A stretch of 64,000 nucleotides of DNA from Patescibacteria group bacterium (GTDB lineage Bacteria; Patescibacteriota; Microgenomatia; 2-02-FULL-39-11). The stretch is taken from assembly GCA_023379265.1 (NCBI GenBank), contig JAMCUI010000009.1, forward strand, positions 167,802-231,801, in the 5' to 3' direction. The notes below the pieces were generated by a model that was given only the letters and a program-made list of their open reading frames with translations, had not been told where the DNA came from and did no database searches. Below are positions 1 through 64,000 of the stretch, one piece after another. Position 1 is the first letter of the stretch; the number at the start of each line of letters is the position of its first letter. Position numbers and translations under genes: made by a program.

Positions 1-166
1 ATTTTTTCAAAATTTGCAGCCAAAATATCCTGAACTGCATCGCCTACTGCCCGGGGACTATTTGCTGTAGATGCAGAAAGAAAACCAGGTTGATTATTTA
101 AGAAATTTTGAATTTTGAGTTCCAGGTTTTTGTAACTGTTGCTGTAAAAAATGTTGCTTTTCTTTG

Positions 167-1195
167 TCATAAAGTTTGATTGGTAAATAGATTTCCTTGA
201 TTTAATCCAGTATTGTTGTGAATTTCTGTTTTACTTCCATTTAACTGCTCGTTTAGAGTATTTCGTTCCCAAAAAATTCCGTCTTTGTAACCTTGGATGG
301 TTTTGTCGTATTCTACAATATCTAGCCTTTTTTCAGCTAAGCAACAATAATACTTATCAATTTCCACTCCCACGTAGTGCCGTCTCAACTTTTTTGCCAC
401 TACAGAAGTTGTTCCCGATCCCAGAAACGGATCAAAAACAATATCCCCTGGTTTGGAGCTGGCAAGAATAATTTTGGCGATAAGCTTTTCAGGTTTTTGA
501 GTGGGGTGCTCAGTATTTTCAGGCATAGACCAGAAGGGGATAGTGATATCGGTCCATAAATTGGATGGATGGGTAATTCTGTATTTTCCATCATTTTCCA
601 TCCTCCAGTCTTTTGCTTTTCCGGTCGAATCTCGGTAGGGTGCTATTACCTTGCGCTTCATTTTTACCGCCTCCACGTCAAAATAATAATCATTTGACAT
701 AGTACAGAACCAAATATCTTCGGAACAATTTTTCCAATTATGTTTAGCTCCTCTACCTTTTTCTCTTTCCCAAGTAATTCTGTTTTGTACCCGAAAATGT
801 TTCCTAACCACGTTATTGATCGCACCTGAAGATTTCCAGTCACCGCAGATATAGATTGATGCTTTTGGTTTTAAGACCTTCTTTATCTTGGTAAGCCATG
901 ATGCAAGCCATTTTTCATAGTTTTCTGAATCCATTTCTTTGAAAGAAGTCTCATTAAACGATTTATTTAAGTTGTACGGAGGATCGATAAAGGCTAAATC
1001 TACAAACTTATCCGGCAAGTAATTGATGATTTCAAATAAATCTTGATTTATTGTCCTATCAAGAATTGTTTTTAGTTTAACCTTTGCAGTGAGCTTGACA
1101 AATCTATTTTGAAACTTTCCGATTTCTTCCGCGTTTAAGTGGATAGTTCTGTTACGTAGTGCACGAATTTTGGGAAGGGATTTTTTGTCCGGCAT
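167..1195 (-). CDS. DNA methyltransferase, N6-adenine/N4-cytosine family (beta-class, pfam01555-like)
   Basis: FIDPPYNL (motif IV DPPY) lies N-terminal to PTQKPEKL...DPFLGSGTT (motif I FxGxG), which is the beta-class order. The 342-aa ORF has a ~90-aa C-terminal extension. Confidence 0.8.
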   Translation of the reverse strand: MPDKKSLPKIRALRNRTIHLNAEEIGKFQNRFVKLTAKVKLKTILDRTINQDLFEIINYLPDKFVDLAFIDPPYNLNKSFNETSFKEMDSENYEKWLASWLTKIKKVLKPKASIYICGDWKSSGAINNVVRKHFRVQNRITWEREKGRGAKHNWKNCSEDIWFCTMSNDYYFDVEAVKMKRKVIAPYRDSTGKAKDWRMENDGKYRITHPSNLWTDITIPFWSMPENTEHPTQKPEKLIAKIILASSKPGDIVFDPFLGSGTTSVVAKKLRRHYVGVEIDKYYCCLAEKRLDIVEYDKTIQGYKDGIFWERNTLNEQLNGSKTEIHNNTGLNQGNLFTNQTL

Positions 1196-1379
1196 AGCTT
1201 TTTCATTATAGAATATTATTTACTTTATACAATCTTTCCTCAGGGGATAATTAGTATTACGCTTTGTTAACCGTTTAGATGAGATATGAATAATCACAAT
1301 TATAATTACTCATAACTACATCTAAACGGCCATTTTGCTGAAAACTTTTTCCTTTCGGAAAAACAATGGCCGCTAGGCC

Positions 1380-1410
1380 AAGAGTCTCCCCAGAAATCAG
1401 GGAGACTCTT
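1380..1410 (-). terminator. Perfect 11-bp inverted repeat (aagagtctccc / gggagactctt), likely a terminator for the membrane-protein gene
   Basis: Seen in sequence. It lies just downstream (minus strand) of the stop at 1421. Read on the minus strand the hairpin is followed by ...ccattgttttt. Confidence 0.35.
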
Positions 1411-1420
1411 ATCGGATTCC

Positions 1421-1966
1421 TTACGCTTGGTGGGGATGATACATCAAGTTGTAAACTTTCATTGCGACAGTCAGAAAAACCATCCCCAAAAGCATAATGA
1501 GAAATCCTTGCCCGTCGGCAGACTGGATTGTGACGATTGGATCGTTGTTGTTCATCGAAAACAACCCAATCCCCATGAGTGTCCAGAGCGCAATTGAGAA
1601 AACGCTCGTGATAGTTTTGAACCGGTCAGGTTTGAAAAAGCCGAGGTTGGCAATCATCTTGTCGACGCCCAAAGTCAACACTAGGATTGCCAGACCTTGA
1701 TCAGTCTTGGAAATCACGTCAATGTTGACCAACCATAGCATTCCAAAGACCGAAACGATCACTCCTGCCCCAAACTTCGTACCTGCGGACACAATCTTGT
1801 ACTCGGTTAAACCGAGCGCAAAAATTGCGATCGTGTCCATTGTCAGCGGAAACGCAAGGTTCGCTGCAACCTTTTGATCAACCATGGTAGATGGGTATAG
1901 TACAGCACCCACCCCAACAATAGCGAGAATCCATGGGATCAACGAGATCACTCTTCGAACAAACAT
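1421..1966 (-). CDS. hypothetical polytopic membrane protein
   Basis: A 181-aa ORF with 5-6 hydrophobic helices. No recognisable motif. Confidence 0.45.
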   Translation of the reverse strand: MFVRRVISLIPWILAIVGVGAVLYPSTMVDQKVAANLAFPLTMDTIAIFALGLTEYKIVSAGTKFGAGVIVSVFGMLWLVNIDVISKTDQGLAILVLTLGVDKMIANLGFFKPDRFKTITSVFSIALWTLMGIGLFSMNNNDPIVTIQSADGQGFLIMLLGMVFLTVAMKVYNLMYHPHQA

Positions 1967-2248
1967 TGTGTCCTCCTTCAGGATTTTGAGTCTACAAACT
2001 TTTTTGCCATCTCATGATAGCCCGAAAACTAAAGTCAATTAAATTAACTTTAAGTTACGAGCTATCAGATCATACCGGGTCTTTCAGCAAAATGTTAAAG
2101 AGCAATAAAACCGCCAAAATCGAGCAGCTATAAGCTCTATTTTGTGGAAAGGATTATAAAGGAAATAAAGAAAGATGTCAAATACTATAGGGTATATAAT
2201 ATTAAGAAAAAATCAGGATCACATATTTTTAGATGATATAATTTATTA

Positions 2249-2710
2249 ATGAGAATACCGTATATATTGTTTACATCAAGTGGACTGGAAAAGATAAAAA
2301 AGGAAAAGGAAGAACTTCTTCTTAGGCGACCGACGGCTGTGGAAAACCTTCGTATTGCCCGGGAAATGGGAGATCTGTCGGAAAACGGGGCTTACAAGGC
2401 TGCACGCGCAGAATTATCTTCTCTAGACTCAAGATTGAGGCATCTAAATTATTTGCTATGTGTTGGTAGAGTTCAGACTGCACCTATAGTGAAAGGAAGG
2501 ATAGGCATTGGTTCAAAGGTCAAACTATCTGATGGAAAAAAGGAAATGGAATATGAGATTGTCGGCAGTTTTGAATCAGATCCATCCCAAGGTAGAATTT
2601 CCCATATTTCACCTTTGGGGAAAAGTCTGATGGGAAAAGGACAGGGGGAAAATGTAACCATGCAAACTCCGGATAGTGTTGTTAACTATAAAGTATTACA
2701 GATCTTGTAG
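2249..2710 (+). CDS. greA: transcription elongation factor GreA (paralog 1)
   Basis: N-terminal coiled-coil LTxxGLEKIKKEKEEL..RRP plus GDLSENGAYKAAR (acidic tip residues D/E conserved), and a C-terminal FKBP-like domain ending ISxxSPLGKSLMGK. The stop codon overlaps the 3' end of the tRNA. Confidence 0.8.
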   Translation: MRIPYILFTSSGLEKIKKEKEELLLRRPTAVENLRIAREMGDLSENGAYKAARAELSSLDSRLRHLNYLLCVGRVQTAPIVKGRIGIGSKVKLSDGKKEMEYEIVGSFESDPSQGRISHISPLGKSLMGKGQGENVTMQTPDSVVNYKVLQIL

Positions 2711-2781
2711 CGCGTACCGGATTCGAACCGGTGATTTGCTGGTTGAGAACCAGCCGTCCTAGGCCTCTAGACGAACGCGCC
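2708..2781 (-). tRNA. tRNA-Glu (anticodon CUC)
   Basis: The reverse complement reads GGCGCGT-TC-GTCTAGAGGCCTAGGAC-G-GCTGG-TTCTCAA-CCAGC-AAAT-CACCGG-TTCGAAT-CCGGT-ACGCGCT-A. It has a 7-bp acceptor stem (G1-U72 wobble), a GTCTAGAGGCC D-arm typical of tRNA-Glu, a T-loop TTCGAAT, and anticodon loop TT-CTC-AA. Confidence 0.75.
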
Positions 2782-3011
2782 AAAAATATGCTTCGCCATT
2801 AACTTAATTATTCTTTTAGCCGTCTTTTAAGATTATTTGTATAGGGCCAGAATATATTTTATTACTGATTTTGCTTCTTAATAAATAGACATAATACAGG
2901 ATAAATCTCTACCCTAAACCAAAGCTTAGTACGGTTTAGAGGACGATGGCGGCGATTTGTTTATAGATTATATCACAAGATTTGAGTTCACCCCTTTTTA
3001 CCTATAGGATA

Positions 3012-3040
3012 TTGACAATAGTCGTGAAAAAAGGTATATT
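3012..3040 (+). promoter_or_regulatory. sigma70-like promoter (TTGACA, 17-nt spacer, TATATT) upstream of the second greA
   Basis: -35 TTGACA at 3012-3017 and -10 TATATT at 3035-3040 with exactly 17 nt between them. The leader to the ATG at 3213 would be ~165 nt. Confidence 0.4.
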
Positions 3041-3212
3041 ATGATCTGTTAATTTGACCTCTTGAGCTTCATTTCGACTATTTCTAGCCCAGACTTGAGG
3101 AAGAGATAATCTAGAGAAGAAATGAATTGCTAGCCACAAATTCTCCTTCAGCTATTGCTTCAGGGGTATTATTGGTAAAAGAGGAGAAAAGTTTAGTAGA
3201 AGGAAAATAAAT

Positions 3213-3677
3213 ATGGATAAAAATCAAAAAGTAGTTCTGACGAGAGAAGGTCTTTCTGAGCTGAAAAAAGAATACGACGAACTCGTAAACGTCAAAAGGC
3301 CTGATCTTGTAGCAAGGCTTGCCACAGCCCGCGGTCAGGGAGATCTATCCGAAAACAGTGAATATGCCGCTGCACGTCAGGATTTGGCCTTTATTGATGG
3401 CCGCATTTCCGAACTTGAAGCGGTTATTGCTGAGGCAAAAGTAGTTGCCAGCCATCCTAAGAGCAAGATAGATGTTGGTTGTAAAGTGACTTTACATGTT
3501 AATGGCAAGAAGGAAGCATTTTTGATAGTCGGAGAATGGGAAGCAGATCCGGCACAGAAAAAAATCTCACATTCTTCACCTTTGGGCAAAGCCCTTTTGG
3601 GCAAAAAGGTAGGAGAAATGGTGGAAGTGGAAGCGCCTGTGGGTAAGTTGAAATACAAAATATTAAACATTGAATAA
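3213..3677 (+). CDS. greA: transcription elongation factor GreA (paralog 2)
   Basis: VVLTREGLSELKKEYDELVNVKRPDLVARLATARGQGDLSENSEYAAARQ. Full-length 154 aa with a GreA C-terminal domain. Confidence 0.85.
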   Translation: MDKNQKVVLTREGLSELKKEYDELVNVKRPDLVARLATARGQGDLSENSEYAAARQDLAFIDGRISELEAVIAEAKVVASHPKSKIDVGCKVTLHVNGKKEAFLIVGEWEADPAQKKISHSSPLGKALLGKKVGEMVEVEAPVGKLKYKILNIE

Positions 3678-3698
3678 AATCATATTTGATCACAAAAG

Positions 3699-3722
3699 AG
3701 CCGGCGCAAGCCGGTTTTTTTG
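3699..3722 (+). terminator. rho-independent terminator
   Basis: aGCCGGC-GCAA-GCCGGtt hairpin (7 bp, GNRA tetraloop) followed by an 8-nt T-run, 20 nt after the greA stop. Confidence 0.7.
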
Positions 3723-3776
3723 TATATATTACCTTGCAACATTAACTTTATTATTAGATAATAGGTATCAATTCAT

Positions 3777-5993
3777 ATGCCGACAATTGACGATTTACGA
3801 CAAATCAGGATAGACAAACTGGAAAAGCTCAGGAAAATGGGGATAGATCCGTATCCGGCCAAAGTAGAAAGAGGGGAAAGTTTGGCTATTGCACGCGATA
3901 GGCTTGAAAAGCCGGTAAAAGTCATAGGTAGAATTGTGGCCATGCGTGGACATGGCGGGCTGATTTTTGCAGATATCGTTGACGAAAGCGGGAAAATTCA
4001 AGTAGCCTGTAAGGAAGATCAATTGGAGGAAAAAGCCTTTGAGCTGCTGCCCCTTCTAGATATAGGCGATTTTATTGCTGTCCAGGGGAACGTGGGAAAA
4101 ACTGTAGCAGGAGAGGTTACTGTTTTTGCTGATAGATTGCAGATTATTACTAAATCTCTAAACCCGTTGCCTGATAGGTGGTACGGTCTTAAAGACATTG
4201 AAGAGCGTTACCGCAAGCGTTATGTGGACATGCTTTTGAACCGGGAGGTAAAAGATCGGCTGACAAAGCGAAGCCAGGTAATTGGAGCGATGAGGGAATT
4301 TCTTATAAAAAGAGGTTTTATTGAGGTTGAAACTCCCACATTGCAGCCTATTTATGGTGGAGGGTTTGCCAGGCCTTTTGTCACACATCACAACGTTTTG
4401 GATACTGATTTTTATCTTCGTATTTCTGATGAGATGTACTTAAAAAGGCTTATCGTAGGAGGTTTTGAGAAGGTTTTTGAAATTACAAAGGTTTTCCGCA
4501 ACGAAGGAATCGATCACGACCATAATCCGGAATTTACCATGTTTGAGGCACAGATTGCTTATGAAGATTACAGTTTTGGGATGGATATTACAGAGGAAAT
4601 TATTGAATACACTGCCAAAAAAATCCTAGGTAAAACCGCTTTTTCCTATCAGGGTACGGCAATGGAGGTGGCGCGTCCCTGGCAAAGATACAAACTTACT
4701 GAAGCAATTAGTCGTTTTACCGGTTTTGATCCGATGAAATGGCAGACATTGAGTGAAGCCCGTGAGGCTGTAAGACAAATGGATATTCCGGAAGATAAGC
4801 TTTCTCTTATGAAACAGGTGAGAACTTTGGGAGAAATGATAGCCTTTGCTTTTGAACACGCAGTGGAGAAAAAACTTATGCAGCCCACAATTATTTATGA
4901 TTTTCCAATTGAGGTTTCTCCACTTGCAAAAAAATGCGACGATCCCCGGTTTACCCAACGGTTTGAAGTGTTTGCATTTGGTTCTGAATTGGGAAATAAC
5001 TATACAGAACTCAATGACCCTTTGGATCTCTTAAAAAGATTTATAGAAGAGAAAAAAAGGGAAGCGGCAGGTTTTGCTGAAGCCCAACAGACAGATTACG
5101 ATTATATTGAGGCTATAGAGCACGGGTTTCCTCCAACGTGCGGTTTAGGTATTGGTATTGATCGATTAGTGATGCTTTTGACTGACGCCAAAAACATAAA
5201 AGAAGTAATACCTTTTCCGACACTGCGTCCACAGCAGCCAAGCGGACACGAAAAAAAGGTTGAAGCGCAGGATAGTCAGGTTAAGATAGATAATGTCAAT
5301 ATTATTTCCAAACCTGATTATTTCAGCATTTCAGCTGATTTGGGGAAAGCATTTCCTTCATTGTCTGTTGGTATTGCTCTTATTAAAGGTGTAAATATAA
5401 AAAAAAGCGATCCGGCACTTGAACTTGAGAAAGAAAATTTCCTGGAACTCTTAACGGGATTGACTAATGACGTGATTAGCGGTTATAAGGAAGTATTAAG
5501 CTATAGGAAGCTCTATAAGGCTATGGGTGTCGATTGGCATTCCCGCCGTCCTTCTCCTGAAGCGCTTTTGCGCCGTGTATCCCAGGGGAAAGGACTTTAT
5601 ACAGTAAATACTTGTGTTGACGCTTATAACTTGGTTGTAATGAAGAACAGGGTCTCGGTTGGCGCTTTTGACGCAAAAAACGTACACTTTCCTACCGTAT
5701 TGCGTTTTGCTGCAGGGGGAGATGAGATACTTCTTTTAGGAGATAAGGAGCCAACAAAATATACTGTTTGGGAGTTAGCCTATTATGACAAGTTGGGCGG
5801 GTTTAATATAGATTTCAATTATCGTGATGCACAAAGGACTATGGTGACAGAGGAAACAAAAGACATATGGATAAATGTTGATGGTATATTTGATATAATA
5901 CCTTCTCAAGTTGAAGAAAGCCTTAAGTTATCTGTAAATTTAATAAGGAAATACTGCGGCGGCGATGTCGAATTTATGGGTGTCGTAGTATAG
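3777..5993 (+). CDS. lysS: lysyl-tRNA synthetase (class II) fused to a C-terminal PheT-type B3/4 domain
   Basis: The N-terminal ~500 aa carry the anticodon-binding OB fold and class II motifs (FRNEGIDHDHNPEFTMFEA; GFPPTCGLGIGIDRLVMLL). Residues ~520-738 (VNTCVDAYNLVVMKNRVSVGAFDAKNV...VLRFAAGGDEILLLGDKEP...) match the B3/4 domain of Phe-tRNA synthetase beta. Confidence 0.85.
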   Translation: MPTIDDLRQIRIDKLEKLRKMGIDPYPAKVERGESLAIARDRLEKPVKVIGRIVAMRGHGGLIFADIVDESGKIQVACKEDQLEEKAFELLPLLDIGDFIAVQGNVGKTVAGEVTVFADRLQIITKSLNPLPDRWYGLKDIEERYRKRYVDMLLNREVKDRLTKRSQVIGAMREFLIKRGFIEVETPTLQPIYGGGFARPFVTHHNVLDTDFYLRISDEMYLKRLIVGGFEKVFEITKVFRNEGIDHDHNPEFTMFEAQIAYEDYSFGMDITEEIIEYTAKKILGKTAFSYQGTAMEVARPWQRYKLTEAISRFTGFDPMKWQTLSEAREAVRQMDIPEDKLSLMKQVRTLGEMIAFAFEHAVEKKLMQPTIIYDFPIEVSPLAKKCDDPRFTQRFEVFAFGSELGNNYTELNDPLDLLKRFIEEKKREAAGFAEAQQTDYDYIEAIEHGFPPTCGLGIGIDRLVMLLTDAKNIKEVIPFPTLRPQQPSGHEKKVEAQDSQVKIDNVNIISKPDYFSISADLGKAFPSLSVGIALIKGVNIKKSDPALELEKENFLELLTGLTNDVISGYKEVLSYRKLYKAMGVDWHSRRPSPEALLRRVSQGKGLYTVNTCVDAYNLVVMKNRVSVGAFDAKNVHFPTVLRFAAGGDEILLLGDKEPTKYTVWELAYYDKLGGFNIDFNYRDAQRTMVTEETKDIWINVDGIFDIIPSQVEESLKLSVNLIRKYCGGDVEFMGVVV

Positions 5994-6002
5994 TGACAAA
6001 TT

Positions 6003-6566
6003 ATGAATATTGAAGAAGCCAGAAAACTATTACATCTTCATATGCAAAATACCAATCTTCGTAGGCACTGTTATTCGGTGGCTGCTGTCATGAGAGCATT
6101 GGCTTGCCATTTTAATGAAGATGAGGACGTGTGGGAAGTGGTAGGTCTTTTACATGATGGGGATTATGAAGAGGTAAAAAAAGACCCTTCGCAACATACA
6201 CTTCTGATGCATAAATGGCTTGTTGAGGCAGGAGAGAAGGATGAAAGGATATTTTCTGCTATCCTTTCCCATAATTTTGTCCATACCGGAAAAAATCCGC
6301 CCAAAAATAAATTAGAATGGTCCCTTTACTGTTGTGATGAGTTGACAGGACTTATTGTAGCTGTTGCATTGGTCCGTCCTGACAAAAAACTATCCTCAGT
6401 GACGGTTGAATCAGTTCAGAAAAAGTGGGGGAAAAGCGAGTTTGCCGCTGGTGTTGATCGTAACCAGATAGCAAAATGTGAGGAAATATTGGGTATAAAG
6501 TTGCCTGAATTTATCGGAATTGCCCTTTCTTCCATGCAGTCAATTTCCTCAGAGCTGGGGTTGTAG
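6003..6566 (+). CDS. HD-domain phosphohydrolase
   Basis: H...(RRHCYSVAAVM) and LLHDGDY HD motif. 187 aa. Confidence 0.6.
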   Translation: MNIEEARKLLHLHMQNTNLRRHCYSVAAVMRALACHFNEDEDVWEVVGLLHDGDYEEVKKDPSQHTLLMHKWLVEAGEKDERIFSAILSHNFVHTGKNPPKNKLEWSLYCCDELTGLIVAVALVRPDKKLSSVTVESVQKKWGKSEFAAGVDRNQIAKCEEILGIKLPEFIGIALSSMQSISSELGL

Positions 6567-6612
6567 CCAGAAGTTATTTTAATTTAAGGTTTCTGCTGTT
6601 AGAAAGCTGCTC

Positions 6613-6705
6613 GTAATGTAAATTTACTTGATCGCAAGGGTGGTAGATCTTAATATGAAAGTTGGAGTAAGAGTTCCGTATGCGATCTTCGAAAATTTAC
6701 AATTA
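6613..6705 (+). repeat. copy A of a recurrent intergenic element (core GGAgTAAGaGTtCcTATgTGCGATCTT), bounded by inverted arms gtaatgtaaatt / aatttaca
   Basis: Seen in sequence. It shares the gtaatgtaaatt 5' block and a ~30-nt core with copy B (58241..58385); the same core recurs at 20867..20896. Confidence 0.4.
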
Positions 6706-6777
6706 CTTCGCATCTTCTTGATCGTTTAGGGTTGCTCATTCGATCAAAGATTTTCAGATTATATACTCATGTGACAT

Positions 6778-6806
6778 TTGAGCTTTGAGCTTTGAAATTT
6801 TATAAT
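6778..6806 (+). promoter_or_regulatory. candidate sigma70 promoter for secA (TTGAGC, 17-nt spacer, TATAAT)
   Basis: -35 at 6778-6783 and a perfect -10 TATAAT at 6801-6806, which would give a near-leaderless secA (ATG at 6816). Direct repeat gagctttga x2. Confidence 0.35.
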
Positions 6807-6815
6807 TAGATACCT

Positions 6816-9497
6816 ATGTTGAAATTTCTATCCAAATTTCTGGATGCCAATGAGAGGGAACTCACCAAAATACGTACTGTAGTTGATAAAATCAACTCCC
6901 AAGAGGAAACGATTAGGAGATTACCCGACAATAAATTCTCAGCCAAGACGGCGGAGTTTAAGGAGAGGCTTAGCCGCGGAGAAAATCTTGACGATCTTTT
7001 GCCAGAAGCATTTGCCTTGGTGCGTGAGGCTGCCAAAAGAAGGATAAGTGAAAGGCACTTTGATGTGCAGCTGATTGCTGCTATAGTGCTGCACCGCGGG
7101 GCTGTTGCCGAGCAAAAAACTGGAGAAGGAAAAACACTTTCCGCCATTCAGGCGTTATACTTGAATGCTTTAAGTGGAAGAGGAGTACACCTTGTGACAG
7201 TCAACGACTATTTAGCCAGAAGGGACGCTGGCTGGATGGGACCAATATTTGCCATGTTGGGGATGTCGGTGTCGGCAATCATTGGTGAACAGTCTTTTAT
7301 TTTTGACCCGCAATATACAGACAAATCAGCCGTTGACTGGAGGCTAGGAAACCTTCGTCCCATATCGCGCAAAGAAGCATATCTAGCAGACGTCACCTAT
7401 GGTATAAACAGCGAGTTCGGTTTTGACTATCTACGCGATAATATGATTTCTGAGGCCTCCCAGATGGTGCAGCGTGGCTTCCACTATGCCATTGTGGATG
7501 AAGTTGACTCAGTCTTAATTGATGAGGCTAGGACTCCTCATATTATTTCCGCTCCCGATACTGAACCCACCCAGAAATACTACGAGTATGCCAAGATGAT
7601 AGACAAACTCAATAAGGAAACTGACTTTGAAATAGATGAAAAATTAAGGACTGCCCATCTGACCGAACATGGAGTGTTGAAGGTAGAAAAAATGATGGGA
7701 GTGGATAATCTTTATGAGAAAGATTTTGCTTCAGTCCATCATATTGAGGCGGCTTTGAAAGCAAGGACTCTATTTTTGCGGGATAAGGATTATGTGGTAA
7801 AGGATAATCAGGTAATTATAGTTGATGAGTTTACAGGCAGGCTTCTTGTTGGAAGGCGTTTCTCCGAAGGGTTGCATCAGGCCATAGAGGCAAAAGAAGG
7901 GGTACCTATACAGCAGGAGTCGAGGACTCTGGCAACAGTATCTTTACAGAATTATTTTAGAATGTATGAGAAATTGGCGGGAATGACTGGGACCGCAGCT
8001 ACAGAAGCAGAGGAATTTCACAAGATATACAAACTGGATGTCGTTATTATCCCTACCAACAGACCTATGGTAAGGATAGACCATCCAGATGCTGTTTATA
8101 AAACAACGAGGGCCAAGCTAGCGGCAGTTGTAGCAGATATCGAAGATTGTCACAAAAGAGGACAACCGGTCCTTGTAGGTACCACATCGATTGAGAAAAA
8201 CGAGATACTTTCAGAATTCCTTCGTCGCAAAGGCATACCTCATGAAGTGCTTAACGCAAAAAACCATGTGAGTGAGGCGACTATCATTTCAAATGCTGGT
8301 CGAGTTGAAGCTGTAACCGTTGCAACGAATATGGCTGGACGCGGAGTAGATATTATACTTGGCGGTCAGCCTCCTAGTGATAAGGAACTGTCAGAATTGG
8401 GTAAAAAGGGATATGACAAGCTGAAAGAGGAATGGAAGAAAAATCATGATAAGGTCTTAAAACTGGGTGGACTTCATGTTATAGGGACTGAAAGACATGA
8501 ATCAAGAAGAATTGATAATCAACTTCGGGGTCGATCCGGCCGCCAGGGAGATCCGGGATCCAGCCGCTTTTTTGTCGCTTTGGATGATGAGATTATGCGT
8601 CTTTTTGGTGGAGACCAGGTAGCAAAGCTAATGACAGTCTTTAAGCTTCCAGAAGATGTACCTCTTGAGCATGCAATGGTGAGTCGGGCTATAGAGCAGG
8701 CCCAAGTGAAGGTGGAAGGATTTCATTTTGACAGCAGGAAACATCTTGTCGAGTATGATGACGTTTTAAATAAGCAAAGAGAAATTATATATAAACTCAG
8801 ACGCCAGATTGTCGTAGGGCAAAATCTGAAAGAGATGATGCAGAAAAAACTTTCCGAACAAATAAGGACTTTAGTAAATTTGTACTCTGCGGATAATGCA
8901 GTAAATCAGGGCGATAAGGAAAAAATATTAAAAGAATTTGTTTCCATTGTACCTTTTGATCCCAACTCTGAGAAACAGATTCTAGTACAACTGGGAGAGC
9001 GTAAAACTCCGCAGGAGATTGAGGAATTTCTGGTAAAAGTGGTGGGCGATGTCTATGAGCAGAGAGAAAAGACATTGGGAAGCGAGATTATGCGCCAAAT
9101 TGAGAAGTGGGCAGGGTTGTCGGTAGTGGACAACATGTGGATGGATCATCTTGACGCAATTGATGATTTGCGAGAAGGGATAGGGCTTCGCGGCTATGGA
9201 CAGCTTGATCCGCTTGTCGAATATAAAAATGAGGCTTATTCCATGTTTGAACGGCTTGTTTTTTCAGTCGATTATGAGATTACTCATAGGATTTTTAAGA
9301 TTCAGGTTCAACTTGCCCCAGACCAGATGGTGGCTCTCCAAAAGCAGCAACAAACCTCAATCCAAAAAGAGGCCCAAAAACGCTCTCAATCCATTACCCA
9401 TAGCACACAATCCAAAAATAGACTGGGAAGAAATGATCCGTGCTGGTGTGGCAGCGGAAAAAAATGGAAGAAATGTCATTATCCTCAGGCAGGATAA
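6816..9497 (+). CDS. secA: preprotein translocase ATPase SecA
   Basis: Walker A AEQKTGEGKTL, DEAD-like DEVDSVLIDEARTP, and a C-terminal zinc-binding CWCGSGKKWKKCH. 893 aa. Confidence 0.95.
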   Translation: MLKFLSKFLDANERELTKIRTVVDKINSQEETIRRLPDNKFSAKTAEFKERLSRGENLDDLLPEAFALVREAAKRRISERHFDVQLIAAIVLHRGAVAEQKTGEGKTLSAIQALYLNALSGRGVHLVTVNDYLARRDAGWMGPIFAMLGMSVSAIIGEQSFIFDPQYTDKSAVDWRLGNLRPISRKEAYLADVTYGINSEFGFDYLRDNMISEASQMVQRGFHYAIVDEVDSVLIDEARTPHIISAPDTEPTQKYYEYAKMIDKLNKETDFEIDEKLRTAHLTEHGVLKVEKMMGVDNLYEKDFASVHHIEAALKARTLFLRDKDYVVKDNQVIIVDEFTGRLLVGRRFSEGLHQAIEAKEGVPIQQESRTLATVSLQNYFRMYEKLAGMTGTAATEAEEFHKIYKLDVVIIPTNRPMVRIDHPDAVYKTTRAKLAAVVADIEDCHKRGQPVLVGTTSIEKNEILSEFLRRKGIPHEVLNAKNHVSEATIISNAGRVEAVTVATNMAGRGVDIILGGQPPSDKELSELGKKGYDKLKEEWKKNHDKVLKLGGLHVIGTERHESRRIDNQLRGRSGRQGDPGSSRFFVALDDEIMRLFGGDQVAKLMTVFKLPEDVPLEHAMVSRAIEQAQVKVEGFHFDSRKHLVEYDDVLNKQREIIYKLRRQIVVGQNLKEMMQKKLSEQIRTLVNLYSADNAVNQGDKEKILKEFVSIVPFDPNSEKQILVQLGERKTPQEIEEFLVKVVGDVYEQREKTLGSEIMRQIEKWAGLSVVDNMWMDHLDAIDDLREGIGLRGYGQLDPLVEYKNEAYSMFERLVFSVDYEITHRIFKIQVQLAPDQMVALQKQQQTSIQKEAQKRSQSITHSTQSKNRLGRNDPCWCGSGKKWKKCHYPQAG

Positions 9498-9525
9498 ATA
9501 AAAGATTTTCCCCAAATCGTCATTC

Positions 9526-9554
9526 TTGCGGACTTTTGGCAATTCATTTACACT
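9526..9554 (+). promoter_or_regulatory. candidate promoter of the atp operon (TTGCGG, 17-nt spacer, TACACT)
   Basis: Hexamers with a 17-nt spacer, ~20 nt upstream of the ATG at 9574. Confidence 0.3.
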
Positions 9555-9573
9555 AAATTCAGGCAATATTTAT

Positions 9574-9801
9574 ATGCGCTATGAATTTAGGTTGTGGTAT
9601 GCTATTTCTTTTGCCTTACAACTGGGTTTTTTGATTGTTGTTCCTTTAGTAGGTTTCCTTTTTTTAGGTAAATGGCTGGATGATATTTTCCATACGGCAC
9701 CATTATTACTTATTGCTGGGATTGTCGCTGGAATAACAACGAGTATTTTTGATGTATATCATCAGCTTGAGATTTTGACAAAAAACCATGATAAATATTA
9801 G
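9574..9801 (+). CDS. small membrane protein, AtpZ/AtpI-like (ATP synthase operon leader gene)
   Basis: Two TM helices (AISFALQLGFLIVVPLVGFLFLG; LLLIAGIVAGITTSIF) immediately upstream of atpB. Internal ATG chosen as start (MRYEF) rather than the longer track ORF. Confidence 0.45.
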   Translation: MRYEFRLWYAISFALQLGFLIVVPLVGFLFLGKWLDDIFHTAPLLLIAGIVAGITTSIFDVYHQLEILTKNHDKY

Positions 9802-10519
9802 TCTGCAACCGGAATATATATTGGGGATTGGAGGTATTTATTTCTCCAATACTTTTTTGACTTCATTTGTGGTTAGTCTGATATTGATTGTTTTCTCATT
9901 TATTTTCTACCGCAACAGAAATAGAAAAATTCTACCTCTTTCTATACTGAAAATTACCATCTATGAGCTTATGAGATTGACTGATAGGGTGACTGGAGAT
10001 AGAAAAATGACAAAGACTATACTTCCAGTAATTTGTACGTTCTTTATATATATTGTTACAGCGAACCTGATTGCGCTCCTGCCGGGTTTTTTGGGGTCAT
10101 TTTATATCTATTCTGGAGGACAGAAGATTGCACTTTTACGCTCTCCCAACAGCGACGTAAATACAACATTTGCACTGGCAATATTTTCCGTTTTGGCCAC
10201 TCAATATTTTTCCTTTCAAAGACTTGGTACAAAAAAATATATAAGCCGGTTCTTAAATATCGCTTCTCCTCTATCATTATTATTGGGTTTTTTTGAGATA
10301 TTGAGTGAAGCGGCTAAAGTACTCTCTTTTTCCTTCAGGCTTTTCGGCAATATATTTGCGGGAGAAATCCTGCTTCTTGTTATAGCATTTCTAGTGCCTT
10401 ATATCATTCCCATACCATTTATGTTTATGGAGATATTTGTCGGCATAATCCAGGCGTTTATTTTTGCCGTTTTGACACTGACATTTATTAAAACTTCCAC
10501 GATTACAACAGAAATATAG
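9788..10519 (+). CDS. atpB: F0 ATP synthase subunit a
   Basis: RLFGNIFAGEILL essential-Arg motif and 5 TM helices. Confidence 0.9.
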   Translation: MINISLQPEYILGIGGIYFSNTFLTSFVVSLILIVFSFIFYRNRNRKILPLSILKITIYELMRLTDRVTGDRKMTKTILPVICTFFIYIVTANLIALLPGFLGSFYIYSGGQKIALLRSPNSDVNTTFALAIFSVLATQYFSFQRLGTKKYISRFLNIASPLSLLLGFFEILSEAAKVLSFSFRLFGNIFAGEILLLVIAFLVPYIIPIPFMFMEIFVGIIQAFIFAVLTLTFIKTSTITTEI

Positions 10520-10558
10520 CGGAGGTTATTAAAAACGTTTTAAGAGGAAGGAGATCAT

Positions 10559-10771
10559 ATGCAAAATCCATCAGCATTTACCATGGCGATAGGCACGATC
10601 GGTCCGGCACTGGCTATAGGGATTGTAGGGGCAGCGGGGTTAATAGGAATGGCCAGAAACCCGCAGAACTCCGATAATATTCGTATTACCATGATAATAG
10701 CCATTGCTTTTGCGGAAGCTATTGCGATTTATGCGTTGGTCGTGGCATTAATTCTCAAATTTGTGGCATAA
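10559..10771 (+). CDS. atpE: F0 ATP synthase subunit c
   Basis: 70-aa hairpin with GMARNPQ loop and a conserved carboxylate in helix 2 (AFAEAIAIYALV). Confidence 0.9.
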   Translation: MQNPSAFTMAIGTIGPALAIGIVGAAGLIGMARNPQNSDNIRITMIIAIAFAEAIAIYALVVALILKFVA

Positions 10772-10776
10772 AAACA

Positions 10777-11592
10777 ATGACCGGATTTTTGGGTAACATT
10801 GGTATAGATCTGAAACTTTTGGTAGCGCAAATAATAAATTTTACGCTACTTCTTTTGATACTTGGTAAATTTCTTTACAAACCGATGATAGAAAAAGTTG
10901 AGAAGGAGGAGAGAGAATTAAGTGAAGCCAGAAAAGAAAAAGATGACCTGGAAAAAGAAAAGAGGAGTTTTGATAAAGAGAAAGAAAGAGAACTTTCCAA
11001 GTTGAGAGAAGAATCACAGACGATATTGGCTGAAGCCCAAACAATAGCTCAGAAAATAAGAAAAGATGCGCAAAAAATGGGAGAAGAAGATGTATCAAAA
11101 CTGACAGAGCAGGCTAAAGAACATTTGACTGGAGCAGAGAAACATCTACGGGAGGAGATAAAAGGTGATTTAATGGCAAAATTCATTGATGGTGTGATAT
11201 CGGAAATGGTTGTTTCTTTGGATGAGGAGAGGAAAAAATCTCTACAGACGATGTATTTTATCAAATTACAGGAGTCAATAGGAAAATTATCACCTACGCT
11301 TCTGGCAGGAGATTATACCGGATTGACAGATCAAAAAAGTGACGAGGAGATCAAAGTGGGTAACCAGGAGATGGCAAATGGTCAAGCTTCAACTCTTGAA
11401 TATGCAATACCTTTGGTAGAGGATGACGTTGGGAATTTGAGAAAGATGATAGAAGAGAAATTCAGGTTAAGAGGGATTCAGTTTACGGTCAGAGAAAAAA
11501 AAGATCTCGTTGCCGGTTTCAGATTGACGTTGGGAGGAATACTTATTGAAGAAAATTTTTTCCATGATATCAAAACTGCAGTAAAAAAATAA
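10777..11592 (+). CDS. atpF: F0 ATP synthase subunit b with delta(OSCP)-like C-terminal region (b-delta fusion)
   Basis: N-terminal TM plus a long charged coiled-coil (b-like). The C-terminus KKDLVAGFRLTLGGILIEENFFHD resembles the delta C-terminus (SVMAGVIIRAGDMVIDGS). No separate atpH lies between atpF and atpA. Confidence 0.7.
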   Translation: MTGFLGNIGIDLKLLVAQIINFTLLLLILGKFLYKPMIEKVEKEERELSEARKEKDDLEKEKRSFDKEKERELSKLREESQTILAEAQTIAQKIRKDAQKMGEEDVSKLTEQAKEHLTGAEKHLREEIKGDLMAKFIDGVISEMVVSLDEERKKSLQTMYFIKLQESIGKLSPTLLAGDYTGLTDQKSDEEIKVGNQEMANGQASTLEYAIPLVEDDVGNLRKMIEEKFRLRGIQFTVREKKDLVAGFRLTLGGILIEENFFHDIKTAVKK

Positions 11593-11594
11593 CC

Positions 11595-13055
11595 ATGCCG
11601 CCCGAAGAAAGTAATTTCACTGAAATAGGTTATATTGTATCCTGCTTTTCAGGAGTTGCCAAAGTCCATGGCATACCCCATGTTTTTTTGCATGAAGTTC
11701 TTCTTGACGATGCCGGAAAAGAAATCGGGATTGTAATTGGCTTTGACGAGAAAAGCGTCGAGGTTCTTTTGTTTGATGATGATATTTTGCTGGAGAATCC
11801 CCTATACCGCAGCCACCGTAGATTTTCCATACCTATCTCAGATGGAATAGTGGGTAGGGTAATTGATGGTTTGGGTCAACCGCTTGACGGAGAAACGGTT
11901 TTATCAGGTGATAAAATTCCGGTTTTCACAAGTGCTCCCGGGATAATCGACCGTCAGGAAGTGCACGAGCCTATTACTACAGGTATAAAGATAATAGATG
12001 CTACTTTGCCATTAGGAAAGGGACAACGGGAACTTATTATCGGTGACAGAAATTTGGGTAAAAGTACAATAGCTCTTGATACTGTGTTAAACCAGAAAAA
12101 TGCTGATCCCACCGTATATTGCATTTATGTTCTATGCGGTAAAAAGACTAGATATATGAATCATTTAGTTTCTACGTTAAAAGAATATGGAGCCTTTTTA
12201 TATACAACTGTTGTAGCGGCCACCAGTAACAGTACTTTTGCAGAAAAATATCTGTCGCCATTCGTCGGCGTGACCATTGGTGAGTATTTTAGAGACAGGG
12301 GTAAACATGCCCTTGTTGTCTATGATGATCTTTCAGAACATGCGAAGTGTTATCGTGATGTCTCTCTTCTTCTTGAGAGGGCTCCAGGCCGTGAGGCATA
12401 TCCGGGAGATGTATTTTCCCTTCACGCTTCGCTTCTGGAACGAGCTGCCAAACTTTCAGACGATAAAGGGGGAGGTTCGCTTACAGCTCTTCCTATTGTT
12501 GAAACACAGGAAGGTGACGTCACATCTTTTATCCCGACCAATATTATTTCCATCACAGACGGTCAGATCTATCTGGAAAGGGGATTATACCAGAAAGGGT
12601 TCATACCGGCCATAAACGTCGGACTATCCGTTTCCCGTGTCGGCGGTAAGGCGCAACCTCCGCTTTTAAGACAGGTGACGGCGGGTTTAAGATTGGTTCT
12701 TTCCCAGCAAAACGAACTGCAAAAACTGACTCAACTTGAGACTGTTGTAAGCCAGGAATCAAAAAAGAAAATATACAGAGGAGAGTTGACTCTTGAGCTT
12801 TTGAAACAGGAGAAACATCAGAATGTATCTTGGAAGGAGCAAGTGGTGCTTTTCTATGCCGTAGAAGAAGGAATGTTGGATGATTTGAAGGAAGAGCAGT
12901 GGGTTAGGTTTAAGGGGGAACTATTGGAAATACTTAGGAATAAGTATCCCCATATTTTGGAAAAGATAGGGGATGGAGTGTTTGATGATGGTGTCAAGGG
13001 TAAGATAAAAGACATAATTGAAGATTTCAAAAAAGAGATTCTTTTGAAGGGATAA
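11595..13055 (+). CDS. atpA: F1 ATP synthase alpha subunit
   Basis: P-loop GDRNLGKST, plus TALPIVETQEGDVTSFIPTNIISITDGQIYL. 486 aa. Confidence 0.9.
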   Translation: MPPEESNFTEIGYIVSCFSGVAKVHGIPHVFLHEVLLDDAGKEIGIVIGFDEKSVEVLLFDDDILLENPLYRSHRRFSIPISDGIVGRVIDGLGQPLDGETVLSGDKIPVFTSAPGIIDRQEVHEPITTGIKIIDATLPLGKGQRELIIGDRNLGKSTIALDTVLNQKNADPTVYCIYVLCGKKTRYMNHLVSTLKEYGAFLYTTVVAATSNSTFAEKYLSPFVGVTIGEYFRDRGKHALVVYDDLSEHAKCYRDVSLLLERAPGREAYPGDVFSLHASLLERAAKLSDDKGGGSLTALPIVETQEGDVTSFIPTNIISITDGQIYLERGLYQKGFIPAINVGLSVSRVGGKAQPPLLRQVTAGLRLVLSQQNELQKLTQLETVVSQESKKKIYRGELTLELLKQEKHQNVSWKEQVVLFYAVEEGMLDDLKEEQWVRFKGELLEILRNKYPHILEKIGDGVFDDGVKGKIKDIIEDFKKEILLKG

Positions 13056-13057
13056 AT

Positions 13058-15518
<2,461 letters not shown>

Positions 15519-15576
15519 GTTTACGCCACAATAACTTTTCTTCAGCAATTTTTCAGCTAAACGATATATATTTGTT

Positions 15577-15873
15577 TTGTTTCTGTCCAGATATAAAAGA
15601 AAGGCGGTGAGAAATATGTGGATGCATTATGGATATGGAGGGGGAATAGGCTGGGGTTTTCCTTCACTTTTTTGGATACTTTTTATAGTATTTCTAGCAG
15701 GATTTATACTCGTTCTTCTTGGTTCCCATGATGAAAGGGATAAATCAAGAAGTGAAGAAAATGATAGTAGAGAGCCGGAAGAGGATACAGCTATTGAGAT
15801 TTTGCGTGAACGCTATGCAAAAGGAGAAATCACTAAAAGGCAATTTCAGGACATGAAACGGGATCTGTTATAA
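15577..15873 (+). CDS. SHOCT-domain membrane protein
   Basis: One TM helix followed by a C-terminal LRERYAKGEITKRQFQDMKRDL (SHOCT motif). Confidence 0.55.
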   Translation: MFLSRYKRKAVRNMWMHYGYGGGIGWGFPSLFWILFIVFLAGFILVLLGSHDERDKSRSEENDSREPEEDTAIEILRERYAKGEITKRQFQDMKRDLL

Positions 15874-16752
15874 GGTGGAATTTCCGCTGAGATTTATGGC
15901 AGAATTGACGAATTTCTCTTCTGAATTACCCTTTTTCTCAAAAAAAAGGTAAGGCTCAGTAAGTTCAAGTTCCATTAATTGGAATTGACCACGTATATTC
16001 AGACCGTCAACACGGGCATATAAAAGTGGGGAATAGATGTTTTCCAGCACTTTTTGTGATTGGGAGATAAGAGATTGGGACGGATTGACCGCAATTTCCT
16101 TTCCGCCAAATTCCCTCTGGGAGCGGAATTCATTTTTTTGGGGAACCTTTAAGATGGCATGGCTATATTCTTTGTTGATGAAGATAAAAGAATATTCGCC
16201 CTCAGTTATAATTTCTTCCATGAATGGTTGTATCAATATGTTTTCGTTTGAAAAAAGATTAGAAAGAGTGGGATTACTTGTAGTAAATTCAGCAGTATTT
16301 ATCCTAAATGTTTTATAGCTTGAAGCCCCATGAATTGGTTTGATGATAATATTCTTCCATCCGGCTAAAATTGCATTATTTCTGGTTTCATCAATAGAAT
16401 CTTTTGTACATAAAAGCGTAGGCATGATAGGAATGCCGATTTTCTGCAGATTAAAGAGGTAACTTTTATCAGTGTTCCACCTAATTATTTCTGGAGGATT
16501 CCAAAGGTTTACCTTTTTCTCAATACACTGATCGATCCAACTGTAGAATTCCTTCAGCCTTGTGTGGTAGTCCCAGCACGAACGTAAAATCACGATATCA
16601 AAATCGGTCCAATCAATATCTTTCTTGTCCCACGGAATAGCTATAGGAACAAATCCTCTTTTCCGGAACGGTTCAATGAGTAGTTTGTCACCGTCAAACA
16701 GTTTTGGATAACCCTTCCAGGTGACAAGAGCAACGGATTTCATTTTAAACAA
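15868..16752 (-). CDS. ATP-grasp family ligase (RimK/GshB-like)
   Basis: IIIKPIHGASSYKTF (K-P-x-x-G-S loop) and a C-terminal ...GQFQLMELELTEPYLF (E-x-N region). 294 aa. Confidence 0.55.
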   Translation of the reverse strand: MFKMKSVALVTWKGYPKLFDGDKLLIEPFRKRGFVPIAIPWDKKDIDWTDFDIVILRSCWDYHTRLKEFYSWIDQCIEKKVNLWNPPEIIRWNTDKSYLFNLQKIGIPIMPTLLCTKDSIDETRNNAILAGWKNIIIKPIHGASSYKTFRINTAEFTTSNPTLSNLFSNENILIQPFMEEIITEGEYSFIFINKEYSHAILKVPQKNEFRSQREFGGKEIAVNPSQSLISQSQKVLENIYSPLLYARVDGLNIRGQFQLMELELTEPYLFFEKKGNSEEKFVNSAINLSGNSTL

Positions 16753-16893
16753 TTCCAGTTATTGCTGGTAATTTCTCGTTACAAATTGCACTGATGTCAT
16801 CTCCGCGAAGGCGGAGATCCAGAGAAATAGTATATGATTCCCGGTCAGATCGGGAATGACAATTTAATAAAAATAAGAGAACAGAAGTTGGTA

Positions 16894-18441
16894 TTATCCA
16901 TTTATTATTCTTACAGTTTTTTCTAATACAGTTAATATTTTCTCTATTTCCAACCGGTTTTCTGTACCAACTGAAATACGGATAAAAGGATCTCCATATT
17001 TAGTCCATAAAGAGGTAAGGTAAATTCTTGTGTGATTCAGGCCGAAACTTGTGCCATGGTGAAATTCCACTTTTGCCCTTTTGGCTTCTTCCATGACACT
17101 TTTAATAAATTGCTTATACAATTTGACATCAGGTTTAGTGAAGCCGATATTAAAAAAACTGCCTGTAAATGTAGGTTTTTGGACAGGGTATATTATCGAA
17201 TTTACATATTTACCGCTTGTAGTGTCTATAAATTGTTGAAGCTTTTGGGTCAATATGCTAGTGTTTCTGGAAAATCTTTTGAGGCGTCTGTCCAACATTT
17301 TCCGGTTCGGAATAGGGAATTGATAAACTCCCATATCAGTGATGTTGGTACCGGAGTTTTTCCTCCAGTCATAAAGTTTACCAATGTCTTTTCCCCTGGC
17401 AACAATTATTCCTCCTGTGGTTCTATCCATGCCGAAATGGTGGTACTTCATAAGGCTTTCAAAGACAATGAGGCCGATATTTCTTTTTAGGGGTGAAAGC
17501 GTTCTAAAAGGTTGAAAGGATGTGGATAGGCAAGTGTTATCTATAACTAAAAAAATGTTCCAGTCGCACTCTTTTTCCATATATTTGATGAGACTTTTAA
17601 GATCTGGAAACGGCAAATCCGCAGTGTTGCAAAGAGAGTCGATAAATATAGCAGACGGTCTGACTTTTTTAACCAAATCCTTTAATTTCTCAAGGTCAAT
17701 TTCATCAAATTCAATAATCCTGTCGTCCAGAGGATTAGACAATAAATTCTTGTATTGGAAATAGGATGACTTACCCAACAGCACTTTTCCCTCCAGTTTA
17801 CCCTCTCCCATAAGGAAATTGAAAATAGTGGTAAAAGCAGCCATGCCGCTGGCAGTCATATAAGTTTTTATACCTACTTTTACCAGTGCATCAATATTTT
17901 GATTAAGAAACTTCTTTTCATATCCGGTTTCGTCCAGGTGCGCATCACGTTTGTAATCAATCAGGGTAGCCAAAATTTTGCCGGTTTGGCTTCCCGCTTG
18001 GGAGAAAAGCGTGTGGGAAGCGGTGGGAGATTGCCAGTCAAGACTCGTAACCGCTGCAGCGGTTTGGTTATAAAGGGCCCTTAATTTTTCAAAGTTGACT
18101 CTTTTATGAAAAGAAGCCTCAAGTATAGCTTTCTGACTTTTATTTGTTTCATTTAGGTCCTTTTTGGCGGTAGATAAACGTTGAAGGAGATTATTATATT
18201 GAGAAATAAGAAGATTAATATTATTCTTTATGTCAATTAGTATCTCGGGGATAATGGATTTTCTAACCCGTTCCAGGTTTAGTTCAAATCTATTTAGTTG
18301 AGTTATCCCAGACCGGGCGATATACTCCAATTCTTCAAAATCTTTCTGGAGGTCATAGACAGTTTCTTCCAGAATTAATTTTTCTTTTTCAGGATCAGGC
18401 ATATATCTATTTTTAGTACACAACCCACCACGCACCACCAA
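16894..18441 (-). CDS. PLP-dependent enzyme of the Cys/Met-metabolism family (cystathionine gamma-synthase/beta-lyase-like) with a ~170-aa N-terminal coiled-coil extension
   Basis: LVIDNTCLSTSF...ESLMKYHHFGMDRTTGGII matches the xVDNTF...HSATKYLxGHSD PLP-lysine block. The N-terminus is heptad-rich. Confidence 0.55.
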   Translation of the reverse strand: MVVRGGLCTKNRYMPDPEKEKLILEETVYDLQKDFEELEYIARSGITQLNRFELNLERVRKSIIPEILIDIKNNINLLISQYNNLLQRLSTAKKDLNETNKSQKAILEASFHKRVNFEKLRALYNQTAAAVTSLDWQSPTASHTLFSQAGSQTGKILATLIDYKRDAHLDETGYEKKFLNQNIDALVKVGIKTYMTASGMAAFTTIFNFLMGEGKLEGKVLLGKSSYFQYKNLLSNPLDDRIIEFDEIDLEKLKDLVKKVRPSAIFIDSLCNTADLPFPDLKSLIKYMEKECDWNIFLVIDNTCLSTSFQPFRTLSPLKRNIGLIVFESLMKYHHFGMDRTTGGIIVARGKDIGKLYDWRKNSGTNITDMGVYQFPIPNRKMLDRRLKRFSRNTSILTQKLQQFIDTTSGKYVNSIIYPVQKPTFTGSFFNIGFTKPDVKLYKQFIKSVMEEAKRAKVEFHHGTSFGLNHTRIYLTSLWTKYGDPFIRISVGTENRLEIEKILTVLEKTVRIING

Positions 18442-18451
18442 TCATTTTTTA

Positions 18452-19687
18452 CTATTTTGTAATCAACTCATCTCCCTGATAATTTCTCAGTTTTGGAATA
18501 AGCAAGGCTAAAAGTCCGACTGCGGCCAGAGTTCCCACTCCTCCCAGGACAACAGAGAAAGGAGCGCCTAACATGGCAGCGGTTATCCCTGCTTCGGTTT
18601 CACCCAGCTGAGGCCCGCCCATAAAAAATATCATATTTATTGAGACCATTCTGCCTCGTATATGATCGGGTGTCGCCAGTTGTCTTATTGTATTTCTTAT
18701 TATTGTACTGATGACGTCGCCTGCTCCGGTCAGAAAGAGGAATAGTATTGAGAGATAAAATGATTTCGATAAACCAAAGAAAATTGTGGCAAGGCCATAG
18801 ATTGAAACTGCCGTAAGGAGTATTTTCCCCTGGTGTTTTATGTGGCCCAAAGAGGAAACAAAGAGGCCTGCGCTAACTGCTCCTATTGAAGCTGCAGCAT
18901 AAAGTATACCCATCCCTTGGGGTCCGACTTTGAGTATATCTTTGGCAAATATGGGCAAAAGGACCGTGGCTGAGGCAAAAAATGTGGCAAAAAAGTCTAA
19001 AAGCATAGTGGAATAGATAATGGGAGTGTTTATGACGAATCTTATTCCGTCTCTCACAGTATCAAGATTAAAATCTACCTTAATTGGTCGAGGCGATTTC
19101 GGAGGCCGTATGGCAAACAGGGAAAAAATTACCGCCAGAAAAGAAAGGGCATTGAGAGTGTAAACCGCACCAACTCCATGCAAAGCGATAATAAATCCTG
19201 CAATGGTAGGGCCAATCACCATAGCAGATTGCCACATGATGGTATTGAGGCTGACAGCGTTGATGAAGTATTTTTCAGGCACGAGTGCAGGAACAAGTGA
19301 CTGACGTGCGGGGGTTTCAAAAGATGTAGCAATAGAGTTTATCGCCAGAAGAATATAGATGAGGAGGGGACTGATATTATGGGTAAACGTGGTGATCGCG
19401 AAAATAAAAGCGGTGGCCATAGATATGGTTTGTGCAGCAATCATCAGTTTTTTTCGGTCAGCGATATCTGCTATCATTCCTCCCGCCAGTGAAAAAAAGA
19501 TAATCGGTAAAAACCTTGATAATCCTATAAGTCCAAGGGAAAGAGCAGAACCAGTGATAAGATAAATTTGCCAGTTTAGAGCGACTACCTGCATTTCCGA
19601 TCCAATTCTAGAGATAAGCATCCCCAACCATAAAAGTCGGAAATCTCTAAATTGTAAGGCTAAAAATGGATGATAACGAGGTTTCAT
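18452..19687 (-). CDS. MFS transporter (efflux type)
   Basis: 12 TM helices with an N-terminal LALQFRDFRLLWLGMLISRIGSEMQ signature. Confidence 0.8.
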   Translation of the reverse strand: MKPRYHPFLALQFRDFRLLWLGMLISRIGSEMQVVALNWQIYLITGSALSLGLIGLSRFLPIIFFSLAGGMIADIADRKKLMIAAQTISMATAFIFAITTFTHNISPLLIYILLAINSIATSFETPARQSLVPALVPEKYFINAVSLNTIMWQSAMVIGPTIAGFIIALHGVGAVYTLNALSFLAVIFSLFAIRPPKSPRPIKVDFNLDTVRDGIRFVINTPIIYSTMLLDFFATFFASATVLLPIFAKDILKVGPQGMGILYAAASIGAVSAGLFVSSLGHIKHQGKILLTAVSIYGLATIFFGLSKSFYLSILFLFLTGAGDVISTIIRNTIRQLATPDHIRGRMVSINMIFFMGGPQLGETEAGITAAMLGAPFSVVLGGVGTLAAVGLLALLIPKLRNYQGDELITK

Positions 19688-19787
19688 ATATCCGATAGTT
19701 TTGTAATCTTTACTATAATGATGAATATTATATTATTCTAAACTAATAACCAACAACTCACAATAAACAGTAAACATCCCATAGTAC

Positions 19788-19816
19788 TTGACAACTACTT
19801 TTTTGCGTGATATAAT
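19788..19816 (+). promoter_or_regulatory. consensus sigma70 promoter (TTGACA, 17-nt spacer, TATAAT)
   Basis: Perfect hexamers at 19788-19793 and 19811-19816 with a 17-nt spacer, 42 nt upstream of the surface-protein ATG. Confidence 0.55.
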
Positions 19817-19857
19817 CCCCCGCAACTTATTAATCTGCCCAAAAATAAAGGAGTTTT

Positions 19858-20526
19858 ATGAAAAGTCTGAAACAGGCAGTATTTTTTTTGACCTTATTTT
19901 CTGTAACTTTATTTTTACCCCAGTCAGTTTTTGCTGACGGCGCATACGGTGGAGGATGTACTCCAGTTTACGGTGGAGGAGTACAGTGTCCACGAGTCGG
20001 ACAAGTTCTAGTAAATAAGACTGTACAAAATCCAGCAACAGGAGTTTTTGTCGACAATCTTGGTCCGGCAGACCCCAAATATCGTCCCGAACAGGTAGTC
20101 ACTTTCCATATCGATGTGCAAAATTCCGGTGACCAGACTTTGGATGCTGTCACTGTGAAGGATACGTTACCGGCATATGTGGATTTTATGTCTGGCCCTG
20201 GCAACTATGATGCTAATTCTCGTGTCTTGACCTTTACCGTCAATAATCTGGCGGGAGGAACTGACCAGCAATATGAGGTGAAGGCAAGAACAGTCCATCC
20301 GGCTGTTTTGCCGTCAAATAAAAATGTGGTCTGTCTGGTAAACATGGTGGATGCTACCAGTGGAGATCAGTCTGATCACGACGAAAGCCAATTTTGTATA
20401 GAAAAACAGATAACCGTGACCTCAGCGCCTTCTGCAGGTCCCCAGCATTGGATGTTGACACTAGCAGGCCTGGGATCAGCACTTGTATCTGGTTTGTATC
20501 TGAGAAAAAAAGCGATTATTGGTTAA
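19858..20526 (+). CDS. secreted DUF11 (conserved-repeat-domain) cell-surface protein with C-terminal membrane anchor
   Basis: Signal peptide MKSLKQAVFFLTLFSVTLFLPQSVFA. DUF11-like FHIDVQNSGDQTLDAVTVKDTLPAYVDF. C-terminal hydrophobic helix plus LRKKAIIG. Confidence 0.6.
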   Translation: MKSLKQAVFFLTLFSVTLFLPQSVFADGAYGGGCTPVYGGGVQCPRVGQVLVNKTVQNPATGVFVDNLGPADPKYRPEQVVTFHIDVQNSGDQTLDAVTVKDTLPAYVDFMSGPGNYDANSRVLTFTVNNLAGGTDQQYEVKARTVHPAVLPSNKNVVCLVNMVDATSGDQSDHDESQFCIEKQITVTSAPSAGPQHWMLTLAGLGSALVSGLYLRKKAIIG

Positions 20527-20866
20527 AAAATTGGTAGTTAGCGGTTGATGGTCAATTATCCTCTTTTCTTGTTCTGCCCGGAACGGGATGGAGTAAAAGG
20601 TTTCCTCCCCTCCGACAGGCAAGAGGATATTTTTGTAAGAGTTTCCCGGCGCAGAAGGGATTATTCTTACAAATAGAGAGAAATTGTAAAGATTTCGAAC
20701 TGTCTGTAAGAGCAGTATTAACAATTAAATAGAGATTAAATCCAGAATGGAGGGAAATTGATCGTGTGTAATGTGTGATGAGCATAGCCCACCACAATAA
20801 TTTCTTTTCATCTTGGGTTTAATTTATCTCGCCGAAGCTTTAGCGTAGGCGGAACCTAAGTCAATC

Positions 20867-20896
20867 TGGAAGATAAGCAGTCTATTGCGATTGCAG
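20867..20896 (+). repeat. copy C of the recurrent intergenic core motif (GGAaGATAAGcAGTCTATtGCGATtGCAG)
   Basis: Aligns to cores at 6664-6692 and 58344-58372. Confidence 0.35.
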
Positions 20897-21464
20897 ACTC
20901 AGACAGATTGAAGAGTTGGAAGTTTTAGTTTTTGGCTTAGTTCAAACAGCAACTAATCACCAACAGCTAATAACCGATAACTATTCCGATATTTTATCGG
21001 AATTGCACTTTAAAAACCAGAAACGCAATAGGGAGTTTCTGTCCCGAGTTTTACGAAGGATAGAATTACTCTCAATTGTCCCGAGAGAAATCGAGGGACA
21101 ATAAAAAATTGGTTGTTTTCAATTGACAGGCTCAGTTCTCAGGGGGCGACCCTTTGATGCCGGAAATTTGCGAATAATTGTTATGAGTAATGGGTTCAGT
21201 TTTCAAACACACAACACACCACGCGTAACACAAAACATATTATCCGCAGTTTTCCGGTATCTTGGGGTAGAAATATAGTCAATTCGATTGGGCTAGGAGG
21301 CTAAAAAAGAAGCCTGATCACAGAAAACAGCATCGCAGTCATTACCCTGAGATTGTCGAATCTGAACCTCTACGCCGGATAACGAGGTAGACGAGTTGAA
21401 GTTTAGCATGTTTCCAAAGACCTAAGGGAATTTGGGATAATCAGAACACCTTTGGAGGTGAACC

Positions 21465-22205
21465 ATGGGTACCATCGGTACCATTCTCGTTACGTCCGTT
21501 TTGTGCTTGGTCGGTCTCGCCGTGCTGGGCGTCGCGTTCTTGGTGGGCGCATTCACGGCGAAGAAGCAAGGTGAAGAAGAAAGTGTGCCGACCTCGCGGC
21601 GTCTCGGACGCGGCTTTTCGTTTGCGTTGTGGACCGGTATGGCGATGCTCATCATTGGCGGACTGTGCATGTTCTCTATCGCGGCTGTGTCGGTGGCGTC
21701 TCAGTTTGCGTCGAACCCGCCTGCACTAGTCGCGCCCGCGAACCCGCCCGTCAATCCTGCGCCCGTCAACCCGGCGCCCGCGAACCCGCCCGTCAATCCT
21801 GCGCCCGTCAACCCGGCGCCCGTCGCGCCCGTCAATCCGCCCGCGAACACTGGGGCGTCTGATCCTTGGGGACTCTCCACCATGTCGGTGGCTGATGCCC
21901 AGCAATGGCTCTCGAAGAACATCGGCGGCTCCGCCGACAAGTGGACGCCGCGCAACGACGAACACACGATGTGGGGCTACTGGGACCAAGATCACAAGGT
22001 GACGTTTCGTCACCCGGGAAACAACTCGATGCTCACGTATTGGAACGGGTTTCCCGAACCGCAAAATGCGCGCGGCTGTTGGGTGCAAGTGCCCAAGAAA
22101 AGCGACCGCTGGGACGGTACGACGCGCACGGTGCAATGTCCGACCGCTGGGGCTACGTTTGAAGCAGATGGTGTGGGTTTCCACCCCGTCGCGCCGAACA
22201 ACTAG
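21465..22205 (+). CDS. hypothetical membrane protein encoded in a GC-rich island (2 TM, Pro/Asn-rich NPAPVNPxP repeats, C-terminal Trp-rich domain)
   Basis: This ORF runs through the GC-rich island; the minus-strand ORFs there are Arg-rich antisense artefacts. Codon usage is GC3-rich, unlike the neighbouring genes. Confidence 0.5.
   Translation: MGTIGTILVTSVLCLVGLAVLGVAFLVGAFTAKKQGEEESVPTSRRLGRGFSFALWTGMAMLIIGGLCMFSIAAVSVASQFASNPPALVAPANPPVNPAPVNPAPANPPVNPAPVNPAPVAPVNPPANTGASDPWGLSTMSVADAQQWLSKNIGGSADKWTPRNDEHTMWGYWDQDHKVTFRHPGNNSMLTYWNGFPEPQNARGCWVQVPKKSDRWDGTTRTVQCPTAGATFEADGVGFHPVAPNN
21738..21821 (+). repeat. perfect 42-bp tandem duplication inside the CDS (encodes ANPPVNPAPVNPAP x2)
   Basis: gcgaacccgcccgtcaatcctgcgcccgtcaacccggcgccc occurs twice back to back, and a partial third unit follows. 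Confidence 0.9.
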
Positions 22206-22230
22206 TTCCGGCAATCGTGCGACGCGCACC

Positions 22231-22270
22231 AAAGGCGGCCCCCGATGGGGAATCAAGCGGGGCCGCCTTT
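22231..22270 (+). terminator. GC-rich hairpin (aaaggcggcccc / ggggccgccttt) downstream of the island CDS
   Basis: 12-bp perfect inverted repeat with a 16-nt loop and A/T flanks (bidirectional-terminator-like). No long T-run. Confidence 0.4.
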
Positions 22271-22302
22271 ACCGGCGACTCCGCTTCTCCCTGGGGGAGA
22301 AA

Positions 22303-22325
22303 AAAGGTTGAATAGTTCAACCTTT
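22303..22325. terminator. 10-bp hairpin (aaaggttgaa / ttcaaccttt) flanked by an A-run, acting as a terminator for minus-strand transcription
   Basis: On the minus strand the stem is followed by TTTTTTCTC. It marks the right edge of the island. Confidence 0.35.
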
Positions 22326-22529
22326 CTGGGACAATACCACCCGGATAAAGTGCCAAGGGCACAAAACTATATGGACAACCAAAAAGGAAGGGATGGATGG
22401 CGAAAGCTGTCTCAAGTCGTGACTTTTTGTCACACTTTTTCTCTTTCTTGCGTTTCTGGTTGTTCTTTTGATCTTAAGGATACTTGAGGTCAGAAGAATA
22501 AGTATTTTTATGTTGAGAATATAGCAGGT

Positions 22530-23855
22530 ATGATGAAAAGATTAATACAGACTTATAACCATCAGGACACACTCCTCATGGTTTCGCTATACCCCAAAAA
22601 AGGGGAGCTTTACTCATCCGGCACATCCGGGCTGGCTTCTTATGCCAAAAACATAGTAACTCATATGAATCACAGGATAGTAGTGCTTGCGGATAGACAC
22701 GGCAAGAAAGATGAAATATATGAAGAAAAAGGAGTACTGGTGTTGCGCTGCTTTGAGAGGAACAACCCTTTGCTTTGGTTTCAAATATTAAAAAAATTAT
22801 TCTTATTTCCAGCAGCCAGAAGTATACTGATTCAATTTGATTTTGCCGTTTACGGAGGGAATTTACCCACTTTTTCCATAGTTTTTTTCCTGGGAATATT
22901 GAGATTTATGGGAAAACAAGTTTCAATTGTCATGCATCACGTGGTACTGGATGCTTTCAAACTTAAAGGTCATATCGGGCTTAAGGATAACTTTGCCGGC
23001 CTTATAAAAGGAAGTTTATACAACGCTATATTTCAACTATTTTACCGTCTATCATGCCACTTGTCAGATAAAACAGTAGTCCTTGAAGAAGCATTGAGAC
23101 AGAATTTAGGAAAAATTGTTGATAAAGATAAGATAGTGACAATTCCCCATGGAGTTGATACGGAAATCCAAAATTTGGAAAAGGAAGAATCACGCAAAAA
23201 ACTCAAGATTGGTAAAGACGAGTATGTAGTTATGTTTTTTGGTTATATCAATTGGTTTAAGGGAGCGGATTTCTTTGTGGAAGCATTTGGAAATGTGGAA
23301 AAGGTGTTAAATAAAAATACAAGATTTATTCTAGCCGGTGGAGAAAGTCCAACAATGATTGATAGGCCACACTACCGCGATTACTATGGAAAAATCATAG
23401 ATAGCGCAGGGAAATCTCATAAAGTTGAGATTACCGGCTATATACCCCAGAAAGATTTAGCTGCCTATTTTTCGGCGGCTGATATTATAGTCTTGCCTTA
23501 CCGCCATTTTATGACCGCTTCAGGCGTACTCTCGCTGGTCTTTTCCTACAGAAAACCATTTATAATTTCCGAAGAATTAAAGAGTATGTTTGATTCTGAG
23601 GATTTTCGGGATGCACTGTCATCTTCAGGTCTGAAGATATCTGATATGGTCTTTGAACTAGATCATAAATCATGCCTGTCAACAGCAGAAAATGTGTTGG
23701 TAAACGGTTTGAAAGCTAAGATGACCAGGATGGCAGGAATAATCAGAGAGAAAAGATCATATAGAAATACTGCAATGATATACGACAATATAATATCACC
23801 ACATAATCATTACTCTCTTCATAAACTGCAGACTCTAGGTTATACTCAAAATTGA
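22530..23855 (+). CDS. glycosyltransferase family 4 (GT-B, group 1)
   Basis: C-terminal GT1 signature FGYINWFKGADFFVEAF...ADIIVLPYRHFMTASGVLSLVFSYRKPFIISE. Confidence 0.7.
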   Translation: MMKRLIQTYNHQDTLLMVSLYPKKGELYSSGTSGLASYAKNIVTHMNHRIVVLADRHGKKDEIYEEKGVLVLRCFERNNPLLWFQILKKLFLFPAARSILIQFDFAVYGGNLPTFSIVFFLGILRFMGKQVSIVMHHVVLDAFKLKGHIGLKDNFAGLIKGSLYNAIFQLFYRLSCHLSDKTVVLEEALRQNLGKIVDKDKIVTIPHGVDTEIQNLEKEESRKKLKIGKDEYVVMFFGYINWFKGADFFVEAFGNVEKVLNKNTRFILAGGESPTMIDRPHYRDYYGKIIDSAGKSHKVEITGYIPQKDLAAYFSAADIIVLPYRHFMTASGVLSLVFSYRKPFIISEELKSMFDSEDFRDALSSSGLKISDMVFELDHKSCLSTAENVLVNGLKAKMTRMAGIIREKRSYRNTAMIYDNIISPHNHYSLHKLQTLGYTQN

Positions 23856-23859
23856 GACT

Positions 23860-25347
23860 ATGTCTGCGAAAATTCCCTGGTTGATTCTTGGCGCATCGAT
23901 TTTGATTTTAGGATTCTATTTTCTTTTTTTTGGGAAAATACAGATAGCTGGTGACATAGTGGAATACTACGGAATGACAGTGTCGATTTTGAATCACGGG
24001 GACGTTTCATTGCGAAATAGCGATAAGACGGATATTGAAAAATATTTGCCTGCAGCTTACTTTTCCGACCCCCAATATTATATGGTCGGGGCCAATCAAG
24101 TAAGATATCCGGTCCATTTCCCTTTTTATGCGTATCTTCTCATTCCATCAAGAATAATCCTTTCATTAATGGGAGCAAATCCGATGTTATCATTTCCATT
24201 GACAAATATTTTAATATTGGCATCAGTACTAATTTACGCCTTTAGAAAGTATATCAAAGAACCGGATAAAAGACTTTTTTTGTTGTTTCTTGTGTATTTC
24301 TCCCCATTAATTTTTTTCCTTGGTTGGCCGGGCCCGGAAATTTATTACACAGGATTGATTTTTATTAGTATATTGGCTTTCATTTCAGGTGAATATTTTC
24401 TTTCCGCGTTTTTCTCCGCTCTCGCTTCATGGCAGAGCCAGCCGCTAATCGTGGTTTCCTTTATAACGGTCATTTATATGGTGATCGATACTCTTGTTAA
24501 ATTTAAGAAGAATAGAGTAGCAGAGAAAAACTCCAACAATTATTTATTGGTTATTAAATCATTATCAATATTGTTGCTGATGTTTATTCCCTACGTATTT
24601 AGTTATTTCCAATTTGGACTTTTGACTCCGTGGACAAATATTCGCAATGGCTGGACGGAAATAAACGGATTTGGTTTACAGAATATCAGCCTGAAAAAAC
24701 TTTTTGAACAGTTTTTCGATTTGAATATGGGACTTTTTTGGTATGCGCCGTTTACTCTTGTGATCGGATTTTATTATTTGATTAAAAGGATTATTGTTGA
24801 CAATAAAGCCGTATTTCTAAGCGCGATCTATCTGGTAACCGCCTTTTTTTATCAGACTAATCCTGCGTGGAATTATGGTACTGCAGGTTACGGCCCTACA
24901 AGACATATTGTTTACATTCTTCCCTTATTTATAGTTCTTGCTATTGATTTTCTTCATGAGAAAAAACTGAGTATTATTACTTCTATCATATTTTTTATCC
25001 TGTTGTGTCTGCAAACTATATCCATGAATATGAACGGGTGGGTAAATCCGGATTTCAGAAATTCGCTCAGGAATAATTACTACGCAATCTATATTTTGGA
25101 CAATTTTCCTTCCTTATATAATCCAACCCCAGAGATATTTGTTGATAGGACTAATCAGACTGATCTGGATCACCCGACATCCGGGTTTTATAAATACAAA
25201 GGGTATTGTACAAAAGCATATGTTTTATCGGACGAACTTAATAATCTGGAAAATCAGTGCGGTTATATTCCAACTGAACAAAAAAAATCGATTATCGCTG
25301 GGTTGAAAACGTTAAATCCTTATCAAGGAATCTATGTCAATTATTAA
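23860..25347 (+). CDS. polytopic integral membrane protein (possible GT-C-like / polymerase-like)
   Basis: More than 10 TM helices, no soluble domain. Assignment from context only. Confidence 0.5.
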   Translation: MSAKIPWLILGASILILGFYFLFFGKIQIAGDIVEYYGMTVSILNHGDVSLRNSDKTDIEKYLPAAYFSDPQYYMVGANQVRYPVHFPFYAYLLIPSRIILSLMGANPMLSFPLTNILILASVLIYAFRKYIKEPDKRLFLLFLVYFSPLIFFLGWPGPEIYYTGLIFISILAFISGEYFLSAFFSALASWQSQPLIVVSFITVIYMVIDTLVKFKKNRVAEKNSNNYLLVIKSLSILLLMFIPYVFSYFQFGLLTPWTNIRNGWTEINGFGLQNISLKKLFEQFFDLNMGLFWYAPFTLVIGFYYLIKRIIVDNKAVFLSAIYLVTAFFYQTNPAWNYGTAGYGPTRHIVYILPLFIVLAIDFLHEKKLSIITSIIFFILLCLQTISMNMNGWVNPDFRNSLRNNYYAIYILDNFPSLYNPTPEIFVDRTNQTDLDHPTSGFYKYKGYCTKAYVLSDELNNLENQCGYIPTEQKKSIIAGLKTLNPYQGIYVNY

Positions 25348-28300
25348 GAATAAACATTTTTATTATTTATTCTTCCTCATATTAGCTGTTGTTGTCATTT
25401 GTTTTACCAACTATAAGCCGGGAACATGGTTGACTGGTTGGGATAATCTGCATCCTGAGTTTGATTTCCCCATGAATATAAACAGATCGATTTTTGCCGT
25501 CTGGCAGGAATATCAGGGATTGGGCCTTCTTGGCGGGATGGGTCATGCTGCCGACCTGCCAAGACAATTATTATTGTCAATTTTTTCAATAATTATTCCG
25601 GTAAGCTTGTTAAGATATTTTTATCAATATCTGATGCTTATTGTCGGCGTATTGGGAATCTATAAACTTGTAATATTCTTTCTTAGCGATAGATTAAAAG
25701 ATTCGTCAGTAAGAAAGATAGCATTACTCTGCAGTTTATTCTATCTGTTAAATCTGGGAACCATACAGAATTTTTTCTTTCCTTTTGAACCTTTCAGTAC
25801 TTTTTGGGGATTCTTTCCATGGGAGTTATGGGGATTATTTAATTATTTGAATAAACCAAACAAAAAAGCTTTTATATGGTTTGTCTTTATAAATATACTA
25901 GCGATTCCTCAAGCGTACGTGGAAACAATATTTCTAGTATATTTACTTTTTATTTCTATAATATTTCTGATTTATTTCTTCACAAATAAAAGCTTTTTGA
26001 CTTTTAAGAAAATTTTTGTGATCTCCGGAACTATTTTCCTTATTAATTCCTTCTGGATTCTTCCCAATGCTTACTTTATTTTTACCAGTGTTTCAGTAAC
26101 TCAGAATGCCATGAATAATAAAATGAACAATGACAGATTTGTTGAAATGAATCTTAAGAGAGGGCATCCAGGAGATTTGATATATCTGGAAGGATTCAAT
26201 CTGGATACTCTGGATGATACTCAAACTCCCGGAAAGCCTGTTTATATGATGCAGGTATGGAGGGATTATTATTCACTTTTACCGATTAGAATAGAAGGAA
26301 TAATATTTTTCATTCTTACTCTTTTGGGGATTTTGAAGGGGAGGAGGAAAAGTAAATATATTGCCGGAATGTCGATTTTGAGTGTAGTAGTGTTATTAAG
26401 CGATACTCCAATAATTTCAACAATAAATTTTCTATTACGGCAAATTCCACTCATTAACCAGGTAATCCGTAACCCCTTTACTAAATTTATCGTTCCCACA
26501 GCTGTAATCTATGCTGTTCTTTTTGGATTTGGTTTGTCGTTTATTTTTGAACACTTTGAAAAAAAAAGAGAAAGAGCAATAAAAGTAATATTCCTTTTAC
26601 TTACATTAATGGTATTGATATACGGATTACCGGCGTTTACCGGACATCTGTTTTCTGACAGATTGAGGATTAAAATTCCTGATTATTATTTTCAAGTATT
26701 TAATTACTTTAAGACTAAAGATCCCAACGCGAGAATAATGAATCTTCCACAAGATACTTATTGGGGATGGGGTTCCTATAAATGGGGTCTTACTGGTTCA
26801 GGATTTTTATGGTACGGTATTGGACAACCTGTTATGGATAGAGCTTTTGATGTTTGGAGTAATTACCTTGAGCAGTATTATTGGGAGTTAATTTATGATT
26901 TGAGGATGAGAGATCAGAATCTTTTCAATAAAACGGTAAAAAAATACGACATCACTTATGTATTATATGATGAGAGTTATATTCCTTCCGATTACAATAG
27001 CTTAAAATGGATAATTCAGCAGAAAGAGTTGTTGGATAATAATCCGTTATTTACTAAAGTAGCAGATTTCGGCACTGTAAGCATATACAAAATTAACGAT
27101 AATTCTGGCTCCGGTTCGATGAGTCTATTAAATAGTGTTCCACAAACTATAAAATACGAAAATTTCAGTAATACTGATGATTTGTTTAACTCTGTCGGAA
27201 ATTATTATGAAGAGAATAATAAACCGGAACCTGATTATGTTTATCCTTTTGAATCATTATTTACAAATCGATTCCAGAATGAAGTAAAATTTTCGGTTTC
27301 AGACACAGCCAATGATATCAGCTTTACGAAAGAAATACCAAAAGGTAATTATAATTTGAATATTCCCTCTTTAATAAATGATGAAAAAATTTTACCTTTT
27401 GCTATTTACGCGAAGATCGAAGGTGGTAGCTTAATTTTAAGCTTTCAACTGAAAAGTCCGGAAGTGCACGTAGATAATGTGGTAGTTAATAATAATCCGA
27501 TCTCCAAGCAATTTGCAATTCCTATTCCGGTACAATTTAGTGGGAACTATTATTTACTTAGTATAAATAATAGGGACTTTTTAAGCATAGTAAACCCTTC
27601 CGATAATTACGAGTATATTGGTGATGCATATTTAATTAACAGTCTAATTGGTAATTCCGTATCTCTATATTCGGGAAGCAATCCTGCGATTCAGGATTTG
27701 GAACCGAAAAAATTTAACGCCGCAGTTGACTGTAATTCGGGAAAGTCAACCAAGTCCAGCTTGACTGAGGTATCGGGAAACATACTGAAAATATTTGCAC
27801 AAGGTAGTTCTACATGTGTACCATACAGTTCTCCATTGATCAACTTGCCAACCAGAGGATTGGACAGGATAAGTTTTGTTTATAAATCCAAATATGATGA
27901 ATTTCCAAAATTCTGTTTTAGGAATTTATCTTCAGGTAATTGTATAAACCAATCAAATAATAACAAAATAAGCTTTTCCACAAATTATCTCAGGTATAAT
28001 GAGTATTTTGAGGATAAAGGCGGGATAAATAATATAAATACTTTTTCGTTTATTCTTGAGCCGGGGTATGACAAATCTTTGTCTGGAGAAAAAAACATAT
28101 CTTATCAGAATATTGAAGTATTCTCCTACCCTTTTATCGATTCATTTGACTTTGACACAACCTCTTTAAGTCATAATTCTGTAACAGAGTTTAAATTTAA
28201 CATTAATAAAAGTTCCTTAATCGAAGTTAATGTACCTAAAATATCTGGAAGTTATGAGTGGAGTAACCTTATAAACGATAACCAGTATAAAAGGAACCCT

Positions 28301-29203
28301 CAAGAATATAATCCTGTTGAAGGGGATTTCTATATGTCAGAACATATTTATCCGGACAATGATAAAAGTCTACTATTATATTCTAAAAATTATTTGTTAA
28401 ATTATTTGTTTGAACAAAATAATTTACCTTCTGACGTAGGATATTTATTATCAATGAGTACTAAGTTAGTTAACGGGTTTCCGCTAACTCTGAAGACTAC
28501 TACTGTAAAAAACGATACCACTTATGTGTATACTCTTATGTCGAAAAGTACAAGTTTCGACACCTCAAGATATATTTTGCCACCTATTTATCAGTTTGAT
28601 GATGGAATTAGAGTACAATTTACAGATAGCTCTTTCAACCAGATACCATCGGTAAATGAGATAAAAGATATTTCATTAGATCCAATACCTTATAAATACC
28701 TGACGAAAATTAGTTTGACCTCTTCTACCTCAGAAAAGAATAATGAAAATAAAATAGTTCTACCATTCACTAAGGATAATATTTCAGATTATTCTGTTAA
28801 AATTAATTCAAATACAGTAGAAAGAAACACGATCTTAGCTTTTTCACAGAGTTATGATAGCGGTTGGAAAGCATATTCAATAAACGAAGAACAAATATCA
28901 AACAGCAATTTGTTGACAGAATTATTTCCTTTCTGGTTTGGTACAGAACTAAAAGACCATGTGATGGTGAATAACTGGGAAAACGGTTGGAAGCTTGAAC
29001 AACCAACTAACAACAAACAACTAATAAACATAATTGTCGTTTATCTGCCGCAATATCTGGAGTACGTTGGATTTATTCTGTTGGTGATAGGAATATTATC
29101 CGTAATATTTTATCCAGGAGATAAGCAACTGGACGGTAAAAGAGCAGAAAGCCAAGAACAAAGTAGGAATAACCCGGAAATGTCTGACACAAAACTATTG
29201 TAA
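25334..29203 (+). CDS. giant YfhO-like GT-C family membrane protein (1289 aa) with a ~750-aa extracytoplasmic insertion
   Basis: N-terminal GWDNLHPEF...VWQEYQGLGLLGGMGHAADLP parallels the YfhO block GGDLLTQFYFW...FWSPYNFSGMPFLAHP of the neighbouring gene. The C-terminus YDSGWKAY...VNNWENGWK plus a final TM resembles the YfhO C-terminus. Confidence 0.65.
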   Translation: MSIIKNKHFYYLFFLILAVVVICFTNYKPGTWLTGWDNLHPEFDFPMNINRSIFAVWQEYQGLGLLGGMGHAADLPRQLLLSIFSIIIPVSLLRYFYQYLMLIVGVLGIYKLVIFFLSDRLKDSSVRKIALLCSLFYLLNLGTIQNFFFPFEPFSTFWGFFPWELWGLFNYLNKPNKKAFIWFVFINILAIPQAYVETIFLVYLLFISIIFLIYFFTNKSFLTFKKIFVISGTIFLINSFWILPNAYFIFTSVSVTQNAMNNKMNNDRFVEMNLKRGHPGDLIYLEGFNLDTLDDTQTPGKPVYMMQVWRDYYSLLPIRIEGIIFFILTLLGILKGRRKSKYIAGMSILSVVVLLSDTPIISTINFLLRQIPLINQVIRNPFTKFIVPTAVIYAVLFGFGLSFIFEHFEKKRERAIKVIFLLLTLMVLIYGLPAFTGHLFSDRLRIKIPDYYFQVFNYFKTKDPNARIMNLPQDTYWGWGSYKWGLTGSGFLWYGIGQPVMDRAFDVWSNYLEQYYWELIYDLRMRDQNLFNKTVKKYDITYVLYDESYIPSDYNSLKWIIQQKELLDNNPLFTKVADFGTVSIYKINDNSGSGSMSLLNSVPQTIKYENFSNTDDLFNSVGNYYEENNKPEPDYVYPFESLFTNRFQNEVKFSVSDTANDISFTKEIPKGNYNLNIPSLINDEKILPFAIYAKIEGGSLILSFQLKSPEVHVDNVVVNNNPISKQFAIPIPVQFSGNYYLLSINNRDFLSIVNPSDNYEYIGDAYLINSLIGNSVSLYSGSNPAIQDLEPKKFNAAVDCNSGKSTKSSLTEVSGNILKIFAQGSSTCVPYSSPLINLPTRGLDRISFVYKSKYDEFPKFCFRNLSSGNCINQSNNNKISFSTNYLRYNEYFEDKGGINNINTFSFILEPGYDKSLSGEKNISYQNIEVFSYPFIDSFDFDTTSLSHNSVTEFKFNINKSSLIEVNVPKISGSYEWSNLINDNQYKRNPQEYNPVEGDFYMSEHIYPDNDKSLLLYSKNYLLNYLFEQNNLPSDVGYLLSMSTKLVNGFPLTLKTTTVKNDTTYVYTLMSKSTSFDTSRYILPPIYQFDDGIRVQFTDSSFNQIPSVNEIKDISLDPIPYKYLTKISLTSSTSEKNNENKIVLPFTKDNISDYSVKINSNTVERNTILAFSQSYDSGWKAYSINEEQISNSNLLTELFPFWFGTELKDHVMVNNWENGWKLEQPTNNKQLINIIVVYLPQYLEYVGFILLVIGILSVIFYPGDKQLDGKRAESQEQSRNNPEMSDTKLL

Positions 29204-29303
29204 TTTTTACTTTCTAGTAATTAAGCTATTTTATTTGTCCTCTGGCGACTATTATAATATTCACTTTTTTCTATCTTTCTCCTATACTTAGACCATAGAA
29301 AAT

Positions 29304-30677
29304 ATGCTGCGTAAGGCTGTAACCACAATACTTTTTATAATTATCGTTGCGGCGATTTCAGTAAATGTTACTCCTTACGTCCGGCAACTGCTTTTACAGT
29401 CCGGGGCAATACAAGAAGAAGTGCTTATTGCCGGAACTGGATCAATGTATCCGACTTTCCCCAAAGGAAACGGCAAGACGGACGTAGTACGCGCTCAAGA
29501 AACGGTTGCCTGGCCAAAGATGAGAATTTATCCCTCAGGGATAAATATCTTCGGTTTTCACTTTTTTTCCTACAAACTCCAACATGGGGATATCGTGGAA
29601 TTCGAGAATAAAAAGACAGACCAGATTTCAAAGGAGAAATACGGGGATACCGCCGGATTTGTAAAAAGGATTATCGCTTTACCCGGTGATACCATTGATT
29701 TGCGTGACGGTTTTGTTTACTTAAACGGTGAGAGGATTGACGAGCCTTATACAGCCAAACCCAGATCCACTTATGGCGGCAATTTTTTAGCCGACTGTAC
29801 CAACCTGAAAATTCCGGTTGGCAGCGTGTTTGTCATGGGTGACAATAGAAAAGCGAGCTTGGATTCAAGGTATGAATTGGGATTGGTGGATATTTCCGAT
29901 ATCCATTTTGTCTTGCCATGGGATGATCAGGAGACTTACCATAAACTTTGGCGGGATACTGAAAATGATGCGCTTTTAGCAAATACTCCGACACTGGATG
30001 CTTCAGAGTTTATAAAACTTCTTGATGAAAAAAGACAAACAGCAAACGGTACATCACCTTTGAGATACAATGTCCTTTTGACAAATTCCAGCAAGATTAG
30101 GGGGGATGCCATGATAAATACTGATGATTTTTCGACAGAAGCGACAAGAAGTGGCATGACTTTGGCAAAATCTATAAAAGAATCCGGTTATGAGAATATC
30201 ATTTTTGCCGAAGTTTATACCCGTGGTTATTATGATGCGCAAGAATTGGTAGACAATTTTCTTGAGTTTCCGGATACGAAGAAGATTCTATTTTCTGCAG
30301 AATATCAGGATATTGGTATCTCGCCCGTTTTAGGAGAAATAAATAGTTGTCCCTCACAGGTGATTGTGGTTCATCTTGGAGGATATGTTCCTCCCAGCTA
30401 TACACAGAAGGAAATTGGCAGTTGGCAATCGCTTATCGAGAATATTGAAAAAGTATTGCCGTCGTGGGAAAGCGCAAAGGGTGCAGAAGGAATAAGCCAG
30501 TCAAAACTGGATCAGTTATTAAATATATTAAATACCAGACTCAGTAATGCTAAAATAATATATGCAAGGATGCAGGCTGATCAATGGTTGACAGACGCCC
30601 AGAAAAAAATGGTATCCGATGATCCGCAACTGGCAGCGCAGGCAAATGATTTAATAGATCAGTTAAATAAGAGATGA
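29304..30677 (+). CDS. lepB: signal peptidase I (S26A, LepB) with a ~250-aa C-terminal extension
   Basis: GTGSMYPTF (Ser box), VKRIIALPGDTI (Lys box), and GDNRKASLDSRY (box E). Residues ~210-457 are an additional domain of unknown function. Confidence 0.8.
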   Translation: MLRKAVTTILFIIIVAAISVNVTPYVRQLLLQSGAIQEEVLIAGTGSMYPTFPKGNGKTDVVRAQETVAWPKMRIYPSGINIFGFHFFSYKLQHGDIVEFENKKTDQISKEKYGDTAGFVKRIIALPGDTIDLRDGFVYLNGERIDEPYTAKPRSTYGGNFLADCTNLKIPVGSVFVMGDNRKASLDSRYELGLVDISDIHFVLPWDDQETYHKLWRDTENDALLANTPTLDASEFIKLLDEKRQTANGTSPLRYNVLLTNSSKIRGDAMINTDDFSTEATRSGMTLAKSIKESGYENIIFAEVYTRGYYDAQELVDNFLEFPDTKKILFSAEYQDIGISPVLGEINSCPSQVIVVHLGGYVPPSYTQKEIGSWQSLIENIEKVLPSWESAKGAEGISQSKLDQLLNILNTRLSNAKIIYARMQADQWLTDAQKKMVSDDPQLAAQANDLIDQLNKR

Positions 30678-32881
30678 AGAAGAACACTTTTATTTTCAGA
30701 CTTTTGCCACTTCTATTCCTCTTGCTGCTAATTCTTTTACAATTCGGACAAACTTTAATCCCATCTGAAGGAAAAATGATATACGGTGGAGATCTTCTTA
30801 CCCAGTTTTATTTCTGGAAAGGGTATTTAGCTTCAAACGTTAGGAGCGGCGTTATTCCTTTTTGGAGTCCTTACAATTTTTCAGGCATGCCATTCTTAGC
30901 CCATCCGTCTACAGCTGCATTTTATCCCCTGACTTTGCTATTTGTTCTCTTGCCTCTAAATATAGCCTTTTCAATTAATTATGCCATTCATATTTTAATC
31001 GCCGGTTTGGGAATGTATTTACTATTGCGTTCGTATAAAACAGACGAATTATCCGCGCTTGCAGCTTCTGCCGCGTTTATGCTATCCGGGTTTATTGGAG
31101 CAAGGGTTTACGCTGGGCATGTGGATATTATCTCTACAGCTGTTTGGATTCCATGGGTGTTATGGTCGACTCGTCAACTACTCTCAGAACCGTCAAAGAA
31201 GAATTTCCTTCTTTTGGTTGCTAGTACCTCTTTGGAGATATTAGCATCGTATACTGCCATAGTGCTTTTTACTGTTGAGGTGGTAACAGCATATTTGGCT
31301 TTTACTTTTGTTATTGATTTATGGTTATATCGCCGGATTAAGATAAGTAAATTTTTACTCGTTTTCCTGTCGTTTACTATTGCAGCCGCCTTGACGGCAA
31401 TCCAATGGTATCCTACGTTGCAGTTTATCAATCTATCAATAAGAGGTGGAGGATTGCCTTATTCTATGGTTTCATGGGGATCATTTCCTCCATCAGCTTT
31501 GAAGTTATTTGTAGACCCTTACAATGTATCGGAGTTGGCCAAATTTCCTTACACTTTTGCCGGATTTACTCTACCGGACTTTTTTGATTATTATCCCGGC
31601 CGGATAATGCTCCTAATCGCAGTTGTATTTATTATCTTAAAATTGTTGAAATTATTTACAGGAAATATATTTGGGAAAAAGATTCTCAGCGTTAACCATG
31701 ATTTCTGGTTTTACCTTTTTATGATATGTATCTTTATATGGTTGGCTACTGGTGGGGAGTTGAAATATAGCCTGCATCATTTATTTTATACTCTAATTCC
31801 CTTTTACAGAAATATACGTATTCCTACACAGCATCTTATCATGGTTTCATTTCTCTTACCGCTCATATTTGGTATGGCAGTTTCTTCAGTGAGAAGTAAA
31901 CTTTTTAGCTGGTTGATTATGATAATGATTGTTATGGAGCTTCTACCATTCAGCCGGCAATTTTTCATAAATACTAATATTCCCGAGATTAAATATGATC
32001 AGAATCTGGTAAAAACACTTAAATCCACTACTCAAATAACACGTTTCCTGCCAGATTTCGGAGTGATAAGTCCGACAGAAAAATTATTAAATTTCAATTC
32101 GGCCGAAGAATACGCAATCCAATCAACTACAGGTTATGACCCGATGATTTTGAGAAATTATTTCGATTTTATAGATATTGCCAATGGTAACAGAAGTTCG
32201 TCCCAAGAGTATTATAATGTGGAAGTTCCTCCTCTATCTCCATATTCTCCCGCTCTTGATTTTCTCAATATAGGATTTATTATGACTGAAGCGGACCGTA
32301 ACTGGCAGGAAAGAGGCCGCCCGATAAAATTTTCCACCCTTCTATCCTCAGACAAATATATACTATACAAGAATAATAATGTTTTACCTCGTTTTTTTCT
32401 TGTATCACGATTTGTGGCTTTATCAAATACAGCGGCAGTCAAAGAAAAACTTCTTACTGCCCAACCGGATGATTTCCGCAGAAATGTATATATAACAAAA
32501 GATGAACAAAGCAAATTGCCGCAAAAGGCAGTGTATGACTGCGGTAATTATCCGAATGCTGGAATCTATGATGATGTGTATACTCCAGGCAAAATAGTTT
32601 TAACTATGGAAACAAATTGTAGCGGAATTCTAGCTACCAGTGAAATCTACTATCCCGGTTGGAAGGCAACCATTGACGGTAGAAAAGTGCCGATTTTGTT
32701 AATCAATACTGCTTTCAGAGCAATTTATTTGCCAGCAGGTAAACATACGGTCATATTTTATTACCAGCCTGATATTTACCTTTTCGGGGGGAAACTATCA
32801 CTTTTAGGATGTGCGGCGATTGTTCTAATCCTGGCTGGTTGGAGTCTCATACCAATTAGTCTTAGAAAAACAAGAAAATAG
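30674..32881 (+). CDS. YfhO family GT-C glycosyltransferase
   Basis: N-terminus GGDLLTQFYFWKGYL...FWSPYNFSGMPFLAHPSTAAFYP, and a C-terminal YYPGWKATIDGRKVPILLINTAFRAIYLPAGKHTVIFYYQP characteristic of YfhO. Confidence 0.8.
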   Translation: MKKNTFIFRLLPLLFLLLLILLQFGQTLIPSEGKMIYGGDLLTQFYFWKGYLASNVRSGVIPFWSPYNFSGMPFLAHPSTAAFYPLTLLFVLLPLNIAFSINYAIHILIAGLGMYLLLRSYKTDELSALAASAAFMLSGFIGARVYAGHVDIISTAVWIPWVLWSTRQLLSEPSKKNFLLLVASTSLEILASYTAIVLFTVEVVTAYLAFTFVIDLWLYRRIKISKFLLVFLSFTIAAALTAIQWYPTLQFINLSIRGGGLPYSMVSWGSFPPSALKLFVDPYNVSELAKFPYTFAGFTLPDFFDYYPGRIMLLIAVVFIILKLLKLFTGNIFGKKILSVNHDFWFYLFMICIFIWLATGGELKYSLHHLFYTLIPFYRNIRIPTQHLIMVSFLLPLIFGMAVSSVRSKLFSWLIMIMIVMELLPFSRQFFINTNIPEIKYDQNLVKTLKSTTQITRFLPDFGVISPTEKLLNFNSAEEYAIQSTTGYDPMILRNYFDFIDIANGNRSSSQEYYNVEVPPLSPYSPALDFLNIGFIMTEADRNWQERGRPIKFSTLLSSDKYILYKNNNVLPRFFLVSRFVALSNTAAVKEKLLTAQPDDFRRNVYITKDEQSKLPQKAVYDCGNYPNAGIYDDVYTPGKIVLTMETNCSGILATSEIYYPGWKATIDGRKVPILLINTAFRAIYLPAGKHTVIFYYQPDIYLFGGKLSLLGCAAIVLILAGWSLIPISLRKTRK

Positions 32882-33561
32882 GAAGGACCTACTCGAAAAA
32901 TTTTGAATTTGGATAGCCCCATAAGTCTTGTCCTTTCTTTCCAACTTACAGGAATCTGTCCGATAGAAGCACCTGCAATAACAGGATAATATCCCAACTC
33001 AGCATTTATAGCAAAGTTTGGGCTGCGTAAAATTGGATAAAGCTTGTCAACAAGGTTTTTTCTATAAAGTTTGAAATTATTAGTCAAATCAGAGTGGGGA
33101 ATACCGATAATCAGTTGAGATAGGAAGTGGAAGGACCGATTGGCAATCAGTTTTATGAATGGATAGTTTTTGAGAGAACCGCGGGTCATAAACCTGGAGC
33201 CCGTAACTCCATCAAATCCATCGATCTTTTTGATGAAATTGGCAATATCAGGAACGTTTGCCAAAAAATCACAATCCATAAAAAGGACATATTCCGATTT
33301 CGGAGAAAGGTTTTTTATTCCCTCTTTTATTGCTAGACCAACTCCTGGATTTCGTATTCTTCTGACTATTTTTATCTTTTTATATTGCTTCTTTAGCTCC
33401 CACGCACTTAAATATGTACCGTCTGTTGAGTTATCGTCCACTACGATAATTTCGAGTATGTGCTGATGGTATTTTTTGACTATAAGAGGAATAATTCTGG
33501 CTAAGTTATTTTCTTCATTCCTGGCAGGGATTATTATGGATAGGTTTTTGAGCATTTTCAA
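32776..33561 (-). CDS. GT2 polyprenyl-phosphate sugar synthase (DPM1/GtrB/CsbB-like)
   Basis: LSIIIPARNEENNL...IIVVDDNSTDGT GT-A motifs. Its 3' end overlaps the YfhO 3' end by ~106 bp, tail to tail. Confidence 0.8.
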   Translation of the reverse strand: MKMLKNLSIIIPARNEENNLARIIPLIVKKYHQHILEIIVVDDNSTDGTYLSAWELKKQYKKIKIVRRIRNPGVGLAIKEGIKNLSPKSEYVLFMDCDFLANVPDIANFIKKIDGFDGVTGSRFMTRGSLKNYPFIKLIANRSFHFLSQLIIGIPHSDLTNNFKLYRKNLVDKLYPILRSPNFAINAELGYYPVIAGASIGQIPVSWKERTRLMGLSKFKIFRVGPSYFLVFLRLIGMRLQPARIRTIAAHPKSDSFPPKR

Positions 33562-33583
33562 ATATCAATATTTTATCGGTAAA

Positions 33584-35158
33584 TCAGTTTTTGTAAATAG
33601 AGACAAGGGGGACATCTTGAACAGACAGGGTGTAAATTGGTTTATGAGTTTGGATATACGGATAAATCCCATACCATGAGAAGAATGATTCACGGTTTAA
33701 TACGACGGTATAGTCGCTTTGGGAATACAAATAACTCGGGGCATCGGCCATATTGGCGGTGTTAAGTTTTGAGATGAGGTCGTCTCGGAGATAAAGCTTG
33801 GCTATATCAGGAGCCATCGGAATTATGATTCGAGCGTTTTTAGGCGCGTTTTTATTGATGTAGCCGAGTGCATGTTTGTATGCCGAGGCCCAAAATTCGA
33901 TATCAAATTTATGTGAGGCTTTTTGTATTCCACCTATTAATTCTCCGAAATAACTCGTTTCATATGGGTGATATGTGATTATCTGATAGGAAAGATAAGC
34001 AGAGTAGATCAGGGATAGGCATATAAATATAGACATCTTATTTTTTATTGCGATTTTGTTTTTAAGCTTATTGGTAACAAAATAAAAAAAAGAGTAAACA
34101 CCCAAACCAGTGATGGCTGCAAAAGGGAAAATGACTTCCATAAAATGTCTTATATCATCAATGACAATCATATGAGGTTTGAAATATCGGGAGACAGGTA
34201 TGGCAAACCACAGAAGTATAAAAATTTTTTCTTCAAACAGGATTTTATTCCAAGAAAGTATAGCGAGAAGACCAATCAGAAAAAAAATAAGCATCACTGT
34301 CGGAGTGGTGACAGCTATAATACCGAATGGGTAATGCCAGGGGACATTCTGTCCCGAGAAAACGATATCACTAAAGTATAGAATGGGCATATTCATGGTG
34401 GAAGTGGTATAGGAGTGGCTTGCTTCAATCAATCGGGTAACGGGGTGAGTCCAGAAAGGAGCCCAGATTATGAAGGAAAAAACAGGCGAAAGAATAAAGT
34501 AAAGAATTACCATTTTTATTTTGGGTTTAAGGCTGAATTTACCATAGTATCTATCTCTGACAAAGACGCAAAAAAGAAAGGAAAAAGCGATTATGGGTAT
34601 AAAAATTGCATTGACTTTGCTGTTAAACGAAAGCGCTACGGTAAAAGTTGAGAAAAACAATGTTTTCCAGTTTGTTTTTTTATAGAAAAGCCAAAAGCTA
34701 AATATGGCAAGGGTGAAAAATACCGCTTGAGGAATGTCTTTCATATTATTATGAAGATGGCCAAAATAACGAGGAAGAAGAGCCAAACTGATTACAGAGA
34801 AAAAAGCTGTTTGCCAGTTTAGAAGCTTTTTAACCATGAAATATAACAATCCGATACCAAGGGATCCTAATATAACTGAATACAAGTTGTAGGCACTGTC
34901 CCAAGGCAGTAAATGAAAAAGCCGTGAGAAAATTTCATACGAAACAACAGGGAAAGTATCAGACAAGGGAGGGGAGGGACCCATAACAAAGCCGGGATCA
35001 GTCTGTGGAAGATGTAAATGCCACAAACCGGCGTTAAAATGGTAAGTATAATCCCAAGTGACACCGTAGTGATTTATCACCATGAGGTTAACTGCAAGAT
35101 ATAAGAGAGTAACGGTTATCCCTAAGTAAAAAGGAAATTGATTTTTTATTTTGGTCAT
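33584..35158 (-). CDS. GT-C family glycosyltransferase (ArnT/PMT-like, GT39/GT83)
   Basis: Polytopic. First-loop motif NHYGVTWDYTYHFNAG resembles the DE/DxY block of ArnT/PMT. 524 aa. Confidence 0.6.
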   Translation of the reverse strand: MTKIKNQFPFYLGITVTLLYLAVNLMVINHYGVTWDYTYHFNAGLWHLHLPQTDPGFVMGPSPPLSDTFPVVSYEIFSRLFHLLPWDSAYNLYSVILGSLGIGLLYFMVKKLLNWQTAFFSVISLALLPRYFGHLHNNMKDIPQAVFFTLAIFSFWLFYKKTNWKTLFFSTFTVALSFNSKVNAIFIPIIAFSFLFCVFVRDRYYGKFSLKPKIKMVILYFILSPVFSFIIWAPFWTHPVTRLIEASHSYTTSTMNMPILYFSDIVFSGQNVPWHYPFGIIAVTTPTVMLIFFLIGLLAILSWNKILFEEKIFILLWFAIPVSRYFKPHMIVIDDIRHFMEVIFPFAAITGLGVYSFFYFVTNKLKNKIAIKNKMSIFICLSLIYSAYLSYQIITYHPYETSYFGELIGGIQKASHKFDIEFWASAYKHALGYINKNAPKNARIIIPMAPDIAKLYLRDDLISKLNTANMADAPSYLYSQSDYTVVLNRESFFSWYGIYPYIQTHKPIYTLSVQDVPLVSIYKN

Positions 35159-35859
35159 TTTCCGGAAGCAATTTTCAAGACTGATTTGGAATAATCGATA
35201 AACATGGGAAGGAATTGTGATTTGCTTAATCCTCTTGGACGATTCTTATAATATGAAGGAATTTCCTTAATATTAAATTTGAATTGATGCGCATTGTAAA
35301 GAAGTCTTATGAAATAATCTCCGTATCCGAAAAATATTTTATCATAATTCAAAAGAGACAGTTTTTGCTTATTTATAAGAAAAAAACCACTGAGGTTATC
35401 TGTAGTATTCAATTTTAGAATAATTCTCACTACCCGGTTATAAAGATAACTGAGAAAATATCTCAACCGATCATCCATTCCACCTCCATAGATATATCTT
35501 GAGCCGACTATTAGATCATATTTATCTTTATTTTCAAGAAATAATGGCAAATCTTTCGGATTGTGATTAAAATCAGTATCCATTACGATAATAAACTTGC
35601 CGGATGCTATTTCTAATCCGCTTCTTATTGCGCGGGCTAACCCTCTTTCATTTTTTTTGACCAGAATATGTACTCTTTTATCCCTTTTATATTTTTCCTT
35701 TACATTTTCTGCAGTACCATCAGGACTGTTGTCGTCTACAACCCATATTTCAAAAGGATTTGATTTAATTTGTGTTATGATTTGTGAAATCAGGGGAACG
35801 ATATTTCCTGATTCATTGTATGTAGGTAAAATAATACTTAACAATGAGGCTTTTTTCAT
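35155..35859 (-). CDS. GT2 polyprenyl-phosphate sugar synthase (ArnC/DPM1-like)
   Basis: LSIILPTYNESGNI...EIWVVDDNSPDGT...VMDTDFNHNP (DxD). 234 aa. Confidence 0.8.
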   Translation of the reverse strand: MKKASLLSIILPTYNESGNIVPLISQIITQIKSNPFEIWVVDDNSPDGTAENVKEKYKRDKRVHILVKKNERGLARAIRSGLEIASGKFIIVMDTDFNHNPKDLPLFLENKDKYDLIVGSRYIYGGGMDDRLRYFLSYLYNRVVRIILKLNTTDNLSGFFLINKQKLSLLNYDKIFFGYGDYFIRLLYNAHQFKFNIKEIPSYYKNRPRGLSKSQFLPMFIDYSKSVLKIASGK

Positions 35860-36075
35860 GATTGATATAAATTTTAGCGCTTTTCTGATATTATATGGTT
35901 TATATTTTTGACTTCAACTAGTAGTCAGTTACAAAATTTTATCCTCCGGATCAACATTGAGGAAAAGTCAAAATTCAAGGAAATAAAATACTGGTAAGTT
36001 ATGAATATATGCATAATACCATATTGCTCTTGTCCAGAAGCATCGTCTTTCCGGGATAATTAATTTATAAATATC

Positions 36076-37275
36076 ATGAATATCTGTATGATTTCCTACT
36101 GGTCTTGTCCTCTTACTCCCACAGGTGTTTTGACCGCAGGTGGAATGAATATATACGTGATAAATCTGGTAAATAACTTAGGTAAATTGGGTCACAACGT
36201 TGATGTCTATACCAGAGTACATTCTCAAAAAGATGAAAAAATACTTACAGGAAATAAAAATGTCAGAATTATTCATCTTGATTCGGGAAAGTTGGGAAAT
36301 TATAAGCAGTTTGCCTTAAAAGTCGAAAAATTTATTAAAAAGGAAGACATAAATTACGACATTATACATGCGCATTATTATTTTTCGGGTTTGGTAGCGA
36401 TTCAAATCAAGAACAAGTTGAAAATTCCTCTTATAACTACCTTTCACAGTCTGGAAATTGCAAAAGAGGTGTATGTTGGCAAAAAGAATAAGTCCAGGAA
36501 AAAAAACGAACGGAAAGTAGTAGAAAAAAGTGACGGAATTATTGCATCGACAGAGTTGGAAAAAGTAGATCTGATAAAAACTTATGGTGCATATAATCAT
36601 AAAATATTTATTGTGTCACCAGGTGTAAATCATCACCTTTTTTTTCCCAGAAATAAAATATTTTCTCGGCTGAAATTAAAATTACCCCTTAAAAAGGAAA
36701 TTATATTGTTTGTGGGAAGAATCGACCCCATCAAAGGTTTAAGTGTTCTAATTGAGGCGATTGGAAAATTGACTAGATTATACCCATCGTTTTCGAAAAA
36801 ATTTCGAGTGCTTCTGATAGGAGGAGATATAGAAAATCGTAAATTTTGGGAAAATAGCGAAGTAAAAAAAATAAGACGATTGATTAAAGAGAAAGAATTG
36901 GAATGCTGCATTCATTTCATTGGTAGCAAACCGCATTCTAAACTACCCTATTATTATTCGGCTGCTGATATAACTGTTTTACCTTCTTTATACGAGTCAT
37001 TTGGTCTTGTGATACTTGAAGCCATGGCATGTGGATGTGCAGTTATTGCTTCAAAAACAGGAGGTATGAAGTATATCATCAGAGATGGTGAAAGCGGAAG
37101 ATTTTTCAGAAATAATGATATGGAAGAACTTTCATTAGTGCTTTGGGAGTTACTGCATGACAAAAAATACCTTTTAGAGTTGGGGAAAAATGCAATAGGG
37201 GAAAGCTTGAATTATTGCTGGGATAAGCAGTCGCAAAAAGTGGTTAAAGTCTATAAAAAATTTGGATCAAATTGA
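36076..37275 (+). CDS. GT4 retaining glycosyltransferase (MshA/sucrose-phosphate-synthase-like)
   Basis: N-terminal GGMNIYVINL (GGMNVY motif) and C-terminal ...SLYESFGLVILEAMACGCAVIAS (E-x7-E). Confidence 0.8.
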   Translation: MNICMISYWSCPLTPTGVLTAGGMNIYVINLVNNLGKLGHNVDVYTRVHSQKDEKILTGNKNVRIIHLDSGKLGNYKQFALKVEKFIKKEDINYDIIHAHYYFSGLVAIQIKNKLKIPLITTFHSLEIAKEVYVGKKNKSRKKNERKVVEKSDGIIASTELEKVDLIKTYGAYNHKIFIVSPGVNHHLFFPRNKIFSRLKLKLPLKKEIILFVGRIDPIKGLSVLIEAIGKLTRLYPSFSKKFRVLLIGGDIENRKFWENSEVKKIRRLIKEKELECCIHFIGSKPHSKLPYYYSAADITVLPSLYESFGLVILEAMACGCAVIASKTGGMKYIIRDGESGRFFRNNDMEELSLVLWELLHDKKYLLELGKNAIGESLNYCWDKQSQKVVKVYKKFGSN

Positions 37276-37852
37276 ACTCTATATGAAAACTATAATTTAT
37301 TTTATGAGACATGGTGAAGTTTACAACCCAAAAAGAATTTTATATGGGAGGATGTCTGGTTTTAGATTGTCAGAGTATGGTAGAGAAAGCGTTAAGCTTC
37401 AGGCTGAAAATCTGAAAAAGAGAAAGATTAATTTTATTTATGCCAGTCCAATGCTAAGGACAAGACAATCCGCAAAAATACTTTCAGAAGAATTGGGAAT
37501 TAAAGTCAAGATTTCAAGTTTCTTAAACGAAGTAAAACTTATTTTTGAAGGGATGCCTCTTATGGAATATAAGTCAAAAATCCAGCCTAGTCTATATGAA
37601 AACAAATATTATCTTAAAGGTCAGGAAAGCGTGGAGTCAATCGCAGAGAGAATGACAAAATTCTTGAAAATGATTGAAAAAAGACACAATGGTCAGGAAA
37701 CTCTTGTAGTTTCTCATGGTGATCCGATTGTAATATTAAAGGCAGAAATCAACAATATTCCTTTCACCTGGAAGTATAAAAAAGATAATTATCTAAAAAC
37801 CGCTACTTTTACCACGCTGGAAATTAAAGATGGTCGCTATAATTGGAAATAA
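37262..37852 (+). CDS. histidine phosphatase superfamily (phosphoglycerate-mutase-like) phosphatase
   Basis: N-terminal IYFMRHGEV RHG motif and a C-terminal VVSHGD. 196 aa. Confidence 0.7.
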   Translation: MDQIELYMKTIIYFMRHGEVYNPKRILYGRMSGFRLSEYGRESVKLQAENLKKRKINFIYASPMLRTRQSAKILSEELGIKVKISSFLNEVKLIFEGMPLMEYKSKIQPSLYENKYYLKGQESVESIAERMTKFLKMIEKRHNGQETLVVSHGDPIVILKAEINNIPFTWKYKKDNYLKTATFTTLEIKDGRYNWK

Positions 37853-37914
37853 ACTCCCCCATAACATAAAATAGAATAACGTTGTGAACTAAATATTGTA
37901 ATTTTGATTAAATT

Positions 37915-38553
37915 ATGACTGACAAGTTGAGATGGGTTTTTATCAGATTAGCATTAATCCTTATACTGTGCTTTTTCTTCCTAAGCATACTGGTAAACAG
38001 AGATATTTTCCGCACTTTTGATTACAATTTTCTTCTTGTTCTCCAAAATCACTTGAGTAGATTATTTGATATACCCTTTTCTTTGTTTTCACTAGCAGGC
38101 TCAACGGAAGCGACAATTTTAATTTTAATATTGTTGTATTTTTATTTCCTATTCAAAAGGCATCATATTTTTATAGGAATGGCTCTTTATTTTCTTATTT
38201 TTGTCGTTGAAGTTTTCGGCAAAATGTATATAAACCATCCTGTCACGCCTGAAGTGTTCCATAGATACGCCTTGAGTTTCAGCTTGCCGAGCGGTTCGAT
38301 AATTGATACAAATTTTTCCTATCCTTCAGGGCATATGGCTAGAACTTCCTATATAGCTATTATTGCTTTTTTTATAGTTTTTACGTCCGGGTGGAGTAAA
38401 AGAATGAAGAAAATAATAGTTTTATTAATATTTTCTTTTATGATTATGATGTTTATCAGTAGGATTTATCTTGCTGAACACTGGATATCGGATGTATTGG
38501 GAGGGATGCTTTTAGGGGCAGGAATAGCTTTTGCTTCCCTCAGTTTCTGGTAA
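37915..38553 (+). CDS. PAP2 family lipid phosphatase (undecaprenyl-pyrophosphate phosphatase-like)
   Basis: SYPSGHMARTS (PSGH) and SRIYLAEHWISDVLGG (SRxxxxxHxxxD) PAP2 motifs, 5-6 TM helices. Confidence 0.7.
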   Translation: MTDKLRWVFIRLALILILCFFFLSILVNRDIFRTFDYNFLLVLQNHLSRLFDIPFSLFSLAGSTEATILILILLYFYFLFKRHHIFIGMALYFLIFVVEVFGKMYINHPVTPEVFHRYALSFSLPSGSIIDTNFSYPSGHMARTSYIAIIAFFIVFTSGWSKRMKKIIVLLIFSFMIMMFISRIYLAEHWISDVLGGMLLGAGIAFASLSFW

Positions 38554-39256
38554 AAATATGAATGACTATTCTAGTTTAATCAGGCCTTTTTTGGACGAAT
38601 ATCTGAGGATGGAAATTAATGGAATAGAGATTGCATGTCCTTACTGGATGAATAAGATAAGAAAAGGAAAGGTGGTACTGAGGGGATTTGCCAACGGAAA
38701 GGGAACTGCAGGCGAAATAAAAAAAGAGATTCTAAGGAATATAAATTTGCAGGCATGTATGAACGATAAAAGCAGTTTATACAAGCTGGCTAAAAGGGAA
38801 AGGATCGGTATTGACTGTTCAGGATTGTCATACAGAATATTGGATAAGCTTTTGGATATGGGTTATGCAAAAGAAATAAAGCAGGGATTTTCCTTAAATG
38901 AAGTATTTTCCGGAGGAATTGATAGAACCAATGTAATAAGATTTACAAGTAGTGAATACGCCGTTCAAGTAGAGAAGATTTCAGAAGTTAAATTGGGTGA
39001 TGTCATACGCATGATGAGAGGTAAGCATATGCTTGTCATACTTACAAAAAATAGCACGGAAATAAAATATATACATTCATCTAAATCAACCGAAATTTAT
39101 GGTGTTCATGAAGGGATAATAAAAATAAAAGATTGGACAGAACCTCTTGAAAAGCAAGAATGGCAAGAAATTACTCGAAAAGGTGAAAACTTTGGAAGAA
39201 GATATTTCCATCCTGAGTCAAAAGATGGAATCTATCGTTTAAGAATTTTCTCCTGA
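38531..39256 (+). CDS. NlpC/P60-like papain-fold hydrolase (tentative)
   Basis: GIDCSGLSYRI (Cys motif) followed by GDVIRMMRGKHMLVIL...IHSS (His and third catalytic residue) in the NlpC/P60 order. Confidence 0.4.
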   Translation: MLPSVSGKNMNDYSSLIRPFLDEYLRMEINGIEIACPYWMNKIRKGKVVLRGFANGKGTAGEIKKEILRNINLQACMNDKSSLYKLAKRERIGIDCSGLSYRILDKLLDMGYAKEIKQGFSLNEVFSGGIDRTNVIRFTSSEYAVQVEKISEVKLGDVIRMMRGKHMLVILTKNSTEIKYIHSSKSTEIYGVHEGIIKIKDWTEPLEKQEWQEITRKGENFGRRYFHPESKDGIYRLRIFS

Positions 39257-39258
39257 AT

Positions 39259-40695
39259 ATGGCCGTAAAGGAATTTATTGATTCTCTACATAGTAAAAAA
39301 ATACATATTGTTGGTGTTACCGGTTCTGAGGGTAGTGGAATACTTCGTTTTCTTCAGAAGAATGAGGTGCGAAACATTACGGCTCACGATTTTTCAACTT
39401 TTGAAACACTGGAAAAAAGTTACAAGCTTTGGCATAAGGGTGTCCCGAAGGATGAAAGAAAGAGAATGTTTAGTCAGTTCATGTCTGATCTTAATCTTGT
39501 TACAGGCAGATTCGGAAAAGATTATTTATCAGATATTTTGGAAGCCGATGTCATTTTTGTTCCTCAGTCCTGGAGACTTTATTCTCAAGAAAACGCTCCT
39601 TTATGGCAAGCAATAAAAAAAGGAATTCCTTTCTTTTCTCTCACCAGACTATATCTTGAATTGTCTCAGGCAACCGTTATAGGCGTGACGGGAACAGTTG
39701 GGAAAGGTAGTGTTGTAAATTTAATAGTTAACTTATTACAATCTGTGGGTAAAAGTGTCTATTTTGCGGGGAACGATACCTGGATGACTCAGATAGCCGA
39801 AAAGCTTGACGGTATGACAAATAAGGATTATCTTGTACTTGAAATTTCTCATCGTCAGCTTCAGGATGGGATAAGCCGTTGTCCTCATGTTGCGGTAATT
39901 ACTAATCTATTTCCCAACCATCAAGATGAAGTGGGTTGGGGAAAATACAAACAGTTAAAACTATCTCTTTTATCGCGTCAAACAGAAAATGATTATGTCG
40001 TGTTGAACTATGACAATTTAGAATTGAGGAATATTACTGATCAAATTAAATCGCAAATCCTATATTACAGCGTTAAATCTATAGATAAGAACAATTTAAG
40101 TATTCAAAATATGTTTCATATACTAAAGAATATAAATAGTGATCAATATTTTGAGAATATATTGGCCGCATCAACTGTAGCAAATTTATTGAATATTCCA
40201 AATGAAGAGATATTAGAATCATTAGAAGGGATTCAATCGTTACCAGCCAGACTTCAATTGATTGATACAGTGTCTGGTATAAAAATCTATGATGATATCA
40301 AAAGCACTACTCCTTGGGCGACTATGGCTGCGTTGGAAAGAATTACAAACGGCATATTTCTAATTATTGGAGGTAATACAAAAGGTATAGATTATCTGAC
40401 ATTTTTTGAAAAGATTAAAAATATGAAAGGAAATATTAAAAAAATATACGCTCTGCCAAGCCAATTATCGGATTTTTTGAAAAATAAAGGATTAGAAGAT
40501 GATTATTTGATAATTGACAATAATTTGGAATCCGCACTCAAAGATTGCTTCCTACAATCGCAAAATGGCGATTCAATTCTTGTCTCTCCGGCAGCAGCAT
40601 TTTTCTATACAAAATTTATAAAAGGGAAAAAGTCACTAAGAGATATAGTTATTTCTCTTCCTCCAAAGGGGAGAGTTGCAGAGGCTCGAGGCTAA
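39259..40695 (+). CDS. murD: Mur ligase, MurD-like (UDP-MurNAc-L-Ala:D-Glu ligase family)
   Basis: N-terminal Rossmann HIVGVTGSEGSG, ATP-site VIGVTGTVGKGSV, and a C-terminal IYDDIKSTTPWATMAAL similar to MurD NDSKATNVGATEAAL. Confidence 0.55.
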   Translation: MAVKEFIDSLHSKKIHIVGVTGSEGSGILRFLQKNEVRNITAHDFSTFETLEKSYKLWHKGVPKDERKRMFSQFMSDLNLVTGRFGKDYLSDILEADVIFVPQSWRLYSQENAPLWQAIKKGIPFFSLTRLYLELSQATVIGVTGTVGKGSVVNLIVNLLQSVGKSVYFAGNDTWMTQIAEKLDGMTNKDYLVLEISHRQLQDGISRCPHVAVITNLFPNHQDEVGWGKYKQLKLSLLSRQTENDYVVLNYDNLELRNITDQIKSQILYYSVKSIDKNNLSIQNMFHILKNINSDQYFENILAASTVANLLNIPNEEILESLEGIQSLPARLQLIDTVSGIKIYDDIKSTTPWATMAALERITNGIFLIIGGNTKGIDYLTFFEKIKNMKGNIKKIYALPSQLSDFLKNKGLEDDYLIIDNNLESALKDCFLQSQNGDSILVSPAAAFFYTKFIKGKKSLRDIVISLPPKGRVAEARG

Positions 40696-40825
40696 CAATT
40701 TCGCTTTCCGTGCCGCAAGCAGGACATTCCACTACATGTCCGGCTTTTGTATCTTGAATAATTATGAGAGGCGTGTCACATTCAGGGCATTTTGCACTGA
40801 TGCCTTTGTCCGAAGAGTCATCCAT
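40649..40825 (-). CDS. LysW/ArgW-like amino-group carrier protein (zinc ribbon, 58 aa)
   Basis: Hand translation of the minus strand gives MDDSSDKGISAKCPECDTPLIIIQDTKAGHVVECPACGTESEIVSLEPLQLSPLEEEK. It has two CPxCG knuckles and an acidic EIVSLEPLQL...EEE tail as in the LysW family. It is below the 60-aa cutoff of the ORF track and overlaps the murD-like 3' end by 47 bp. Confidence 0.5.
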   Translation of the reverse strand: MDDSSDKGISAKCPECDTPLIIIQDTKAGHVVECPACGTESEIVSLEPLQLSPLEEEK

Positions 40826-40848
40826 AATATAATTAAATCATATTTTCT

Positions 40849-41769
40849 ATGGACAGACAAGTGAAAAAAGGGATTTGGGAATACCAAAAGTTACTTCCAA
40901 AAGTAGAGAGGAATTTCCAAAAAACGTTGGATGAGGGAAGTACATCTCTAAAAAGGGAAGAAAGCATTTATTTTAAGTGCGAGTACGAAAATCCTACAGG
41001 TTCAGTAAAGGATAGAAGTCTTGCCTACCAGACTGCAGTGTTGGAAGAAAAAGGCATAAATTCCGCAGTTATCTCATCATCTGGAAATGCAGCCATATCT
41101 GCAGCCTGTTATTGCAATCTTCATGGGATCAAGTTAACGGTTTTCGTTTCTCCTAATATAAACAAAAACAAATTGGAGGTATTGAAAAAATCAGGATGTA
41201 GGTTGGAGATAAGTGATAAACCAGTAAGTAATGCTTTTAAGTATGCAAAAGAGAATAATGTATATAATCTCAGACAATCCAAAGACGAAAATGCGCTTTT
41301 CGGATATGAAACTTTAGCGTATGAACTGTTTACAGAGGGTAGTTTTGGGGAAAAGCCGGACGCAGTATTTCTGCCTGTCAGCAGTGGTACGACTCTTGTG
41401 GGCTTTTCGTTGGGATGCGAGAAGTTGGGTTACCATCCTGCTATTCATTTTGTCCAGTCGCAATCTATTCATCCTTTGGCCAGATTATATGACAGAGATT
41501 TTATTGAGAGTAAAAAAAGTGTTGCGGATGCGATTGTCGCCCGTTTTACTCCACGACAACTTCAGATATCAGATATTGTAGAGAGAAGCAAAGGTTTTGG
41601 TTGGGTTATATCTGATGAAGAGGCGGAAAGAGAACATAGATACCTTTTAGGCAAAGGTTATGACTGTTCCGTAGAAGGCGGTCTTACTTTGGGGGCGGTG
41701 AAGAAAGCGGCAAAGAATGGTTATAAATACGAGCATCCTTTGTGCGTCCTGACGGGGAAAAATTACTAA
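40849..41769 (+). CDS. threonine-synthase-like fold-type II PLP enzyme
   Basis: GIWEYQKLLP N-terminus and YENPTGSVKDRS PLP-lysine motif, with glycine-rich SSGNAAIS. 306 aa. Confidence 0.7.
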   Translation: MDRQVKKGIWEYQKLLPKVERNFQKTLDEGSTSLKREESIYFKCEYENPTGSVKDRSLAYQTAVLEEKGINSAVISSSGNAAISAACYCNLHGIKLTVFVSPNINKNKLEVLKKSGCRLEISDKPVSNAFKYAKENNVYNLRQSKDENALFGYETLAYELFTEGSFGEKPDAVFLPVSSGTTLVGFSLGCEKLGYHPAIHFVQSQSIHPLARLYDRDFIESKKSVADAIVARFTPRQLQISDIVERSKGFGWVISDEEAEREHRYLLGKGYDCSVEGGLTLGAVKKAAKNGYKYEHPLCVLTGKNY

Positions 41770-41782
41770 TATTCTGTTTATT

Positions 41783-43102
41783 ATGAATAAATGGCAGGAT
41801 AGTTTCTCAGATGAACAAATTTTTTACATCACTCCTGATGTAAAAAGGGGTATAGGATTAGACACTGTGTTGCCAGGTTATCACATAGTATGTTTGTATC
41901 CTGATCCTATAATTTCACCATTGAGAAAAAAAGGAGCCAATATATTTTGTCTTTCTGAAAAGGAAAGATTGGATAAGCTGGAATCTTATGCCACATCCGG
42001 AAGTCTTCTGACACATCCTTTAGTCTCCGAATATATTGAAATGCGAAGCAAACATCCAAATATTTTGGTTTTTAAGCCGTCAAAGAAAGTGGAATTTTTA
42101 TGCAGCGAAAGGGGTTATAGACTTTTGGTGAATACAAGAGAACTAAACGATCGGTTTGAAGATAAGGTGCTTTTTTATGAATTGATTAGAGACAAGATAG
42201 TGGAAAATAGTGTTCCGGGATTAACGGGTAGGTTAAAGGATATGAAGTTTGAAATGATAGTCAAGGAATTGGATCTTCCTTTTGTCGTGCAGTTTGCCCA
42301 CGGATGGGCCGGTAAGACGACGTTCTTTATCGACTCTGAAGATGGCCTTGAAAAGATAACAGACAAATTTCCTCATACGAAAGTTAAAGTAAATAAATAC
42401 ATCGAAGGCTTTACATTGTTGAATAATGTTTGTGTTTTGAGTGATGGAAATATTCTAATGAGTCCTGTTGCGTTGCAGATTGGCGGTATTCCCGAGCTGC
42501 GGGAAAAGAAAGGGGTGACCTGCGGCAGACAATGGCCGGTTGATTTTATTGAAGCTGATCAGAATAAGCTGATAACGGAAATAACTGAAAAAGTAGGAAA
42601 ATTGATGTTTATAGATGGTTTCAAAGGTTTCTTTGGATTGGATTTTATAGTGGAAAAAAATAGCGGTAAAACATATATTTCGGAATGTAACGCCAGGTTT
42701 ACCGCATCATCTGCTTTTTTTACCAGGCTTGAAGCTGATGCTGGTTTAGTGCCAATGGCCTCTTTTCATCTGGCGGCTTTTTTAGACAGAGATTATCCAT
42801 TTCACTATTCACAAGATGAGAATTTATCCGCTTCACAGCTTATCCTTCGTAATTCCGCGGTTCAACCAAAATATATTTCAGGAAGAAATTTTGGAGTTTT
42901 TGGGATGGAAGGTAAGACGGCAGTGTATTTGCGGGATGAATATGAACCTTATTTACTTGAAAAAGGAGAATTCATCTATTCCCGCCGGAGCGAACATTTT
43001 GTCAGAAGTGAAGACGCAGAAATATCTCGAATAGAAACTAAAGATAGAGTAGTTGGAAAGCCGGGTCAGTTGGGAGAGTGGATAAAGAATCTGATTATTT
43101 GA
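41783..43102 (+). CDS. ATP-grasp domain ligase
   Basis: LPFVVQFAHGWAGKTTFFI (central-domain loop) and FFGLDFIVEKNSGKTYISECNARF (E-x-N C-terminal). 439 aa. Confidence 0.6.
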   Translation: MNKWQDSFSDEQIFYITPDVKRGIGLDTVLPGYHIVCLYPDPIISPLRKKGANIFCLSEKERLDKLESYATSGSLLTHPLVSEYIEMRSKHPNILVFKPSKKVEFLCSERGYRLLVNTRELNDRFEDKVLFYELIRDKIVENSVPGLTGRLKDMKFEMIVKELDLPFVVQFAHGWAGKTTFFIDSEDGLEKITDKFPHTKVKVNKYIEGFTLLNNVCVLSDGNILMSPVALQIGGIPELREKKGVTCGRQWPVDFIEADQNKLITEITEKVGKLMFIDGFKGFFGLDFIVEKNSGKTYISECNARFTASSAFFTRLEADAGLVPMASFHLAAFLDRDYPFHYSQDENLSASQLILRNSAVQPKYISGRNFGVFGMEGKTAVYLRDEYEPYLLEKGEFIYSRRSEHFVRSEDAEISRIETKDRVVGKPGQLGEWIKNLII

Positions 43103-43104
43103 TA

Positions 43105-44379
43105 TTAAGCCCTGATAAGGAAATAGATCATGAGTGCTGAAGCGATTGCCATAAAGGCAAAAGTAATCCAGGCAATAATTCTAGACCATTTTCTGCTTTT
43201 ATATCTGCCTACAATTCTTTCGTCATCAGCTAATCTAATGATTATGGCAATAAGCGGTACGGCAATAATGCCATTTAATATTGCAGTATAGTAAAGTGCT
43301 TTAATGGCGTTTATACCAATAATATTCATAAGCGCTCCGATGACGGTTGCGAGACCGATAGTACCGTAAAATACTTTAGCTTCTGCTAGTTTTTTGGCCA
43401 GGCCTTCCTTGAAACCAAAAGCCTCAGAAAATGCATAAGCAACGCTGCCGGCTAATATAGGGACAGTTTGTAGCCCAATGCCGATGATTCCAAAAGCAAA
43501 AAGTATATAGGCGAAGTTTCCGGCAAGAGGTCTGAGCGCCAAAGCTGCCTGTTGGGGTGTTTGGATATCATGCATGCCGTGGTTATAAAGGGTGGCGGTT
43601 GTAGTGAGTATAATTGAAACTGTGATGAGGTTTGAAAAGATCATGCCGGCTATGGTATCTTTTCTCATTCGGTTTACCTCTGTTTCAATTACAGCTGGGG
43701 TTTCTTCAAATTCCTGTATCTTGCCTTCTTTTATTTCTTCTTCCACCTCTTCTGCCGCCTGCCAGAAAAAGAGATAAGGTGAGATGGTAGTGCCCAAAAA
43801 TCCGACCATAGTCATAAGATAAGTCATGTTTAATTCTATGTGAGGTATAAGTGTAAATTTGATTACATCTAGCCAATTTTGTTTTACCAGGATTGCCGTA
43901 ATACCGTATACAAGAAGAGTCAGTCCCATCCACTTGAGATATCGCGAGTATTTATCATAAGGGACAAAAACTTCCATTAGTATGGTGAAAATTGTTACCG
44001 TAAAAAGCCAGAATACAAAAGGAACTCCTAGAAGCATTTCAAGGGAAGCAGCCATAATACCAAGGTCTGCTCCGATATTTACAGTATTGGCTATAAAAAG
44101 AAGTATGATTGAAAAAAAAAGAAGTTTCTTGGAATAGTATTTTCTTATAGTTCCTGCCAGTCCCATACCAGAGACCATGCCGATCCTTCCGCACATTTCC
44201 TGAACTGCGATCATCATCGGAGTGAGGAAAAGGGAAAGAAAATTCAGGCGGTATCCAAATTGTGCTCCGGCGATAGAGTAGGTGGCAATTCCTGACGGAT
44301 CGTCATCGGCAGCACCAGTGATAAAGCCAGGTCCCAGTTTGGTAAGTTTATTCTTGATTAAAAAAAGAAATTTTCTCAT
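43105..44379 (-). CDS. mntH: NRAMP family divalent metal (Mn2+/Fe2+) transporter MntH
   Basis: GPGFITGAADDDPSGIATYS and MIAVQEMCGRIGMVSG Nramp signatures, 11 TM helices. Confidence 0.85.
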   Translation of the reverse strand: MRKFLFLIKNKLTKLGPGFITGAADDDPSGIATYSIAGAQFGYRLNFLSLFLTPMMIAVQEMCGRIGMVSGMGLAGTIRKYYSKKLLFFSIILLFIANTVNIGADLGIMAASLEMLLGVPFVFWLFTVTIFTILMEVFVPYDKYSRYLKWMGLTLLVYGITAILVKQNWLDVIKFTLIPHIELNMTYLMTMVGFLGTTISPYLFFWQAAEEVEEEIKEGKIQEFEETPAVIETEVNRMRKDTIAGMIFSNLITVSIILTTTATLYNHGMHDIQTPQQAALALRPLAGNFAYILFAFGIIGIGLQTVPILAGSVAYAFSEAFGFKEGLAKKLAEAKVFYGTIGLATVIGALMNIIGINAIKALYYTAILNGIIAVPLIAIIIRLADDERIVGRYKSRKWSRIIAWITFAFMAIASALMIYFLIRA

Positions 44380-44585
44380 ATCAATAATTATTTGAATCTT
44401 GTTATTCTAATAATTACTGATTGTTAATATATTTTCAGTCTACTCTCAGCTTTTTGCCTAATGCAATAGGAAGGTGTAATTATAACAGTTATTTTTTATA
44501 CAAAACGTGTATATTTAACTCTTTTTCAGCCAGATTTCAAGATATGAGTTTACTATTTGAATTTTTTATGAGAAAATTGTGAGCT

Positions 44586-45602
44586 ATGGAAGAGTTGGAA
44601 AAAAGACTTCAGGATGTCATTCTGAAAATGAATCTTGAAGAGAAAAAGAAGCAGATTGTAGAGATTGAAACGGCATCAGGAAACCCTGATTTTTGGAAGG
44701 ATAGGGAAAACTCTACCAAGGAGATGAAGAGACTGGCCCATCTTACTAAGCAAGTAAAGGAGATTGACGAAGTACGCAAGTTGTTAAGTGGTGGCAAGCT
44801 AGATGAAGCTAATGAAAAATTGTCATCACTGGAGATGGAACTTTATTTCTCAGGGCTTCATGACGGAGAAGGAGCAATAGTGTCCATACATGCCGGGCAG
44901 GGAGGGACGGAGGCAATGGATTGGACTGAGATGCTTATGAGAATGTATATGCGCTTTATCGAATCCAAAGGCTGGAGTTACGAGGTTATTGATTCCGTAG
45001 CGGGAGATGAAGCTGGTATAAAAAGCGTGACTTTTTCGGTCGGTGAATATTTGGCGTACGGATTTCTAAAAGGAGAGGCGGGAGTACATAGACTTGTTAG
45101 ACAATCTCCTTTTAACGCAGACAAATTGCGGCAGACTTCATTTGCACTCGTTGAGGTTATTCCCATACTCGAAAATACAGGAGAGGTGGAAATAAAGGAT
45201 GATGAATTGGAATGGGAGTTTTTCCGAAGCGGTGGTAAAGGAGGGCAAAATGTAAATAAAGTTTCAACTGCTGTAAGATTGAAACATAAACCTACCGGTA
45301 TTATTGTTGAATGCCAGGAGCAGCGTTATCAGGGACAAAATCGGGAAACTGCCCTTCGTATACTAAGGGGAAAACTATGGCAAATGATGGAGGAACAGAA
45401 AGTAAGACATCTATCTGAACTTAGGGGGAAATTCAAAATGGCTTCGTGGGGTAACCAGATTCGCTCATACGTGCTTCATCCCTACCACCTGGTGAAAGAT
45501 CTGCGAACAGGGTATGAGACTTCTGATAGTAAAAGAGTGCTCGACGGACAAATCGAGGATTTTATAATAAACTACTTGAAAAAATTCGCCACTGTCGTAT
45601 AG
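44586..45602 (+). CDS. prfB: peptide chain release factor 2
   Basis: SPF tripeptide ([14 protein letters not shown]) and [14 protein letters not shown] (GGQ). The reading frame is continuous, with no programmed +1 frameshift site. Confidence 0.85.
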
Positions 45603-45612
45603 TATAGATTAT

Positions 45613-46095
45613 ATGAAAAGATTATTCGGTTCCAAAAGGATAAGTGTGAATGATATTCCCAGTAAGCCTTTGGTACATGAATTATCCAGTTCTGCAAACA
45701 AACCTTTTACCAAAAAATCTCTTGTAGTACTTTTAACTATTGTGGTTGCGGGTGGATTGACGGGTTATCTCTTGTCACGAGCGGTATCAAGGAGTGCTAT
45801 GGTTGGGGGTTTGCAAGGAGGATCTGTCAGTGGGGGTAAAGTGGTAGTGGGAGCAAGTAATGCCAAAAACTTCAAGGATTCTGCAGAGGGTACGCTTGAA
45901 GCCGGTGGTGTAGATGGAGAAGGGACGCATCACCTGGTCAGGCCGGGCGGTCCCAGTCAGAACGTCTACCTGACTTCTTCTGTTCTTGATCTAAATCAGT
46001 TTGTAGGGAAGAAAGTGAAGGTGTGGGGTGAGACTTTTGCAGCGCAACAAGCCGGATGGTTTATGGATGTTGGTAAGGTAGAGGTAGAGAATTAA
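45613..46095 (+). CDS. hypothetical membrane-anchored Gly-rich protein
   Basis: A single N-terminal TM helix followed by a Gly/Val-rich soluble part. No motif. Confidence 0.4.
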   Translation: MKRLFGSKRISVNDIPSKPLVHELSSSANKPFTKKSLVVLLTIVVAGGLTGYLLSRAVSRSAMVGGLQGGSVSGGKVVVGASNAKNFKDSAEGTLEAGGVDGEGTHHLVRPGGPSQNVYLTSSVLDLNQFVGKKVKVWGETFAAQQAGWFMDVGKVEVEN

Positions 46096-46217
46096 AATAG
46101 CGAACTCAGATTGTAAAAGCCGAATGATCTACGGCTACAGGAAAAGTAGTAGATTGATCAGAAAGTTTTGGTTGTAGAAAACTCGTTTTTTGGACTATAT
46201 ATATATTTTCCTCTTTT

Positions 46218-46895
46218 ATGATTCTTTTTGACTCTGTCAGCAAAAAATATTCCAGGAGTACCACTGCTCTGGATGATATCAATTTGAAAGTTGAAGATGG
46301 TGAATATGTTTTTCTGGTCGGTCCATCCGGAGCTGGTAAGACTACCATATTGCGTCTATTGATACGGGATTTATTACCAAATCATGGGACTATTCTTTTG
46401 GATGATTGGGAGATAAATAAGTTGCCAGTGAGGAAATTACCATACCTGCGCCGAAAAGTTGGATTTGTCTTTCAGGATTTTAAGCTTTTGTCGGACAGGA
46501 CTGTAGCGGAAAATATCGCCGTATCTTTGGAGATATTGGGCAAATCGCGAAGCGATATAGACAGAAGAATTGATGAGGTGCTTAAAATTGTCCATCTTGA
46601 TAGTAAGGAAAACCATTTTATAGGGCAGTTATCATATGGAGAACAGCAAAGGGTAGCAATCGGCCGTGCAATAGCCGGGGAGGCAAAGATACTTCTGGCT
46701 GACGAGCCTACAGGTAACCTGGACCCAAAAACATCATGGGAAATTCTTAAAATCATAAGCGATATAAATAAAAGCGGCACGACTGTAGTGATGGCTACCC
46801 ATAACGTGGATATAGTAAACAGTCTAAAAAAAAGAGTTGTCGTATTATCGTCTGGAAAGATAGTCCGTGATGAACACAAGGGAAAATATTCTTAA
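46218..46895 (+). CDS. ftsE: cell division ABC ATPase FtsE
   Basis: GPSGAGKTT Walker A, LSYGEQQRVAIGRA signature, ILLADEPTGNLD Walker B. Confidence 0.85.
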   Translation: MILFDSVSKKYSRSTTALDDINLKVEDGEYVFLVGPSGAGKTTILRLLIRDLLPNHGTILLDDWEINKLPVRKLPYLRRKVGFVFQDFKLLSDRTVAENIAVSLEILGKSRSDIDRRIDEVLKIVHLDSKENHFIGQLSYGEQQRVAIGRAIAGEAKILLADEPTGNLDPKTSWEILKIISDINKSGTTVVMATHNVDIVNSLKKRVVVLSSGKIVRDEHKGKYS

Positions 46896-47820
46896 TATGA
46901 CCAAAAACCGTTCAGTATCATCTATTTCTTTCTTTCAAAGGTTGCGTCGCACGCCATATCAGTCTATTGCCGCAATATTTATGATTTTTATCACCCTTTT
47001 TGTGATGGGAGTGTTTCTATTTATTGCCGGAGGGCTTTCGGGTATATTGACTTATTTTGAATCAAAGCCGCAACTGACCGTATTTTTCAAAGATGAGAAA
47101 GATAAAGCTTCTATAGATACTTTGATCGATAAATTAAAAGCAACCGGTAGGGTTGCTACTTACAAATATATATCAAAAGACCAGGCGCTTGCCATATATC
47201 GTGAACAGAACAAAAACGATCCGCTTCTATTGGAGATGGTGACGGCGGACATACTTCCTGCATCACTTGAAATATCAGCTACCTCCCCTGAGTATTTATC
47301 AGGCCTTGCAGATATAGTAAAAAAAGAACCCGGTATTGATGAGGTAGTTTTCCAGAAGGATGTTGTTGATACATTAGTATCTTGGACTTCAACGGTTAGA
47401 AAGATTGGTATAGTCTTTATATTTTTTCTTTTTATATCCACATTCTTTATACTCTTTACCAGTATAGGTATGAAGATAGCACTGAAAAAAGAAGAGATAG
47501 AGATACTGAAACTTGTTGGGGCAACTCCTTGGTATATCAGAAAACCTTTCATCTATGAAGGTGTAACTTACGGACTTATGGGCGCTACAGGAGCATGGGT
47601 GATAGTTTCTGTCATAATGCTTTATTTATCTCCTTTTATTACTTCATTTTTGAAGGGTATCCCAGCATTGCCGCTTTTGGAAATGTCGGGATTTACCCTG
47701 CAAATCTGGCCGTTTTCTCCGGCAATTTTTTTACTTCTTTGGGTGGTACTGCTTTTGTCAGGTCTTATTATCGGACTTTTTAGCAGTTTGGTAGCAGTGT
47801 CCAGATATTTGAGATATTAA
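46867..47820 (+). CDS. ftsX: cell division permease FtsX
   Basis: Four TM helices with a large first periplasmic loop. It overlaps ftsE by 29 bp. Confidence 0.8.
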   Translation: MMNTRENILNMTKNRSVSSISFFQRLRRTPYQSIAAIFMIFITLFVMGVFLFIAGGLSGILTYFESKPQLTVFFKDEKDKASIDTLIDKLKATGRVATYKYISKDQALAIYREQNKNDPLLLEMVTADILPASLEISATSPEYLSGLADIVKKEPGIDEVVFQKDVVDTLVSWTSTVRKIGIVFIFFLFISTFFILFTSIGMKIALKKEEIEILKLVGATPWYIRKPFIYEGVTYGLMGATGAWVIVSVIMLYLSPFITSFLKGIPALPLLEMSGFTLQIWPFSPAIFLLLWVVLLLSGLIIGLFSSLVAVSRYLRY

Positions 47821-47867
47821 TCAAGATTGGATATCGCGCAGTAATAATGTGATACATCTCCTTATGT

Positions 47868-49085
47868 ATGAGGAAATTCTGGTTACCAATACTTCTTTGT
47901 CTTCCCCTTTTTCTTTTCCTGAATGTTAAAAGCTTAAAAGCTTCATCTTGTCCTCGAACAGATCCTTGTTCAATCAAGACTGATCCAAATGAAAGAGTAT
48001 CCTGTTATACGGACGTGGTTAATGCCTGTGCCAGCCAAAGGGAGAGTATGGCATCGCAAATAGTTTACCTGACAACAAGAATTGAATTAACCAACGCCAA
48101 AATTGCCGCAACACAAGATAATATCAATCAGTTGGAACAGCAGATAGCTGATTTAGATAGTAAAATCAGCCAATTAGAGAATTCGTTGACTACTATATCA
48201 TCCATGTTTATTGACCGGGTGGTGGCAACGTATAAATACGGTGGCTTTTCTTTCTTCAATCTACTTTTGGAAAGTAACCAATTTTCAGATTTCTTCAATA
48301 GGTATAAATATGTCCAGATAGTTCAAGCTCACGACAGAAGGCTTCTTTTTCAGTTGCAAAACAGCAAGATAAACTATCAGGATCAAAAACAGTTGCGGGA
48401 GGAAAAAAAGGTGGAATTGAACAGGGCTCAGGCCACATTACAGGCAGAACAGGCGACATTAGCGGTACAGAAAAAAGAAAAGGAACTTTTCCTTGAGACA
48501 ACCCAAAACAACGAAAATATCTATAGAAGTGAACTTGAAGCTGCACAGAAGGAGGCTGAAAGCATCCAACAGGCAGCCTCAATACTGTCCCAAGCAGGCG
48601 TACCCAGGCATGTTTCCAAGGGAGATGTGATAGGTATAATGGGTAATACCGGTTTTTCTACGGGTCCGCATCTTCATTTTGCTGTGTATAATCTGAACGA
48701 GGCAGATTTGAATAAATTCAATTTTGAGAGCGGGTACGAAAACCCCTTTAACGATCTTGTTTCCAGACCGCTTATATTTGAGCCAAATTCCTGTGATGAC
48801 GTGTCGGCAACTGGCAGAATTGTAAAGACCATAGGCAGCGGGTTATGGGATTGGCCTCTAAGCGACCCAATCATATCACAATGTTTTGGACATACACCTT
48901 ATTCGTGGAGATACCAATCGGGCATTCATAGCGGAGTGGATATGTATGATGACTCAGATACGCTCATAAGGGCAGTGGATTCGGGAGACGCATATTATTA
49001 TCACGGGGGCCAGACTGCCGGAAACGGAGTATTTATATTCCATCCAAATGGAAAAATGACATTATACTGGCATTTAGCCAATTGA
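47868..49085 (+). CDS. EnvC-like coiled-coil M23 (LytM) peptidase with a circularly permuted catalytic motif order
   Basis: Signal peptide and ~200-aa coiled-coil. GNTGFSTGPHLHFAVY (HxH block) lies ~100 aa before GIHSGVDM (HxxxD block) and the terminal FHPNGKMTLYWHLAN. This order is reversed relative to canonical M23. Confidence 0.8.
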   Translation: MRKFWLPILLCLPLFLFLNVKSLKASSCPRTDPCSIKTDPNERVSCYTDVVNACASQRESMASQIVYLTTRIELTNAKIAATQDNINQLEQQIADLDSKISQLENSLTTISSMFIDRVVATYKYGGFSFFNLLLESNQFSDFFNRYKYVQIVQAHDRRLLFQLQNSKINYQDQKQLREEKKVELNRAQATLQAEQATLAVQKKEKELFLETTQNNENIYRSELEAAQKEAESIQQAASILSQAGVPRHVSKGDVIGIMGNTGFSTGPHLHFAVYNLNEADLNKFNFESGYENPFNDLVSRPLIFEPNSCDDVSATGRIVKTIGSGLWDWPLSDPIISQCFGHTPYSWRYQSGIHSGVDMYDDSDTLIRAVDSGDAYYYHGGQTAGNGVFIFHPNGKMTLYWHLAN

Positions 49086-49975
49086 TAGATGGTGGCGGCA
49101 TGTTTATTTTCAGGGTAATAATTTCTTTACTGTTTGTTTTTTCTGCCTGCCTTTTTTTGACGGGATGCAAAGTAATTTCTGCTAATATCATTATAGATAA
49201 CTACGGCGATTCGGAAATTGAAGGGTATGAAGATGAATATGAAGTAGGAGTCAGAATAGATGTCAATTCGGCAGATGGTACTAAGTACTACTTAAGAGGT
49301 GTATTTTTCGAGCCGGATACTAGCCGGTACTGCGGTTACACCTGGAATGGTTCAGGTTGGTACAACGGTCCGTATACATCAGAGGAGGGTTGGACAAAAC
49401 TGATGACAGTTACTATATCGTCTTCATCAGCCGCGGTCAATCTGAAAGCCAAACTTGACCGGGATGACTCCCGCTGCCAAAGGAATGGGGTCTATAATTT
49501 TAAGATCCAGCGGTATACCCAATCTGGTTCATCCAGTTTTGACAACCAGAACATGCTTTCCATAAATGTTAAAATTCCTCCTTCAGCCGTGCCGCCAAGT
49601 ATTACCCCAACCAATGTCAAACCTTCAGTTACAAAGTCTATCCTCCGGCCGACAAATACTCCTTTGCCAAAGGCTACCGAAAGATCTATTCTTCCCACTT
49701 CGGAAATATTCAATAAAGATAGGGAGGTCTTATCCTTGGAAAATGAGGTCGTGGTTGAGACAGGTGATTTTACAAGCGCCTTATCGACATTGTCTTCAGG
49801 TTTTGTTTCTACCCAAAGCGGAAAAGAGGTCTCTGTAAGCGGTAAGATCGAGAAAATAAATGGTCTAAAGTCGGATGTAAATTTCCCCGCAATCTTTCTG
49901 GCCATTGGCGGACTTTTTATGGGAAGTGCGGCATTTGTAAGTCTGAAGAAAATTAAAAAACCGCAAGGGGAATAA
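49082..49975 (+). CDS. lipoprotein with C-terminal membrane anchor
   Basis: Lipobox LFLTGC, an Ser/Thr/Pro-rich middle region, and a C-terminal hydrophobic helix plus KKIKKPQGE. Confidence 0.5.
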   Translation: MIDGGGMFIFRVIISLLFVFSACLFLTGCKVISANIIIDNYGDSEIEGYEDEYEVGVRIDVNSADGTKYYLRGVFFEPDTSRYCGYTWNGSGWYNGPYTSEEGWTKLMTVTISSSSAAVNLKAKLDRDDSRCQRNGVYNFKIQRYTQSGSSSFDNQNMLSINVKIPPSAVPPSITPTNVKPSVTKSILRPTNTPLPKATERSILPTSEIFNKDREVLSLENEVVVETGDFTSALSTLSSGFVSTQSGKEVSVSGKIEKINGLKSDVNFPAIFLAIGGLFMGSAAFVSLKKIKKPQGE

Positions 49976-50455
49976 TCAAATCATTTTCCTCAGGAATTTC
50001 TTAAAAGGCATATAGCCATAAGACTCCCAGGCCCTTTTACCGATCGGATTTTTTTCCTCGACATAGAGTTCAACATACCGGACATTTTTTTCCTTAAACC
50101 ATGCGTTTGCCATATTTTCTAAGGATTTGCCTACACCTTTTTTCCTGTATGCTGGGTTGATGATAAGGTATGAGATGTGTCCGACATTCTTTGTCTTAAA
50201 CCATGGATAAAGAGCTTTCATAAAGCCAGAGATGAAACCGGAAATGACCGGTTGTCCTCCATTTTCTTCTTCCGATACAAATATGAATTGGTAAGGGGTA
50301 CTAAGTTGCTGGTGTACCCACTGGGCAAACTGGACATCAAAGTCAGGCTCCAGTTGGTAATAGTCAAAGTCAAATACAGTGTGTAGTTCCAGAAGCTGGC
50401 GGCCCAGTTTGACTATGTGGGGAGTATCCTCGGCAGTTGCGGGGCGTATACGCAT
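49976..50455 (-). CDS. GNAT family N-acetyltransferase
   Basis: YLIINPAYRKKGVGKSL acetyl-CoA binding motif. 159 aa. Confidence 0.75.
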   Translation of the reverse strand: MRIRPATAEDTPHIVKLGRQLLELHTVFDFDYYQLEPDFDVQFAQWVHQQLSTPYQFIFVSEEENGGQPVISGFISGFMKALYPWFKTKNVGHISYLIINPAYRKKGVGKSLENMANAWFKEKNVRYVELYVEEKNPIGKRAWESYGYMPFKKFLRKMI

Positions 50456-50563
50456 GATTTATGATTATACACTAATAATATATAAAAGAGTGGGATGTGA
50501 AAAAAGTGAAGTAATCAAAAATTTTGCGAAATATTCATATACAATAATGTTAATGATTAAATT

Positions 50564-50995
50564 ATGACTATACAGACAAATAGTGAAGAGGAGACAAGAA
50601 AACTGGCGGCAGAATTTACCACGACACTTTCCGGTGGAGAAGTGGTGTGTCTTTATGGAGATTTGGGCGCGGGTAAGACGGTCTTTGCTTCAAGTGTAAT
50701 CGATTATTTTCTTCCCAAACAACGAGTTCTCTCCCCTACTTTTATCATTGTGCGACATTATTATCCACAAAAAAGTCAAATAAAAGAGATCTTGCATATA
50801 GACCTATACCGGACAAACCATGAATCTGAGATAAAAGGATTGGGTTTGCCGGATATGTTAAAAAATAAAGATAAAGTCTATATTATCGAATGGGCCGACA
50901 GGCTGGGAGGACTTTTGCCCAAAAAAAGGATAGATATCCATATAGAGACAAAAGATGATAAAAGATTTTTTGAAATAAACGGATGGAAGAGATAA
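50564..50995 (+). CDS. tsaE: tRNA t6A37 biosynthesis ATPase TsaE (YjeE)
   Basis: P-loop LYGDLGAGKTVF, 143 aa, next to tsaC and tsaB. Confidence 0.75.
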   Translation: MTIQTNSEEETRKLAAEFTTTLSGGEVVCLYGDLGAGKTVFASSVIDYFLPKQRVLSPTFIIVRHYYPQKSQIKEILHIDLYRTNHESEIKGLGLPDMLKNKDKVYIIEWADRLGGLLPKKRIDIHIETKDDKRFFEINGWKR

Positions 50996-51588
50996 AAGAA
51001 GCAATAAAAATACTCCGGCAGGGCGGGATAGTAATCTATCCGACAGATACAGCTTATGGTATAGGTTGTAGGATAGATCTTCCTGATTCTGTTCAAAAAC
51101 TGTTTAAGCTGCGGAAGCGTCCGCTGACACAAGCAACACCGGTCCTTGTTGATAGCATCAGGATGGCTCAAGACTACCTTTTCTACCCTATCTCAGATAT
51201 TGTGCGACATATAATAAAAGATTATTGGCCGGGAGCGCTCACTATAGTCTTGCCTGGAAAAACTGATCTCATTCCCCCGCCGGTGCGGGGCAACGGGAAA
51301 AATATAGGCTTTAGAATACCGGATCACGAAATAGCGCTGAGACTCATTTCCGGAGTCGGGGTGCCTATACTGGGTCCTTCTGCCAATTTACACGGACAGG
51401 CTACTCCCTACCGCTTTGAAGATATTGATAAGTTATTGGTGAAAAAGGTTGATTATGTATTATTTGGGAAGTGCAAAGCGGGAAATGTTTCTACAGTCAT
51501 AGATTGTTCAGGCGAAAAATGGAAAATACTCAGGCAAGGTGCGGTTCGTATTAGCGAAAAATATGCAAAACGATATACTATATATTGA
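50983..51588 (+). CDS. tsaC: L-threonylcarbamoyladenylate synthase TsaC/YrdC
   Basis: GGIVIYPTDTAYGIGC YrdC fold signature. 201 aa. Confidence 0.8.
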   Translation: MEEIKEAIKILRQGGIVIYPTDTAYGIGCRIDLPDSVQKLFKLRKRPLTQATPVLVDSIRMAQDYLFYPISDIVRHIIKDYWPGALTIVLPGKTDLIPPPVRGNGKNIGFRIPDHEIALRLISGVGVPILGPSANLHGQATPYRFEDIDKLLVKKVDYVLFGKCKAGNVSTVIDCSGEKWKILRQGAVRISEKYAKRYTIY

Positions 51589-51883
51589 TACAAGCGATAA
51601 CAAAGAAACGGTTGTTGGCCTTCTGACAAAAGGCAAGAAATACCAAATTTCGAAAAAGACTGAGAATACATGGATTTCCCAATCTCTTTTGCCTCTCATA
51701 CGAAAGATTCTTACGTCACATCAAATGGCGTTTTCGGATATAAATGGGATTGAAGTTGTCCGTGGTCCGGGTTCATTTACCGGACTTAGAGTGGGTGTTG
51801 CTGTAGCCAATGCTCTGGGCAAATTGTTGGATATACCGGTCAATGGGAGTAAAGATTTTCAAGCAGAGCCGGTTTACGAGTGA
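51539..51883 (+). CDS. tsaB: TsaB (YeaZ)-like N-terminal domain protein, short form
   Basis: ILYIDTSDNKETVVGL...VVRGPGSFTGLRVGVAVANALG. Only 114 aa against ~230 usual. It overlaps tsaC in another frame. Confidence 0.6.
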   Translation: MRFVLAKNMQNDILYIDTSDNKETVVGLLTKGKKYQISKKTENTWISQSLLPLIRKILTSHQMAFSDINGIEVVRGPGSFTGLRVGVAVANALGKLLDIPVNGSKDFQAEPVYE

Positions 51884-51947
51884 CAATCAGGTTATAACTT
51901 CAAATCAGTTTGACAAGAGTTTTGTGAGGTAGTACGCTTTAGAAAGC

Positions 51948-53387
51948 ATGAGGAAACTGCCCCTATTCCTTTTTGCCTTTTTGTACTGTTTATTGGTTTT
52001 TCTTTTTTTTCCGGCAAAACTGACAGCTTTGGAATTGCCATCTCCTCCCAATCTGCACGGACAGACTGATTCTGTAATCATCAAATATAAAAGGAATTTA
52101 TCTTTAGACGAGAGGCTTTCTGTCCACCGACTTATTAGAGTCCAAAGTATAAAAGGGAATATAGCCAGGCTTGGCGCCGAAGCGGTCAGGTTATCATCCG
52201 GTCAGACGCCGGAAAAAGCAATTGGATTATTGGACAAAGATCCCAGAGTCGCTTATGCAGAGCCAGATTATAAGGTTTATACAGCTGAGGATACCAATGA
52301 TCCGGGGATTTTGCAGGGACTGCAGTGGGGGATGTATAAAATAAATGCCGCTGGAACGGGTATAAGCGCCTGGAATCTGGCAAAAAGTAGCCCTTCAGTG
52401 GAAATTGCCATAGTGGATACGGGTATCGATCAAAGCAATGAAGACCTGAAGGGAAAGATTGTCGCCAATCACAATTGCACTGACAGTCCTACAGCGGATG
52501 ACCTTTTCGGACACGGAACGCATGTGGCAGGAATCGCTGCTTCCGAAACAAACAATGGCGTGGGCGTTGCGGGAGTTGGTTACAAGGCCTCTCTTATAAA
52601 CGCCAAAGCTCTAGGAGATGATGGTTCAGGCTATTATTCGTGGTTGGCAAATTGCATCATCTGGTCTGCCGACAACGGAGCCAATGTGATAAATATGAGC
52701 CTGGGTGGGCCCTATTCTTCCCAGACTCTTGAGGATGCGGTAAATTATGCCTGGAATAAAGGGGTAGTAATTGTAGCTGCAGCGGGGAACAGTAATTCTC
52801 CTTATCCTTTCTATCCGGCATATTATTCCCATGTGATTGCTGTAGCTGCTACAGATATAAACGATTACCGTGCCTCTTTTTCCAATTATGGCCGTTGGAT
52901 AGCAGTAGCTGCGCCAGGAGTATCCATATATTCGACTCTTCCGGACCATCCCAATGCCATAGGTGTGGAAAATTATGGATATCTATCGGGCACTTCCATG
53001 GCTTCTCCCCATGTAGCCGGACTGGCAGGGCTTCTTTTCGGCATAAACGGTATGACTAATACACAGGCTGTAAACGATATTGAAAACGGTGCAGACTATA
53101 TACCCGGTACGGGATTTTATTGGCAATATGGCCGTATTGACGCCTTGGCCAGTGTACAAGAAGCATTAAACAATCAGATTTCTGTGCCAACTGTTACGCC
53201 TATTCCTACAGCTACTCCTACTCTTAAACCTTCTCCTACTCCGACACTGACTCCGACTCCAAAGCCGACTTCTACGCCTGTGCCTACTCCGACCTCTCCA
53301 TCCGGTGTTACACCGACGCCTACACCCTATAATCCTTTTGCGCGTTGGTGCGCCAGATTTCCCATCTTTTGCAACGGAAAATTCTGA
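51948..53387 (+). CDS. secreted subtilisin-like serine protease (S8) with Pro/Thr-rich C-terminal linker
   Basis: Signal peptide, catalytic triad in IVDTGID (Asp) / HGTHVAGIAA (His) / GTSMASPHVAG (Ser), and PTxTPxP repeats near the C-terminus. Confidence 0.85.
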   Translation: MRKLPLFLFAFLYCLLVFLFFPAKLTALELPSPPNLHGQTDSVIIKYKRNLSLDERLSVHRLIRVQSIKGNIARLGAEAVRLSSGQTPEKAIGLLDKDPRVAYAEPDYKVYTAEDTNDPGILQGLQWGMYKINAAGTGISAWNLAKSSPSVEIAIVDTGIDQSNEDLKGKIVANHNCTDSPTADDLFGHGTHVAGIAASETNNGVGVAGVGYKASLINAKALGDDGSGYYSWLANCIIWSADNGANVINMSLGGPYSSQTLEDAVNYAWNKGVVIVAAAGNSNSPYPFYPAYYSHVIAVAATDINDYRASFSNYGRWIAVAAPGVSIYSTLPDHPNAIGVENYGYLSGTSMASPHVAGLAGLLFGINGMTNTQAVNDIENGADYIPGTGFYWQYGRIDALASVQEALNNQISVPTVTPIPTATPTLKPSPTPTLTPTPKPTSTPVPTPTSPSGVTPTPTPYNPFARWCARFPIFCNGKF

Positions 53388-53446
53388 ACTTATATTTTAT
53401 TTGAAAAATAGTATATCAGGCTCCTTATTACGCAGAGCACAAGATT

Positions 53447-54946
53447 TTAACGGATTGGGCCAAATGTCTGTTTTATATCATTTCGAACAAATATTCCGGC
53501 GTACATATCCTGGAAAACTATTTTCCAGCGGCCCTCATTCACAAGTTTGAGCATCTGCTTATATATAGGTTTGGTTGGTGGCATATAGACTTCGTCATAT
53601 TCGGAAGCGTCCACGCTTGCCATATTCTGCTCCAGCGGGTAATAGTGTGCAAAGGCGCTGTAGCCGTGGTCATCTTTCCAGAAAGGCATGCGTCCGTCCA
53701 TTGACGGTTTTATATTGGGGTAATTCCAGATGAGCCATCCTCCCCAGTTGTAAAAAGTCAGCAGTTTTCCGGCGGGTTTGTGTTCCACAAGATATTGGGC
53801 CGACTTGGGTGAGCAGAATATATATACATTGCAGTAAAAATCCCAAGACATGGATCTTAAGAGCACCGACTGGTTGTGAATAAATATGGAATAAAAGTAA
53901 TAAGCAGCCAAAAGGAATGTAGCAAAGATTGCCGATATTTTTTTGTTTGGCGGTTCTATGGCTTTGACAAAAACAGCGACTACAGGGATGGAGATAAGAA
54001 ACATCGGCCAGGAGTATCTCCTCATCCAGAATGAAAATACAAAAAGTAGAATCATGAGGCAGATATAAGGTAAGAGTTTTTTCACCTGTCTCTTTTTGGC
54101 AATTACAATAAGGCTTATAGCAATCAGTATTCCCCAATAGACAAGGCGCCACCAGAGGGTCGAACCAGGATCAAAAGGAGTCCACTCGACAATATATTTT
54201 TGCAGAGGATTGTCAAAATGGTGTGTCGCTTCCAGGTAGACGCGCCAGGTGAAGGGATTGACGAAAGTTGCGGCAAAGGATAGGAAAAAAGCGGAAACAA
54301 GTATTCTCCACTCATGGAAATCAGTCTTTATCCTTAACCGGTATTTATCATAAAGAAGACGCAAAGTATATATCCCTATCCAGCCGGCAAAAACTCCCAG
54401 CCCTAGTATGAATTCCCCATGGAGGTTGCTCCAGACAAGAAACATGGGGATTATGCCAAAAAGCCATTTGTACTTTTTTTCTTGAAATTTGGAGATGAAA
54501 AAGTATACCAGTCCTATAAAGCCCAGAGTCATCAGCTGTGAGCGGAAAGAGATGATAGTAAGCGGTTCCTCTAGGAATAAAAGGATGGGAAAAAGTACTG
54601 CCTGTTGCCAAAAATTCAGCTTTGCCGCCTTTGCAAAAAAATACATAGTTGCGACTACTACCAGAGCCCCCAGGACGCTCAATCCGAAAAAGCCGAAATG
54701 GTGGTATGTAAAATAGGTGATGGCGTCAGTCCCCCATGAGTGGTTGACCCAGTCGTAATTTACCATCTCCGATGAGAAAAGATTTTTGGTCAATATGGCA
54801 TGGTGCTGGAAAAAGTACTGTCCGTACCGCAGGTGCCATCCCAGGTCCGAGTCGGCCGGGTTGTAAAGTGACGCCACAAAGACGACAACCAGTGGGAACA
54901 GTCCGACGAAATATAAGGTAAAAAGTTGTTTTACCCAGTTTTTCAT
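53447..54946 (-). CDS. polytopic membrane protein, GT-C-like (tentative)
   Basis: About 12 TM helices. First loop NPADSDLGWHLRYG. No soluble domain. Confidence 0.5.
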   Translation of the reverse strand: MKNWVKQLFTLYFVGLFPLVVVFVASLYNPADSDLGWHLRYGQYFFQHHAILTKNLFSSEMVNYDWVNHSWGTDAITYFTYHHFGFFGLSVLGALVVVATMYFFAKAAKLNFWQQAVLFPILLFLEEPLTIISFRSQLMTLGFIGLVYFFISKFQEKKYKWLFGIIPMFLVWSNLHGEFILGLGVFAGWIGIYTLRLLYDKYRLRIKTDFHEWRILVSAFFLSFAATFVNPFTWRVYLEATHHFDNPLQKYIVEWTPFDPGSTLWWRLVYWGILIAISLIVIAKKRQVKKLLPYICLMILLFVFSFWMRRYSWPMFLISIPVVAVFVKAIEPPNKKISAIFATFLLAAYYFYSIFIHNQSVLLRSMSWDFYCNVYIFCSPKSAQYLVEHKPAGKLLTFYNWGGWLIWNYPNIKPSMDGRMPFWKDDHGYSAFAHYYPLEQNMASVDASEYDEVYMPPTKPIYKQMLKLVNEGRWKIVFQDMYAGIFVRNDIKQTFGPIR

Positions 54947-55368
54947 ATCAATATGAGTAATAGAGTATATACCCTTCTTACTGTATTTTGAAACTTTTTC
55001 GCAAGAAAAATGTTACTAAATCAGTCTAGAAGGGTATATGCTGATTGCAATTTCAAGTGCAAGAAGTATAACACAACTTTTCAATAAAATCGGATGCAGC
55101 TCTCCGTTTTATACCTTTGGGAAGGTCCGCAGAAGATTATACGGAACAAAATATAAATAAAAAGAACACGCTGTATACCACCGGAAAATTGATATACTTT
55201 TTCATATTTTTCTCTATTATTTCACAGTTGACATTCATTTTTTTTACATTATGATTGGGGACGGTTTATTTCTTACCGACCGCCAGCGGAGGTAAACTTT
55301 CCCAAAATAAAGATGCGCTTGCCCGCCTCCAATCAAAACGTAAGTATTGTACAAAAAGCATATTTTAG

Positions 55369-55395
55369 CCACTCCTTTTGGAGTGGTATTTTTTT
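55369..55395 (+). terminator. terminator-like hairpin in the 5' leader of the TasA-like gene (CCACTCC-TTTT-GGAGTGG + TATTTTTTT)
   Basis: 7-bp stem, 4-nt loop, 9-nt T-rich tract. It lies 24 nt upstream of the start codon with no upstream plus-strand gene to terminate, so it is a possible attenuator. Confidence 0.45.
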
Positions 55396-55418
55396 GCGGG
55401 AAGGGGGTGAAAAAAATA

Positions 55419-55955
55419 ATGAGCAGGAAAATCGTAATTAGCGGACTTTCCATACTAGCTTCTCTGGCGCTTTTAGGAGTTGGAGTTTATGCTGCGTTAG
55501 TATCTACAGCAACAGCAACAAGTAATACATTTTCATCGACAAATCCAAGCCTATTAATCTCAACTAATAATACTACCTTTAATACCACAGTCGGAGGTGT
55601 TACCGAATCAGGTATTATTCCAGGTGGAACACCTGTTGTACACGATTTTTGGCTACAAAATACAGATACAGATCCTGGTGCAACGATGAATCTAACAGCA
55701 ACAATAAATGTGACAGGTGGAAGTGGCGGATCTTATAATGATAATTTATCACTAACTTACACTTGTGGTTCAACTACAGCTGGACCATTCTCAATTACTG
55801 CATGGAATGGGCATGTCCCCCAAAGTTTGGGAACTTTAGCACCAGGTGGTGTTGTCCATTGTACCTTGTCAACTAGTTTACCAAGCGGAGATTCTGTAGA
55901 TGCAGGGAAATCAGTAATATTTGATACGTCATTTGACGGATCAGTCGGTTCTTAA
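55419..55955 (+). CDS. TasA/camelysin-like secreted protein with SipW-cognate signal peptide
   Basis: MSRKIVISGLSILASLALLGVGVYAALVSTATATSNTFSS matches the SipW-cognate class signal (TIGR04088-like ...GTxAxFSD). The mature part is Thr/Ser/Gly-rich and beta-type. Internal ATG preferred over the longer track ORF. Confidence 0.55.
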   Translation: MSRKIVISGLSILASLALLGVGVYAALVSTATATSNTFSSTNPSLLISTNNTTFNTTVGGVTESGIIPGGTPVVHDFWLQNTDTDPGATMNLTATINVTGGSGGSYNDNLSLTYTCGSTTAGPFSITAWNGHVPQSLGTLAPGGVVHCTLSTSLPSGDSVDAGKSVIFDTSFDGSVGS

Positions 55956-56013
55956 AAAATCTTAATTCCTAATAGTGTAGGGCTGCACGGGCAACTTACA
56001 CTGTTAGGAATAG

Positions 56014-56559
56014 GTGTTGATTATGAAATATTTGAAAAAGATAGTCAAAGTTATATTGTCCATATTTACATTTATTGCAATTCCAGTAATCCTTTTTGTA
56101 TTAATCACCTCTCACTTTTCCGTATTTGGCGGAATTCGGTCATTTGACGTACTCACCGGCAGCATGGAACCTACTATACACGTAGGTAGCATGATTTTTA
56201 CAAGACCTGTATCAACGTATAAAGTCGGAGATATCATCACTTTCAAACGGGGAGACATCTCTGTGACACATAGAATTCATGCGTTGAAGAACGGGCAGTA
56301 TCAGACTAAAGGTGATGCCAATATTTCACCTGATCCGCAGTTAGTCTCCTCATTCCAGATTATAGGAAAGGATATTTATATCTTTCCCAATGTTGGTAAA
56401 TTAACCAACTTTATAAAGTCTTTTCCCGGGTTTATAAGTTTAATTGTAGTTCCTATCCTTTTATTTGTCGGATTTGAATTAAATACTATCAAGGAGGAAT
56501 ATAAGAAAGTTATAAGAAAAGATATTCTGGAAGAGATGAATGCGTATAGAAAAGTATGA
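56014..56559 (+). CDS. sipW: signal peptidase I, archaeal/ER type (SipW)
   Basis: N-terminal TM, VLTGSMEPTI (SMEP catalytic Ser box), VTHRIHAL (His), GDAN, and a C-terminal TM. 181 aa. Confidence 0.75.
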   Translation: MLIMKYLKKIVKVILSIFTFIAIPVILFVLITSHFSVFGGIRSFDVLTGSMEPTIHVGSMIFTRPVSTYKVGDIITFKRGDISVTHRIHALKNGQYQTKGDANISPDPQLVSSFQIIGKDIYIFPNVGKLTNFIKSFPGFISLIVVPILLFVGFELNTIKEEYKKVIRKDILEEMNAYRKV

Positions 56560-57137
56560 AAAAGAATATATTTCTATTTACCGTATTGATGATCGAGTGT
56601 ACTTTTTATTTTGTACCCGGTACATTTTCTCAATTTACCGCACAAGCCAAAATGATAGGTAATACCTTTTCTACGGCAGTCAGTTTTGTGACACCAACCC
56701 CTACTCCTTCCGTCACTCCTACCCAAACCCAGACACCAACTCCTATTCCAACACCATCTTCGTTGCCAAATCTTCCTCCCGGTTGCAGATATGTATGGAC
56801 GACAATCACACCATCTCCTACTGTTTCACCGAGTGAAACACAATCTATACGGGATCTGCACTCTCTTCAAACTCTGCAGCAATTACCTACATTACCACCT
56901 TTACCAACGCTTAAGCCATTGCCCACATTACAACCGCTGCCTATAATTGTATGTGATTTTGCACCTTTACCAACTTTACCACCTTTATCACCCCTTCCAA
57001 CCTTACAATCATTACCTACGTTACCACCTATTGAGTCGCCGACTCTAACTCCCACAAAAATACCTACACCATCCATAAGTCCAACGAATACTCCAACACC
57101 CACGATTTCGACTCCAACACCTACACCTTCCGTGTGA
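56556..57137 (+). CDS. SipW-cognate-signal secreted protein with Pro/Thr/Leu-rich repeats
   Basis: N-terminus FVPGTFSQFTAQAKMIGNTFSTA (SipW-cognate motif) followed by TPTPT and LPTLPPLPTLKPLPTLQP repeats. Confidence 0.5.
   Translation: MKKNIFLFTVLMIECTFYFVPGTFSQFTAQAKMIGNTFSTAVSFVTPTPTPSVTPTQTQTPTPIPTPSSLPNLPPGCRYVWTTITPSPTVSPSETQSIRDLHSLQTLQQLPTLPPLPTLKPLPTLQPLPIIVCDFAPLPTLPPLSPLPTLQSLPTLPPIESPTLTPTKIPTPSISPTNTPTPTISTPTPTPSV
56874..57040 (+). repeat. degenerate tandem repeats encoding LPTLxP units
   Basis: ttaccNacNttaccNcct-type ~18-bp units repeated about 8 times. Confidence 0.5.
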
Positions 57138-57207
57138 TATTTATCACGTTTGTGTTTGCGTATGATAAGTTACTGACATTTATTTTTATTTTGTGTAAAT
57201 TGGTGAA

Positions 57208-58203
57208 ATGCTGCCCAAAATTAAAATAGGTTATTTTCTACTCGGTGCCTTTCTCGGTTTACTTACGCTTTTTAACCAGGTAAAAACCGCAAGCGCGCAA
57301 TATTTCTGGCCCAGTTCCGTCTCTTCTTTTGCGCCACAAGATTATTATTTTAGTTATCTCAGGTCCTATCCTTTTCCCACTTTTTCGCCATTACCGACTC
57401 TTCGGGCGCTGCCTACACTTCTTCCTCTTCCTACTCTAGGAGCTCTTCCGCCGTTGCGCAGTACTACACCGACGCTTACTCCAACCAATACTCCCGAGCC
57501 GACAATTACTCCATCGACAACGCCATCCGAAACTCCGGAACCGACTTTAACTCCATTGCCAACTGAGACTTCCCAACCGACAATAACCCCATCTGTCACT
57601 CCGACTCCGACAGTGACGCCATCTACTACACCGACAGCTACAGCGACACCTTCACTGACTCCATCTCCGACTCCCACGCCGACGGTGACAAAAGAAGCAC
57701 AACCGGGAGACGTGGTCATAAATGAGATAATGTGGGCCGGCAGCAGTAGTAGCAGTGCTGATGAGTGGGTGGAGCTGAAAAATACCACCACACATGGCAT
57801 AGAGTTGAGCGGTTGGACAGTGGAAAATCTGGGGAATTCCACTATTCTTGATGCAATTTTGCCGGAGAGCACCATATCGGCTCAGGGTTATTTTCTCATC
57901 TCACATTGGAGGAAAGATAATTCGGTACTAAATATCGATCCAGATTTTACTTTTCCGTCTATGAATCTTTCCAATGGCGGGGAACAATTAGTGCTGAAAG
58001 ATACAAAAGATACGGTAATTGACGCTGCCAACGATACAAATAGTTGGTTTGAAGGAGACTCGGTAAACCCGAAAAAATCCATGTCACGGACAGATCCACC
58101 GGGAGACGGGACACTCTTTGAAAACTGGTTTACATCAACCGGTTCGGCAAATCTTGACTCTGAAGCAATTGAACAGGCTACTCCCAAATCCGCGAATTAT
58201 TAA
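57208..58203 (+). CDS. secreted lamin-tail-domain (LTD) protein with PT-rich linker
   Basis: Sec signal. The C-terminal VVINEIMWAGSSSSSADEWVELKNTTTHGIELSGWTV matches the LTD pattern VINEvm...EWIELyN...LsGW. Confidence 0.6.
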   Translation: MLPKIKIGYFLLGAFLGLLTLFNQVKTASAQYFWPSSVSSFAPQDYYFSYLRSYPFPTFSPLPTLRALPTLLPLPTLGALPPLRSTTPTLTPTNTPEPTITPSTTPSETPEPTLTPLPTETSQPTITPSVTPTPTVTPSTTPTATATPSLTPSPTPTPTVTKEAQPGDVVINEIMWAGSSSSSADEWVELKNTTTHGIELSGWTVENLGNSTILDAILPESTISAQGYFLISHWRKDNSVLNIDPDFTFPSMNLSNGGEQLVLKDTKDTVIDAANDTNSWFEGDSVNPKKSMSRTDPPGDGTLFENWFTSTGSANLDSEAIEQATPKSANY

Positions 58204-58240
58204 ATCGCATTCTTTGCTTGTCCTGCCAGTAAAACCGCCA

Positions 58241-58385
58241 GTAATGTAAATTCCATAACCAGCAAGGTTGGAAAATTTTGTTGGTGTGTTGACCAAAAAG
58301 TAATATTTGTATTTCACTTATCGCATTTCAGCCAAAAAGCTGGAATAAGCGTCCTATATGCGATCTTAGGGAATTTACACATACT
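58241..58385 (+). repeat. copy B of the recurrent intergenic element (gtaatgtaaattcc ... GGAaTAAGcGTcCTATATGCGATCTT ... ggaatttaca)
   Basis: The 10-bp terminal inverted arms tgtaaattcc/ggaatttaca compensate for the arms of copy A tgtaaattt/aaatttaca. Confidence 0.4.
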
Positions 58386-58491
58386 TTGCAGTTTTATATG
58401 TAAGTTTTTAGTGATTACAAACCACCGACTACCCATGACAAACTAATCTTTGTCTTGAACTGAAGGTAAAATTCTGCAAAAATGGTAATTA

Positions 58492-59397
58492 ATGCTGAAA
58501 AAATTCAGACAAATTGTCCATCATTATTTTATCCCTCATGAGAGCAACAATTTCCGGGCACGGCTCCTCCATCATAGGGTGATTGTCTACTACATCATGC
58601 TCCTTATCGTATTTCAGATGTTTATCGGTATGGCGGGAGGAAGCGGTGGTAATGTCCTGGGGTATGCAACAGATATAAATATTGACCGGGTACTCTACTA
58701 TGTCAACCAGGAGCGTACCAGCCGGGGACTTTCATCCCTGAAACTGAGTTCTGAATTGAATGCAGCTGCGACACAAAAAGCAACAGACATGTTTGACAAA
58801 AATTATTGGGCCCATATTTCTCCTACGGGGACAACTCCTTGGACTTTTATTACAGCCTCAGGTTACCATTATGTCTATGCAGGTGAAAACTTGGCTAAGG
58901 ATTTTAATACCTCCAAGGAAGTGGTGGATGCATGGATGAATTCTCCCTCACACAGAGAAAATATTCTAAAGCCCGAATATACTGATATCGGTATTGCCGT
59001 CATGAATGGCAGGCTTACAGGTGAGGATACTACTCTTGTGGTTGAGGAGTTTGGTTCCCAATCCCAGCCACAGACAGATAATGTTGCCTCAAATAATCCT
59101 TTGCCTGAACCGACAGCTACTCCAACAATCCAACCGGTAGCCTCAGCACAAACCAAACCGGAGAATCCACCGCCAGCAAGTGTTGCCAGCAACAAACCTT
59201 TGATCCTTTCTGCCTCTGTCTCCAAATCAGTGTCACTTGTTTTGGCAGAGATTCTTCTGATCGTACTTTTCCTGGATAGCCTTTATATGTGGAAATTTAA
59301 GCCAGCCAGGATTTCAGGTCATAGTCTAGCTCACATAATATTTCTGGCAGCTCTTATTGGAGCAATGGGTGCCACAGGTATCGGAGTTATTTTATAA
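58492..59397 (+). CDS. CAP/SCP (YkwD-like) domain protein with N- and C-terminal TM segments
   Basis: GENLAKDF...VVDAWMNSPSHRENILKPEYTDIGIAV CAP signature. Confidence 0.7.
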   Translation: MLKKFRQIVHHYFIPHESNNFRARLLHHRVIVYYIMLLIVFQMFIGMAGGSGGNVLGYATDINIDRVLYYVNQERTSRGLSSLKLSSELNAAATQKATDMFDKNYWAHISPTGTTPWTFITASGYHYVYAGENLAKDFNTSKEVVDAWMNSPSHRENILKPEYTDIGIAVMNGRLTGEDTTLVVEEFGSQSQPQTDNVASNNPLPEPTATPTIQPVASAQTKPENPPPASVASNKPLILSASVSKSVSLVLAEILLIVLFLDSLYMWKFKPARISGHSLAHIIFLAALIGAMGATGIGVIL

Positions 59398-59414
59398 TTA
59401 ACGGGAGTATTTTT

Positions 59415-59678
59415 ATGAAAAACGCAAACGCACGTGTACATGTGATGCACTATATGATTTTGATTTTTATTCTGGTCATAGGCCTTTTGACTTTTTCCTT
59501 TTTTGCCGGGTATCCAGACCGCCAGTTTTTGGTTGCCATAGGCACAAGTATTTCTTACTTTATATGGGGGATCATACATCACCAGGCTGAAGGTGACCTG
59601 CATCCCAAAATTATGGTAGAATATCTACTCATCTCGCTATTGGCAATAATATTACTGAGAGGCGCGATTTATCATTAG
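59415..59678 (+). CDS. small hypothetical membrane protein (3 TM)
   Basis: Hydrophobic 87-aa ORF. No motif. Confidence 0.3.
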   Translation: MKNANARVHVMHYMILIFILVIGLLTFSFFAGYPDRQFLVAIGTSISYFIWGIIHHQAEGDLHPKIMVEYLLISLLAIILLRGAIYH

Positions 59679-59753
59679 CTCCCTGTTCTACGAATTTGAT
59701 AACAGAATCAGTTTTGAGAAATGGATAAAAATTAAAGAAATAATGTACTAATT

Positions 59754-60497
59754 ATGAAAGGTGTAGTATTAGCGGGTGGTTTAGGAACAAGGCTTTATCC
59801 TCTGACGTTTGCAACCAACAAACATCTTTTGCCGGTCTATGACCAGCCGATGGTTTTTTATCCCATAAGGACTTTGGTTGAAGCGGGTATCTCCGAAATA
59901 ATCCTTGTCACGAGCGGTCCTCACTCAGGTGATTTTATAAGCGTCCTGAAAAACGGGAAAGAGTTGGGAGTAAGACATCTGGAATACGCTTATCAGGAAA
60001 GGCCGGATGGGGGAATAGCCGACGCTCTGCTTCTTGCAGAAGATTTTGCCGCCAACGGCAATATTACTGTAATTCTTGGGGATAATACGACTGATGCCAA
60101 CATAAAGAAAGATGTGGACTCATTTAAGGAAGGTGCGCTCATCTTTCTTAAGAAAGTCGGGGATAAGAAGGAACTGGGACGTTTTGGAGTTCCCGTCTTT
60201 GATACCAAAGACGCCGGTAAAATTGCCGCAATTGAAGAAAAGCCCAAAGAACCCAAAAGCAATTATGTCATCCCCGGAGTCTATATATATGATAATAATG
60301 TATTTGATTATATTAGGGACTGTAAACCATCATGGAGAAATGAACTGGAGATTTCCGACGTAAATAACCAGTATATAAAACGGTCGACTTTAAGATGGGC
60401 AGAACTAGACGGTTTTTGGTCGGATGCAGGGACTTTTGATACTTTATACCAGGCAAATAAATATTGGGCTGAGAAAGGGAGAGCAAATGAAAAATAA
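59754..60497 (+). CDS. rfbA: glucose-1-phosphate thymidylyltransferase-like sugar nucleotidyltransferase
   Basis: MKGVVLAGGLGTRLYPLT...KHLLPVYDQPM N-terminus typical of RmlA. Short form, 247 aa. Confidence 0.75.
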   Translation: MKGVVLAGGLGTRLYPLTFATNKHLLPVYDQPMVFYPIRTLVEAGISEIILVTSGPHSGDFISVLKNGKELGVRHLEYAYQERPDGGIADALLLAEDFAANGNITVILGDNTTDANIKKDVDSFKEGALIFLKKVGDKKELGRFGVPVFDTKDAGKIAAIEEKPKEPKSNYVIPGVYIYDNNVFDYIRDCKPSWRNELEISDVNNQYIKRSTLRWAELDGFWSDAGTFDTLYQANKYWAEKGRANEK

Positions 60498-60948
60498 AAA
60501 AATGATTGAAGGGGTAGTAATAAAGAAACTGGTAAGACACCGTGATGAAAGAGGTTATTTTGAGGAATTGATACGGGTGACCGACGATATGTTTGCCGAA
60601 GGATTCGGTCAGTTGTCCCATTCCTACATGCACAAAGGGGTAGTGAAAGCCTGGCATATACATAAAACCCAGGTTGACTGGTGGTACGTGGCCAAAGGCA
60701 CTTTACATGTCGGCCTTTATGATAAGAGGGAAGGATCTCCGACATTTGGAGTACTAAATGAATTCATTCTTGGCGAAAAAGGGGAAAATGTTGTCTTAAA
60801 GATACCGCCAGGAGTAGCACATGGATGCAAGGTAATTTCTCCAGACTCAGAACTTTTTTATGCCACATCGGGTACGTACAGTCTTGATGAGGAGGGAAGG
60901 ATACCGGAGGATGACAGAATAATCGGCTTTGACTGGAAAAAGATTTAA
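60487..60948 (+). CDS. rfbC: dTDP-4-dehydrorhamnose 3,5-epimerase-like cupin
   Basis: VRHRDERGYFEEL (RmlC DERGFF block). Start set at the internal ATG after GGGAGAG, overlapping rfbA by 11 bp. Confidence 0.65.
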   Translation: MKNKKMIEGVVIKKLVRHRDERGYFEELIRVTDDMFAEGFGQLSHSYMHKGVVKAWHIHKTQVDWWYVAKGTLHVGLYDKREGSPTFGVLNEFILGEKGENVVLKIPPGVAHGCKVISPDSELFYATSGTYSLDEEGRIPEDDRIIGFDWKKI

Positions 60949-60982
60949 GCTCTCACTTTTATAAAATCAGCATAAATGATTT

Positions 60983-61996
60983 ATGACTATTTTGGTTACA
61001 GGTGGATCCGGTTTTATAGGTAGCAACTTTATACTTTATTGGATGAAAAAATACCCGGCTGATGAAGTCATAAACCTTGATAAGCTGACTTATGCCGGAA
61101 ACCCGGAAAACCTCAAAAGTGTCGAAAATGAGAAAAATTACAAATTCGTCAGGGGGGATATTTGCAATAGGGAATTGGTTGATAAACTGATGAAGGATGC
61201 GGATATTGTCTGTCATTTTGCCGCAGAAAGCCATGTGGACCGGTCGATAAAAAAACCTTCGGCTTTTATGGAGACAAATATTATCGGTACCCATGTACTT
61301 TTGGAGTCGGCCCTGAAAAATAAAGTCAAAAAATTCCACCATATCTCTACTGATGAAGTTTTCGGTTCGCTGGAGTTGGATGATAAAAGTAAATTTAGCG
61401 AAGAGACTGCATACAATCCCAGAAGTCCCTATGCAGCCAGCAAAGCAGCTTCAGACCATCTAGTACGGACATATTTTCATACATACGGTTTGCCTATCAC
61501 TATCACTAATTGTTCCAATAATTTCGGCCCTTTCCAGTATCCCGAGAAACTTATTCCTCTTGTAGTGACAAACCTTCTTGAAGGAAAGAAGGTTCCGGTA
61601 TACGGGGATGGGCAAAATATTCGCGATTGGTTGTATGTGGAAGACCATTGCAAAGCTATTGATTTGGTGCTGCATGAAGGCCAAATCGGAGAGACTTATT
61701 GCGTGGGAGGTCTGACTTGCGATATGTCAAATTTGGGAATTGTCAAGAAAATTCTTAGGATATTGGGTAAAGACGAAAGTTTTATCACTTTTGTGAAAGA
61801 CCGTCCTGGACACGACAGGAAATATGCAGTGGATTGGTCTAAAATTAAAAACGAACTGGGTTGGGAGCCTGTGGCTGATTTTGATATCCTTTTGGAGAAA
61901 ACTGTCAACTGGTACCAAAAAAATGAAGATTGGTGGAAAAGATTGAAGTCTGAGACATTTCAGAAATATTATAAAGAGCAGTATAGCGATATATAA
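60983..61996 (+). CDS. rfbB: dTDP-glucose 4,6-dehydratase
   Basis: ILVTGGSGFIGSNF Rossmann, YAASKAASDHL (YxxxK), and C-terminal DRPGHDRKYAVD. 337 aa. Confidence 0.9.
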   Translation: MTILVTGGSGFIGSNFILYWMKKYPADEVINLDKLTYAGNPENLKSVENEKNYKFVRGDICNRELVDKLMKDADIVCHFAAESHVDRSIKKPSAFMETNIIGTHVLLESALKNKVKKFHHISTDEVFGSLELDDKSKFSEETAYNPRSPYAASKAASDHLVRTYFHTYGLPITITNCSNNFGPFQYPEKLIPLVVTNLLEGKKVPVYGDGQNIRDWLYVEDHCKAIDLVLHEGQIGETYCVGGLTCDMSNLGIVKKILRILGKDESFITFVKDRPGHDRKYAVDWSKIKNELGWEPVADFDILLEKTVNWYQKNEDWWKRLKSETFQKYYKEQYSDI

Positions 61997-62001
61997 AAAT
62001 T

Positions 62002-62877
62002 ATGAAAATTCCTATTTTGGGTACGGGACTGTCAGGATTGGTAGGGACTCGAGTTATGGAGCTTTTGGAATATAAATACGATTTTACCGATTTGAGCTTC
62101 AAGACTGGTGTCGATATTACCGATTACGACCAAGTTTTTAATGTCTGTGACGGCTCAGCAGCAAAAACTATACTTCACATGGCTGCAAAAACAGATGTAG
62201 ACGGGTGTGAGGATGATAAAATGCTTGGAGAAGACGGTCCGGCGTACATGGTAAATGTGGAGGGGACAAAAAACATTGTCAATACCGCCAAAAAATTAAA
62301 CCTCAGGGTAATTTATATATCGACTGATTTTGTTTTTGACGGAACAAAAGATTTTTACACGGAAGAAGATGAACCCAATCCCGTCAACTGGTATGGATAT
62401 ACCAAACGTGAAGGGGAAATGACTGTGGTTGGCGCAGATATATCCCATGCGGTAGTCAGGCTGTCTTATCCATATAGGTCTTCTTTTGACGAAAGGACTG
62501 ATTTTGTCCGCCGGATTATGGAAAAGATGGCAAAAGGCGAAAAACTTCTTTCTCTTACTGATCATATTTTCACACCCACTTTTATCGATGATATTGCAGG
62601 GGCGTTGGATATGCTCATTGAAAGGGAATTTCAAAGTATTTTTCATGTAGTGGGCAGTCAAAACCTTACTCCTTATGAAGCCACCGGTATGATTGCGAAA
62701 ACTTTCAATTTGAAAGGAAAATACGAAAAAGTAACGCGACAGGCATATTTTGCTGGTAGGGCATTTCGTCCTTGTCGGCTGGCTTTGAAAAATGATAAAA
62801 TAACCAAATTAGGTGCTAAAATGCGCAGGTTTGACGAAGGTTTGATGGAAATGAAAAAGCAATTAGCATTGCTGTAA
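62002..62877 (+). CDS. rfbD: dTDP-4-dehydrorhamnose reductase-like SDR
   Basis: ILGTGLSGLVG Rossmann, YGYTKREGE (YxxxK), 291 aa, last gene of the rml cluster. Confidence 0.7.
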   Translation: MKIPILGTGLSGLVGTRVMELLEYKYDFTDLSFKTGVDITDYDQVFNVCDGSAAKTILHMAAKTDVDGCEDDKMLGEDGPAYMVNVEGTKNIVNTAKKLNLRVIYISTDFVFDGTKDFYTEEDEPNPVNWYGYTKREGEMTVVGADISHAVVRLSYPYRSSFDERTDFVRRIMEKMAKGEKLLSLTDHIFTPTFIDDIAGALDMLIEREFQSIFHVVGSQNLTPYEATGMIAKTFNLKGKYEKVTRQAYFAGRAFRPCRLALKNDKITKLGAKMRRFDEGLMEMKKQLALL

Positions 62878-62994
62878 ACAAAACAGTTCTCTTCTTTTTA
62901 CAGAAATGACAACTTTCGCTCATAGTTGACCTTATGTCAGAGAAACCTCTGAAAAATCAAAAGATGGTATCTCTTTAGATAAACCTAGAAAAAT

Positions 62995-64000
62995 ATGAGA
63001 ATTGCAGTTATAGGACATGGTTATGTGGGATTAGTTTCAGCGGCGGTCTTTGCCGATCTGGGCAATAATGTATGGGTAGTAGGTCGGACAAAAGAAAAAA
63101 TTGAGAAGCTGAAAAAGGGTATTATGCCTTTTTTTGAGCCGGGGCTTGCTGAGATGGTCAAGCGCAATATTGCCGCGGGTAGACTACATTTTACCCTAGA
63201 ATATAAGGAAGCAGTTCCCTCCTCAAAGATAGTTTTTATCTGTGTTGGTACGCCACCCAAGACAAATGGCGAAGCGGATCTCTCAAGCGTCTTTGCAGCT
63301 TCTCGTGAAATTGCCAAAAGCCTAGGCGGTTATACCGTGGTTGTCACTAAAAGCACTGTACCTGTGGGAACCAACAGAGAAGTAGCCAAAATTCTGGAAA
63401 AGTTTGCCCCCCAAAAATCCAATTATGACATTGCATCGTGTCCTGAATTTTTGCGTGAAGGGACAGCCTTGCAGGATACGCTTAACCCGGATAGGATAGT
63501 GATTGGTGCAGACAGCAGAAAAGCCAAAGATTTACTTCTGGATCTCCATAAACCAATAGATGGAGAAAGAATCGTGAATTCTATTGAATCTGCCGAGATG
63601 ATCAAATACGCTTCAAATTCGCTCCTTTCAACTAAAATTTCATTTGCCAATGCAATGGCCTTTATCTGTGATCATGTAGGGGCGGATGTGGAAGTAGTCC
63701 TGACGGGTGTGGGATTAGATAAAAGACTGGGAAGGAGTTTTCTTTACCCAGGAGTGGGTTTCGGTGGAAGCTGTTTTCCAAAAGATGTGAAGGCGCTTAT
63801 TGCCATTTCCCAGAATAAAGGTTATGATTTTGAGCTTCTGAGGGCAGTGTATAAAGTAAACCAAGAAGCAAAAAAAAGGTTTATTGAAAAAGTGATAAAG
63901 ACCCTGAAGGGAGTAAAAGGTAAGACTATTGCGGTATTGGGTTTAGCTTTCAAGCCAAATACTGATGATATGAGGGAAGCTCCCTCAATTGACGTCATAA
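62995..64000 (+). CDS. ugd: UDP-glucose/GDP-mannose 6-dehydrogenase (3' partial, runs off the window)
   Basis: MRIAVIGHGYVGLVSAAVFADLG Rossmann, catalytic GFGGSCFPKD, and the typical KEAPSID near the window end. Not in the ORF track because it has no stop. Confidence 0.8.
   Translation, partial: MRIAVIGHGYVGLVSAAVFADLGNNVWVVGRTKEKIEKLKKGIMPFFEPGLAEMVKRNIAAGRLHFTLEYKEAVPSSKIVFICVGTPPKTNGEADLSSVFAASREIAKSLGGYTVVVTKSTVPVGTNREVAKILEKFAPQKSNYDIASCPEFLREGTALQDTLNPDRIVIGADSRKAKDLLLDLHKPIDGERIVNSIESAEMIKYASNSLLSTKISFANAMAFICDHVGADVEVVLTGVGLDKRLGRSFLYPGVGFGGSCFPKDVKALIAISQNKGYDFELLRAVYKVNQEAKKRFIEKVIKTLKGVKGKTIAVLGLAFKPNTDDMREAPSIDVI

Follow-up and report, generated by a model that had tools for sequence, protein, structure and literature searches.

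CtdA is a free-standing B3/4 protein that functions as a canavanyl-tRNA(Arg) deacylase and is represented by the structures PDB 9mkl and 9f7e (PMC10018355, PMC12449066). Its residues Y104 and N105 are catalytically important and position the ester bond and the hydrolytic water, N105A and G116H/W being inactivating substitutions (bioRxiv 10.1101/2024.11.30.626143, PMC12449066), and the CtdA authors do not consider a common catalytic mechanism across B3/4 domains to be established. The beta subunit of bacterial PheRS (PheT) also contains a B3/4 domain (PF03483), which acts as an editing domain in cis within the synthetase and has an Asn in its catalytic site. As regards lysine, LysRS2 performs pre-transfer editing at its active site, with cyclisation of homocysteine, homoserine, and ornithine, which has been described only for the class II enzyme, and ProXp-ST1 and ProXp-ST2 are trans-editing factors for tRNA(Lys) (PMC7373986). 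Moreover, LysX (MprF-LysRS) of mycobacteria, in which a class II LysRS body is joined to an N-terminal membrane lysyl-lipid synthase that uses Lys-tRNA, is described as making lysyl-lipids (PMC10580965). The statement of an earlier note on this DNA that LysRS normally has no editing domain agrees with the review of the subject, according to which no separate one is known (PMC7373986), the sole proofreading known for LysRS itself being the active-site cyclisation of a few analogues by the class II enzyme, and literature searches retrieved neither a description of B3/4 or CtdA together with LysRS nor one of a cis post-transfer editing domain for either LysRS class.

The gene described here is located in a 64-kb window (the whole stretch of DNA that was analysed) from a Patescibacteria group bacterium (Table 1). 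It is an uninterrupted ORF with an ATG start that encodes 738 aa, comprising a complete class II LysRS (residues 1-485), a linker of 26 residues, and a B3/4 domain of 227 residues. The LysRS body stops at FPTLRP485, after which 253 residues more follow in frame, and the Pfam scan of the whole protein identifies tRNA_anti-codon, tRNA-synt_2, and, at residues 576-708, B3_4 (PF03483). The body matches the NCBIfam model lysS_bact (TIGR00499, PRK00484) over residues 6-486 with 535.8 bits (cutoff 427.6) and the model NF001756 with a score of 583.5 (cutoff 468), and this full-length equivalog match, the OB domain, and motifs 2 and 3 in the core place it among the class II LysRS enzymes. Thus, Pfam and the single ORF bear out the proposal of the earlier note, a class II LysRS continued in frame by a B3/4 domain at its C-terminus, and the peptides quoted there, namely motif 3 GFPPTCGLGIGIDRLVMLL, VNTCVDAYNLVVMKNRVSVGAFDAKNV, and TKDIWINVDG, are found in the translation. 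The linker differs in length and sequence among the class I and class II fusions of the junction alignment, and its dN/dS against the ortholog in L005 (residues 487-514) is 0.92, an imprecise value since it covers 28 codons. No second LysRS was found in the 64-kb window, nor was a regulatory RNA near lysS, the Rfam matches being only tRNA-Glu.

Table 1. Coordinates of the fused lysS gene, its parts, and its neighbours within the window.
Feature	Position	Strand	Basis
greA, upstream neighbour marking the conserved lysS slot	3213..3677	+	Pfam GreA_GreB_N and GreA_GreB
Whole gene, class II LysRS plus CtdA-like B3/4 module	3777..5993	+	Single ORF, 738 aa plus stop
N-terminal OB-fold anticodon-binding domain of LysRS2, residues 47-124	3915..4148	+	Pfam PF01336, E 1.1e-14
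Class II catalytic core, Pfam match 141-483	4197..5231	+	PF00152, E 6e-85; motif 2 FRNEG, motif 3 GLGIGIDRLVMLL
Linker, residues 486-511, QQPSGHEKKVEAQDSQVKIDNVNIIS	5232..5309	+	Alignment of the fusion junctions, class I and class II
CtdA-like B3/4 module, residues 512-738, predicted aminoacyl-tRNA deacylase domain	5310..5990	+	Pfam, AF2, Foldseek, dN/dS
Y617-N618, equivalent to CtdA Y104-N105	5625..5630	+	Site table, translation; CtdA mutagenesis
G629-A630-F631; G629 equivalent to CtdA G116, F631 in place of CtdA E118	5661..5669	+	Site table, translation
Pocket-lining stretch N677...Y682-R683-D684...N700-V-D702	5805..5882	+	Aligned to CtdA pocket residues
HD-domain protein gene, 9 nt downstream of the fusion	6003..6566	+	Pfam PF01966, E 4e-6

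The architecture could be produced by an assembly or frameshift artefact joining lysS to a separate B3/4 gene, and sequencing errors do occur among related loci, as in the JGI locus L003, where a class I LysRS is split into several ORFs; however, the errors in L003 split ORFs and do not fuse them. An independent Logan assembly (run SRR10278331) yields an identical protein of 738 aa, NCBI also has it as 'lysine--tRNA ligase [Patescibacteria group bacterium]' (P0121), and the L005 ortholog, which is 92-94% identical, has the same architecture, so that a frameshift or misassembly is excluded and no stop separates the domain from lysS. Moreover, 76 complete single-ORF fusions (70 class I and 6 class II) are found in species-representative genomes, and 11 more class II B3/4 fusions occur among close relatives. 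The probability left to an artefact is negligible.

The B3/4 domain is detected by PF03483 with 68.8 bits (E 5.6e-19) in the whole protein and with 72.4 bits (E 4.5e-20) in the isolated segment, well above the gathering score of 29.3. The AF2 model of the module has a pLDDT of 95.9, low values being confined to the first residues, and a pTM of 0.92, and it shows the B3/B4 alpha/beta fold, with a Foldseek probability of 1.00 for CtdA as well as for over 25 chains of PheRS-beta. The E-values of the Pfam match and of the Foldseek match to CtdA lie far outside what chance would produce. The domain scan and the structure prediction thus agree with the B3/4 fold that had been suggested; however, the 'PheT-type' label attached to it did not hold, since CtdA matches better by both sequence and structure. 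The best Foldseek matches of the model are the CtdA structures 9mkl and 9f7e (TM 0.78-0.82, E 2.5e-17), with 233-237 aligned columns in superpositions on CtdA chains of 226-231 residues, and the PheRS editing domains rank after them, with a TM of about 0.6 for the B3/4 domain of PheRS-beta. Likewise, a sequence search of the PDB with the module gives E 5e-4 for CtdA 9mkl and 0.011 for 9f7e, against 1.6 for PheRS-beta, and the score for pheT_bact (TIGR00472) is 16.9, against a cutoff of 402.65. The module shares with the PheT domain the PF03483 match, the position in cis within a synthetase, and the catalytic-site Asn, but it lacks the B1/B2, B5, and FDX-ACB context, none of these domains being found in the protein by Pfam, and a CtdA-type insert replaces the PheT-specific helices. 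By sequence comparison and predicted structure, the module is therefore assigned to the CtdA type, the family of the free-standing canavanyl-tRNA(Arg) deacylase, and is not PheT-like in detail, exhibiting the CtdA-type topology with its helical insert and a size of about 230 residues. The CtdA-like B3/4 proteins form a large set, with 1,778 cluster representatives at E 0.001 or better.

The resemblance to CtdA comprises the full-length fold, including the CtdA-specific helical insert, the V-D-x-Y-N motif, the G116 equivalent, an acid at the E191 position, and a partner synthetase that handles a basic amino acid. However, the module is in cis on LysRS, whereas CtdA is tied to ArgRS, the sequence identity is only 16-20%, and the module has fixed pocket residues of its own. 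None of the 84 modules departs from Y617, N618, or G629, and these residues are likewise invariant across the wider family and distant relatives. In the pocket, N677, Y682, R683, D684, N700, and D702 align with C166, W171, R172, Q173, I189, and E191 of CtdA, respectively, a correspondence that is taken from the sequence alignment and not from model coordinates. Within the LysRS-fused clade, F631, N677, D684, N700, and D702 are invariant and the position of Y682 is occupied by Y or F, so that an acid is conserved at the E191 position (D702) and a second one is present at the Q173 position (D684). The module has, in summary of its alignment to CtdA, the catalytic Y104-N105 and G116 and lacks the pocket residues E118, C166, Q173/E, I189, and E191, and two of the four residues that matter in the CtdA of P. 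canavaninivorans are changed (E118->F, E191->D). Since the pocket differs (E118->F, C166->N, W171->Y/F, Q173->D, I189->N), a canavanine-specific function seems unlikely. The ArgRS-fused modules P0288, P0325, P0373, and P0369 have the CtdA signature E...C...W-R-Q/E...E, whereas the close LysRS-fused modules all have the distinct signature F...N...Y/F-R-D...D; the pocket signature shifts with the partner synthetase and, therefore, points to amino-acid recognition. A third signature, nearer to that of CtdA (D131, C177, W182, E184), is found in the N-terminal LysRS2 fusions P0295 and P0301, and a simple two-way pocket code, K-type versus R-type, thus holds only partly.

In 80/80 species-representative loci retrieved with the module, from genomes that are mostly Microgenomates/CPR, it forms the C-terminal part of the LysRS ORF, as it does here, unlike CtdA, which is free-standing and acts in trans on tRNA(Arg). 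Of these loci, 74 have it on the class I LysRS (PF01921), which is not homologous to the class II enzyme, and six on a class II LysRS. Distant modules are again fused to LysRS, either to LysRS1, as in P0291 and P0313 from Anaerolineae, or to LysRS2, as in P0259, P0247, P0248, and P0256, the last of which additionally bears a tRNA_bind domain (PF01588), and P0295 and P0301 represent an independent fusion, in which LysRS2 has a CtdA-like module at its N-terminus. A free-standing copy from the same clade occurs in L004 (P0037), and the nearest free-standing outgroup of the module is P0114. The 120 closest LysRS2 relatives comprise 66 plain enzymes, 32 HD-fused, 11 B3/4-fused, and 10 DUF2000-fused; since 66 of them lack the module, it is dispensable in some lineages at least.

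Class I and class II fusions occupy a common greA-lysS-HD slot, with greA located 50-190 nt upstream of both kinds in many loci. The class II-fused modules were monophyletic in 0/100 bootstraps, which shows that these fusions did not arise just once, and within a given lineage the modules closest to them are those on class I LysRS. Thus, as the module tree follows the organisms and not the synthetase class, the synthetase body was exchanged on at least three occasions with the module left in place. Retention of the domain while an essential enzyme was replaced by a non-homologous one provides strong genetic evidence that it acts on tRNA(Lys), the substrate common to both. Purifying selection is also stronger on the module than on the synthetase, with a dN/dS against L005 of 0.052, compared with 0.095 for the body, and the module is 55-71% identical between lineages, the class II bodies being 36-44% identical between groups.

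These distributions bear on the possibility that the module is a general trans-editing factor with a non-lysine substrate, such as canavanyl-tRNA(Arg), which became fused through gene neighbourhood and CPR genome compaction. The 3' end of lysS fuses readily to what lies downstream, as the HD, DUF2000, and B3/4 fusions among the closest relatives illustrate, and the existence of free-standing copies in the same clade would agree with such a history. However, the module occurs on both LysRS classes, which are not homologous to each other, an independent family has it at the N-terminus instead of the C-terminus, it survived the body replacements, and the fusions reach Anaerolineae, whose genomes are not compacted. 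Furthermore, the specificity residues E118 and C166 are lost here but retained in the ArgRS-fused modules, and a general trans-editing role is considered quite improbable.

Alternatively, the module could be a non-catalytic appendage for tRNA binding or retention, likened to Trbp111/EMAPII-type domains or to the N-terminal extension of eukaryotic LysRS, that would let LysRS bind tRNA(Lys) more tightly, or would channel its product, with no hydrolysis. B3/4 domains bind the tRNA acceptor end, proteins of this kind are annotated as 'DNA/RNA-binding domain of Phe-tRNA-synthetase-like', and the near-universal presence of the module on the class I LysRS of the lineage would fit a constitutive helper, as would the tRNA_bind domain of P0256 and the Phe that replaces the catalytic E118 of CtdA fit a binding role. 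Nevertheless, the Y-N motif, the G116 equivalent, and the pocket set are invariant in all 84 modules and would be needless for simple RNA-backbone binding, the signature tracks whether the partner is ArgRS or LysRS, and sister LysRS2 enzymes function without the module, so that an appendage of this type appears unlikely, if somewhat less so than general trans-editing.

The preferred reading, which we regard as probable by a modest measure, is that the module is a tethered post-transfer editing domain of the CtdA type on the LysRS of the organism, where it would clear mischarged tRNA(Lys). Both suggestions of the earlier note, an appended proofreading function and the capture of a free-standing B3/4 protein, are favoured by the evidence. 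According to this scheme, the body, given its full-length equivalog-level homology and intact motifs, would activate lysine and charge tRNA(Lys), and tRNA(Lys) may occasionally receive an amino acid other than lysine, near-cognate and probably cationic. The module, tethered through the flexible linker of ~26 residues, would then sample the 3' end of the product. By homology with CtdA and bacterial PheRS, Tyr617-Asn618 and Gly629 would position the ester bond and the water, while a pocket formed by F631, N677, Y682, D684, N700, and D702 may, as its homology with that of CtdA suggests, take the wrong side chain and exclude lysine, and hydrolysis of the ester would yield free tRNA(Lys). Deacylase activity is a prediction from homology for every member of the family of modules. 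The module would belong to tRNA(Lys) rather than to one enzyme, occupying the same Microgenomates gene slot whether the body is class I or class II. Like LysRS2 pre-transfer editing and the ProXp-ST1/ST2 factors, it would keep non-lysine amino acids off tRNA(Lys) (PMC7373986); however, the former requires no additional domain, and the latter belong to the INS superfamily, which has no relation to B3/4, and are free-standing.

By analogy with the pair canavanine and arginine, it may be speculated that the substrate is a lysine antimetabolite or look-alike, e.g., thialysine, oxalysine, ornithine, or hydroxylysine. Levengood and colleagues reportedly observed in 2004 that class I and class II LysRS mischarge different analogues and, thus, one common substrate for all the modules is not guaranteed.

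An acidic pocket containing D684 and D702 could equally hold lysine itself, and the module might then act on correct Lys-tRNA(Lys) or on another lysine-linked ester, either controlling the Lys-tRNA pool or handing lysine over to lipid or cell-wall aminoacylation, as in LysX. LysRS fusions that divert Lys-tRNA are known, the LysX model finds its LysRS half in the protein of the window (score 501, under the cutoff of 742), and CtdA weakly hydrolyses cognate Arg-tRNA. However, the additional domain is here a soluble, C-terminal one of the hydrolase type, the protein has no transferase domain or membrane segment, and a deacylase of the cognate product on the only visible LysRS would create a futile cycle. 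In addition, the characterised members of the fold, PheRS B3/4 and CtdA, all discriminate against the cognate amino acid, and action on a lysine ester is thus regarded as a rather poor prospect.

Returning to the tethered editing domain, it would probably constitute a proofreading step new for lysine enzymes, because the domain is also present on the unrelated second type of LysRS in relatives. A wider claim, to which we assign an even chance, is that it represents the first dedicated post-transfer editing domain of LysRS, a lysine-linked CtdA-like clade that removes a lysine look-alike from tRNA(Lys) and has outlasted at least three exchanges of the synthetase body. If so, a cis deacylase-type domain on both LysRS classes would be a new fidelity checkpoint for lysine codons, and the look-alike would be a natural antimetabolite or a metabolic by-product. 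Together with the ArgRS-fused relatives, CtdA-like B3/4 proteins would then form a family that proofreads basic amino acids in general, in which natural fusions would reveal the tRNA served by each uncharacterised clade. The module also offers a functional lead for CtdA-like B3/4 proteins, of which the canavanine-specific clade alone has been characterised, and its pocket signature could steer the search for the lysine antimetabolite that such bacteria face, deacylases having already been used for finding biosynthetic pathways (PMC13149037).

In this lineage the HD gene is syntenic with lysS, and many relatives have it as a fusion to LysRS2; the HD neighbour of the window has no significant match in the PDB. 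DUF2000, the alternative LysRS appendage, is not mentioned in the searched literature; its single-sequence AF2 model has a pLDDT of 54, and its sole sequence relative in the PDB is Atu0240 (2gax), a weak match with E 0.19.

The lysS gene of the window encodes one protein in which a class II lysyl-tRNA synthetase (LysRS2) is followed in frame by a B3/4 domain, as the earlier note had claimed; residues 6-486 score 535.8 bits with the NCBIfam lysS equivalog model (cutoff 427.6), and the Pfam scan for PF03483 finds B3_4 above its gathering score (see the table). The synthetase body ends at ...FPTLRP485, the next 26 residues form a linker stretch, and homology to B3/4 proteins starts at KPDYFSI (residue 512), where the C-terminal module begins. 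An assembly artefact can be set aside as vanishingly improbable, since the identical protein is obtained from an independent Logan assembly and is present in NCBI under the name 'lysine--tRNA ligase [Patescibacteria group bacterium]'. No second LysRS is found elsewhere within the 64-kb window.

Features of the window gene and its neighbours, and domain orders in relatives (LysRS1, class I LysRS; L, retrieved loci; P, relative proteins)
Feature	Location	Strand	Remarks
greA paralog 1	2249-2710	+	
tRNA-Glu(CTC)	2707-2781	-	between the two greA paralogs
greA paralog 2	3213-3677	+	
Fused lysS gene	3777..5993	+	one unbroken ORF, 738 aa
OB anticodon-binding domain	residues 47-124		Pfam
Class II D/K/N catalytic core	residues 141-483		Pfam, E 6e-85
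B3_4 domain PF03483	residues 576-708		Pfam, E 5.6e-19, 68.8 bits vs gathering score 29.3
HD-domain protein gene	6003-6566	+	187 aa; 9 nt past lysS stop
Further HD examples	L085 5467-6033; L087 4001-6106		
LysRS1+B3/4	P0291		
LysRS1+B3/4	P0313		cluster annotation: Anaerolineae lysine--tRNA ligase
LysRS2+B3/4	P0259, P0248		
LysRS2+B3/4+DUF2000	P0247		
LysRS2+tRNA_bind+B3/4+HD	P0256		
CtdA-like module N-terminal to LysRS2	P0295 (L092/L093 4001-6295), P0301		
Modules N-terminal to ArgRS	P0288, P0325, P0373, P0369		

The same note took the appended domain to be of the PheT type, an identity that has to be rejected. Among all PDB sequences, the best matches of the C-terminal 238 residues are free-standing canavanyl-tRNA(Arg) deacylases (CtdA) of S. 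enterica and P. canavaninivorans (9mkl, E 5e-4; 9f7e, E 0.011), whereas PheRS beta subunits reach E 1.6 at best. An AlphaFold2 model of the module, with a 34-sequence alignment as input (pLDDT 95.9, pTM 0.92), confirms the B3/4 fold, and in Foldseek searches against the PDB the CtdA structures rank first over the full length (TM 0.78-0.82, E 1e-15 to 2.5e-17), with PheRS-beta B3/4 domains behind them (TM about 0.6). Since both searches favour CtdA over PheRS-beta, the module is assigned to the CtdA type, and it contains the helical insert that PMC12449066 describes as specific to CtdA.

The module is under purifying selection and has conserved catalytic-site residues. Relative to a 92-94% identical ortholog (L005), dN/dS is 0.052 in the module, 0.095 in the synthetase body and 0.92 in the linker, the last value being imprecise with 28 codons only, as would be expected if a flexible tether carried a constrained domain. 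When CtdA residues are placed on the module by sequence alignment, with a spacing that agrees with both CtdA sequences, Y617-N618 (CtdA Y104-N105) and G629 (G116) are invariant in 84/84 modules and nearly so family-wide. In CtdA, Y104 and N105 are the proposed positioners of ester and water, and N105A and G116H/W inactivate the enzyme; that the module is a non-catalytic tRNA-binding helper seems unlikely. The module is a putative hydrolase, predicted to act on tRNA(Lys) and to exclude lysine: the LysRS body would charge tRNA(Lys), and the tethered module would sample the aminoacylated CCA end and hydrolyse non-lysine esters, a clearing role that we regard as reasonably probable.

In the same alignment, the residues lining the pocket are fixed but unlike those of CtdA (E118 to F631, C166 to N677, W171 to Y682, Q173 to D684, I189 to N700 and E191 to D702). 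In ArgRS-fused modules, taken as a control, the pocket signature is still that of CtdA (E, C, W, Q/E, E), as expected if the canavanine/arginine system operated in cis. Thus, the pocket appears to differ by partner synthetase around a constant catalytic core, the pattern expected for an editing domain with retuned amino-acid specificity. This code has more than two states: the N-terminal LysRS2 fusions have a third signature (D131, C177, W182, E184 and E202 in module numbering). With two acidic residues deep inside it, the pocket seems suited to a cationic substrate. That the module acts on cognate Lys-tRNA, or hands over to another process, is considered improbable. The ArgRS fusions (868-1124 aa; two modules in P0288) look like a cis version of canavanine editing in a synthetase for which no editing domain was known, according to the first CtdA paper.

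In the species loci examined, the module is tied exclusively to LysRS, of both classes. A search of 5.8 billion proteins returned 123 close relatives, the named ones being Gottesman-, Roizman- and Levybacteria, with precomputed Pfam matches to class II (PF00152) or class I LysRS (PF01921, PF19269). Scanning one genome per GTDB species gave 181 genomes with a relative, and in the best 80 of these the module always makes up the C-terminal portion of one long ORF, with a class I body in 74 loci (complete single ORFs in 70, of 683-959 aa, median 766) and a class II body in six (L005, L007, L050, L072, L073, L084). Free-standing members of the same clade occur (P0037). When 1.84 billion cluster representatives were searched exhaustively, 1,778 relatives emerged at E up to 0.001; most are free-standing and ~230 aa long, and fusions of 710-800 aa predominate among the 45 closest. 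Distant relatives were sampled and their domains assigned by Pfam and NCBIfam; P0295 and P0301, class II enzymes of 764 aa, represent an independent fusion topology, found on several contigs adjoining priA and cysS and apparently outside CPR. In a JGI contig (L003 3788-6113), frameshifts split the LysRS1-B3/4 gene into five or more ORFs and greA is cut short as well, probably a sequencing error rather than a pseudogene, which is a caution on many 'partial' matches among the close relatives.

In the window, greA lies 90 nt upstream of lysS, and secA beyond the HD-domain gene. Gottesmanbacteria class I fusions occupy the same slot (e.g., L008, L012, L013, L021 and L031); there, greA lies 3-75 nt before the fusion gene and HD 0-12 nt after it. 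The slot also houses plain LysRS2 (L085) and LysRS2+DUF2000 (L089). In neighbour-joining trees of 88 modules (100 bootstraps), class II-fused modules scatter to three places among class I-fused ones and are monophyletic in 0/100 bootstraps, the window group joins the Levybacteria class II group in 0/100, and each class II-fused module has as its nearest neighbours, own class II group aside, class I-fused modules from its own lineage. Between class II groups, bodies are 36-44% identical and modules 55-65%; the window module shares 70-71% identity with class I-fused modules of Gottesmanbacteria. These comparisons are read most simply if LysRS1 and B3/4 were fused ancestrally and class II enzymes then replaced the body at least three times, a direction that we infer, the module having been kept in place while the synthetase body was exchanged. 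That an unrelated trans-editing activity was fused by an accident of neighbourhood seems improbable.

In many relatives the HD gene is syntenic, 0-15 nt downstream of lysS, whether the latter encodes a class I or a class II enzyme; in 32/120 closest relatives it forms an in-frame fusion with LysRS2, and in L063 (2417-5296, 959-aa ORF) apparently one with LysRS1-B3/4. Its product weakly matches NadD-YqeK-type proteins of NCBIfam in their HD part and has no sequence relative in the PDB. LysRS is a major source of Ap4A, which YqeK hydrolyses; the HD protein may thus be an Ap4A hydrolase partner of LysRS. DUF2000 (PF09391) is an alternative C-terminal appendage of sister LysRS2 (10/120; e.g., P0146, L089 4001-5929, and P0171), and also occurs after B3/4 (P0247) or with B3/4 alone (P0095, P0097). 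No mention of it was found in the searched literature, its single-sequence AlphaFold2 model has pLDDT 54, and its sole PDB relative is Atu0240 (2gax, E 0.19), presumably assigned to the peptidyl-tRNA hydrolase II fold; if that assignment applies, DUF2000 would be a second ester-hydrolase-type appendage. In a Gottesmanbacteria relative (L087/L088 1-3306), Aconitase_C, Iso_dh, AA_kinase and Aminotran_3 genes immediately precede a LysRS2-HD fusion gene, a set that resembles an alpha-aminoadipate/LysW-type lysine (or ornithine) pathway, and P0080 pairs B3_4 with Aminotran_3; lysine/ornithine metabolism could be linked to LysRS accessories.

[quoted passage not shown] Neither the CtdA papers nor the 2026 deacylase-guided discovery paper mentions LysRS or fusions, and full-text searches for B3/4 or CtdA paired with LysRS, with most subscription-journal papers outside their scope, gave nothing relevant; within that searchable literature, no description of this architecture or of what it implies seems to exist. 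The sequences themselves are already known, the fusion proteins being public as plain lysine--tRNA ligase; the new aspect would be the use of a CtdA-like deacylase domain in cis by LysRS.

Elsewhere in the window, lysS is preceded by the greA paralogs in tandem (45% identity), of which the second alone is the conserved syntenic neighbour, and the tRNA-Glu gene overlaps the stop region of the first on the opposite strand. ORFs 23860-25347 (495 aa) and 25334-29203 (1289 aa), without Pfam match, belong to a low-GC block (23860-35158; GC 0.33-0.35 vs about 0.40 elsewhere) that encodes envelope/glycosylation functions, including a GT4 glycosyltransferase, a signal peptidase S26 fusion, and YfhO-like and PMT_2 membrane proteins.

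Follow-up and report, generated by a model that had tools for sequence, protein, structure and literature searches.

The 64,000-nucleotide stretch of DNA that was analyzed (the window) carries two complete copies of an imperfect palindromic repeat, located in the spacers upstream of secA and of a CAP-domain gene. On balance, and with a little better than even confidence, we read this repeat as a non-autonomous palindromic element of the MITE/ERIC/REPIN kind rather than as a regulator devoted to secA or to the CAP-domain gene. It represents a new family of a known class, with no sequence relation to named elements. Because neither a target duplication nor a parent element was found, the repeat was filed as a new family and not as a proven MITE. 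The full form is about 165 nt long, and the family comprises full, internally deleted, and truncated members.

Copy A is complete but of a short form, with an internal deletion, and occupies positions 6601 to 6717 of the plus strand (117 nt) between an HD-domain gene, which stops at 6566, and secA, whose ATG is at 6816. Copy B is complete and full length (positions 58229 to 58395, plus strand, 167 nt) and is flanked by an LTD-domain gene that stops at 58203 and by the CAP-domain gene, whose ATG is at 58492. Both copies were matched by nhmmer and by a covariance model, the latter with 108.7 bits (E = 8.6e-25) for copy A and 164.5 bits (E = 8.7e-39) for copy B. They share an exact 12-mer (GTAATGTAAATT, starting at 6613 in copy A and at 58241 in copy B), an exact 11-mer (TATGCGATCTT), and a 55-nt ungapped block of 78% identity (6658 to 6712 in copy A and 58336 to 58390 in copy B), which is the longest non-coding dispersed repeat of the window. 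The identity between the two copies is about 70 to 78%. A single-query nhmmer search with copy A returned copy B as the sole match in the window (E = 7.8e-6). In addition, a profile built from three copies of the MAG CAZFNL01 alone detected copy B with E = 1.4e-25 and copy A with E = 3.6e-19, and the E values were 1.9e-15 and 8.1e-8, respectively, when the 23-nt scan pattern was masked. On sequence comparison, copies A and B are true homologues with a similarity beyond chance.

The earlier note on this DNA had counted three copies in the window. Copies A and B stand, but the third, copy C (20867 to 20896), gave no match at E ≤ 10 with nhmmer or with the covariance model run with its filters off, and the degenerate core consensus given for the family had no ungapped match there even with three mismatches allowed. 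Copy C was therefore rejected as a chance resemblance, and the window count is two. The site falls within the largest gene-free gap of this very compact window (20798 to 21464), which comprises 667 nt without a convincing ORF and has no Rfam match better than E = 0.03. The extents first given for copies A and B (6613 to 6705 and 58241 to 58385) contain the sequences as described, but the true limits are wider. Measured from the full end of the element, the distance to the downstream start codon is 100 nt for copy A (6716 to 6816) and 96 nt for copy B (58396 to 58492), in place of the approximately 130 nt claimed previously.

A search for the motif in related genomes had been proposed, and an exact-pattern scan of 185,579 species genomes yielded three more clear copies, each on its own contig of MAG CAZFNL01 (L003, L004, and L005). 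All three are complete and were supported by the pattern scan, the alignment, and the profile. A match to Mucilaginibacter in the same scan was attributed to chance. Two truncated relics, in which only the 5' part is kept, were found on other contigs of the window organism: one at positions 6182 to 6260 of L014, in the rpsU-ybeY spacer (E = 3.8e-6), and one at positions 2873 to 2912 of L023, with convergent genes on either side (E = 6.5e-5). The copy counts come from about 118 kb of sequence for the window organism and 24 kb for the MAG. With two complete copies and two relics in the 118 kb or so of the window organism, the copy number looks low. The sister strain GCA_023487465.1 (99.6% identity) has copy A in identical form, and about 100 kb of sequence from relatives at 73 to 78% protein identity yielded no copy. 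A 19-base 3' pattern gave three matches in JGI metagenome contigs, all of which were rejected as chance matches in coding or unrelated DNA lacking the 5' module. Two scans of viral contigs gave zero matches, and a distant blastn search against plasmid and phage records gave no match.

Its SecA homologues identify the window organism as a Gottesmanbacteria-like Patescibacterium. The amino acid identity between MAG CAZFNL01 and the window organism was 88% for AhcY and 94% for DDAH. The MAG (isolate SRP271791_co1_7) is labelled "uncultured Gammaproteobacteria," and for its AhcY and DDAH-like proteins, the nearest counterparts are those of Patescibacteria/Gottesmanbacteria; the label is probably wrong. 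The known range of the repeat is a narrow Gottesmanbacteria-like clade of Patescibacteria.

An alignment of the five complete copies showed three size classes: copies B, L003, and L004 are 165 to 169 nt long, L005 is 129 nt, and copy A is 117 nt. L005 and copy A carry nested internal deletions. A conserved 5' module (AAAAAGCTGCTCG-TAGTGTAAATTTCC-TAGCTCGCAAGGATGG) and a conserved 3' module (TTGGAnTAAG...CCGTATGCGATCTTCGGAAATTTACACATACTTCGCATCTTT) flank a central region that is present in copies B, L003, and L004, shorter in L005, and nearly gone in copy A. Every complete copy was predicted to fold into a single unbranched, imperfect, rod-like hairpin with three stems: the outer one has arms of about 23 to 26 nt, the middle one is GATCGCA/TGCGATC, and the inner one contains G-U pairs. 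An apical hairpin is present in addition in the long forms. In copy A, the 5' arm of the outer stem (AAAGCTGCTCGTAATGTAAATTT, 6603 to 6625) pairs with the 3' arm (AAATTTACAATTACTTCGCATCTT, 6693 to 6716) in the MFE fold and the consensus structure. The 5' strand of its middle stem (GATCGCA, 6630 to 6636) is the perfect complement of TGCGATC at 6681 to 6687, which is held within the invariant block TATGCGATCTT (6679 to 6689). In copy B, the 5' arm (AAAACCGCCAGTAATGTAAATTCC, 58231 to 58254) was predicted to pair with the 3' arm (GGAATTTACACATACTTTGCAGTTTT, 58370 to 58395), and the invariant block matches exactly at 58357 to 58367. The central segment of copy B that is missing in copy A (58280 to 58329) is homologous to the centers of the L003 and L004 copies according to the alignment and the fold, and it contains TTATCGCAT, which is able to pair with ATGCGAT. 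All of these parts are given for the plus strand. Another segment of copy B, GCAAGG, pairs locally with TTTTGT and not in the middle stem, an alternative that is impossible in copy A.

The imperfect terminal inverted arms of 23 to 26 nt pair in 5/5 copies, and the L003 copy includes a 12-nt perfect inverted repeat. The inverted 5' and 3' blocks described previously for copies A and B were confirmed, and folding the two copies, as had been suggested, gave a rod-like hairpin for both. Fold z-scores across the copies ranged from -1.7 to -4.4, with -4.35 for the RNA fold of copy B. In the consensus structure, 88% of the cells were paired, compared with 28 to 52% when the partners were slid. Because the halves of the element are mutual inverted repeats, either strand can form the long rod hairpin, as single-stranded DNA or as RNA, and both strands folded about equally well. 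The difference between copies A and B at ttcc/ggaa had been interpreted as covariation in a closing stem. One true double change, from U-A to C-G in copy B (columns 25/145), was found; it is the one clear compensatory change of the outer stem, and its U-to-C half lies in the 5' arm of copy B. However, covariation overall was not significant, since double changes occurred in 3 of 39 pairs among the five sequences and 182 of 500 shuffles reached the same number. On the plus strand, 18 G-U pairs were counted against 12 A-C mismatches.

A search of the whole window with Rfam 15 at the gathering threshold gave a tRNA-Glu as the sole match, and nothing relevant appeared over copies A and B at E ≤ 10. 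The element is non-coding, as its sole ATG-initiated frame (ATG CGA TCT...) ends after 3 to 24 codons and is unconserved. A small peptide was accordingly rejected: the conserved ATGCGA frame stops after 3 codons in copy B, and the ATG-TAA of the 5' block is GTG-TAA or absent elsewhere.

Every complete copy is intergenic and occupies an AT-rich spacer. The five complete copies and the two relics are all in sense with adjacent transcription (7/7 members). Four of the five complete copies and one relic begin 0 to 45 nt past the stop codon of a co-oriented gene, and the L004 copy sits between divergently transcribed genes. The genes downstream (secA, the CAP-domain gene, ahcY, and genes for a DUF1761 protein, a GT2 glycosyltransferase, and ybeY) are unrelated, thereby indicating no functional theme. 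A strong sigma-70-like promoter (TTGAGC-17-TATAAT, 10/12 matches) was predicted at 6778 to 6806, between copy A and secA. Similarly, a promoter-like TTGTCA-18-TATACT lies 3' of the element and ahead of the DUF1761 gene of the MAG, and it is kept as TTGATA-18-TATACT in the element-free spacer of the window organism. Since the element lies upstream of the predicted promoter in both the secA and the DUF1761 spacers, it is likelier to belong to the 3' UTR of the upstream gene than to a 5' leader. A scan for sigma-70 promoters inside the element gave no consistent site, with counts not above those of shuffled sequences; only L004 gave TTTACA-17-TATTTT. A terminator scan at the element ends found no canonical terminator, and its sole match was internal to copy B (58259 to 58271), a hairpin (CCAGCAAGGTTGG) followed by AAAATTTTGT. 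The predicted promoter at 6778 to 6806 ends 10 nt short of the secA ATG, and no Shine-Dalgarno sequence is visible; hence, the secA transcript may have no leader or only a very short one. The ahcY start in the MAG is likewise without a Shine-Dalgarno sequence.

Three orthologous spacers were tested (secA, ahcY, and DDAH-DUF1761), and in no case did both of the genomes compared carry the element. The secA spacer is 249 nt long and contains the element in the window, and it consists of a few bases between the HD-domain stop and the secA ATG in L011; the relatives L009 and L012 are also without the element at this locus. At the ahcY locus, the gene order PfkB-HAD-ahcY is common to the MAG and the window organism. 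In the MAG (L005), the element lies 44 nt before the ahcY ATG, and in the window organism, the 81-nt spacer (L014) contains no copy detectable by nhmmer. A decayed remnant recognized in that spacer by eye (TAAATTT..GAGAGTAAG) was unsupported by nhmmer and was rejected. The DDAH-DUF1761 spacer holds a 169-nt element in the MAG (L003) and none in the window organism (L023), and its promoter-proximal 75 nt are still alignable between the filled and the empty spacers. As a separate observation, the AhcY protein of the window organism (L014, 10001 to 11395) is 464 aa long, compared with 437 aa in the MAG. Its extra segment (ERGSNSKGNHDVKDLDLAS...) directly follows the conserved N-terminal KLAPEGKKKIE motif and might have arisen by insertion or by duplication of a motif.

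Several other features of the window were recorded. Upstream of copy A, positions 3777 to 6566 hold a gene that resembles aspartyl-tRNA synthetase (738 aa, B3_4 domain present) and, after it, the separate HD-domain gene of 187 aa, and L011 has a single 694-aa gene (7860 to 9944) with tRNA-synt_2 and a weak HD match, which suggests a gene split or fusion between the window organism and L011. Tandem paralogues of the GreA/GreB family lie at 2249 to 2710 and 3213 to 3677; the tRNA-Glu(CTC) gene between them (2707 to 2781, minus strand) shares a few bases with the end of the first GreA ORF. Upstream of copy B, a cluster at 56014 to 58203 contains genes for a signal peptidase of the S26 type and for secreted proteins rich in proline and threonine, one with a lamin-tail domain, and a separate protein with tandem PAPVNP-type repeats is encoded at 21465 to 22205. 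The coding repeats of these two regions make up most of the direct-repeat families of the window. Three long ORFs, at 25334 to 29203 (1289 aa), 23860 to 25347 (495 aa), and 53447 to 54946 (499 aa), had no Pfam match at 1e-5.

Among the candidates that had been proposed for this repeat, the MITE-like element was best supported, by the presence and absence at orthologous sites, the deletion variants, the relics, and the palindrome, although no target-site duplication or transposase was found. The copies are shorter than about 300 bp (117 to 169 nt), non-coding, dispersed, and bounded by terminal inverted repeats, and they show insertion polymorphism, as in MITEs. A target-site duplication was sought, and no shared direct repeat was seen at the fuzzy, A/T-rich ends; the filled and empty spacers were too diverged to give an exact junction. 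No transposase is encoded in the window, and no transposase with ends matching the element was found in the DNA examined. No RAYT gene was seen in the approximately 250 kb examined, and the Pfam matches listed included no Y1_Tnp domain. Beside the L003 copy, an IS1595-family transposase gene (DDE_Tnp_IS1595 and zinc ribbon; L003 4983 to 5876, plus strand) lies directly upstream of the DDAH-like gene, and an AI-2E transporter gene takes its syntenic place in the window organism. No inverted ends were found for this IS1595 element, and the derivation of the repeat from it was rejected, as its flanks are unrelated to the repeat. An integron attC site was also rejected by reading of the sequence, since the ends are without RYYYAAC / GTTRRRY and the neighbors are housekeeping genes.

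The element would spread now, or would have spread in the past, by means of a transposase that is encoded at another site and acts in trans. Where it lies downstream of a co-oriented gene, it would be transcribed within the 3' UTR of that gene, and its stable hairpin could influence termination, processing, or mRNA stability there. Dedicated regulation of secA or of the CAP-domain gene would not be among its functions. The copies within a genome are old; with copies A and B just about 70 to 78% identical, a recent burst is not indicated. The uniform sense orientation of the members argues against a classical MITE, as classical MITEs show no such uniformity relative to adjacent transcription. 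The blocks TATGCGATCTT and GTAATGTAAATT, unchanged between the otherwise diverged copies A and B, argue against a purely selfish element. Furthermore, the few compensatory changes keep the stems paired, which indicates selection on the hairpin itself. A role at the RNA level is plausible in view of the uniform sense orientation, the conserved blocks, the compensatory changes, and the age of the copies, all of which suit a purely selfish element less well.

These same observations bear on an alternative in which the repeat is a structured RNA family, either small RNA genes that are paralogues of one another or a cis-acting module that is portable, and the plus-strand rod hairpin, including its conserved loops and bulges, is functional, for instance, as a protein-binding or RNase III-processed RNA. 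We regard this as a minority possibility. Sense orientation in all seven members and perfectly kept blocks within otherwise diverged copies speak for such a family, as does an identity of about 78 to 82% outside the scan pattern at different loci of two species. The three double changes preserve pairing, and the excess of G-U pairs over A-C mismatches is found on the plus strand. CGGAAAUUUAC can pair with the 5' arm or, alternatively, with a local UUCCG, and both candidate partners of position 145 are changed to C in copy B. Most copies have a -10-like TAnAAA box immediately on their 5' side, and TTGCAA-16-TATAGA is found ahead of the L004 copy. However, the covariation does not exceed that of shuffled sequences, the fold is about equally good on both strands, Rfam has no match, and neither a -35 box nor a terminator is consistent among the copies. 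The orthologous spacers of close relatives are without the element, the truncated relics point to decay, and the neighboring genes are unrelated. The unrelated genes, the orthologous absences, the intervening predicted promoters, and the insignificant covariation likewise weaken the gene-specific leader or small structured ncRNA put forward in the earlier note. A more elaborate account would make the repeat a new class of rod-shaped structured RNA in the Gottesmanbacteria-like lineage, transcribed in sense only and itself mobile, a portable module that rewires the 5' or 3' ends of unrelated genes in the streamlined genome of an episymbiont; its conserved internal loops (e.g., UAUGCGAUCUU) would bind protein or direct RNase III-type processing, and CGGAAAUUUAC would have its two alternative pairings. 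Taken jointly, these propositions are doubtful.

The positions of the copies also permit a reading as an intergenic terminator or insulator, possibly bidirectional, in which an A-tract, a long stem, and a U-tract separate one transcript from the next promoter. The placement of four of five complete copies and one relic 0 to 45 nt past a co-oriented stop, upstream of the predicted promoter of the next gene, is consistent with it, and in all copies the stem has an A-rich run on its 5' side and a U-rich one on its 3' side (AAAAAGC...GCAUCUUU). Nevertheless, we consider it unlikely, because no canonical terminator was found at the ends, with only the internal hairpin in copy B, and because the stem is AT-rich, interrupted, and 115 to 170 nt long, unlike known intrinsic terminators. 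Moreover, a terminator is not needed between the divergent genes around the L004 copy, and the orthologous spacers work without the element. A family of operators for a DNA-binding regulator that reads the inverted half-sites TGTAAATTT / AAATTTACA is very improbable. The half-sites are conserved and inverted, but their spacing varies from 65 to 117 nt, the palindrome spans the entire element and not the half-sites alone, the neighboring genes are unrelated, and the orthologous promoters are without the element. The transcription factor operator suggested earlier is thus not favored. The non-autonomous palindromic repeat remains our preferred reading.

Next, the repeat was compared with known systems. 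ERIC/IRU is an intergenic imperfect palindrome of about 127 nt that forms a stem-loop over its whole length, occurs in size variants due to indels, lies in transcribed spacers, and has a patchy distribution; no transposase is known for it, nor for the present repeat. Its architecture is the closest to that of the present repeat, which is also an intergenic imperfect palindrome with indel variants and unrelated neighbors and is patchy between related genomes. The two differ in that the present repeat has no sequence similarity to ERIC/IRU, a lower copy number as seen here, and all copies in sense, and it occurs in Patescibacteria, whereas ERIC/IRU occurs in Enterobacteria/Vibrio. Correia (NEMIS, in Neisseria) and RUP (in Streptococcus pneumoniae) are classical bacterial MITEs whose terminal inverted repeats have sharp limits and whose insertion duplicates a TA target, and both are co-transcribed with neighboring genes. 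The present repeat resembles them in its 100- to 160-nt class, non-coding nature, inverted ends, hairpins, and presence or absence between strains. The short form of Correia has lost about 50 nt internally, and copy A stands in a similar relation to copy B. In contrast to Correia and RUP, with their sharp ends and TA duplication, complementarity here extends along the whole element.

REP units are 20 to 40 nt long, have a conserved GTAG head, usually occur in tens to hundreds of copies, and are mobilized by RAYT (TnpA_REP). Like REP/REPIN sequences, the copies described here are hairpin-forming intergenic repeats with preserved pairing, kept across species at shifting positions. REP/REPIN sequences have no target duplication, and none was found here; in contrast, their units are longer and are not accompanied by a RAYT gene in the roughly 250 kb examined. 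Cis-regulatory leaders and riboswitches share with the repeat the sense orientation, the spacer position upstream of a gene, and the combination of conserved blocks and stems, but the repeat differs from them in its unrelated genes, unconserved orthologous sites, predicted promoters downstream, and absence of an Rfam match.

The genomes of Patescibacteria (candidate phyla radiation) are very small and streamlined and are regarded as poor in mobile elements. A full-text search of the literature returned no account of MITE-like repeats from Patescibacteria or the candidate phyla radiation. In annotation, the element should not be named a secA leader or a riboswitch. A hairpin repeat that shifts between species with proteins about 90% identical points to ongoing or recent turnover of intergenic DNA in these genomes, and it provides a marker for strain typing. 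If transcribed, the element would offer a simple model of how 3'-UTR hairpins shape expression in uncultivable organisms.

Follow-up and report, generated by a model that had tools for sequence, protein, structure and literature searches.

An old GC-rich gene for a predicted surface protein in an AT-rich Patescibacterial genome, probably of Chloroflexota-like origin and framed by a covarying long-range helix

The 64-kb stretch of DNA analysed here in its full length (the window) raises the question of how one single gene of GC-rich composition has come to reside in AT-rich surroundings and by which processes this composition has been preserved. The open reading frame concerned, hereafter gene X, has a GC content of 0.625 with values of 0.60, 0.54 and 0.74 at the three codon positions, and positions 21465-22300 reach 0.63 compared to 0.389 in the remainder of the window. 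Among all 840-bp windows across the 64 kb the island ranks first (z = 6.6), followed by a runner-up of 0.485, while GC3 ranges from 0.28 to 0.51 in all 29 other long genes. Recoding of the X protein with the codon usage of the host leads to a GC3 of 0.41 and a GC content of 0.51, as opposed to the observed 0.74 and 0.63. The abrupt GC-rich island with a gene of foreign look, which a preceding sequence-only reading of this DNA had pointed out, is hence confirmed by composition (0.625 versus 0.389). Taken alone, a GC-rich foreign-looking gene is an ordinary observation.

The genomic neighbourhood of X comprises genes for ATP synthase, MFS, DUF11 and glycosyltransferase proteins (Table 1), with the host being Patescibacterial according to the NCBI naming of identical neighbouring proteins; the downstream GT4 sequence is exactly MCL4338734.1, 'glycosyltransferase [Patescibacteria group bacterium]'. 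After GT4, the glycosylation cluster encodes a membrane protein of 495 aa, a protein of 1289 aa that matches GT-C weakly, an S26 peptidase and YfhO, and the genome is probably of the Microgenomates type. The gene order DUF11/CLIPPER gene, X and GT4 glycosylation operon is found on at least 12 independent contigs from approximately eight diverged Patescibacterial lineages, namely in the window together with L001, in L002, L003-5, L006, L007-9, L020 and L022/23 and on one JGI contig (L numbers designate relatives). Equally, L021 carries X on a contig too short to reach the neighbouring genes. In those relatives with readable DNA, the gene has a GC content of 0.565-0.67 and a GC3 of 0.58-0.77 and forms a GC island in each such lineage, with a flank GC of 0.34-0.41 where several kb of flank are present and of 0.42-0.59 on the short contigs L020 and L021. 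GGAGG-type sites precede X also in L007 and L022. The island represents a real and functional gene of its Patescibacterial (CPR) host.

Table 1. Features of the X locus in window coordinates
Feature	Positions	Strand	Basis
Upstream neighbour, DUF11/CLIPPER-repeat surface protein	19858..20526	+	Pfam PF01345 at 8.8e-12; syntenic in relatives
938-bp non-coding stretch upstream of X	20527..21464	+	longest ORF <= 62 aa
Anchor motif GCAC-N-TTAAAAA and 5' arm of long-range helix (core 21015-21028)	21005..21035	+	inverted repeat I3
Long imperfect hairpin in 5' non-coding region	21149..21268	+	inverted repeat I1; -43.9 kcal/mol, z = -4.6
Shine-Dalgarno sequence GGAGGTGA	21454..21461	+	3 nt upstream of X ATG; read from sequence
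Gene X, 246-aa membrane-anchored surface protein (predicted), the GC-rich island	21465..22205	+	ORF list, composition, twelve homologues, dN/dS, synteny
Membrane anchor at the N-terminus (aa 1-83), a pair of TM helices with K/R-rich loop between	21465..21713	+	AF2 helices 3-34, 43-83
Stalk rich in Pro (19 of 51 residues), aa 84-134, with predicted disorder	21714..21866	+	pLDDT < 50 for residues 84-122; composition
Perfect 42-bp tandem duplication encoding 14 aa, with strain-to-strain polymorphism	21732..21822	+	TRF 2.2 copies, 100% identity
C-terminal ~112-aa orphan domain of X	21867..22202	+	one helix and eight strands, 8 Trp, 2 invariant Cys
Conserved 324-bp non-coding stretch between X and GT4	22206..22529	+	89% identity to L002, blocks up to 98%
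GC-rich hairpin, 12-bp stem, no U-tract after	22231..22270	+	perfect stem 22231-22242/22259-22270; -26.5 kcal/mol
Alternative conserved hairpin, sharing bases with 3' arm of 22231-22270 hairpin	22255..22286	+	RNAalifold
Small hairpin TTCTCC-CTGG-GGAGAA, then conserved GGGGGARARRRGGKTGA-type motif	22285..22301	+	alignment
10-bp hairpin, A-run before, T-run after	22303..22325	.	perfect stem 22303-22312/22316-22325; conserved in L002
3' arm of long-range helix (core 22448-22461), 68 nt upstream of GT4 start	22441..22464	+	pairing and duplex energy
19-bp hairpin with U-run, terminator-like	22460..22501	+	terminator scan; fold z = -4.2
GT4-family glycosyltransferase as downstream neighbour, opening the envelope-glycosylation cluster	22530..23855	+	Pfam

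With respect to the gene product, the prediction of a 2-TM protein with a Trp-rich C-terminal domain holds (two predicted TM helices; 8 Trp in 112 residues). As judged from predicted topology, the N-terminal anchor would reside in the membrane and a Pro-rich stalk would expose a compact ~110-aa Trp/His-rich β-domain as its tip, while X orthologues possess a single TM helix or a lipoprotein-like leader in place of the two-helix anchor. The exact 42-bp tandem duplication previously noticed is real as identified by TRF, although its placement at 21738-21821 was off by a few bases, with the copies located at 21732-21773 and 21774-21815. In L001, a contig 99.7-99.96% identical, one 42-bp copy fewer gives a protein (P0001) of 232 aa, and stalk length might shift by repeat slippage. 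Stalked surface proteins with spacers rich in Pro and repeats of polymorphic length are represented by Gram-positive adhesins, and P/T-rich linkers occur in secreted proteins of Chloroflexota; X shares with them the succession of anchor, extended Pro-rich linker and terminal globular domain. As in other stalked wall- or membrane-anchored surface proteins, where tandem-repeat slippage varies the length of the linker and alleles are hypervariable, linker length in X varies by tandem repeats.

The C-terminal domain is the conserved part among the 12 X homologues, with the invariant motifs F.H.G, LTYW and DGVGFH, and members of the domain family occur also in other architectures. The β-domain is probably disulfide-bonded. 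The family is tiny and unannotated, as 63 matches have been retrieved among 1.84 billion representatives, with no match to X in Pfam, NCBIfam, PHROGs, PDB sequences, plasmid or viral sets and no fold neighbour of the C-terminal domain in the PDB. A phage or plasmid origin is equally unsupported by matches in viral contigs, PHROGs and PLSDB. Outside of Patescibacteria, homologues are located on GC-rich Chloroflexota-type contigs, where they do not constitute compositional islands; a taxon name is available for only two of these non-Patescibacterial homologues, one from a Chloroflexaceae MAG and one from a Litorilinea aerophila MAG, and the GC content of the other homologue contigs is 52-67%. 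The most likely function of X is that of an adhesin or extracellular binding module directed at an envelope polymer, perhaps one of a Chloroflexota host; on the other hand, the invariant His and Asp residues of the domain could equally well indicate an enzyme.

In a neighbour-joining tree the ten Patescibacterial clade sequences all group together with moderate support (bootstrap 68/100 over 111 columns), and genomic context, checked for nine of the ten, is syntenic throughout, for P0003 via the downstream intergenic sequence alone. The clade lies within a set of homologues carried by Chloroflexota-type contigs of high GC, and its sister P0034 resides in 59% GC DNA. The suggestion of a high-GC donor, actinobacterial or other, consequently stands with regard to relatives in high-GC organisms, which are however of the Chloroflexota type and not Actinobacteria. 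Because the copies from Patescibacteria make up a single clade inside the GC-rich members of the Chloroflexota type, a single ancient transfer is the simplest history; direction and single origin of this transfer are deduced from the tree. X would have been transferred once from a high-GC Chloroflexota-like donor into a Patescibacterial ancestor, and would have landed in the gap between the gene for the DUF11/CLIPPER surface protein and the envelope-glycosylation operon. X occupies the same slot in all approximately eight lineages of the clade and is absent only from the more distant L025. The borders of X display no mobility genes, tRNA or flanking direct repeats, the sole tRNA of the window being located at 2707-2781. 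A comparable situation is provided by episymbiotic CPR bacteria such as Saccharibacteria on Actinobacteria hosts, which carry host-derived genes. X resembles these genes in being surface-related, in residing in a reduced genome and in having its closest relatives in another phylum with larger genomes that might provide the host; it differs in that the donor group would be Chloroflexota, that the family is uncharacterised and that the link to a host is hypothetical, with a literature search for a host relationship between Patescibacteria and Chloroflexota having returned nothing usable.

The evolution of X within the clade has characteristics of its own. The C-terminal domain shows a dN/dS of ~0.06-0.08 at a dS of 1.4 to >3, and the gene has been preserved by purifying selection. 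At four-fold sites of X, identity between lineages amounts to only 15-41%, close to the random level, and nonetheless the G+C content of these sites is 47-76%. Between L006 and L007, dS is 2.2 in X as compared to 0.20-0.26 in the flanking genes, and the GT4 of L020 is 90-91% identical to its counterparts in L006 and L007 with the X domain merely 64-65% identical, such that alleles of X are much older than their flanks. Since closely related genomes hold very different X alleles, these comparisons indicate replacement of alleles by recombination, and X behaves like a hypervariable surface locus with polymorphism in stalk length and recombinational exchange of alleles. At the same time, the GC-rich codon usage has not decayed to the AT-rich usage of the host despite complete synonymous turnover. 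No neutral model accounts for this absence of GC3 amelioration, and a force beyond neutral mutation must hold X GC-rich. The most likely candidates are GC-biased repair associated with recombination and selection acting on the mRNA; repeated re-import from a hidden high-GC reservoir would account for the persistent GC3 as well. Polarisation of AT-to-GC versus GC-to-AT substitutions with outgroups was given up due to saturation of the outgroups.

Horizontally acquired genomic islands reportedly adapt to their host with time according to an amelioration model ascribed to Lawrence and Ochman. X resembles such islands in its sharply deviating composition and codon usage, in its relatives in a donor group of matching composition and in the nesting of its clade within theirs; unlike such islands, X is bordered by neither mobility genes nor tRNA, is present in every related lineage examined that carries the family and is unameliorated in spite of saturated synonymous sites. 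GC-biased gene conversion, said to have been described in recombining bacterial genes by Lassalle and co-workers in 2015 with a genome-wide effect of a few percent of GC3, shares with X a recombining, allele-replacing locus with elevated GC3. The excess in X, however, amounts to 25-40 points and affects one gene only.

How firmly does an ancient transfer stand against other histories of the island? Misjoining of a high-GC fragment into an AT-rich contig, the assembly or binning chimera previously considered on account of the abrupt switch in composition, is refuted and its probability practically nil, as both junctions recur in independent samples and with independent assemblers (Logan, NCBI MAGs, JGI contig), are identical in a Logan contig from another sample (99.7-99.96% identity) and homologous in a relative at ~84-90% nucleotide identity, and as X and both flanks co-diverge. 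Recent horizontal acquisition, with GC richness owing to the short time since arrival, was the other explanation offered and would be in line with the strong compositional contrast, the foreign codon usage and the high-GC genomes of the relatives of X. It is very unlikely, being contradicted by the same slot in approximately eight lineages with neighbour proteins only 42-86% identical and synonymous sites saturated; divergence of X matches or exceeds that of the flanks, and the mobility signatures sought at its borders are lacking. As judged from these sequence comparisons, X is not a recent acquisition. A different history assumes repeated independent imports, by which each lineage would re-acquire alleles from high-GC Chloroflexota, perhaps its hosts, into the same slot, so that X always appears young. 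Such imports would account for the persistently high GC3, for alleles older than their flanks and for the unrelated, likewise GC-rich gene that occupies this slot in L025, and are nevertheless unlikely considering that all ten clade sequences group and the nine context-checked ones are Patescibacterial, that no sequence of high-GC context falls inside the clade among 1.84 billion representatives and that replacement from another phylum would have to proceed without flanking homology upstream.

The single ancient transfer of X leaves the non-coding surroundings to be considered. The long gene-free stretch of ~940 bp noticed upstream of X indeed comprises the 938 bp from 20527 to 21464 without an ORF above 62 aa, contains no pseudogene of the genes found at this place in relatives and is 71% to 98% identical to L002 depending on the block. 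Rfam returned nothing relevant for the whole window at gathering thresholds or for 20450-22600 at E <= 5. The hairpin at 21149-21268 has conserved arms and a deleted apex in L002, with apparent compensatory changes at at least two positions upon reading of the alignment. Downstream of X, fold z-scores are -4.4 for 22206-22340 and -3.4 for 22336-22470. Both right-hand hairpins described by the sequence-only reading exist with perfect stems of 12 and 10 bp. The arms of the former (22231-22270) are conserved in L002 and L003 and weakened in L022; the alternative hairpin at 22255-22286, which is the MFE element in L003 and L022, retains 11 pairs in four of four sequences (RNAalifold on the window, L002, L003 and L022), two of them with compensatory changes (C-G/U-A and G-C/A-U). 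The arms of the small hairpin read TTCTCC/GGAGAA in the window and L002 and TTCCCC/GGGGAA in L003 and L022. The hairpin at 22303-22325 resembles a terminator mainly on the minus strand (z = -4.3, versus z = -1.6 on the plus strand), with the T-run of a terminator on the minus strand only; for its proposed role as a leftward terminator no leftward gene ends there, and it belongs to a conserved structured 3' region. A consensus terminator scan picks 22460-22501 on the plus strand rather than 22231-22270 or 22303-22325. This terminator-like hairpin, with its core GATCTTAA...TTGAGGTC conserved in L002, L006, L007 and L020, lies ~30 nt upstream of the GT4 start codon and abuts the 3' arm of a long-range helix.

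This long-range helix frames the slot of X. Its cores are exact 14-nt complements, and 22 of the 24 positions of the arms pair, including two G:U on the plus strand, with a duplex energy of -29 kcal/mol. Inverted repeats flanking the slot are exact over 11-14 bp in several lineages and match at 12/13 to 12/14 positions in L022 and L025. The helix spans 1.0-2.7 kb and occurs as five covarying sequence variants in six lineages with the same register of the 5' arm to the TTAA motif. Ten consecutive columns (10-19) pair in six of six lineages with two to four pair types each, and 85 of 96 cells are paired in register versus 30-49 of 96 with the partner slid. Every wobble is U:G or G:U in the plus-strand reading, and the pairing pattern suggests an RNA stem in the plus-strand transcript, which might serve to process or stabilise this transcript or to provide coupling with the glycosylation operon. 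Long-range processing stems bracket rRNAs for RNase III or 23S intervening sequences, and hok-type mRNAs fold 5' to 3'. As in rRNA-bracketing stems, ORF-containing 23S intervening sequences and hok-type fold-back, two short covarying complementary segments are present at the X locus, 1-3 kb apart around a GC-rich unit as in long-range processing stems. In contrast to rRNA stems, the unit enclosed would be a protein-coding gene with long UTRs, and the core helix has only 11-14 bp (~20-24 bp with bulges) and no Rfam match.

Alternatively, the bracketing inverted repeat might constitute DNA recombination sites of an inverton or a cassette exchange system, with X phase-variable or swappable and no RNA helix involved. 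Inverted repeats of 11-14 bp flanking a surface-protein gene, arms that covary as expected with one recombinase using both, and alleles replaced between close relatives would fit; this assumption is distinctly unlikely, given the identical orientation of X relative to GT4 in all ~12 contigs (at the contig level), no recombinase within 10 kb in the window, mismatches that are exactly those giving G:U pairs in plus-strand RNA and a divergence of L006 and L007 that does not begin at the arms. A comparison of L006, L007 and L020 likewise revealed no clean breakpoints of a cassette at the arms of the helix. An integron gene cassette is unlikely because there is no integrase in the neighbourhood and a single gene at a fixed locus. 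Furthermore, islands of high GC within AT-rich genomes often correspond to RNA genes such as rRNA or ncRNA, and the GC richness could derive from a structured RNA or an overlapping antisense gene with the plus-strand ORF being secondary. The long antisense ORF 21726-22256 and the structured, conserved flanks would agree with this explanation, which is hardly tenable in the face of clear protein-level conservation (dN/dS ~0.07) with homologues in other architectures, of folding of the CDS inconsistent relative to shuffles (z = +0.45, -1.8, -2.6), of no Rfam family match and of antisense frames not kept open in orthologues; the structured CDS RNA was dropped for its inconsistent z-scores and the antisense gene for its unconserved frames. 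That X is subject to local hypermutation, by a diversity-generating retroelement or otherwise, is barely conceivable, even though Avd-like 23S_rRNA_IVP genes (PF05635/bAvd) adjoin the slot in L002, L003 and L025 and X evolves faster than its flanks. No second copy of any part of the island that could be a template repeat exists in the 64 kb, no reverse-transcriptase gene is among the neighbours examined, and variation extends over the whole gene at low dN/dS rather than affecting adenines within a C-terminal patch; with no remnant of an IVP/Avd gene in the 938-bp gap either, this candidate was dropped.

The more distant L025 extends the picture of the slot, as it holds a different orphan gene for a secreted protein, o220, which is equally GC-rich and followed by a motif like the GGGGGARARRRGGKTGA-type motif. 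Homology of X and o220 is unsupported (hhalign probability 0.65%), and a database search with o220 returned solely its own sequence. L025 hints that GC richness may be tied to the slot or the type of gene and not to donor ancestry alone. A wider proposal, which we regard as doubtful, is that Microgenomates-type Patescibacteria might maintain a dedicated helix-closed 'surface-gene slot' for swapped, persistently GC-rich genes of stalked proteins (X, o220), at least one of them derived from Chloroflexota, with GC actively maintained by biased repair or mRNA selection and X acting as a host-recognition adhesin pointing to Chloroflexota hosts.

Altogether, we consider it probable that X is an old foreign surface-protein gene from a Chloroflexota-like source, kept GC-rich and with replaced alleles in a slot closed by a covarying helix. 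If this reading is true, X would provide a clear example from nature in which a transferred gene does not drift to the composition of its host despite full synonymous turnover, a persistence that contradicts the expectation from standard amelioration reasoning. The covarying long-range helix around a protein-coding gene is a new finding and could, if correctly interpreted, constitute a new way of mRNA processing or regulation in these organisms. Equally, an uncharacterised extracellular domain family common only to Chloroflexota-type organisms and one CPR group would, if this holds true, give a concrete lead toward the host of these uncultured Patescibacteria.

The GC-rich island described in the sequence-only reading is real. 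Its single gene, X, codes for a 246-aa membrane-anchored protein and has a GC content of 62.5% (0.60, 0.54 and 0.74 at the three codon positions) against 38.9% for the 64-kb window without this ORF; in a scan of the 64 kb it forms the top 840-bp GC window (z = 6.6) with the runner-up at only 0.485, and GC3 in the 29 other long genes of the window is 0.28-0.51. The perfect 42-bp tandem duplication (2.2 copies of the unit at 100% identity by Tandem Repeats Finder), the two hairpins 3' of the gene and the gene-free upstream stretch are equally found as described (Table). An assembly or binning chimera, considered in the same reading, is refuted by the recurrence of the island and its neighbours in two further contigs, both with the gene neighbours of the window: L001, a 43-kb Logan contig from a different sample carrying a 232-aa homologue, and L002, a 217-kb NCBI MAG contig carrying a 187-aa homologue. 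Across 20.7 kb L001 and the window share 99.7-99.96% identity, and within 20400-22600 they differ solely by one 42-bp repeat copy and one synonymous SNP, so that the duplication is a strain-level polymorphism of stalk length; the 232-aa homologue, retrieved by protein search, equals exactly the 246-aa protein with one 14-aa repeat copy removed. The L002 flanks are 84-90% identical to the window, and both junctions of the island recur there.

Neighbour proteins identical to those of the window carry the NCBI name 'Patescibacteria group bacterium' on a 355-kb contig, and orthologues of the 495-aa neighbour are named Shapirobacteria, Roizmanbacteria (Microgenomates-type) and, in one case, Giovannonibacteria. 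The MAG of L002 (also L011; GCA_964520615.1, CAZFNL010000137.1) is labelled 'uncultured Gammaproteobacteria bacterium' with the gene order of the window; as its ATP synthase β subunit falls into a common 90% cluster with a protein named Patescibacteria, the MAG is probably mislabelled. For the 495-aa neighbour, a polytopic membrane protein, homologues exist in at least 186 clusters (90% identity), and all that carry a taxon name are Patescibacteria of the three groups mentioned. Neither Pfam nor NCBIfam has a match to this protein, whose family is uncharacterised and up to now has named members in CPR bacteria only.

Table. Features of the island locus and of related contigs (window positions unless a contig is named)
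Feature	Location	5' arm	3' arm	Remark
X	21465-22205 (+)			246 aa
DUF11/CLIPPER gene	19858-20526			upstream surface-protein gene
GT4 gene	22530-23855			glycosyltransferase
495-aa membrane protein	23860-25347
Gene-free stretch	20527-21464			938 bp; ORFs all ≤62 aa
42-nt repeat	21732-21822			exact copies 21732-21773, 21774-21815
Long-range helix, window and L002	21012-21035/22441-22464	AACCAGAAACGCAA	TTGCGTTTCTGGTT	exact; motif + 5' arm 21005-21035
Long-range helix, L003		AGGGTTCAGGA	TCCTGAACCCT	exact
Long-range helix, L022		AAGGGTTCAAGAG	CTCTTGAGCCCTT	one U:G
Long-range helix, L006, L007, L009, L020		ACGGAAATGCAGA	TCTGCATTTCCGT	exact
Long-range helix, L025		AAACAGGGTTCAGG	CCTGGGCCCTGTTT	two U:G
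Terminator-like long hairpin	20558-20635	ATCCTCTT	AAGAGGAT	closing stem, then T-run; just 3' of DUF11/CLIPPER gene; L022 about 4410-4495
Small perfect hairpin	20984-21002	TTCCGATA	TATCGGAA	TTT between arms; immediately 5' of GCAC-N-TTAA motif
Small perfect hairpin, L002		TTCCGATG	CATCGGAA	TTT between arms
Long imperfect hairpin	21149-21268			120 nt; -43.9 kcal/mol; z = -4.6
12-bp hairpin	22231-22242/22259-22270			-26.5 kcal/mol
Alternative hairpin	22255-22286			shares 3' arm of 12-bp hairpin
10-bp hairpin	22303-22312/22316-22325			terminator-like on minus strand only
19-bp hairpin with U-run	22460-22501	GATCTTAA	TTGAGGTC	core arms; about 30 nt upstream of GT4 start; abuts 3' arm of long-range helix
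o220	L025 5040-5702			220-aa secreted or anchored protein; GC 0.56, GC3 0.60; locus 37.6% GC
Accessory genes in gap	L002 7923-8303; L003 1086-1445; L025 2238-6598; L009 133-1873
ORF 5' of X	L006 7597-7998; L021 3-362			133 aa; 119 aa
P0007 N-terminal extension	L020 396-1322
P0009 fusion	L010 2278-3150			67% GC contig

Recent acquisition, as the sequence-only reading had proposed, is rejected, since X occupies the same slot in far-apart lineages and its synonymous sites have turned over completely. The order MFS gene (minus strand), DUF11/CLIPPER gene, X, GT4/GT1 glycosyltransferase, 475-495-aa membrane protein and ~1250-1290-aa protein recurs in the lineages represented by the X-family proteins P0004 (L003-5), P0006 (L006), P0005 (L007-9), P0007 (L020), P0021 (L022/23) and P0033 (a JGI contig); on the 1.2-kb contig of P0003 (L021) only conserved downstream intergenic sequence is visible. 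X is a GC island in every lineage with readable DNA (gene GC 0.565-0.67, GC3 0.58-0.77), with surroundings of GC 0.34-0.41 in lineages with several kb of flank. Between lineages the glycosyltransferase, 495-aa and large proteins are 42-86% and the X domain 52-90% identical, and four-fold degenerate sites are near random identity (X 0.15-0.41; flanks 0.25-0.39 between deep lineages). The Nei-Gojobori dS of the X domain is 1.4 to >3 with a dN/dS of ~0.06-0.08, and the protein is therefore under purifying selection.

The foreign origin from a high-GC donor has, on the other hand, gained support, and homologues in contigs of 52-67% GC point to a donor among Chloroflexota-type organisms. Only 63 family members, 46 of them below 1e-10, emerged from an exhaustive profile search across 1.84 billion representatives; they are mostly membrane- or lipid-anchored with P/T-rich linkers and in some cases carry an extra N-terminal domain. 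Where the DNA was examined, members outside the Patescibacterial clade reside without compositional island in those 52-67% GC contigs, two of which are named Chloroflexota MAGs (Chloroflexaceae and Litorilinea aerophila). A neighbour-joining tree built from 50 domains unites ten sequences in a single clade that is nested within the rest (bootstrap 68/100); all nine examined for context (P0001-P0007, P0021, P0033) sit in the Patescibacterial slot, and the sister sequence, P0034, in 59% GC DNA. Viral and plasmid searches found no copies. The best reading, one old transfer out of a Chloroflexota-like donor, is moderately supported, and rated no higher because the tree is short and named donors are few. 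Another family member, P0009, forms an in-frame fusion with ~70 aa from the N-terminus of an ABC-transporter ATPase, immediately 3' of OppC-like permease genes; a frameshift, a real insertion or a join made in assembly may account for it.

Beyond the ordinary is that codon usage has stayed GC-rich over the long term although divergence is saturated. Despite complete synonymous turnover, the G+C content of four-fold sites is 47-76% in X versus 31-46% in the flanks. Under host codon usage the X protein would give a GC3 of 0.41 and a GC of 0.51 instead of the observed 0.74 and 0.63, and the GC excess is therefore about half due to amino-acid composition and half to codon choice. With two-state relaxation an initial GC3 excess of ~0.4 should shrink to a few points after such substitution, so that the composition of X would be held away from host equilibrium; the cause we can only infer. 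The 495-aa marker gene, whose distribution is much wider than that of X, led to the relative L025. This contig lacks X (no HMM match), and its helix-bounded gap contains an Avd-like gene, a PDDEXK gene, a toxin-antitoxin pair and the GC-rich gene o220. Homology of o220 to X is not detectable (hhalign probability 0.65%) and a database search returned its own sequence as the sole match; a motif resembling that after X also follows its stop codon. GC richness is not imposed on every gene in the slot, since AT-rich genes lie in the same gap; still, two unrelated GC-rich stalked-protein genes in one slot weaken the view that GC-richness simply reflects the donor. The gap between CLIPPER and glycosyltransferase genes gathers accessory genes in several relatives, including 23S_rRNA_IVP/bAvd-like, PDDEXK_3, DUF433/DUF5615 toxin-antitoxin and rve integrase genes, and is an insertion hotspot.

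Equally beyond the ordinary is the swapping of alleles at this fixed locus. X has a dS of 2.2 between L006 and L007, where the two genes downstream have 0.20-0.26; for the window versus L002 the values are 2.3 for X and 0.9-1.4 for the surroundings. The N-terminus of the L020 glycosyltransferase is 90-91% identical to those of L006 and L007, but the X domain of L020 only 64-65%, as distant as from X of the window. Closely related genomes thus carry old, differing X alleles, which indicates recombinational replacement or trans-species polymorphism, a pattern typical of exposed surface proteins. The N-terminal anchor and stalk vary more than the X domain, with two TM helices in the window and one TM helix or a lipoprotein-like leader in other alleles, and the P0007 allele has additional N-terminal sequence. 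P0003 and P0006 belong to a subgroup in which X is immediately preceded by another, moderately GC-rich ORF encoding a C-terminal TM helix; the P0007 extension resembles it, as judged by eye.

The slot is bounded by an inverted repeat with a counterpart in every lineage, the sequence of which differs while complementarity is preserved (five variants of an 11-14-bp core). The motif GCAC-N-TTAA(A/C)AA always precedes the 5' arm, the 3' arm lies 8-105 nt upstream of the glycosyltransferase start in lineages with X, and the arms span 1.0-2.7 kb. With the sequences aligned at TTAA, all six lineages pair in ten successive columns, each of which shows 2-4 pair types; in register the pairing cells number 85 of 96, versus 30-49 of 96 with the partner slid by 1-4 nt, and the only non-Watson-Crick core pairs are G:U or U:G wobbles workable in plus-strand RNA. 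Arms serving as DNA recombination sites of an inverton would also form an inverted repeat, but all ~12 contigs show X in one and the same orientation and its neighbourhood in the window contains no recombinase, which makes this reading less favoured. In-register covariation and fitting wobbles rather speak for an RNA helix, formed within a transcript that passes through X in the direction of the glycosylation operon. This covarying kilobase-range helix, its RNA nature proposed from sequence comparison, likewise exceeds the ordinary; it might form a stalk for processing, stabilise the transcript by folding back, or compete with the terminator-like hairpin next to it.

Further structures populate the non-coding flanks. 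The region 3' of the X stop codon is conserved in the window, L002, L003 and L022, and the alternative hairpin there is kept in all four with compensatory changes (C-G to U-A, G-C to A-U); it and the 12-bp hairpin are mutually exclusive with a U-run after neither, and could constitute a structural switch. The 10-bp hairpin had been read as a leftward terminator, for which the minus strand offers nothing to terminate. The 19-bp hairpin, its core conserved in L002, L006, L007 and L020, may be an attenuator or leader of the glycosylation operon. Upstream, the long hairpin with its closing stem conserved in L022 is probably the DUF11/CLIPPER gene terminator, and the small perfect hairpin shows a compensatory change in L002, with a hairpin at this position in other lineages too. 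The 120-nt hairpin has conserved arms and a deleted apex in L002; weak Rfam miRNA-precursor matches on both strands merely reflect the hairpin.

AlphaFold predicts for X TM helices at 3-34 and 43-83, a disordered Pro-rich stretch at 84-122 and a confident C-terminal domain which, modelled alone (pLDDT 93, pTM 0.85), consists of one helix and eight strands. By the positive-inside rule the K/R-rich inter-TM loop would be cytoplasmic, placing stalk and domain outside the cell, and one 14-aa repeat unit would change stalk length by roughly 4 nm if extended. Cys205, Cys225, His183, His240 and Asp235 are invariant, as are the motifs IGG..WT, F.H.G, LTYW, G.TR and DGVGFH. The invariant His, His and Asp are compatible with a small metallo-enzyme, which X could be. 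The anchor, the stalk, the aromatic-rich, probably disulfide-bonded domain, the hypervariability of the protein and the location between the DUF11 gene and a glycosylation cluster (GT4, 495-aa membrane protein, a 1289-aa protein with a weak GT-C match, S26 peptidase, YfhO) suggest instead that X binds outside the cell, for example as an adhesin or a binding module for an envelope polymer. Patescibacteria are commonly episymbionts, and outside them the domain occurs only in Chloroflexota-type organisms, which makes it an attractive hypothesis that X may recognise a Chloroflexota host.

What the first reader, a model, noticed from the sequence alone, without database searches (positions are those of the whole stretch)
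38531..43102. Hidden LysW-like carrier-protein gene flanked by MurD-like ligase, ThrC-like PLP enzyme and ATP-grasp ligase: candidate novel amino-group-carrier pathway
An unlisted 58-codon ORF lies on the minus strand at 40649..40825. It translates to MDDSSDKGISAKCPECDTPLIIIQDTKAGHVVECPACGTESEIVSLEPLQLSPLEEEK, with two CPxCG zinc knuckles about 20 aa apart followed by a flexible acidic tail. This is the architecture and near-motif of LysW/ArgW amino-group carrier proteins (CPECGAEL...VVxCxDCGAELEVVSLDPLxLE...). Its start lies 24 bp from, and divergent to, a threonine-synthase-like PLP enzyme (SVKDR lysine), which is followed by a 439-aa ATP-grasp ligase; LysX, the enzyme that loads LysW, is also an ATP-grasp. 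Upstream lie a MurD-like ligase and an NlpC/P60-like enzyme. None of LysZ/LysY/LysJ/LysK is present, and the tail ends ...EEEK rather than ...EDWGE. So this is not the known lysine/arginine route. A carrier-tethered pathway that uses a ThrC-type beta/gamma-replacement enzyme in a small-genome organism would be undescribed.
Basis: partly seen in the sequence, partly recalled or inferred. Interest (0 to 1): 0.8.

Follow-up and report, generated by a model that had tools for sequence, protein, structure and literature searches.

The report
LysW-like carrier in cell-wall gene cluster
A tiny zinc-binding protein related to the lysine-pathway carrier LysW, but always ending in Glu-Glu-Lys, travels with four enzymes next to or in place of the cell-wall gene murD in many uncultured bacteria, which points to an undescribed carrier-protein step in building the cell-wall peptide.

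Summary
The 58-codon ORF at 40649..40825 (-) is real and conserved. Its zinc-ribbon domain is LysW-type (Pfam 43.4 bits against a cut-off of 27; hhalign 99%). It is not hidden: NCBI already names it "lysine biosynthesis protein LysW", and that name is probably wrong. It scores below NCBIfam's LysW cut-offs, and no LysX/Z/Y/J/K was found near it. In all 77 module-linked loci examined the tail ends ...EEK, never ...EDWGE.

The new point is the context. The gene is locked to a ThrC-fold PLP enzyme, a non-LysX ATP-grasp ligase and a cytoplasmic NlpC/P60 hydrolase (fused to the ATP-grasp in one lineage). In several lineages a distinctive MurD-subfamily ligase joins them. In about 50 Shapirobacteria-type loci the module fills the slot between mraY and ftsW where murD normally sits. 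In L025 it wraps around murD in that slot. In a 64% G+C genome the five genes form one operon. Carriers with this tail also occur in Candidatus Dormibacteria.

My best reading, which is inferred, is a carrier-protein pathway feeding the MurD step of peptidoglycan stem-peptide synthesis. The substrate and the attachment chemistry are unknown. I found no paper describing it.

The parts
40649..40825 (-). LysW-type zinc-ribbon carrier-like protein, 58 aa, with two CPxC knuckles and an invariant C-terminal ...PLEEEK
   Evidence: Translation. Pfam PF21344 43.4 bits against GA 27. NCBIfam LysW models 36-37 bits, below the cut-offs of 53.2 and 75. hhalign against canonical LysW gives 99.0%, E 3.6e-18, over the globular domain only. 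The EEK tail is present in all 77 module-linked loci.
40849..41769 (+). Fold-type II PLP enzyme with a threonine-synthase-like fold, 306 aa; PLP lysine K54 in the SVKDR motif
41783..43102 (+). ATP-grasp ligase, 439 aa, not of the LysX/RimK type; the presumed loader of the carrier
39259..40695 (+). MurD-subfamily Mur ligase, 478 aa, with a remodelled N-terminal domain and D-Glu site; its 3' end overlaps the carrier gene's 3' end by 47 nt (40649..40695)
   Evidence: TIGR01087 murD scores 186 bits, below the 212 cut-off. The orthologs in L025, L093 and L019 score 259, 256 and 249. The best PDB hits are all MurD. The motifs ExS[H/N]R and PNH, and the loss of AS(L/W/F)D..N(F/Y)..RG, are shared by all module-linked ligases from 39% to 78% G+C. 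The N-domain carries a conserved insertion.
38531..39256 (+). Cytoplasmic NlpC/P60-like cysteine hydrolase, 241 aa as listed (the likely start is the ATG at 38558); the presumed releasing amidase
   Evidence: Pfam NLPC_P60 scores only 16.2 bits against GA 23. GIDCSG, GxH and YxHxS are invariant across 14 orthologs, and there is no signal peptide. hhalign against canonical domains gives E 4e-4 and 35% probability. Canonical NlpC/P60 domains occupy the same place in L025 and L093 and are fused to the ATP-grasp in P0120.

Best explanation
The small protein is the carrier, or swinging-arm partner, of a conserved gene module. The module has four or five genes: an EEK-tailed LysW-type protein, an ATP-grasp ligase, a ThrC-fold PLP enzyme, a cytoplasmic NlpC/P60 amidase and, in several lineages, a special MurD-subfamily ligase. 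The module works in the cytoplasmic stage of peptidoglycan stem-peptide synthesis, at or around the MurD step (position 2, normally D-Glu).

Shown: the homology of each part, the invariant EEK tail, the gene linkage across distant lineages, one gene fusion, and the placement in the murD slot of the dcw cluster.

Inferred: the ATP-grasp uses ATP to attach an amino acid to the carrier's tail. The PLP enzyme makes or converts that amino acid. The NlpC/P60 enzyme hydrolyses the carrier-product amide. The MurD-like ligase uses the product.

My preferred concrete version is speculative (about 0.2). Glutamate is tied through its gamma-carboxyl to the epsilon-amine of the terminal lysine. Its free alpha-centre is epimerised by the PLP enzyme. 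The MurD-like ligase, which has lost the gamma-carboxylate pocket, couples UDP-MurNAc-L-Ala to the tethered D-Glu. The NlpC/P60 enzyme then cuts the gamma-D-glutamyl-lysine bond.
For: Carrier fold: Pfam score above GA, all 13 divergent members hit PF21344, and hhalign gives 99% to canonical LysW.

Tail: EEK in 50 of 50 module-linked metagenome loci, whereas 8 of the 10 hits without module genes end EEDWGE. EEK is also found in L001-L017, L019, L021, L025, L090-L094 and the window.

Linkage: 12 Microgenomates genomes. About 50 loci have the order murE-Ate-like-murC-murA-mraY-NlpC-carrier-PALP-ATPgrasp-ftsW-murG-ftsQ-ftsA-ftsZ. L025 reads mraY-...-NlpC/P60-MurD-carrier-PALP-ATPgrasp-ftsW-murG-murC-murB. 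L093 has all five genes co-directional in a 64% G+C genome. L091 is a 78% G+C genome. P0120 is an ATP-grasp::NlpC/P60 fusion.

Ligase: it belongs to the MurD family, but the D-Glu gamma-carboxylate motif is replaced in every module-linked copy while the P-loop and the K198 and K348 equivalents are kept. The N-domain has a conserved insertion.

ATP-grasp: its fold neighbours are amino-acid and peptide ligases, including PylC, which acylates a lysine epsilon-amine, and the gamma-glutamyl ligase BesA.

Background: Microgenomates lack amino-acid biosynthesis but keep peptidoglycan synthesis (PMC7143001). MurD2/MurL is a precedent for an alternative ATP-driven D-Glu route encoded beside a MurD paralog (PMC8788868).
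Against: There is no direct evidence that anything is attached to the tail.

The ATP-grasp is not LysX-like, so the carrier-loader pairing rests on gene linkage only.

A PLP enzyme cannot act on an alpha-N-acylated amino acid, so the LysW chemistry cannot be transferred, and the alternative attachment I propose has no direct precedent on a protein lysine.

A ThrC-type fold suggests beta/gamma-replacement rather than racemisation.

In Shapirobacteria-type loci no MurD-like gene is adjacent, and I could not check whole genomes for murD, murI, dat, alr or ddl.

In L093 the operon lies outside any dcw cluster, so its ligase could be a paralog with a role unrelated to the wall.

The distant relatives in L087 and L088 keep PALP-ATPgrasp-ftsW without a visible carrier gene on short contigs.

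The E. coli MurD sequence and the residue roles used for the motif comparison were recalled from memory. They agree with the residues named in PMC8788868.
Confidence: 0.5

Rival explanations
1. The PLP enzyme and the ATP-grasp are non-orthologous replacements for an amino-acid racemase and a D-Ala-D-X ligase (Alr/Ddl analogues). The zinc-ribbon protein is an accessory subunit, and the NlpC/P60 enzyme trims or recycles stem peptides.
Confidence: 0.12
2. The small protein is never covalently loaded. It is a zinc-ribbon structural or regulatory subunit whose acidic tail plugs into, or bridges, the MurD-like ligase, the ATP-grasp or the PLP enzyme.
For: There is no evidence for loading. The loader is not LysX-like. 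The CPR gene order, with opposite strand and overlapping 3' ends, suggests tight co-regulation.
Against: Absolute conservation of the last three residues, including the C-terminal one, across sequences of about 30% identity is typical of a reactive terminus that enters an active site. The homologous domain in LysW is a covalent carrier. A ligase-plus-amidase pair fits making and breaking a bond.
Confidence: 0.15
3. The module builds a peptide or polymer unrelated to the wall on the carrier tail used as a primer, much as cyanophycin synthetase combines an ATP-grasp with a Mur-like domain. Alternatively it makes a small secondary metabolite by the scaffold-peptide ('pearlin') logic.
For: The module combines an ATP-grasp, a Mur-type ligase and a hydrolase. 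The ligase has altered N- and C-terminal substrate domains. In L093 the operon is isolated from wall genes. Scaffold-peptide biosynthesis is established (PMC9303977, listed).
Against: About 50 loci place the module inside the dcw operon between mraY and ftsW, and L025 places its ligase exactly where murD belongs. These are minimal genomes with little room for secondary metabolism (PMC7143001).
Confidence: 0.1
4. It is an ordinary LysW/ArgW working in lysine or arginine biosynthesis, as the public annotation says.
For: PGAP gives it that name. It hits the Pfam LysW-domain model.
Against: It scores below both NCBIfam LysW cut-offs. The tail is EEK, not EDWGE. No LysX/Z/Y/J/K was found among the window ORFs scanned or in any related locus. 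The host lineage lacks amino-acid biosynthesis.
Confidence: 0.02
5. It is a ribosomal peptide (graspetide-like) precursor whose Glu and Lys side chains are cross-linked by the ATP-grasp.
For: An ATP-grasp lies next to a short peptide with Glu and Lys in its tail.
Confidence: 0.03

Closest known systems
[quoted passage not shown]
   Same: A homologous zinc-ribbon globular domain followed by a flexible acidic tail. It is encoded next to an ATP-grasp ligase. The likely logic is load, modify, then release by an amidase.
   Different: The tail ends in Lys (EEK) rather than Glu (EDWGE). The ATP-grasp belongs to a different subfamily. There is no kinase, reductase, aminotransferase or M20 hydrolase. 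The partners are a ThrC-fold PLP enzyme, an NlpC/P60 enzyme and a MurD-type ligase. The context is the cell-wall cluster, not amino-acid biosynthesis.
MurD2/MurL alternative peptidoglycan pathway of Xanthomonas and some actinobacteria (PMC8788868)
   Same: A divergent MurD-family ligase is encoded beside non-canonical genes that handle the position-2 glutamate. The conversion is driven by ATP. Some D-Glu-site substitutions resemble MurD2: Pro or Phe at the E. coli A414 and L416 positions.
   Different: MurL is a single protein without known domains. Here there are a carrier protein, an ATP-grasp, a PLP enzyme and a cysteine amidase. None of them was tested for any MurL-like activity.
Butirosin side-chain pathway BtrI/BtrJ/BtrK (from my own knowledge, not checked here)
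   Same: An ATP-grasp ligase ties glutamate through its gamma-carboxyl to a small carrier protein. A PLP enzyme then acts on the free alpha-amino-acid end, and a gamma-glutamyl-cleaving enzyme finishes the pathway.
   Different: That carrier is a phosphopantetheinyl ACP (thioester), the PLP enzyme is a decarboxylase of another fold, and the product is an antibiotic side chain.
[not shown]
   Same: A fold-type II PLP enzyme uses the C-terminus of a small carrier protein as its co-substrate.
   Different: The carrier has a ubiquitin-like fold with a C-terminal thiocarboxylate, and there is no ATP-grasp or Mur ligase.
Glutathionylspermidine synthetase/amidase (from my own knowledge)
   Same: An ATP-dependent amide-forming synthetase is joined to a CHAP/NlpC-P60-type amidase that cleaves the same kind of bond, as in the P0120 fusion.
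   Different: Its substrates are small molecules, and it has no carrier protein and no link to the cell wall.

Membership tests
LysW/ArgW amino-group carrier protein | Zinc-ribbon globular domain with two CxxC knuckles | tested here: met
   PF21344 scores 43.4 bits against GA 27. All 13 divergent members match it. hhalign against canonical LysW gives 99.0%, E 3.6e-18. The PDB hits are LysW 5k2m_E and 3wwl_A.
LysW/ArgW amino-group carrier protein | Reaches the curated equivalog score of the LysW models | tested here: not met
   TIGR01206 scores 36.4 against 53.2, and NF041070 scores 37.0 against 75.
LysW/ArgW amino-group carrier protein | C-terminal ...EDWGE, whose terminal Glu carries the substrate (the C-terminal E53 of T. 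kodakarensis LysW is attached to AAA; PMC12998189) | tested here: not met
   The tail ends EEK in all 77 module-linked loci. Eight of the ten LysW-like hits without module genes in the same scan end EEDWGE.
LysW/ArgW amino-group carrier protein | Loaded by a LysX/ArgX (RimK-type) ATP-grasp | tested here: not met
   [not shown]
LysW/ArgW amino-group carrier protein | Works with LysZ, LysY, LysJ and LysK | tested here: not met
   None was found among about 45 window ORFs scanned or in the gene lists of the related loci. Whole genomes were not searched.
LysW/ArgW amino-group carrier protein | Covalent attachment of a substrate to the tail | not testable with these tools
   This needs mass spectrometry of the protein after reaction with the ATP-grasp.
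[quoted passage not shown] | Reaches the TIGR01087 equivalog score | tested here: inconclusive
   The window protein scores 186.1, below 211.95. Its orthologs in L025, L093 and L019 score 258.7, 255.8 and 248.6. In every case the match starts only at about residue 110.
[quoted passage not shown] | Gene located between mraY and ftsW in the dcw cluster | tested here: inconclusive
   This holds in L025. It does not hold in the window or in L093, where the five genes lie elsewhere.
[quoted passage not shown] | C-terminal D-Glu-binding motif SPAxAS(L/W/F)D..N(F/Y)..RG (PMC8788868 names residues near D-Glu: D182, K348, A414, L416) | tested here: not met
   The motif is replaced by SPAAAFFY..FIKGK or SPACPGVF in all 15 module-linked ligases. 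The K348 equivalent is kept and D182 becomes N. The E. coli reference sequence was recalled from memory.
Threonine synthase (ThrC) | ThrC-type fold-type II PLP fold with the Schiff-base lysine | tested here: met
   [not shown]
Threonine synthase (ThrC) | Reaches the curated ThrC model scores; keeps the substrate-phosphate site | tested here: not met
   The best ThrC model scores 113.9 bits against a cut-off of 358. In the HMMER alignment to B. subtilis ThrC, the Arg of the NSxNPxR motif aligns with Ala. That residue's role is from my memory, so I give this point low weight.
NlpC/P60 cysteine hydrolases | Papain-like Cys-His-His catalytic residues | tested here: met
   GIDCSG, GxH and YxHxS are invariant in 14 orthologs.
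NlpC/P60 cysteine hydrolases | Reaches the Pfam PF00877 gathering score | tested here: not met
   The window protein scores 16.2 against 23, and hhalign against canonical domains gives only 35%. The counterparts in L025, L093 and P0120 do hit PF00877 or MepS-type models.

The most novel reading that the evidence does not exclude
Peptidoglycan stem-peptide synthesis in a large part of the Patescibacteria (Microgenomates) and in Dormibacterota includes a protein-tethered step. An amino acid, most likely the position-2 glutamate, is carried on the C-terminal lysine of a LysW-type protein. It is converted there by a ThrC-fold PLP enzyme, handed to a specialised MurD, and released by a cytoplasmic NlpC/P60 amidase. 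This would be a third, carrier-dependent solution to the D-Glu problem, after MurI/Dat and MurD2/MurL, and the first use of an amino-group-carrier-type protein in cell-wall synthesis.
Probability: 0.3. Interest if true: 0.9.

Novelty: new variant of a known kind. Interest (0 to 1): 0.8.

Why it matters
The cytoplasmic Mur pathway is among the best-studied and most conserved pathways in bacteria and is a major antibiotic target. A carrier protein has never been part of it. Here a LysW-type protein with a new reactive end and three unassigned enzymes sits in the murD slot of the division/cell-wall operon in many uncultured lineages. Public annotation calls the protein a lysine-biosynthesis component in organisms that make no amino acids.

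If the model holds, four things follow:
- It extends amino-group-carrier chemistry from a terminal Glu to a terminal Lys.
- It explains a set of 'hypothetical' genes conserved in CPR genomes.
- It corrects a systematic misannotation.
- It gives a shared, possibly ancestral, trait linking Patescibacteria with Dormibacterota.

All five proteins are small and soluble, so the model can be tested directly in vitro.

Tried and rejected
1. Classical Lys/Arg pathway. I rejected it because of the tail, the sub-threshold LysW scores, the absence of LysX/Z/Y/J/K, and the host's biology.
2. Plus-strand ORF 40676..40864 as the real gene. I rejected it because antisense frames are interrupted in relatives while the minus-strand ORF is always open.
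3. Synteny within Gottesmanbacteria as evidence. I discounted it because those genomes are collinear far beyond the module, including RF2, Nramp and PAP2. The argument rests on the distant loci instead.
4. EEK conservation as a by-product of the overlap with the murD-like 3' end. I rejected it because the tail is the same where there is no overlap (L002, L013, L019, L025, L093) or where the overlapping gene is different (L017, L021).
5. The 'MurD' hit in L082. On inspection it looks like a MurF-type ligase, judged from its C-terminal KGS..LER motif (from memory, not profile-tested).
6. Literature. Eight searches linking LysW or AmCP with peptidoglycan, MurD, Patescibacteria, ATP-grasp or ThrC found no description of this system.
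7. A metagenome scan with the full divergent carrier alignment failed for lack of a conserved block. I repeated it with two sequences.
9. Small ORFs next to PALP in L087 and L088 are membrane peptides, not carriers.
10. The ThrC phosphate-site argument could not be backed by a paper in the library, so I gave it low weight.
11. I could not examine whole genomes for murD, murI, dat, alr or ddl, and I could not run multimer structure predictions.


Full report
OBSERVATION. ORFs of this size are common by chance in this 39% G+C window, so length alone proves nothing. Three results make it a gene. It matches Pfam PF21344 (Zn_ribbon_LysW) at 43.4 bits, above the gathering score of 27. Its best solved relatives are LysW from Thermococcus and Thermus. 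It is intact in every relative examined, whereas in some of them the antisense frames contain stops. That last result disposes of the overlapping plus-strand ORF. The gene is not hidden in public data: the identical protein is NCBI MCL4338747.1, named 'lysine biosynthesis protein LysW'. The neighbours are as described: an NlpC/P60-like protein, a MurD-like ligase, a PALP enzyme with the SVKDR lysine whose start lies 23 nt from the small gene's start, and a 439-aa ATP-grasp.

WHAT THE SMALL PROTEIN IS. A profile of 13 divergent relatives aligns with a profile of canonical LysW at 99.0% probability (E 3.6e-18). The aligned region is the globular zinc ribbon and stops just before the tail. All 13 hit PF21344. 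The protein still fails NCBIfam's LysW equivalog cut-offs (36-37 bits against 53 and 75), and its tail is different. In the metagenome scan, all 50 module-linked copies with a complete C-terminus end in EEK: ELIEEK 19, ELVEEK 14, ELFEEK 5, and others. Of the ten hits with no module genes nearby, eight end in the canonical EEDWGE. The other two are a longer acidic protein ending EEDWLQ (L079) and an unrelated large ORF (L085). Adding the genome and look-up loci gives 77 module-linked loci, all ending EEK. These include the window (PLEEEK), L017 (ELIEEK), L019 (MVMEEK), L025 (LVEEEK), L091 (FDEEEK) and L093 (FEEEEK). In a library clustered at 50% identity, 36 of the best 150 representatives carry an E-[E/D/T]-K end, so the subfamily is large. 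The tail is also conserved where the gene does not overlap a neighbour, so it is not a by-product of dual coding.

THE MODULE. Within Gottesmanbacteria the whole region is collinear, which says little. The distant loci are decisive.
- In UBA1372 (L017), Shapirobacteria (L021/L022) and about 50 metagenome contigs, the order is murE, an arginyltransferase-like gene, murC, murA, mraY, NlpC-like, carrier (opposite strand), PALP, ATP-grasp, ftsW, murG, ftsQ, ftsA, ftsZ. The module therefore occupies the slot between mraY and ftsW where murD normally lies.
- In L082 and L063 a ligase that looks like MurF precedes mraY, which gives the canonical order with the module in murD's place.
- In L025 the cluster reads mraY, two other genes, NlpC/P60, MurD-type ligase, carrier, PALP, ATP-grasp, ftsW, murG, murC, murB.
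- In L019 the ATP-grasp and an NlpC/P60 domain are one 652-aa protein, next to PALP, the carrier and a Mur ligase.
- In L093 (64% G+C) NlpC/P60, Mur ligase, carrier, PALP and ATP-grasp are co-directional and flanked by unrelated genes.
- In L091 (78% G+C) the order is Mur ligase, carrier, PALP, ATP-grasp.
- Source names place EEK-tailed carriers of the GC-rich type (P0382 and P0395) in Candidatus Dormibacteria. The organisms behind L091 and L093 are not reliably named.
The linkage thus survives changes of phylum, gene order, strand and base composition, plus one fusion event. That is strong evidence for a shared function.

THE ENZYMES.
(a) Ligase. Its best solved relatives are all MurD. The orthologs in L025, L093 and L019 pass the MurD equivalog cut-off (259, 256 and 249 against 212), while the window's copy scores 186. 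All 15 module-linked ligases nevertheless form a distinct subfamily. ExSSF becomes ExS[H/N]R, and EDH becomes PNH. The C-terminal motif that holds the gamma-carboxylate of D-Glu is replaced by hydrophobic residues, while the P-loop and the K198 and K348 equivalents remain. The N-terminal domain, which binds UDP-MurNAc in MurD, carries a conserved, rather basic insertion of about 25 residues and lacks the SPGI motif. The E. coli sequence used as ruler was recalled from memory. The residues it highlights agree with those named in PMC8788868.
(d) Hydrolase. The window's 241-aa protein has invariant GIDCSG, GxH and YxHxS motifs and no signal peptide. Canonical cytoplasmic NlpC/P60 domains take its place in L025, L093 and P0120.

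HOW IT MOST LIKELY WORKS. Shown: homology, the conserved tail, linkage, the fusion, and placement in the wall cluster. Everything else is inferred.

The simplest reading copies the logic, not the chemistry, of the LysW system. An ATP-dependent ligase attaches a substrate to the flexible tail. An enzyme transforms the substrate while it is tethered. An amidase releases it. The constant association with a MurD-type ligase, or with murD's slot, places the product at the second position of the stem peptide.

Because a PLP enzyme needs a free alpha-amine, the substrate cannot be tied on through that amine as in LysW. The invariant terminal lysine offers an epsilon-amine to which an acidic amino acid could be tied through its side-chain carboxyl. 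PylC and, from my own knowledge, BtrJ/BtrI/BtrK are chemical precedents for this. That arrangement would leave the alpha-centre free for the PLP enzyme and for the ligase. It would explain why the ligase has lost its gamma-carboxylate pocket. It would also give the NlpC/P60 enzyme, a family known for cutting gamma-D-glutamyl bonds, an obvious job.

I put about 0.5 on the general model and about 0.2 on this specific version. Other versions remain open: addition to the C-terminal carboxylate, or beta-replacement with the lysine amine as nucleophile as in SbnA-type enzymes.

RIVALS. Five rivals are scored in the report: racemase/Ddl analogues with an accessory ribbon (0.12), a subunit that is never covalently loaded (0.15), a peptide or polymer unrelated to the wall and built on the tail (0.10), classical Lys/Arg biosynthesis (0.02), and a graspetide precursor (0.03). 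The main weakness of my preferred model is the lack of any direct evidence for loading. In addition, I could not inspect whole genomes for murI, dat, alr, ddl or a second murD. In Shapirobacteria-type genomes I could not tell whether murD is elsewhere or absent.

COMPARISON WITH WHAT IS KNOWN. It works like an amino-group carrier system, but it fails four defining features of LysW membership: the equivalog score, the EDWGE tail, a LysX-type loader, and the LysZ/Y/J/K partners. The nearest precedent in cell-wall synthesis is MurD2/MurL, which also couples a divergent MurD to an ATP-driven conversion of glutamate but uses unrelated proteins. Eight literature searches found nothing that links LysW-type proteins with peptidoglycan or with these enzymes. 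Known AmCP pathways are Lys/Arg biosynthesis and DADH-type secondary metabolism.

VERDICT. The feature is a new variant of a known kind: a LysW-type carrier with a new reactive end, new partner enzymes and a new pathway context. Its precise chemistry is unknown. Interest is 0.8.

Noticed in passing
window 15868..19687 (-): There is a second ATP-grasp/PLP pair. A 294-aa ATP-grasp has D-cycloserine synthetase DcsG as its best hit (155 bits, cut-off 360). Beside it lie a 515-aa Cys/Met-metabolism-type PLP enzyme and an MFS transporter.
   Followed up: partly
L021 2070..2660; L017 12481..13089; about 25 further loci: A conserved 196-202-aa arginyltransferase (Ate/Bpt)-like gene sits between murE and murC in Shapirobacteria-type dcw clusters (NCBIfam PRK01305, E 7e-6). 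It may be an aminoacyl-tRNA-dependent transferase acting on the wall peptide.
   Followed up: partly
L025 1945..3081: A 378-aa membrane-anchored protein encoded just after mraY also ends ...FFEEK, the same last three residues as the carrier. This may be coincidence, or it may be a second protein carrying the same C-terminal tag.
   Followed up: no
L025 3093..4667: An Amidohydro_3 protein (PRK09061-like, 195 bits) lies directly upstream of NlpC/P60-MurD-carrier. I recall that CDD formerly called this model 'D-glutamate deacylase', which would fit a D-Glu theme. I did not verify that name.
   Followed up: no
window 40649..40848; L001, L017, L021: In CPR genomes the carrier gene lies on the strand opposite to all its neighbours. 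Its start is only 23-36 nt from the PALP start, and its 3' end overlaps the ligase or the NlpC-like gene (47 nt in the window). In L093 it is co-directional. I did not work out how it is transcribed in the CPR arrangement.
   Followed up: no
L020 6846..9398: A distant relative of the ATP-grasp (P0119, 29% identity) sits beside a MATCAP-type carboxypeptidase homologue (PF08014), with no carrier, PALP or Mur genes. This hints that the wider ATP-grasp family may modify peptide C-termini.
   Followed up: no
L087 645..4796; L088 274..3366: Distant lineages keep the order PALP, ATP-grasp, ftsW without a recognisable carrier gene on these short contigs. The adjacent small ORFs are hydrophobic membrane peptides.
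   Followed up: partly
L090/L091 (P0349): NCBI names this protein as coming from a 'Candidatus Micrarchaeia archaeon', but the contig has 78% G+C and encodes a Mur ligase and an N-acetylmuramoyl-L-alanine amidase. It is probably a mis-binned bacterial contig.
   Followed up: partly
window 3777..5993 (+): A 738-aa class-II aminoacyl-tRNA synthetase (Asp/Lys/Asn type) carries a C-terminal B3/4 domain, which is normally found in the phenylalanyl-tRNA synthetase beta subunit.
   Followed up: no
representative library hits P0246-P0330: Many proteins of 115-185 aa contain two or three tandem LysW-type ribbons without an EEK or EDWGE tail. P0251 (103 aa) has two ribbons and does end in IEEEK.
   Followed up: no
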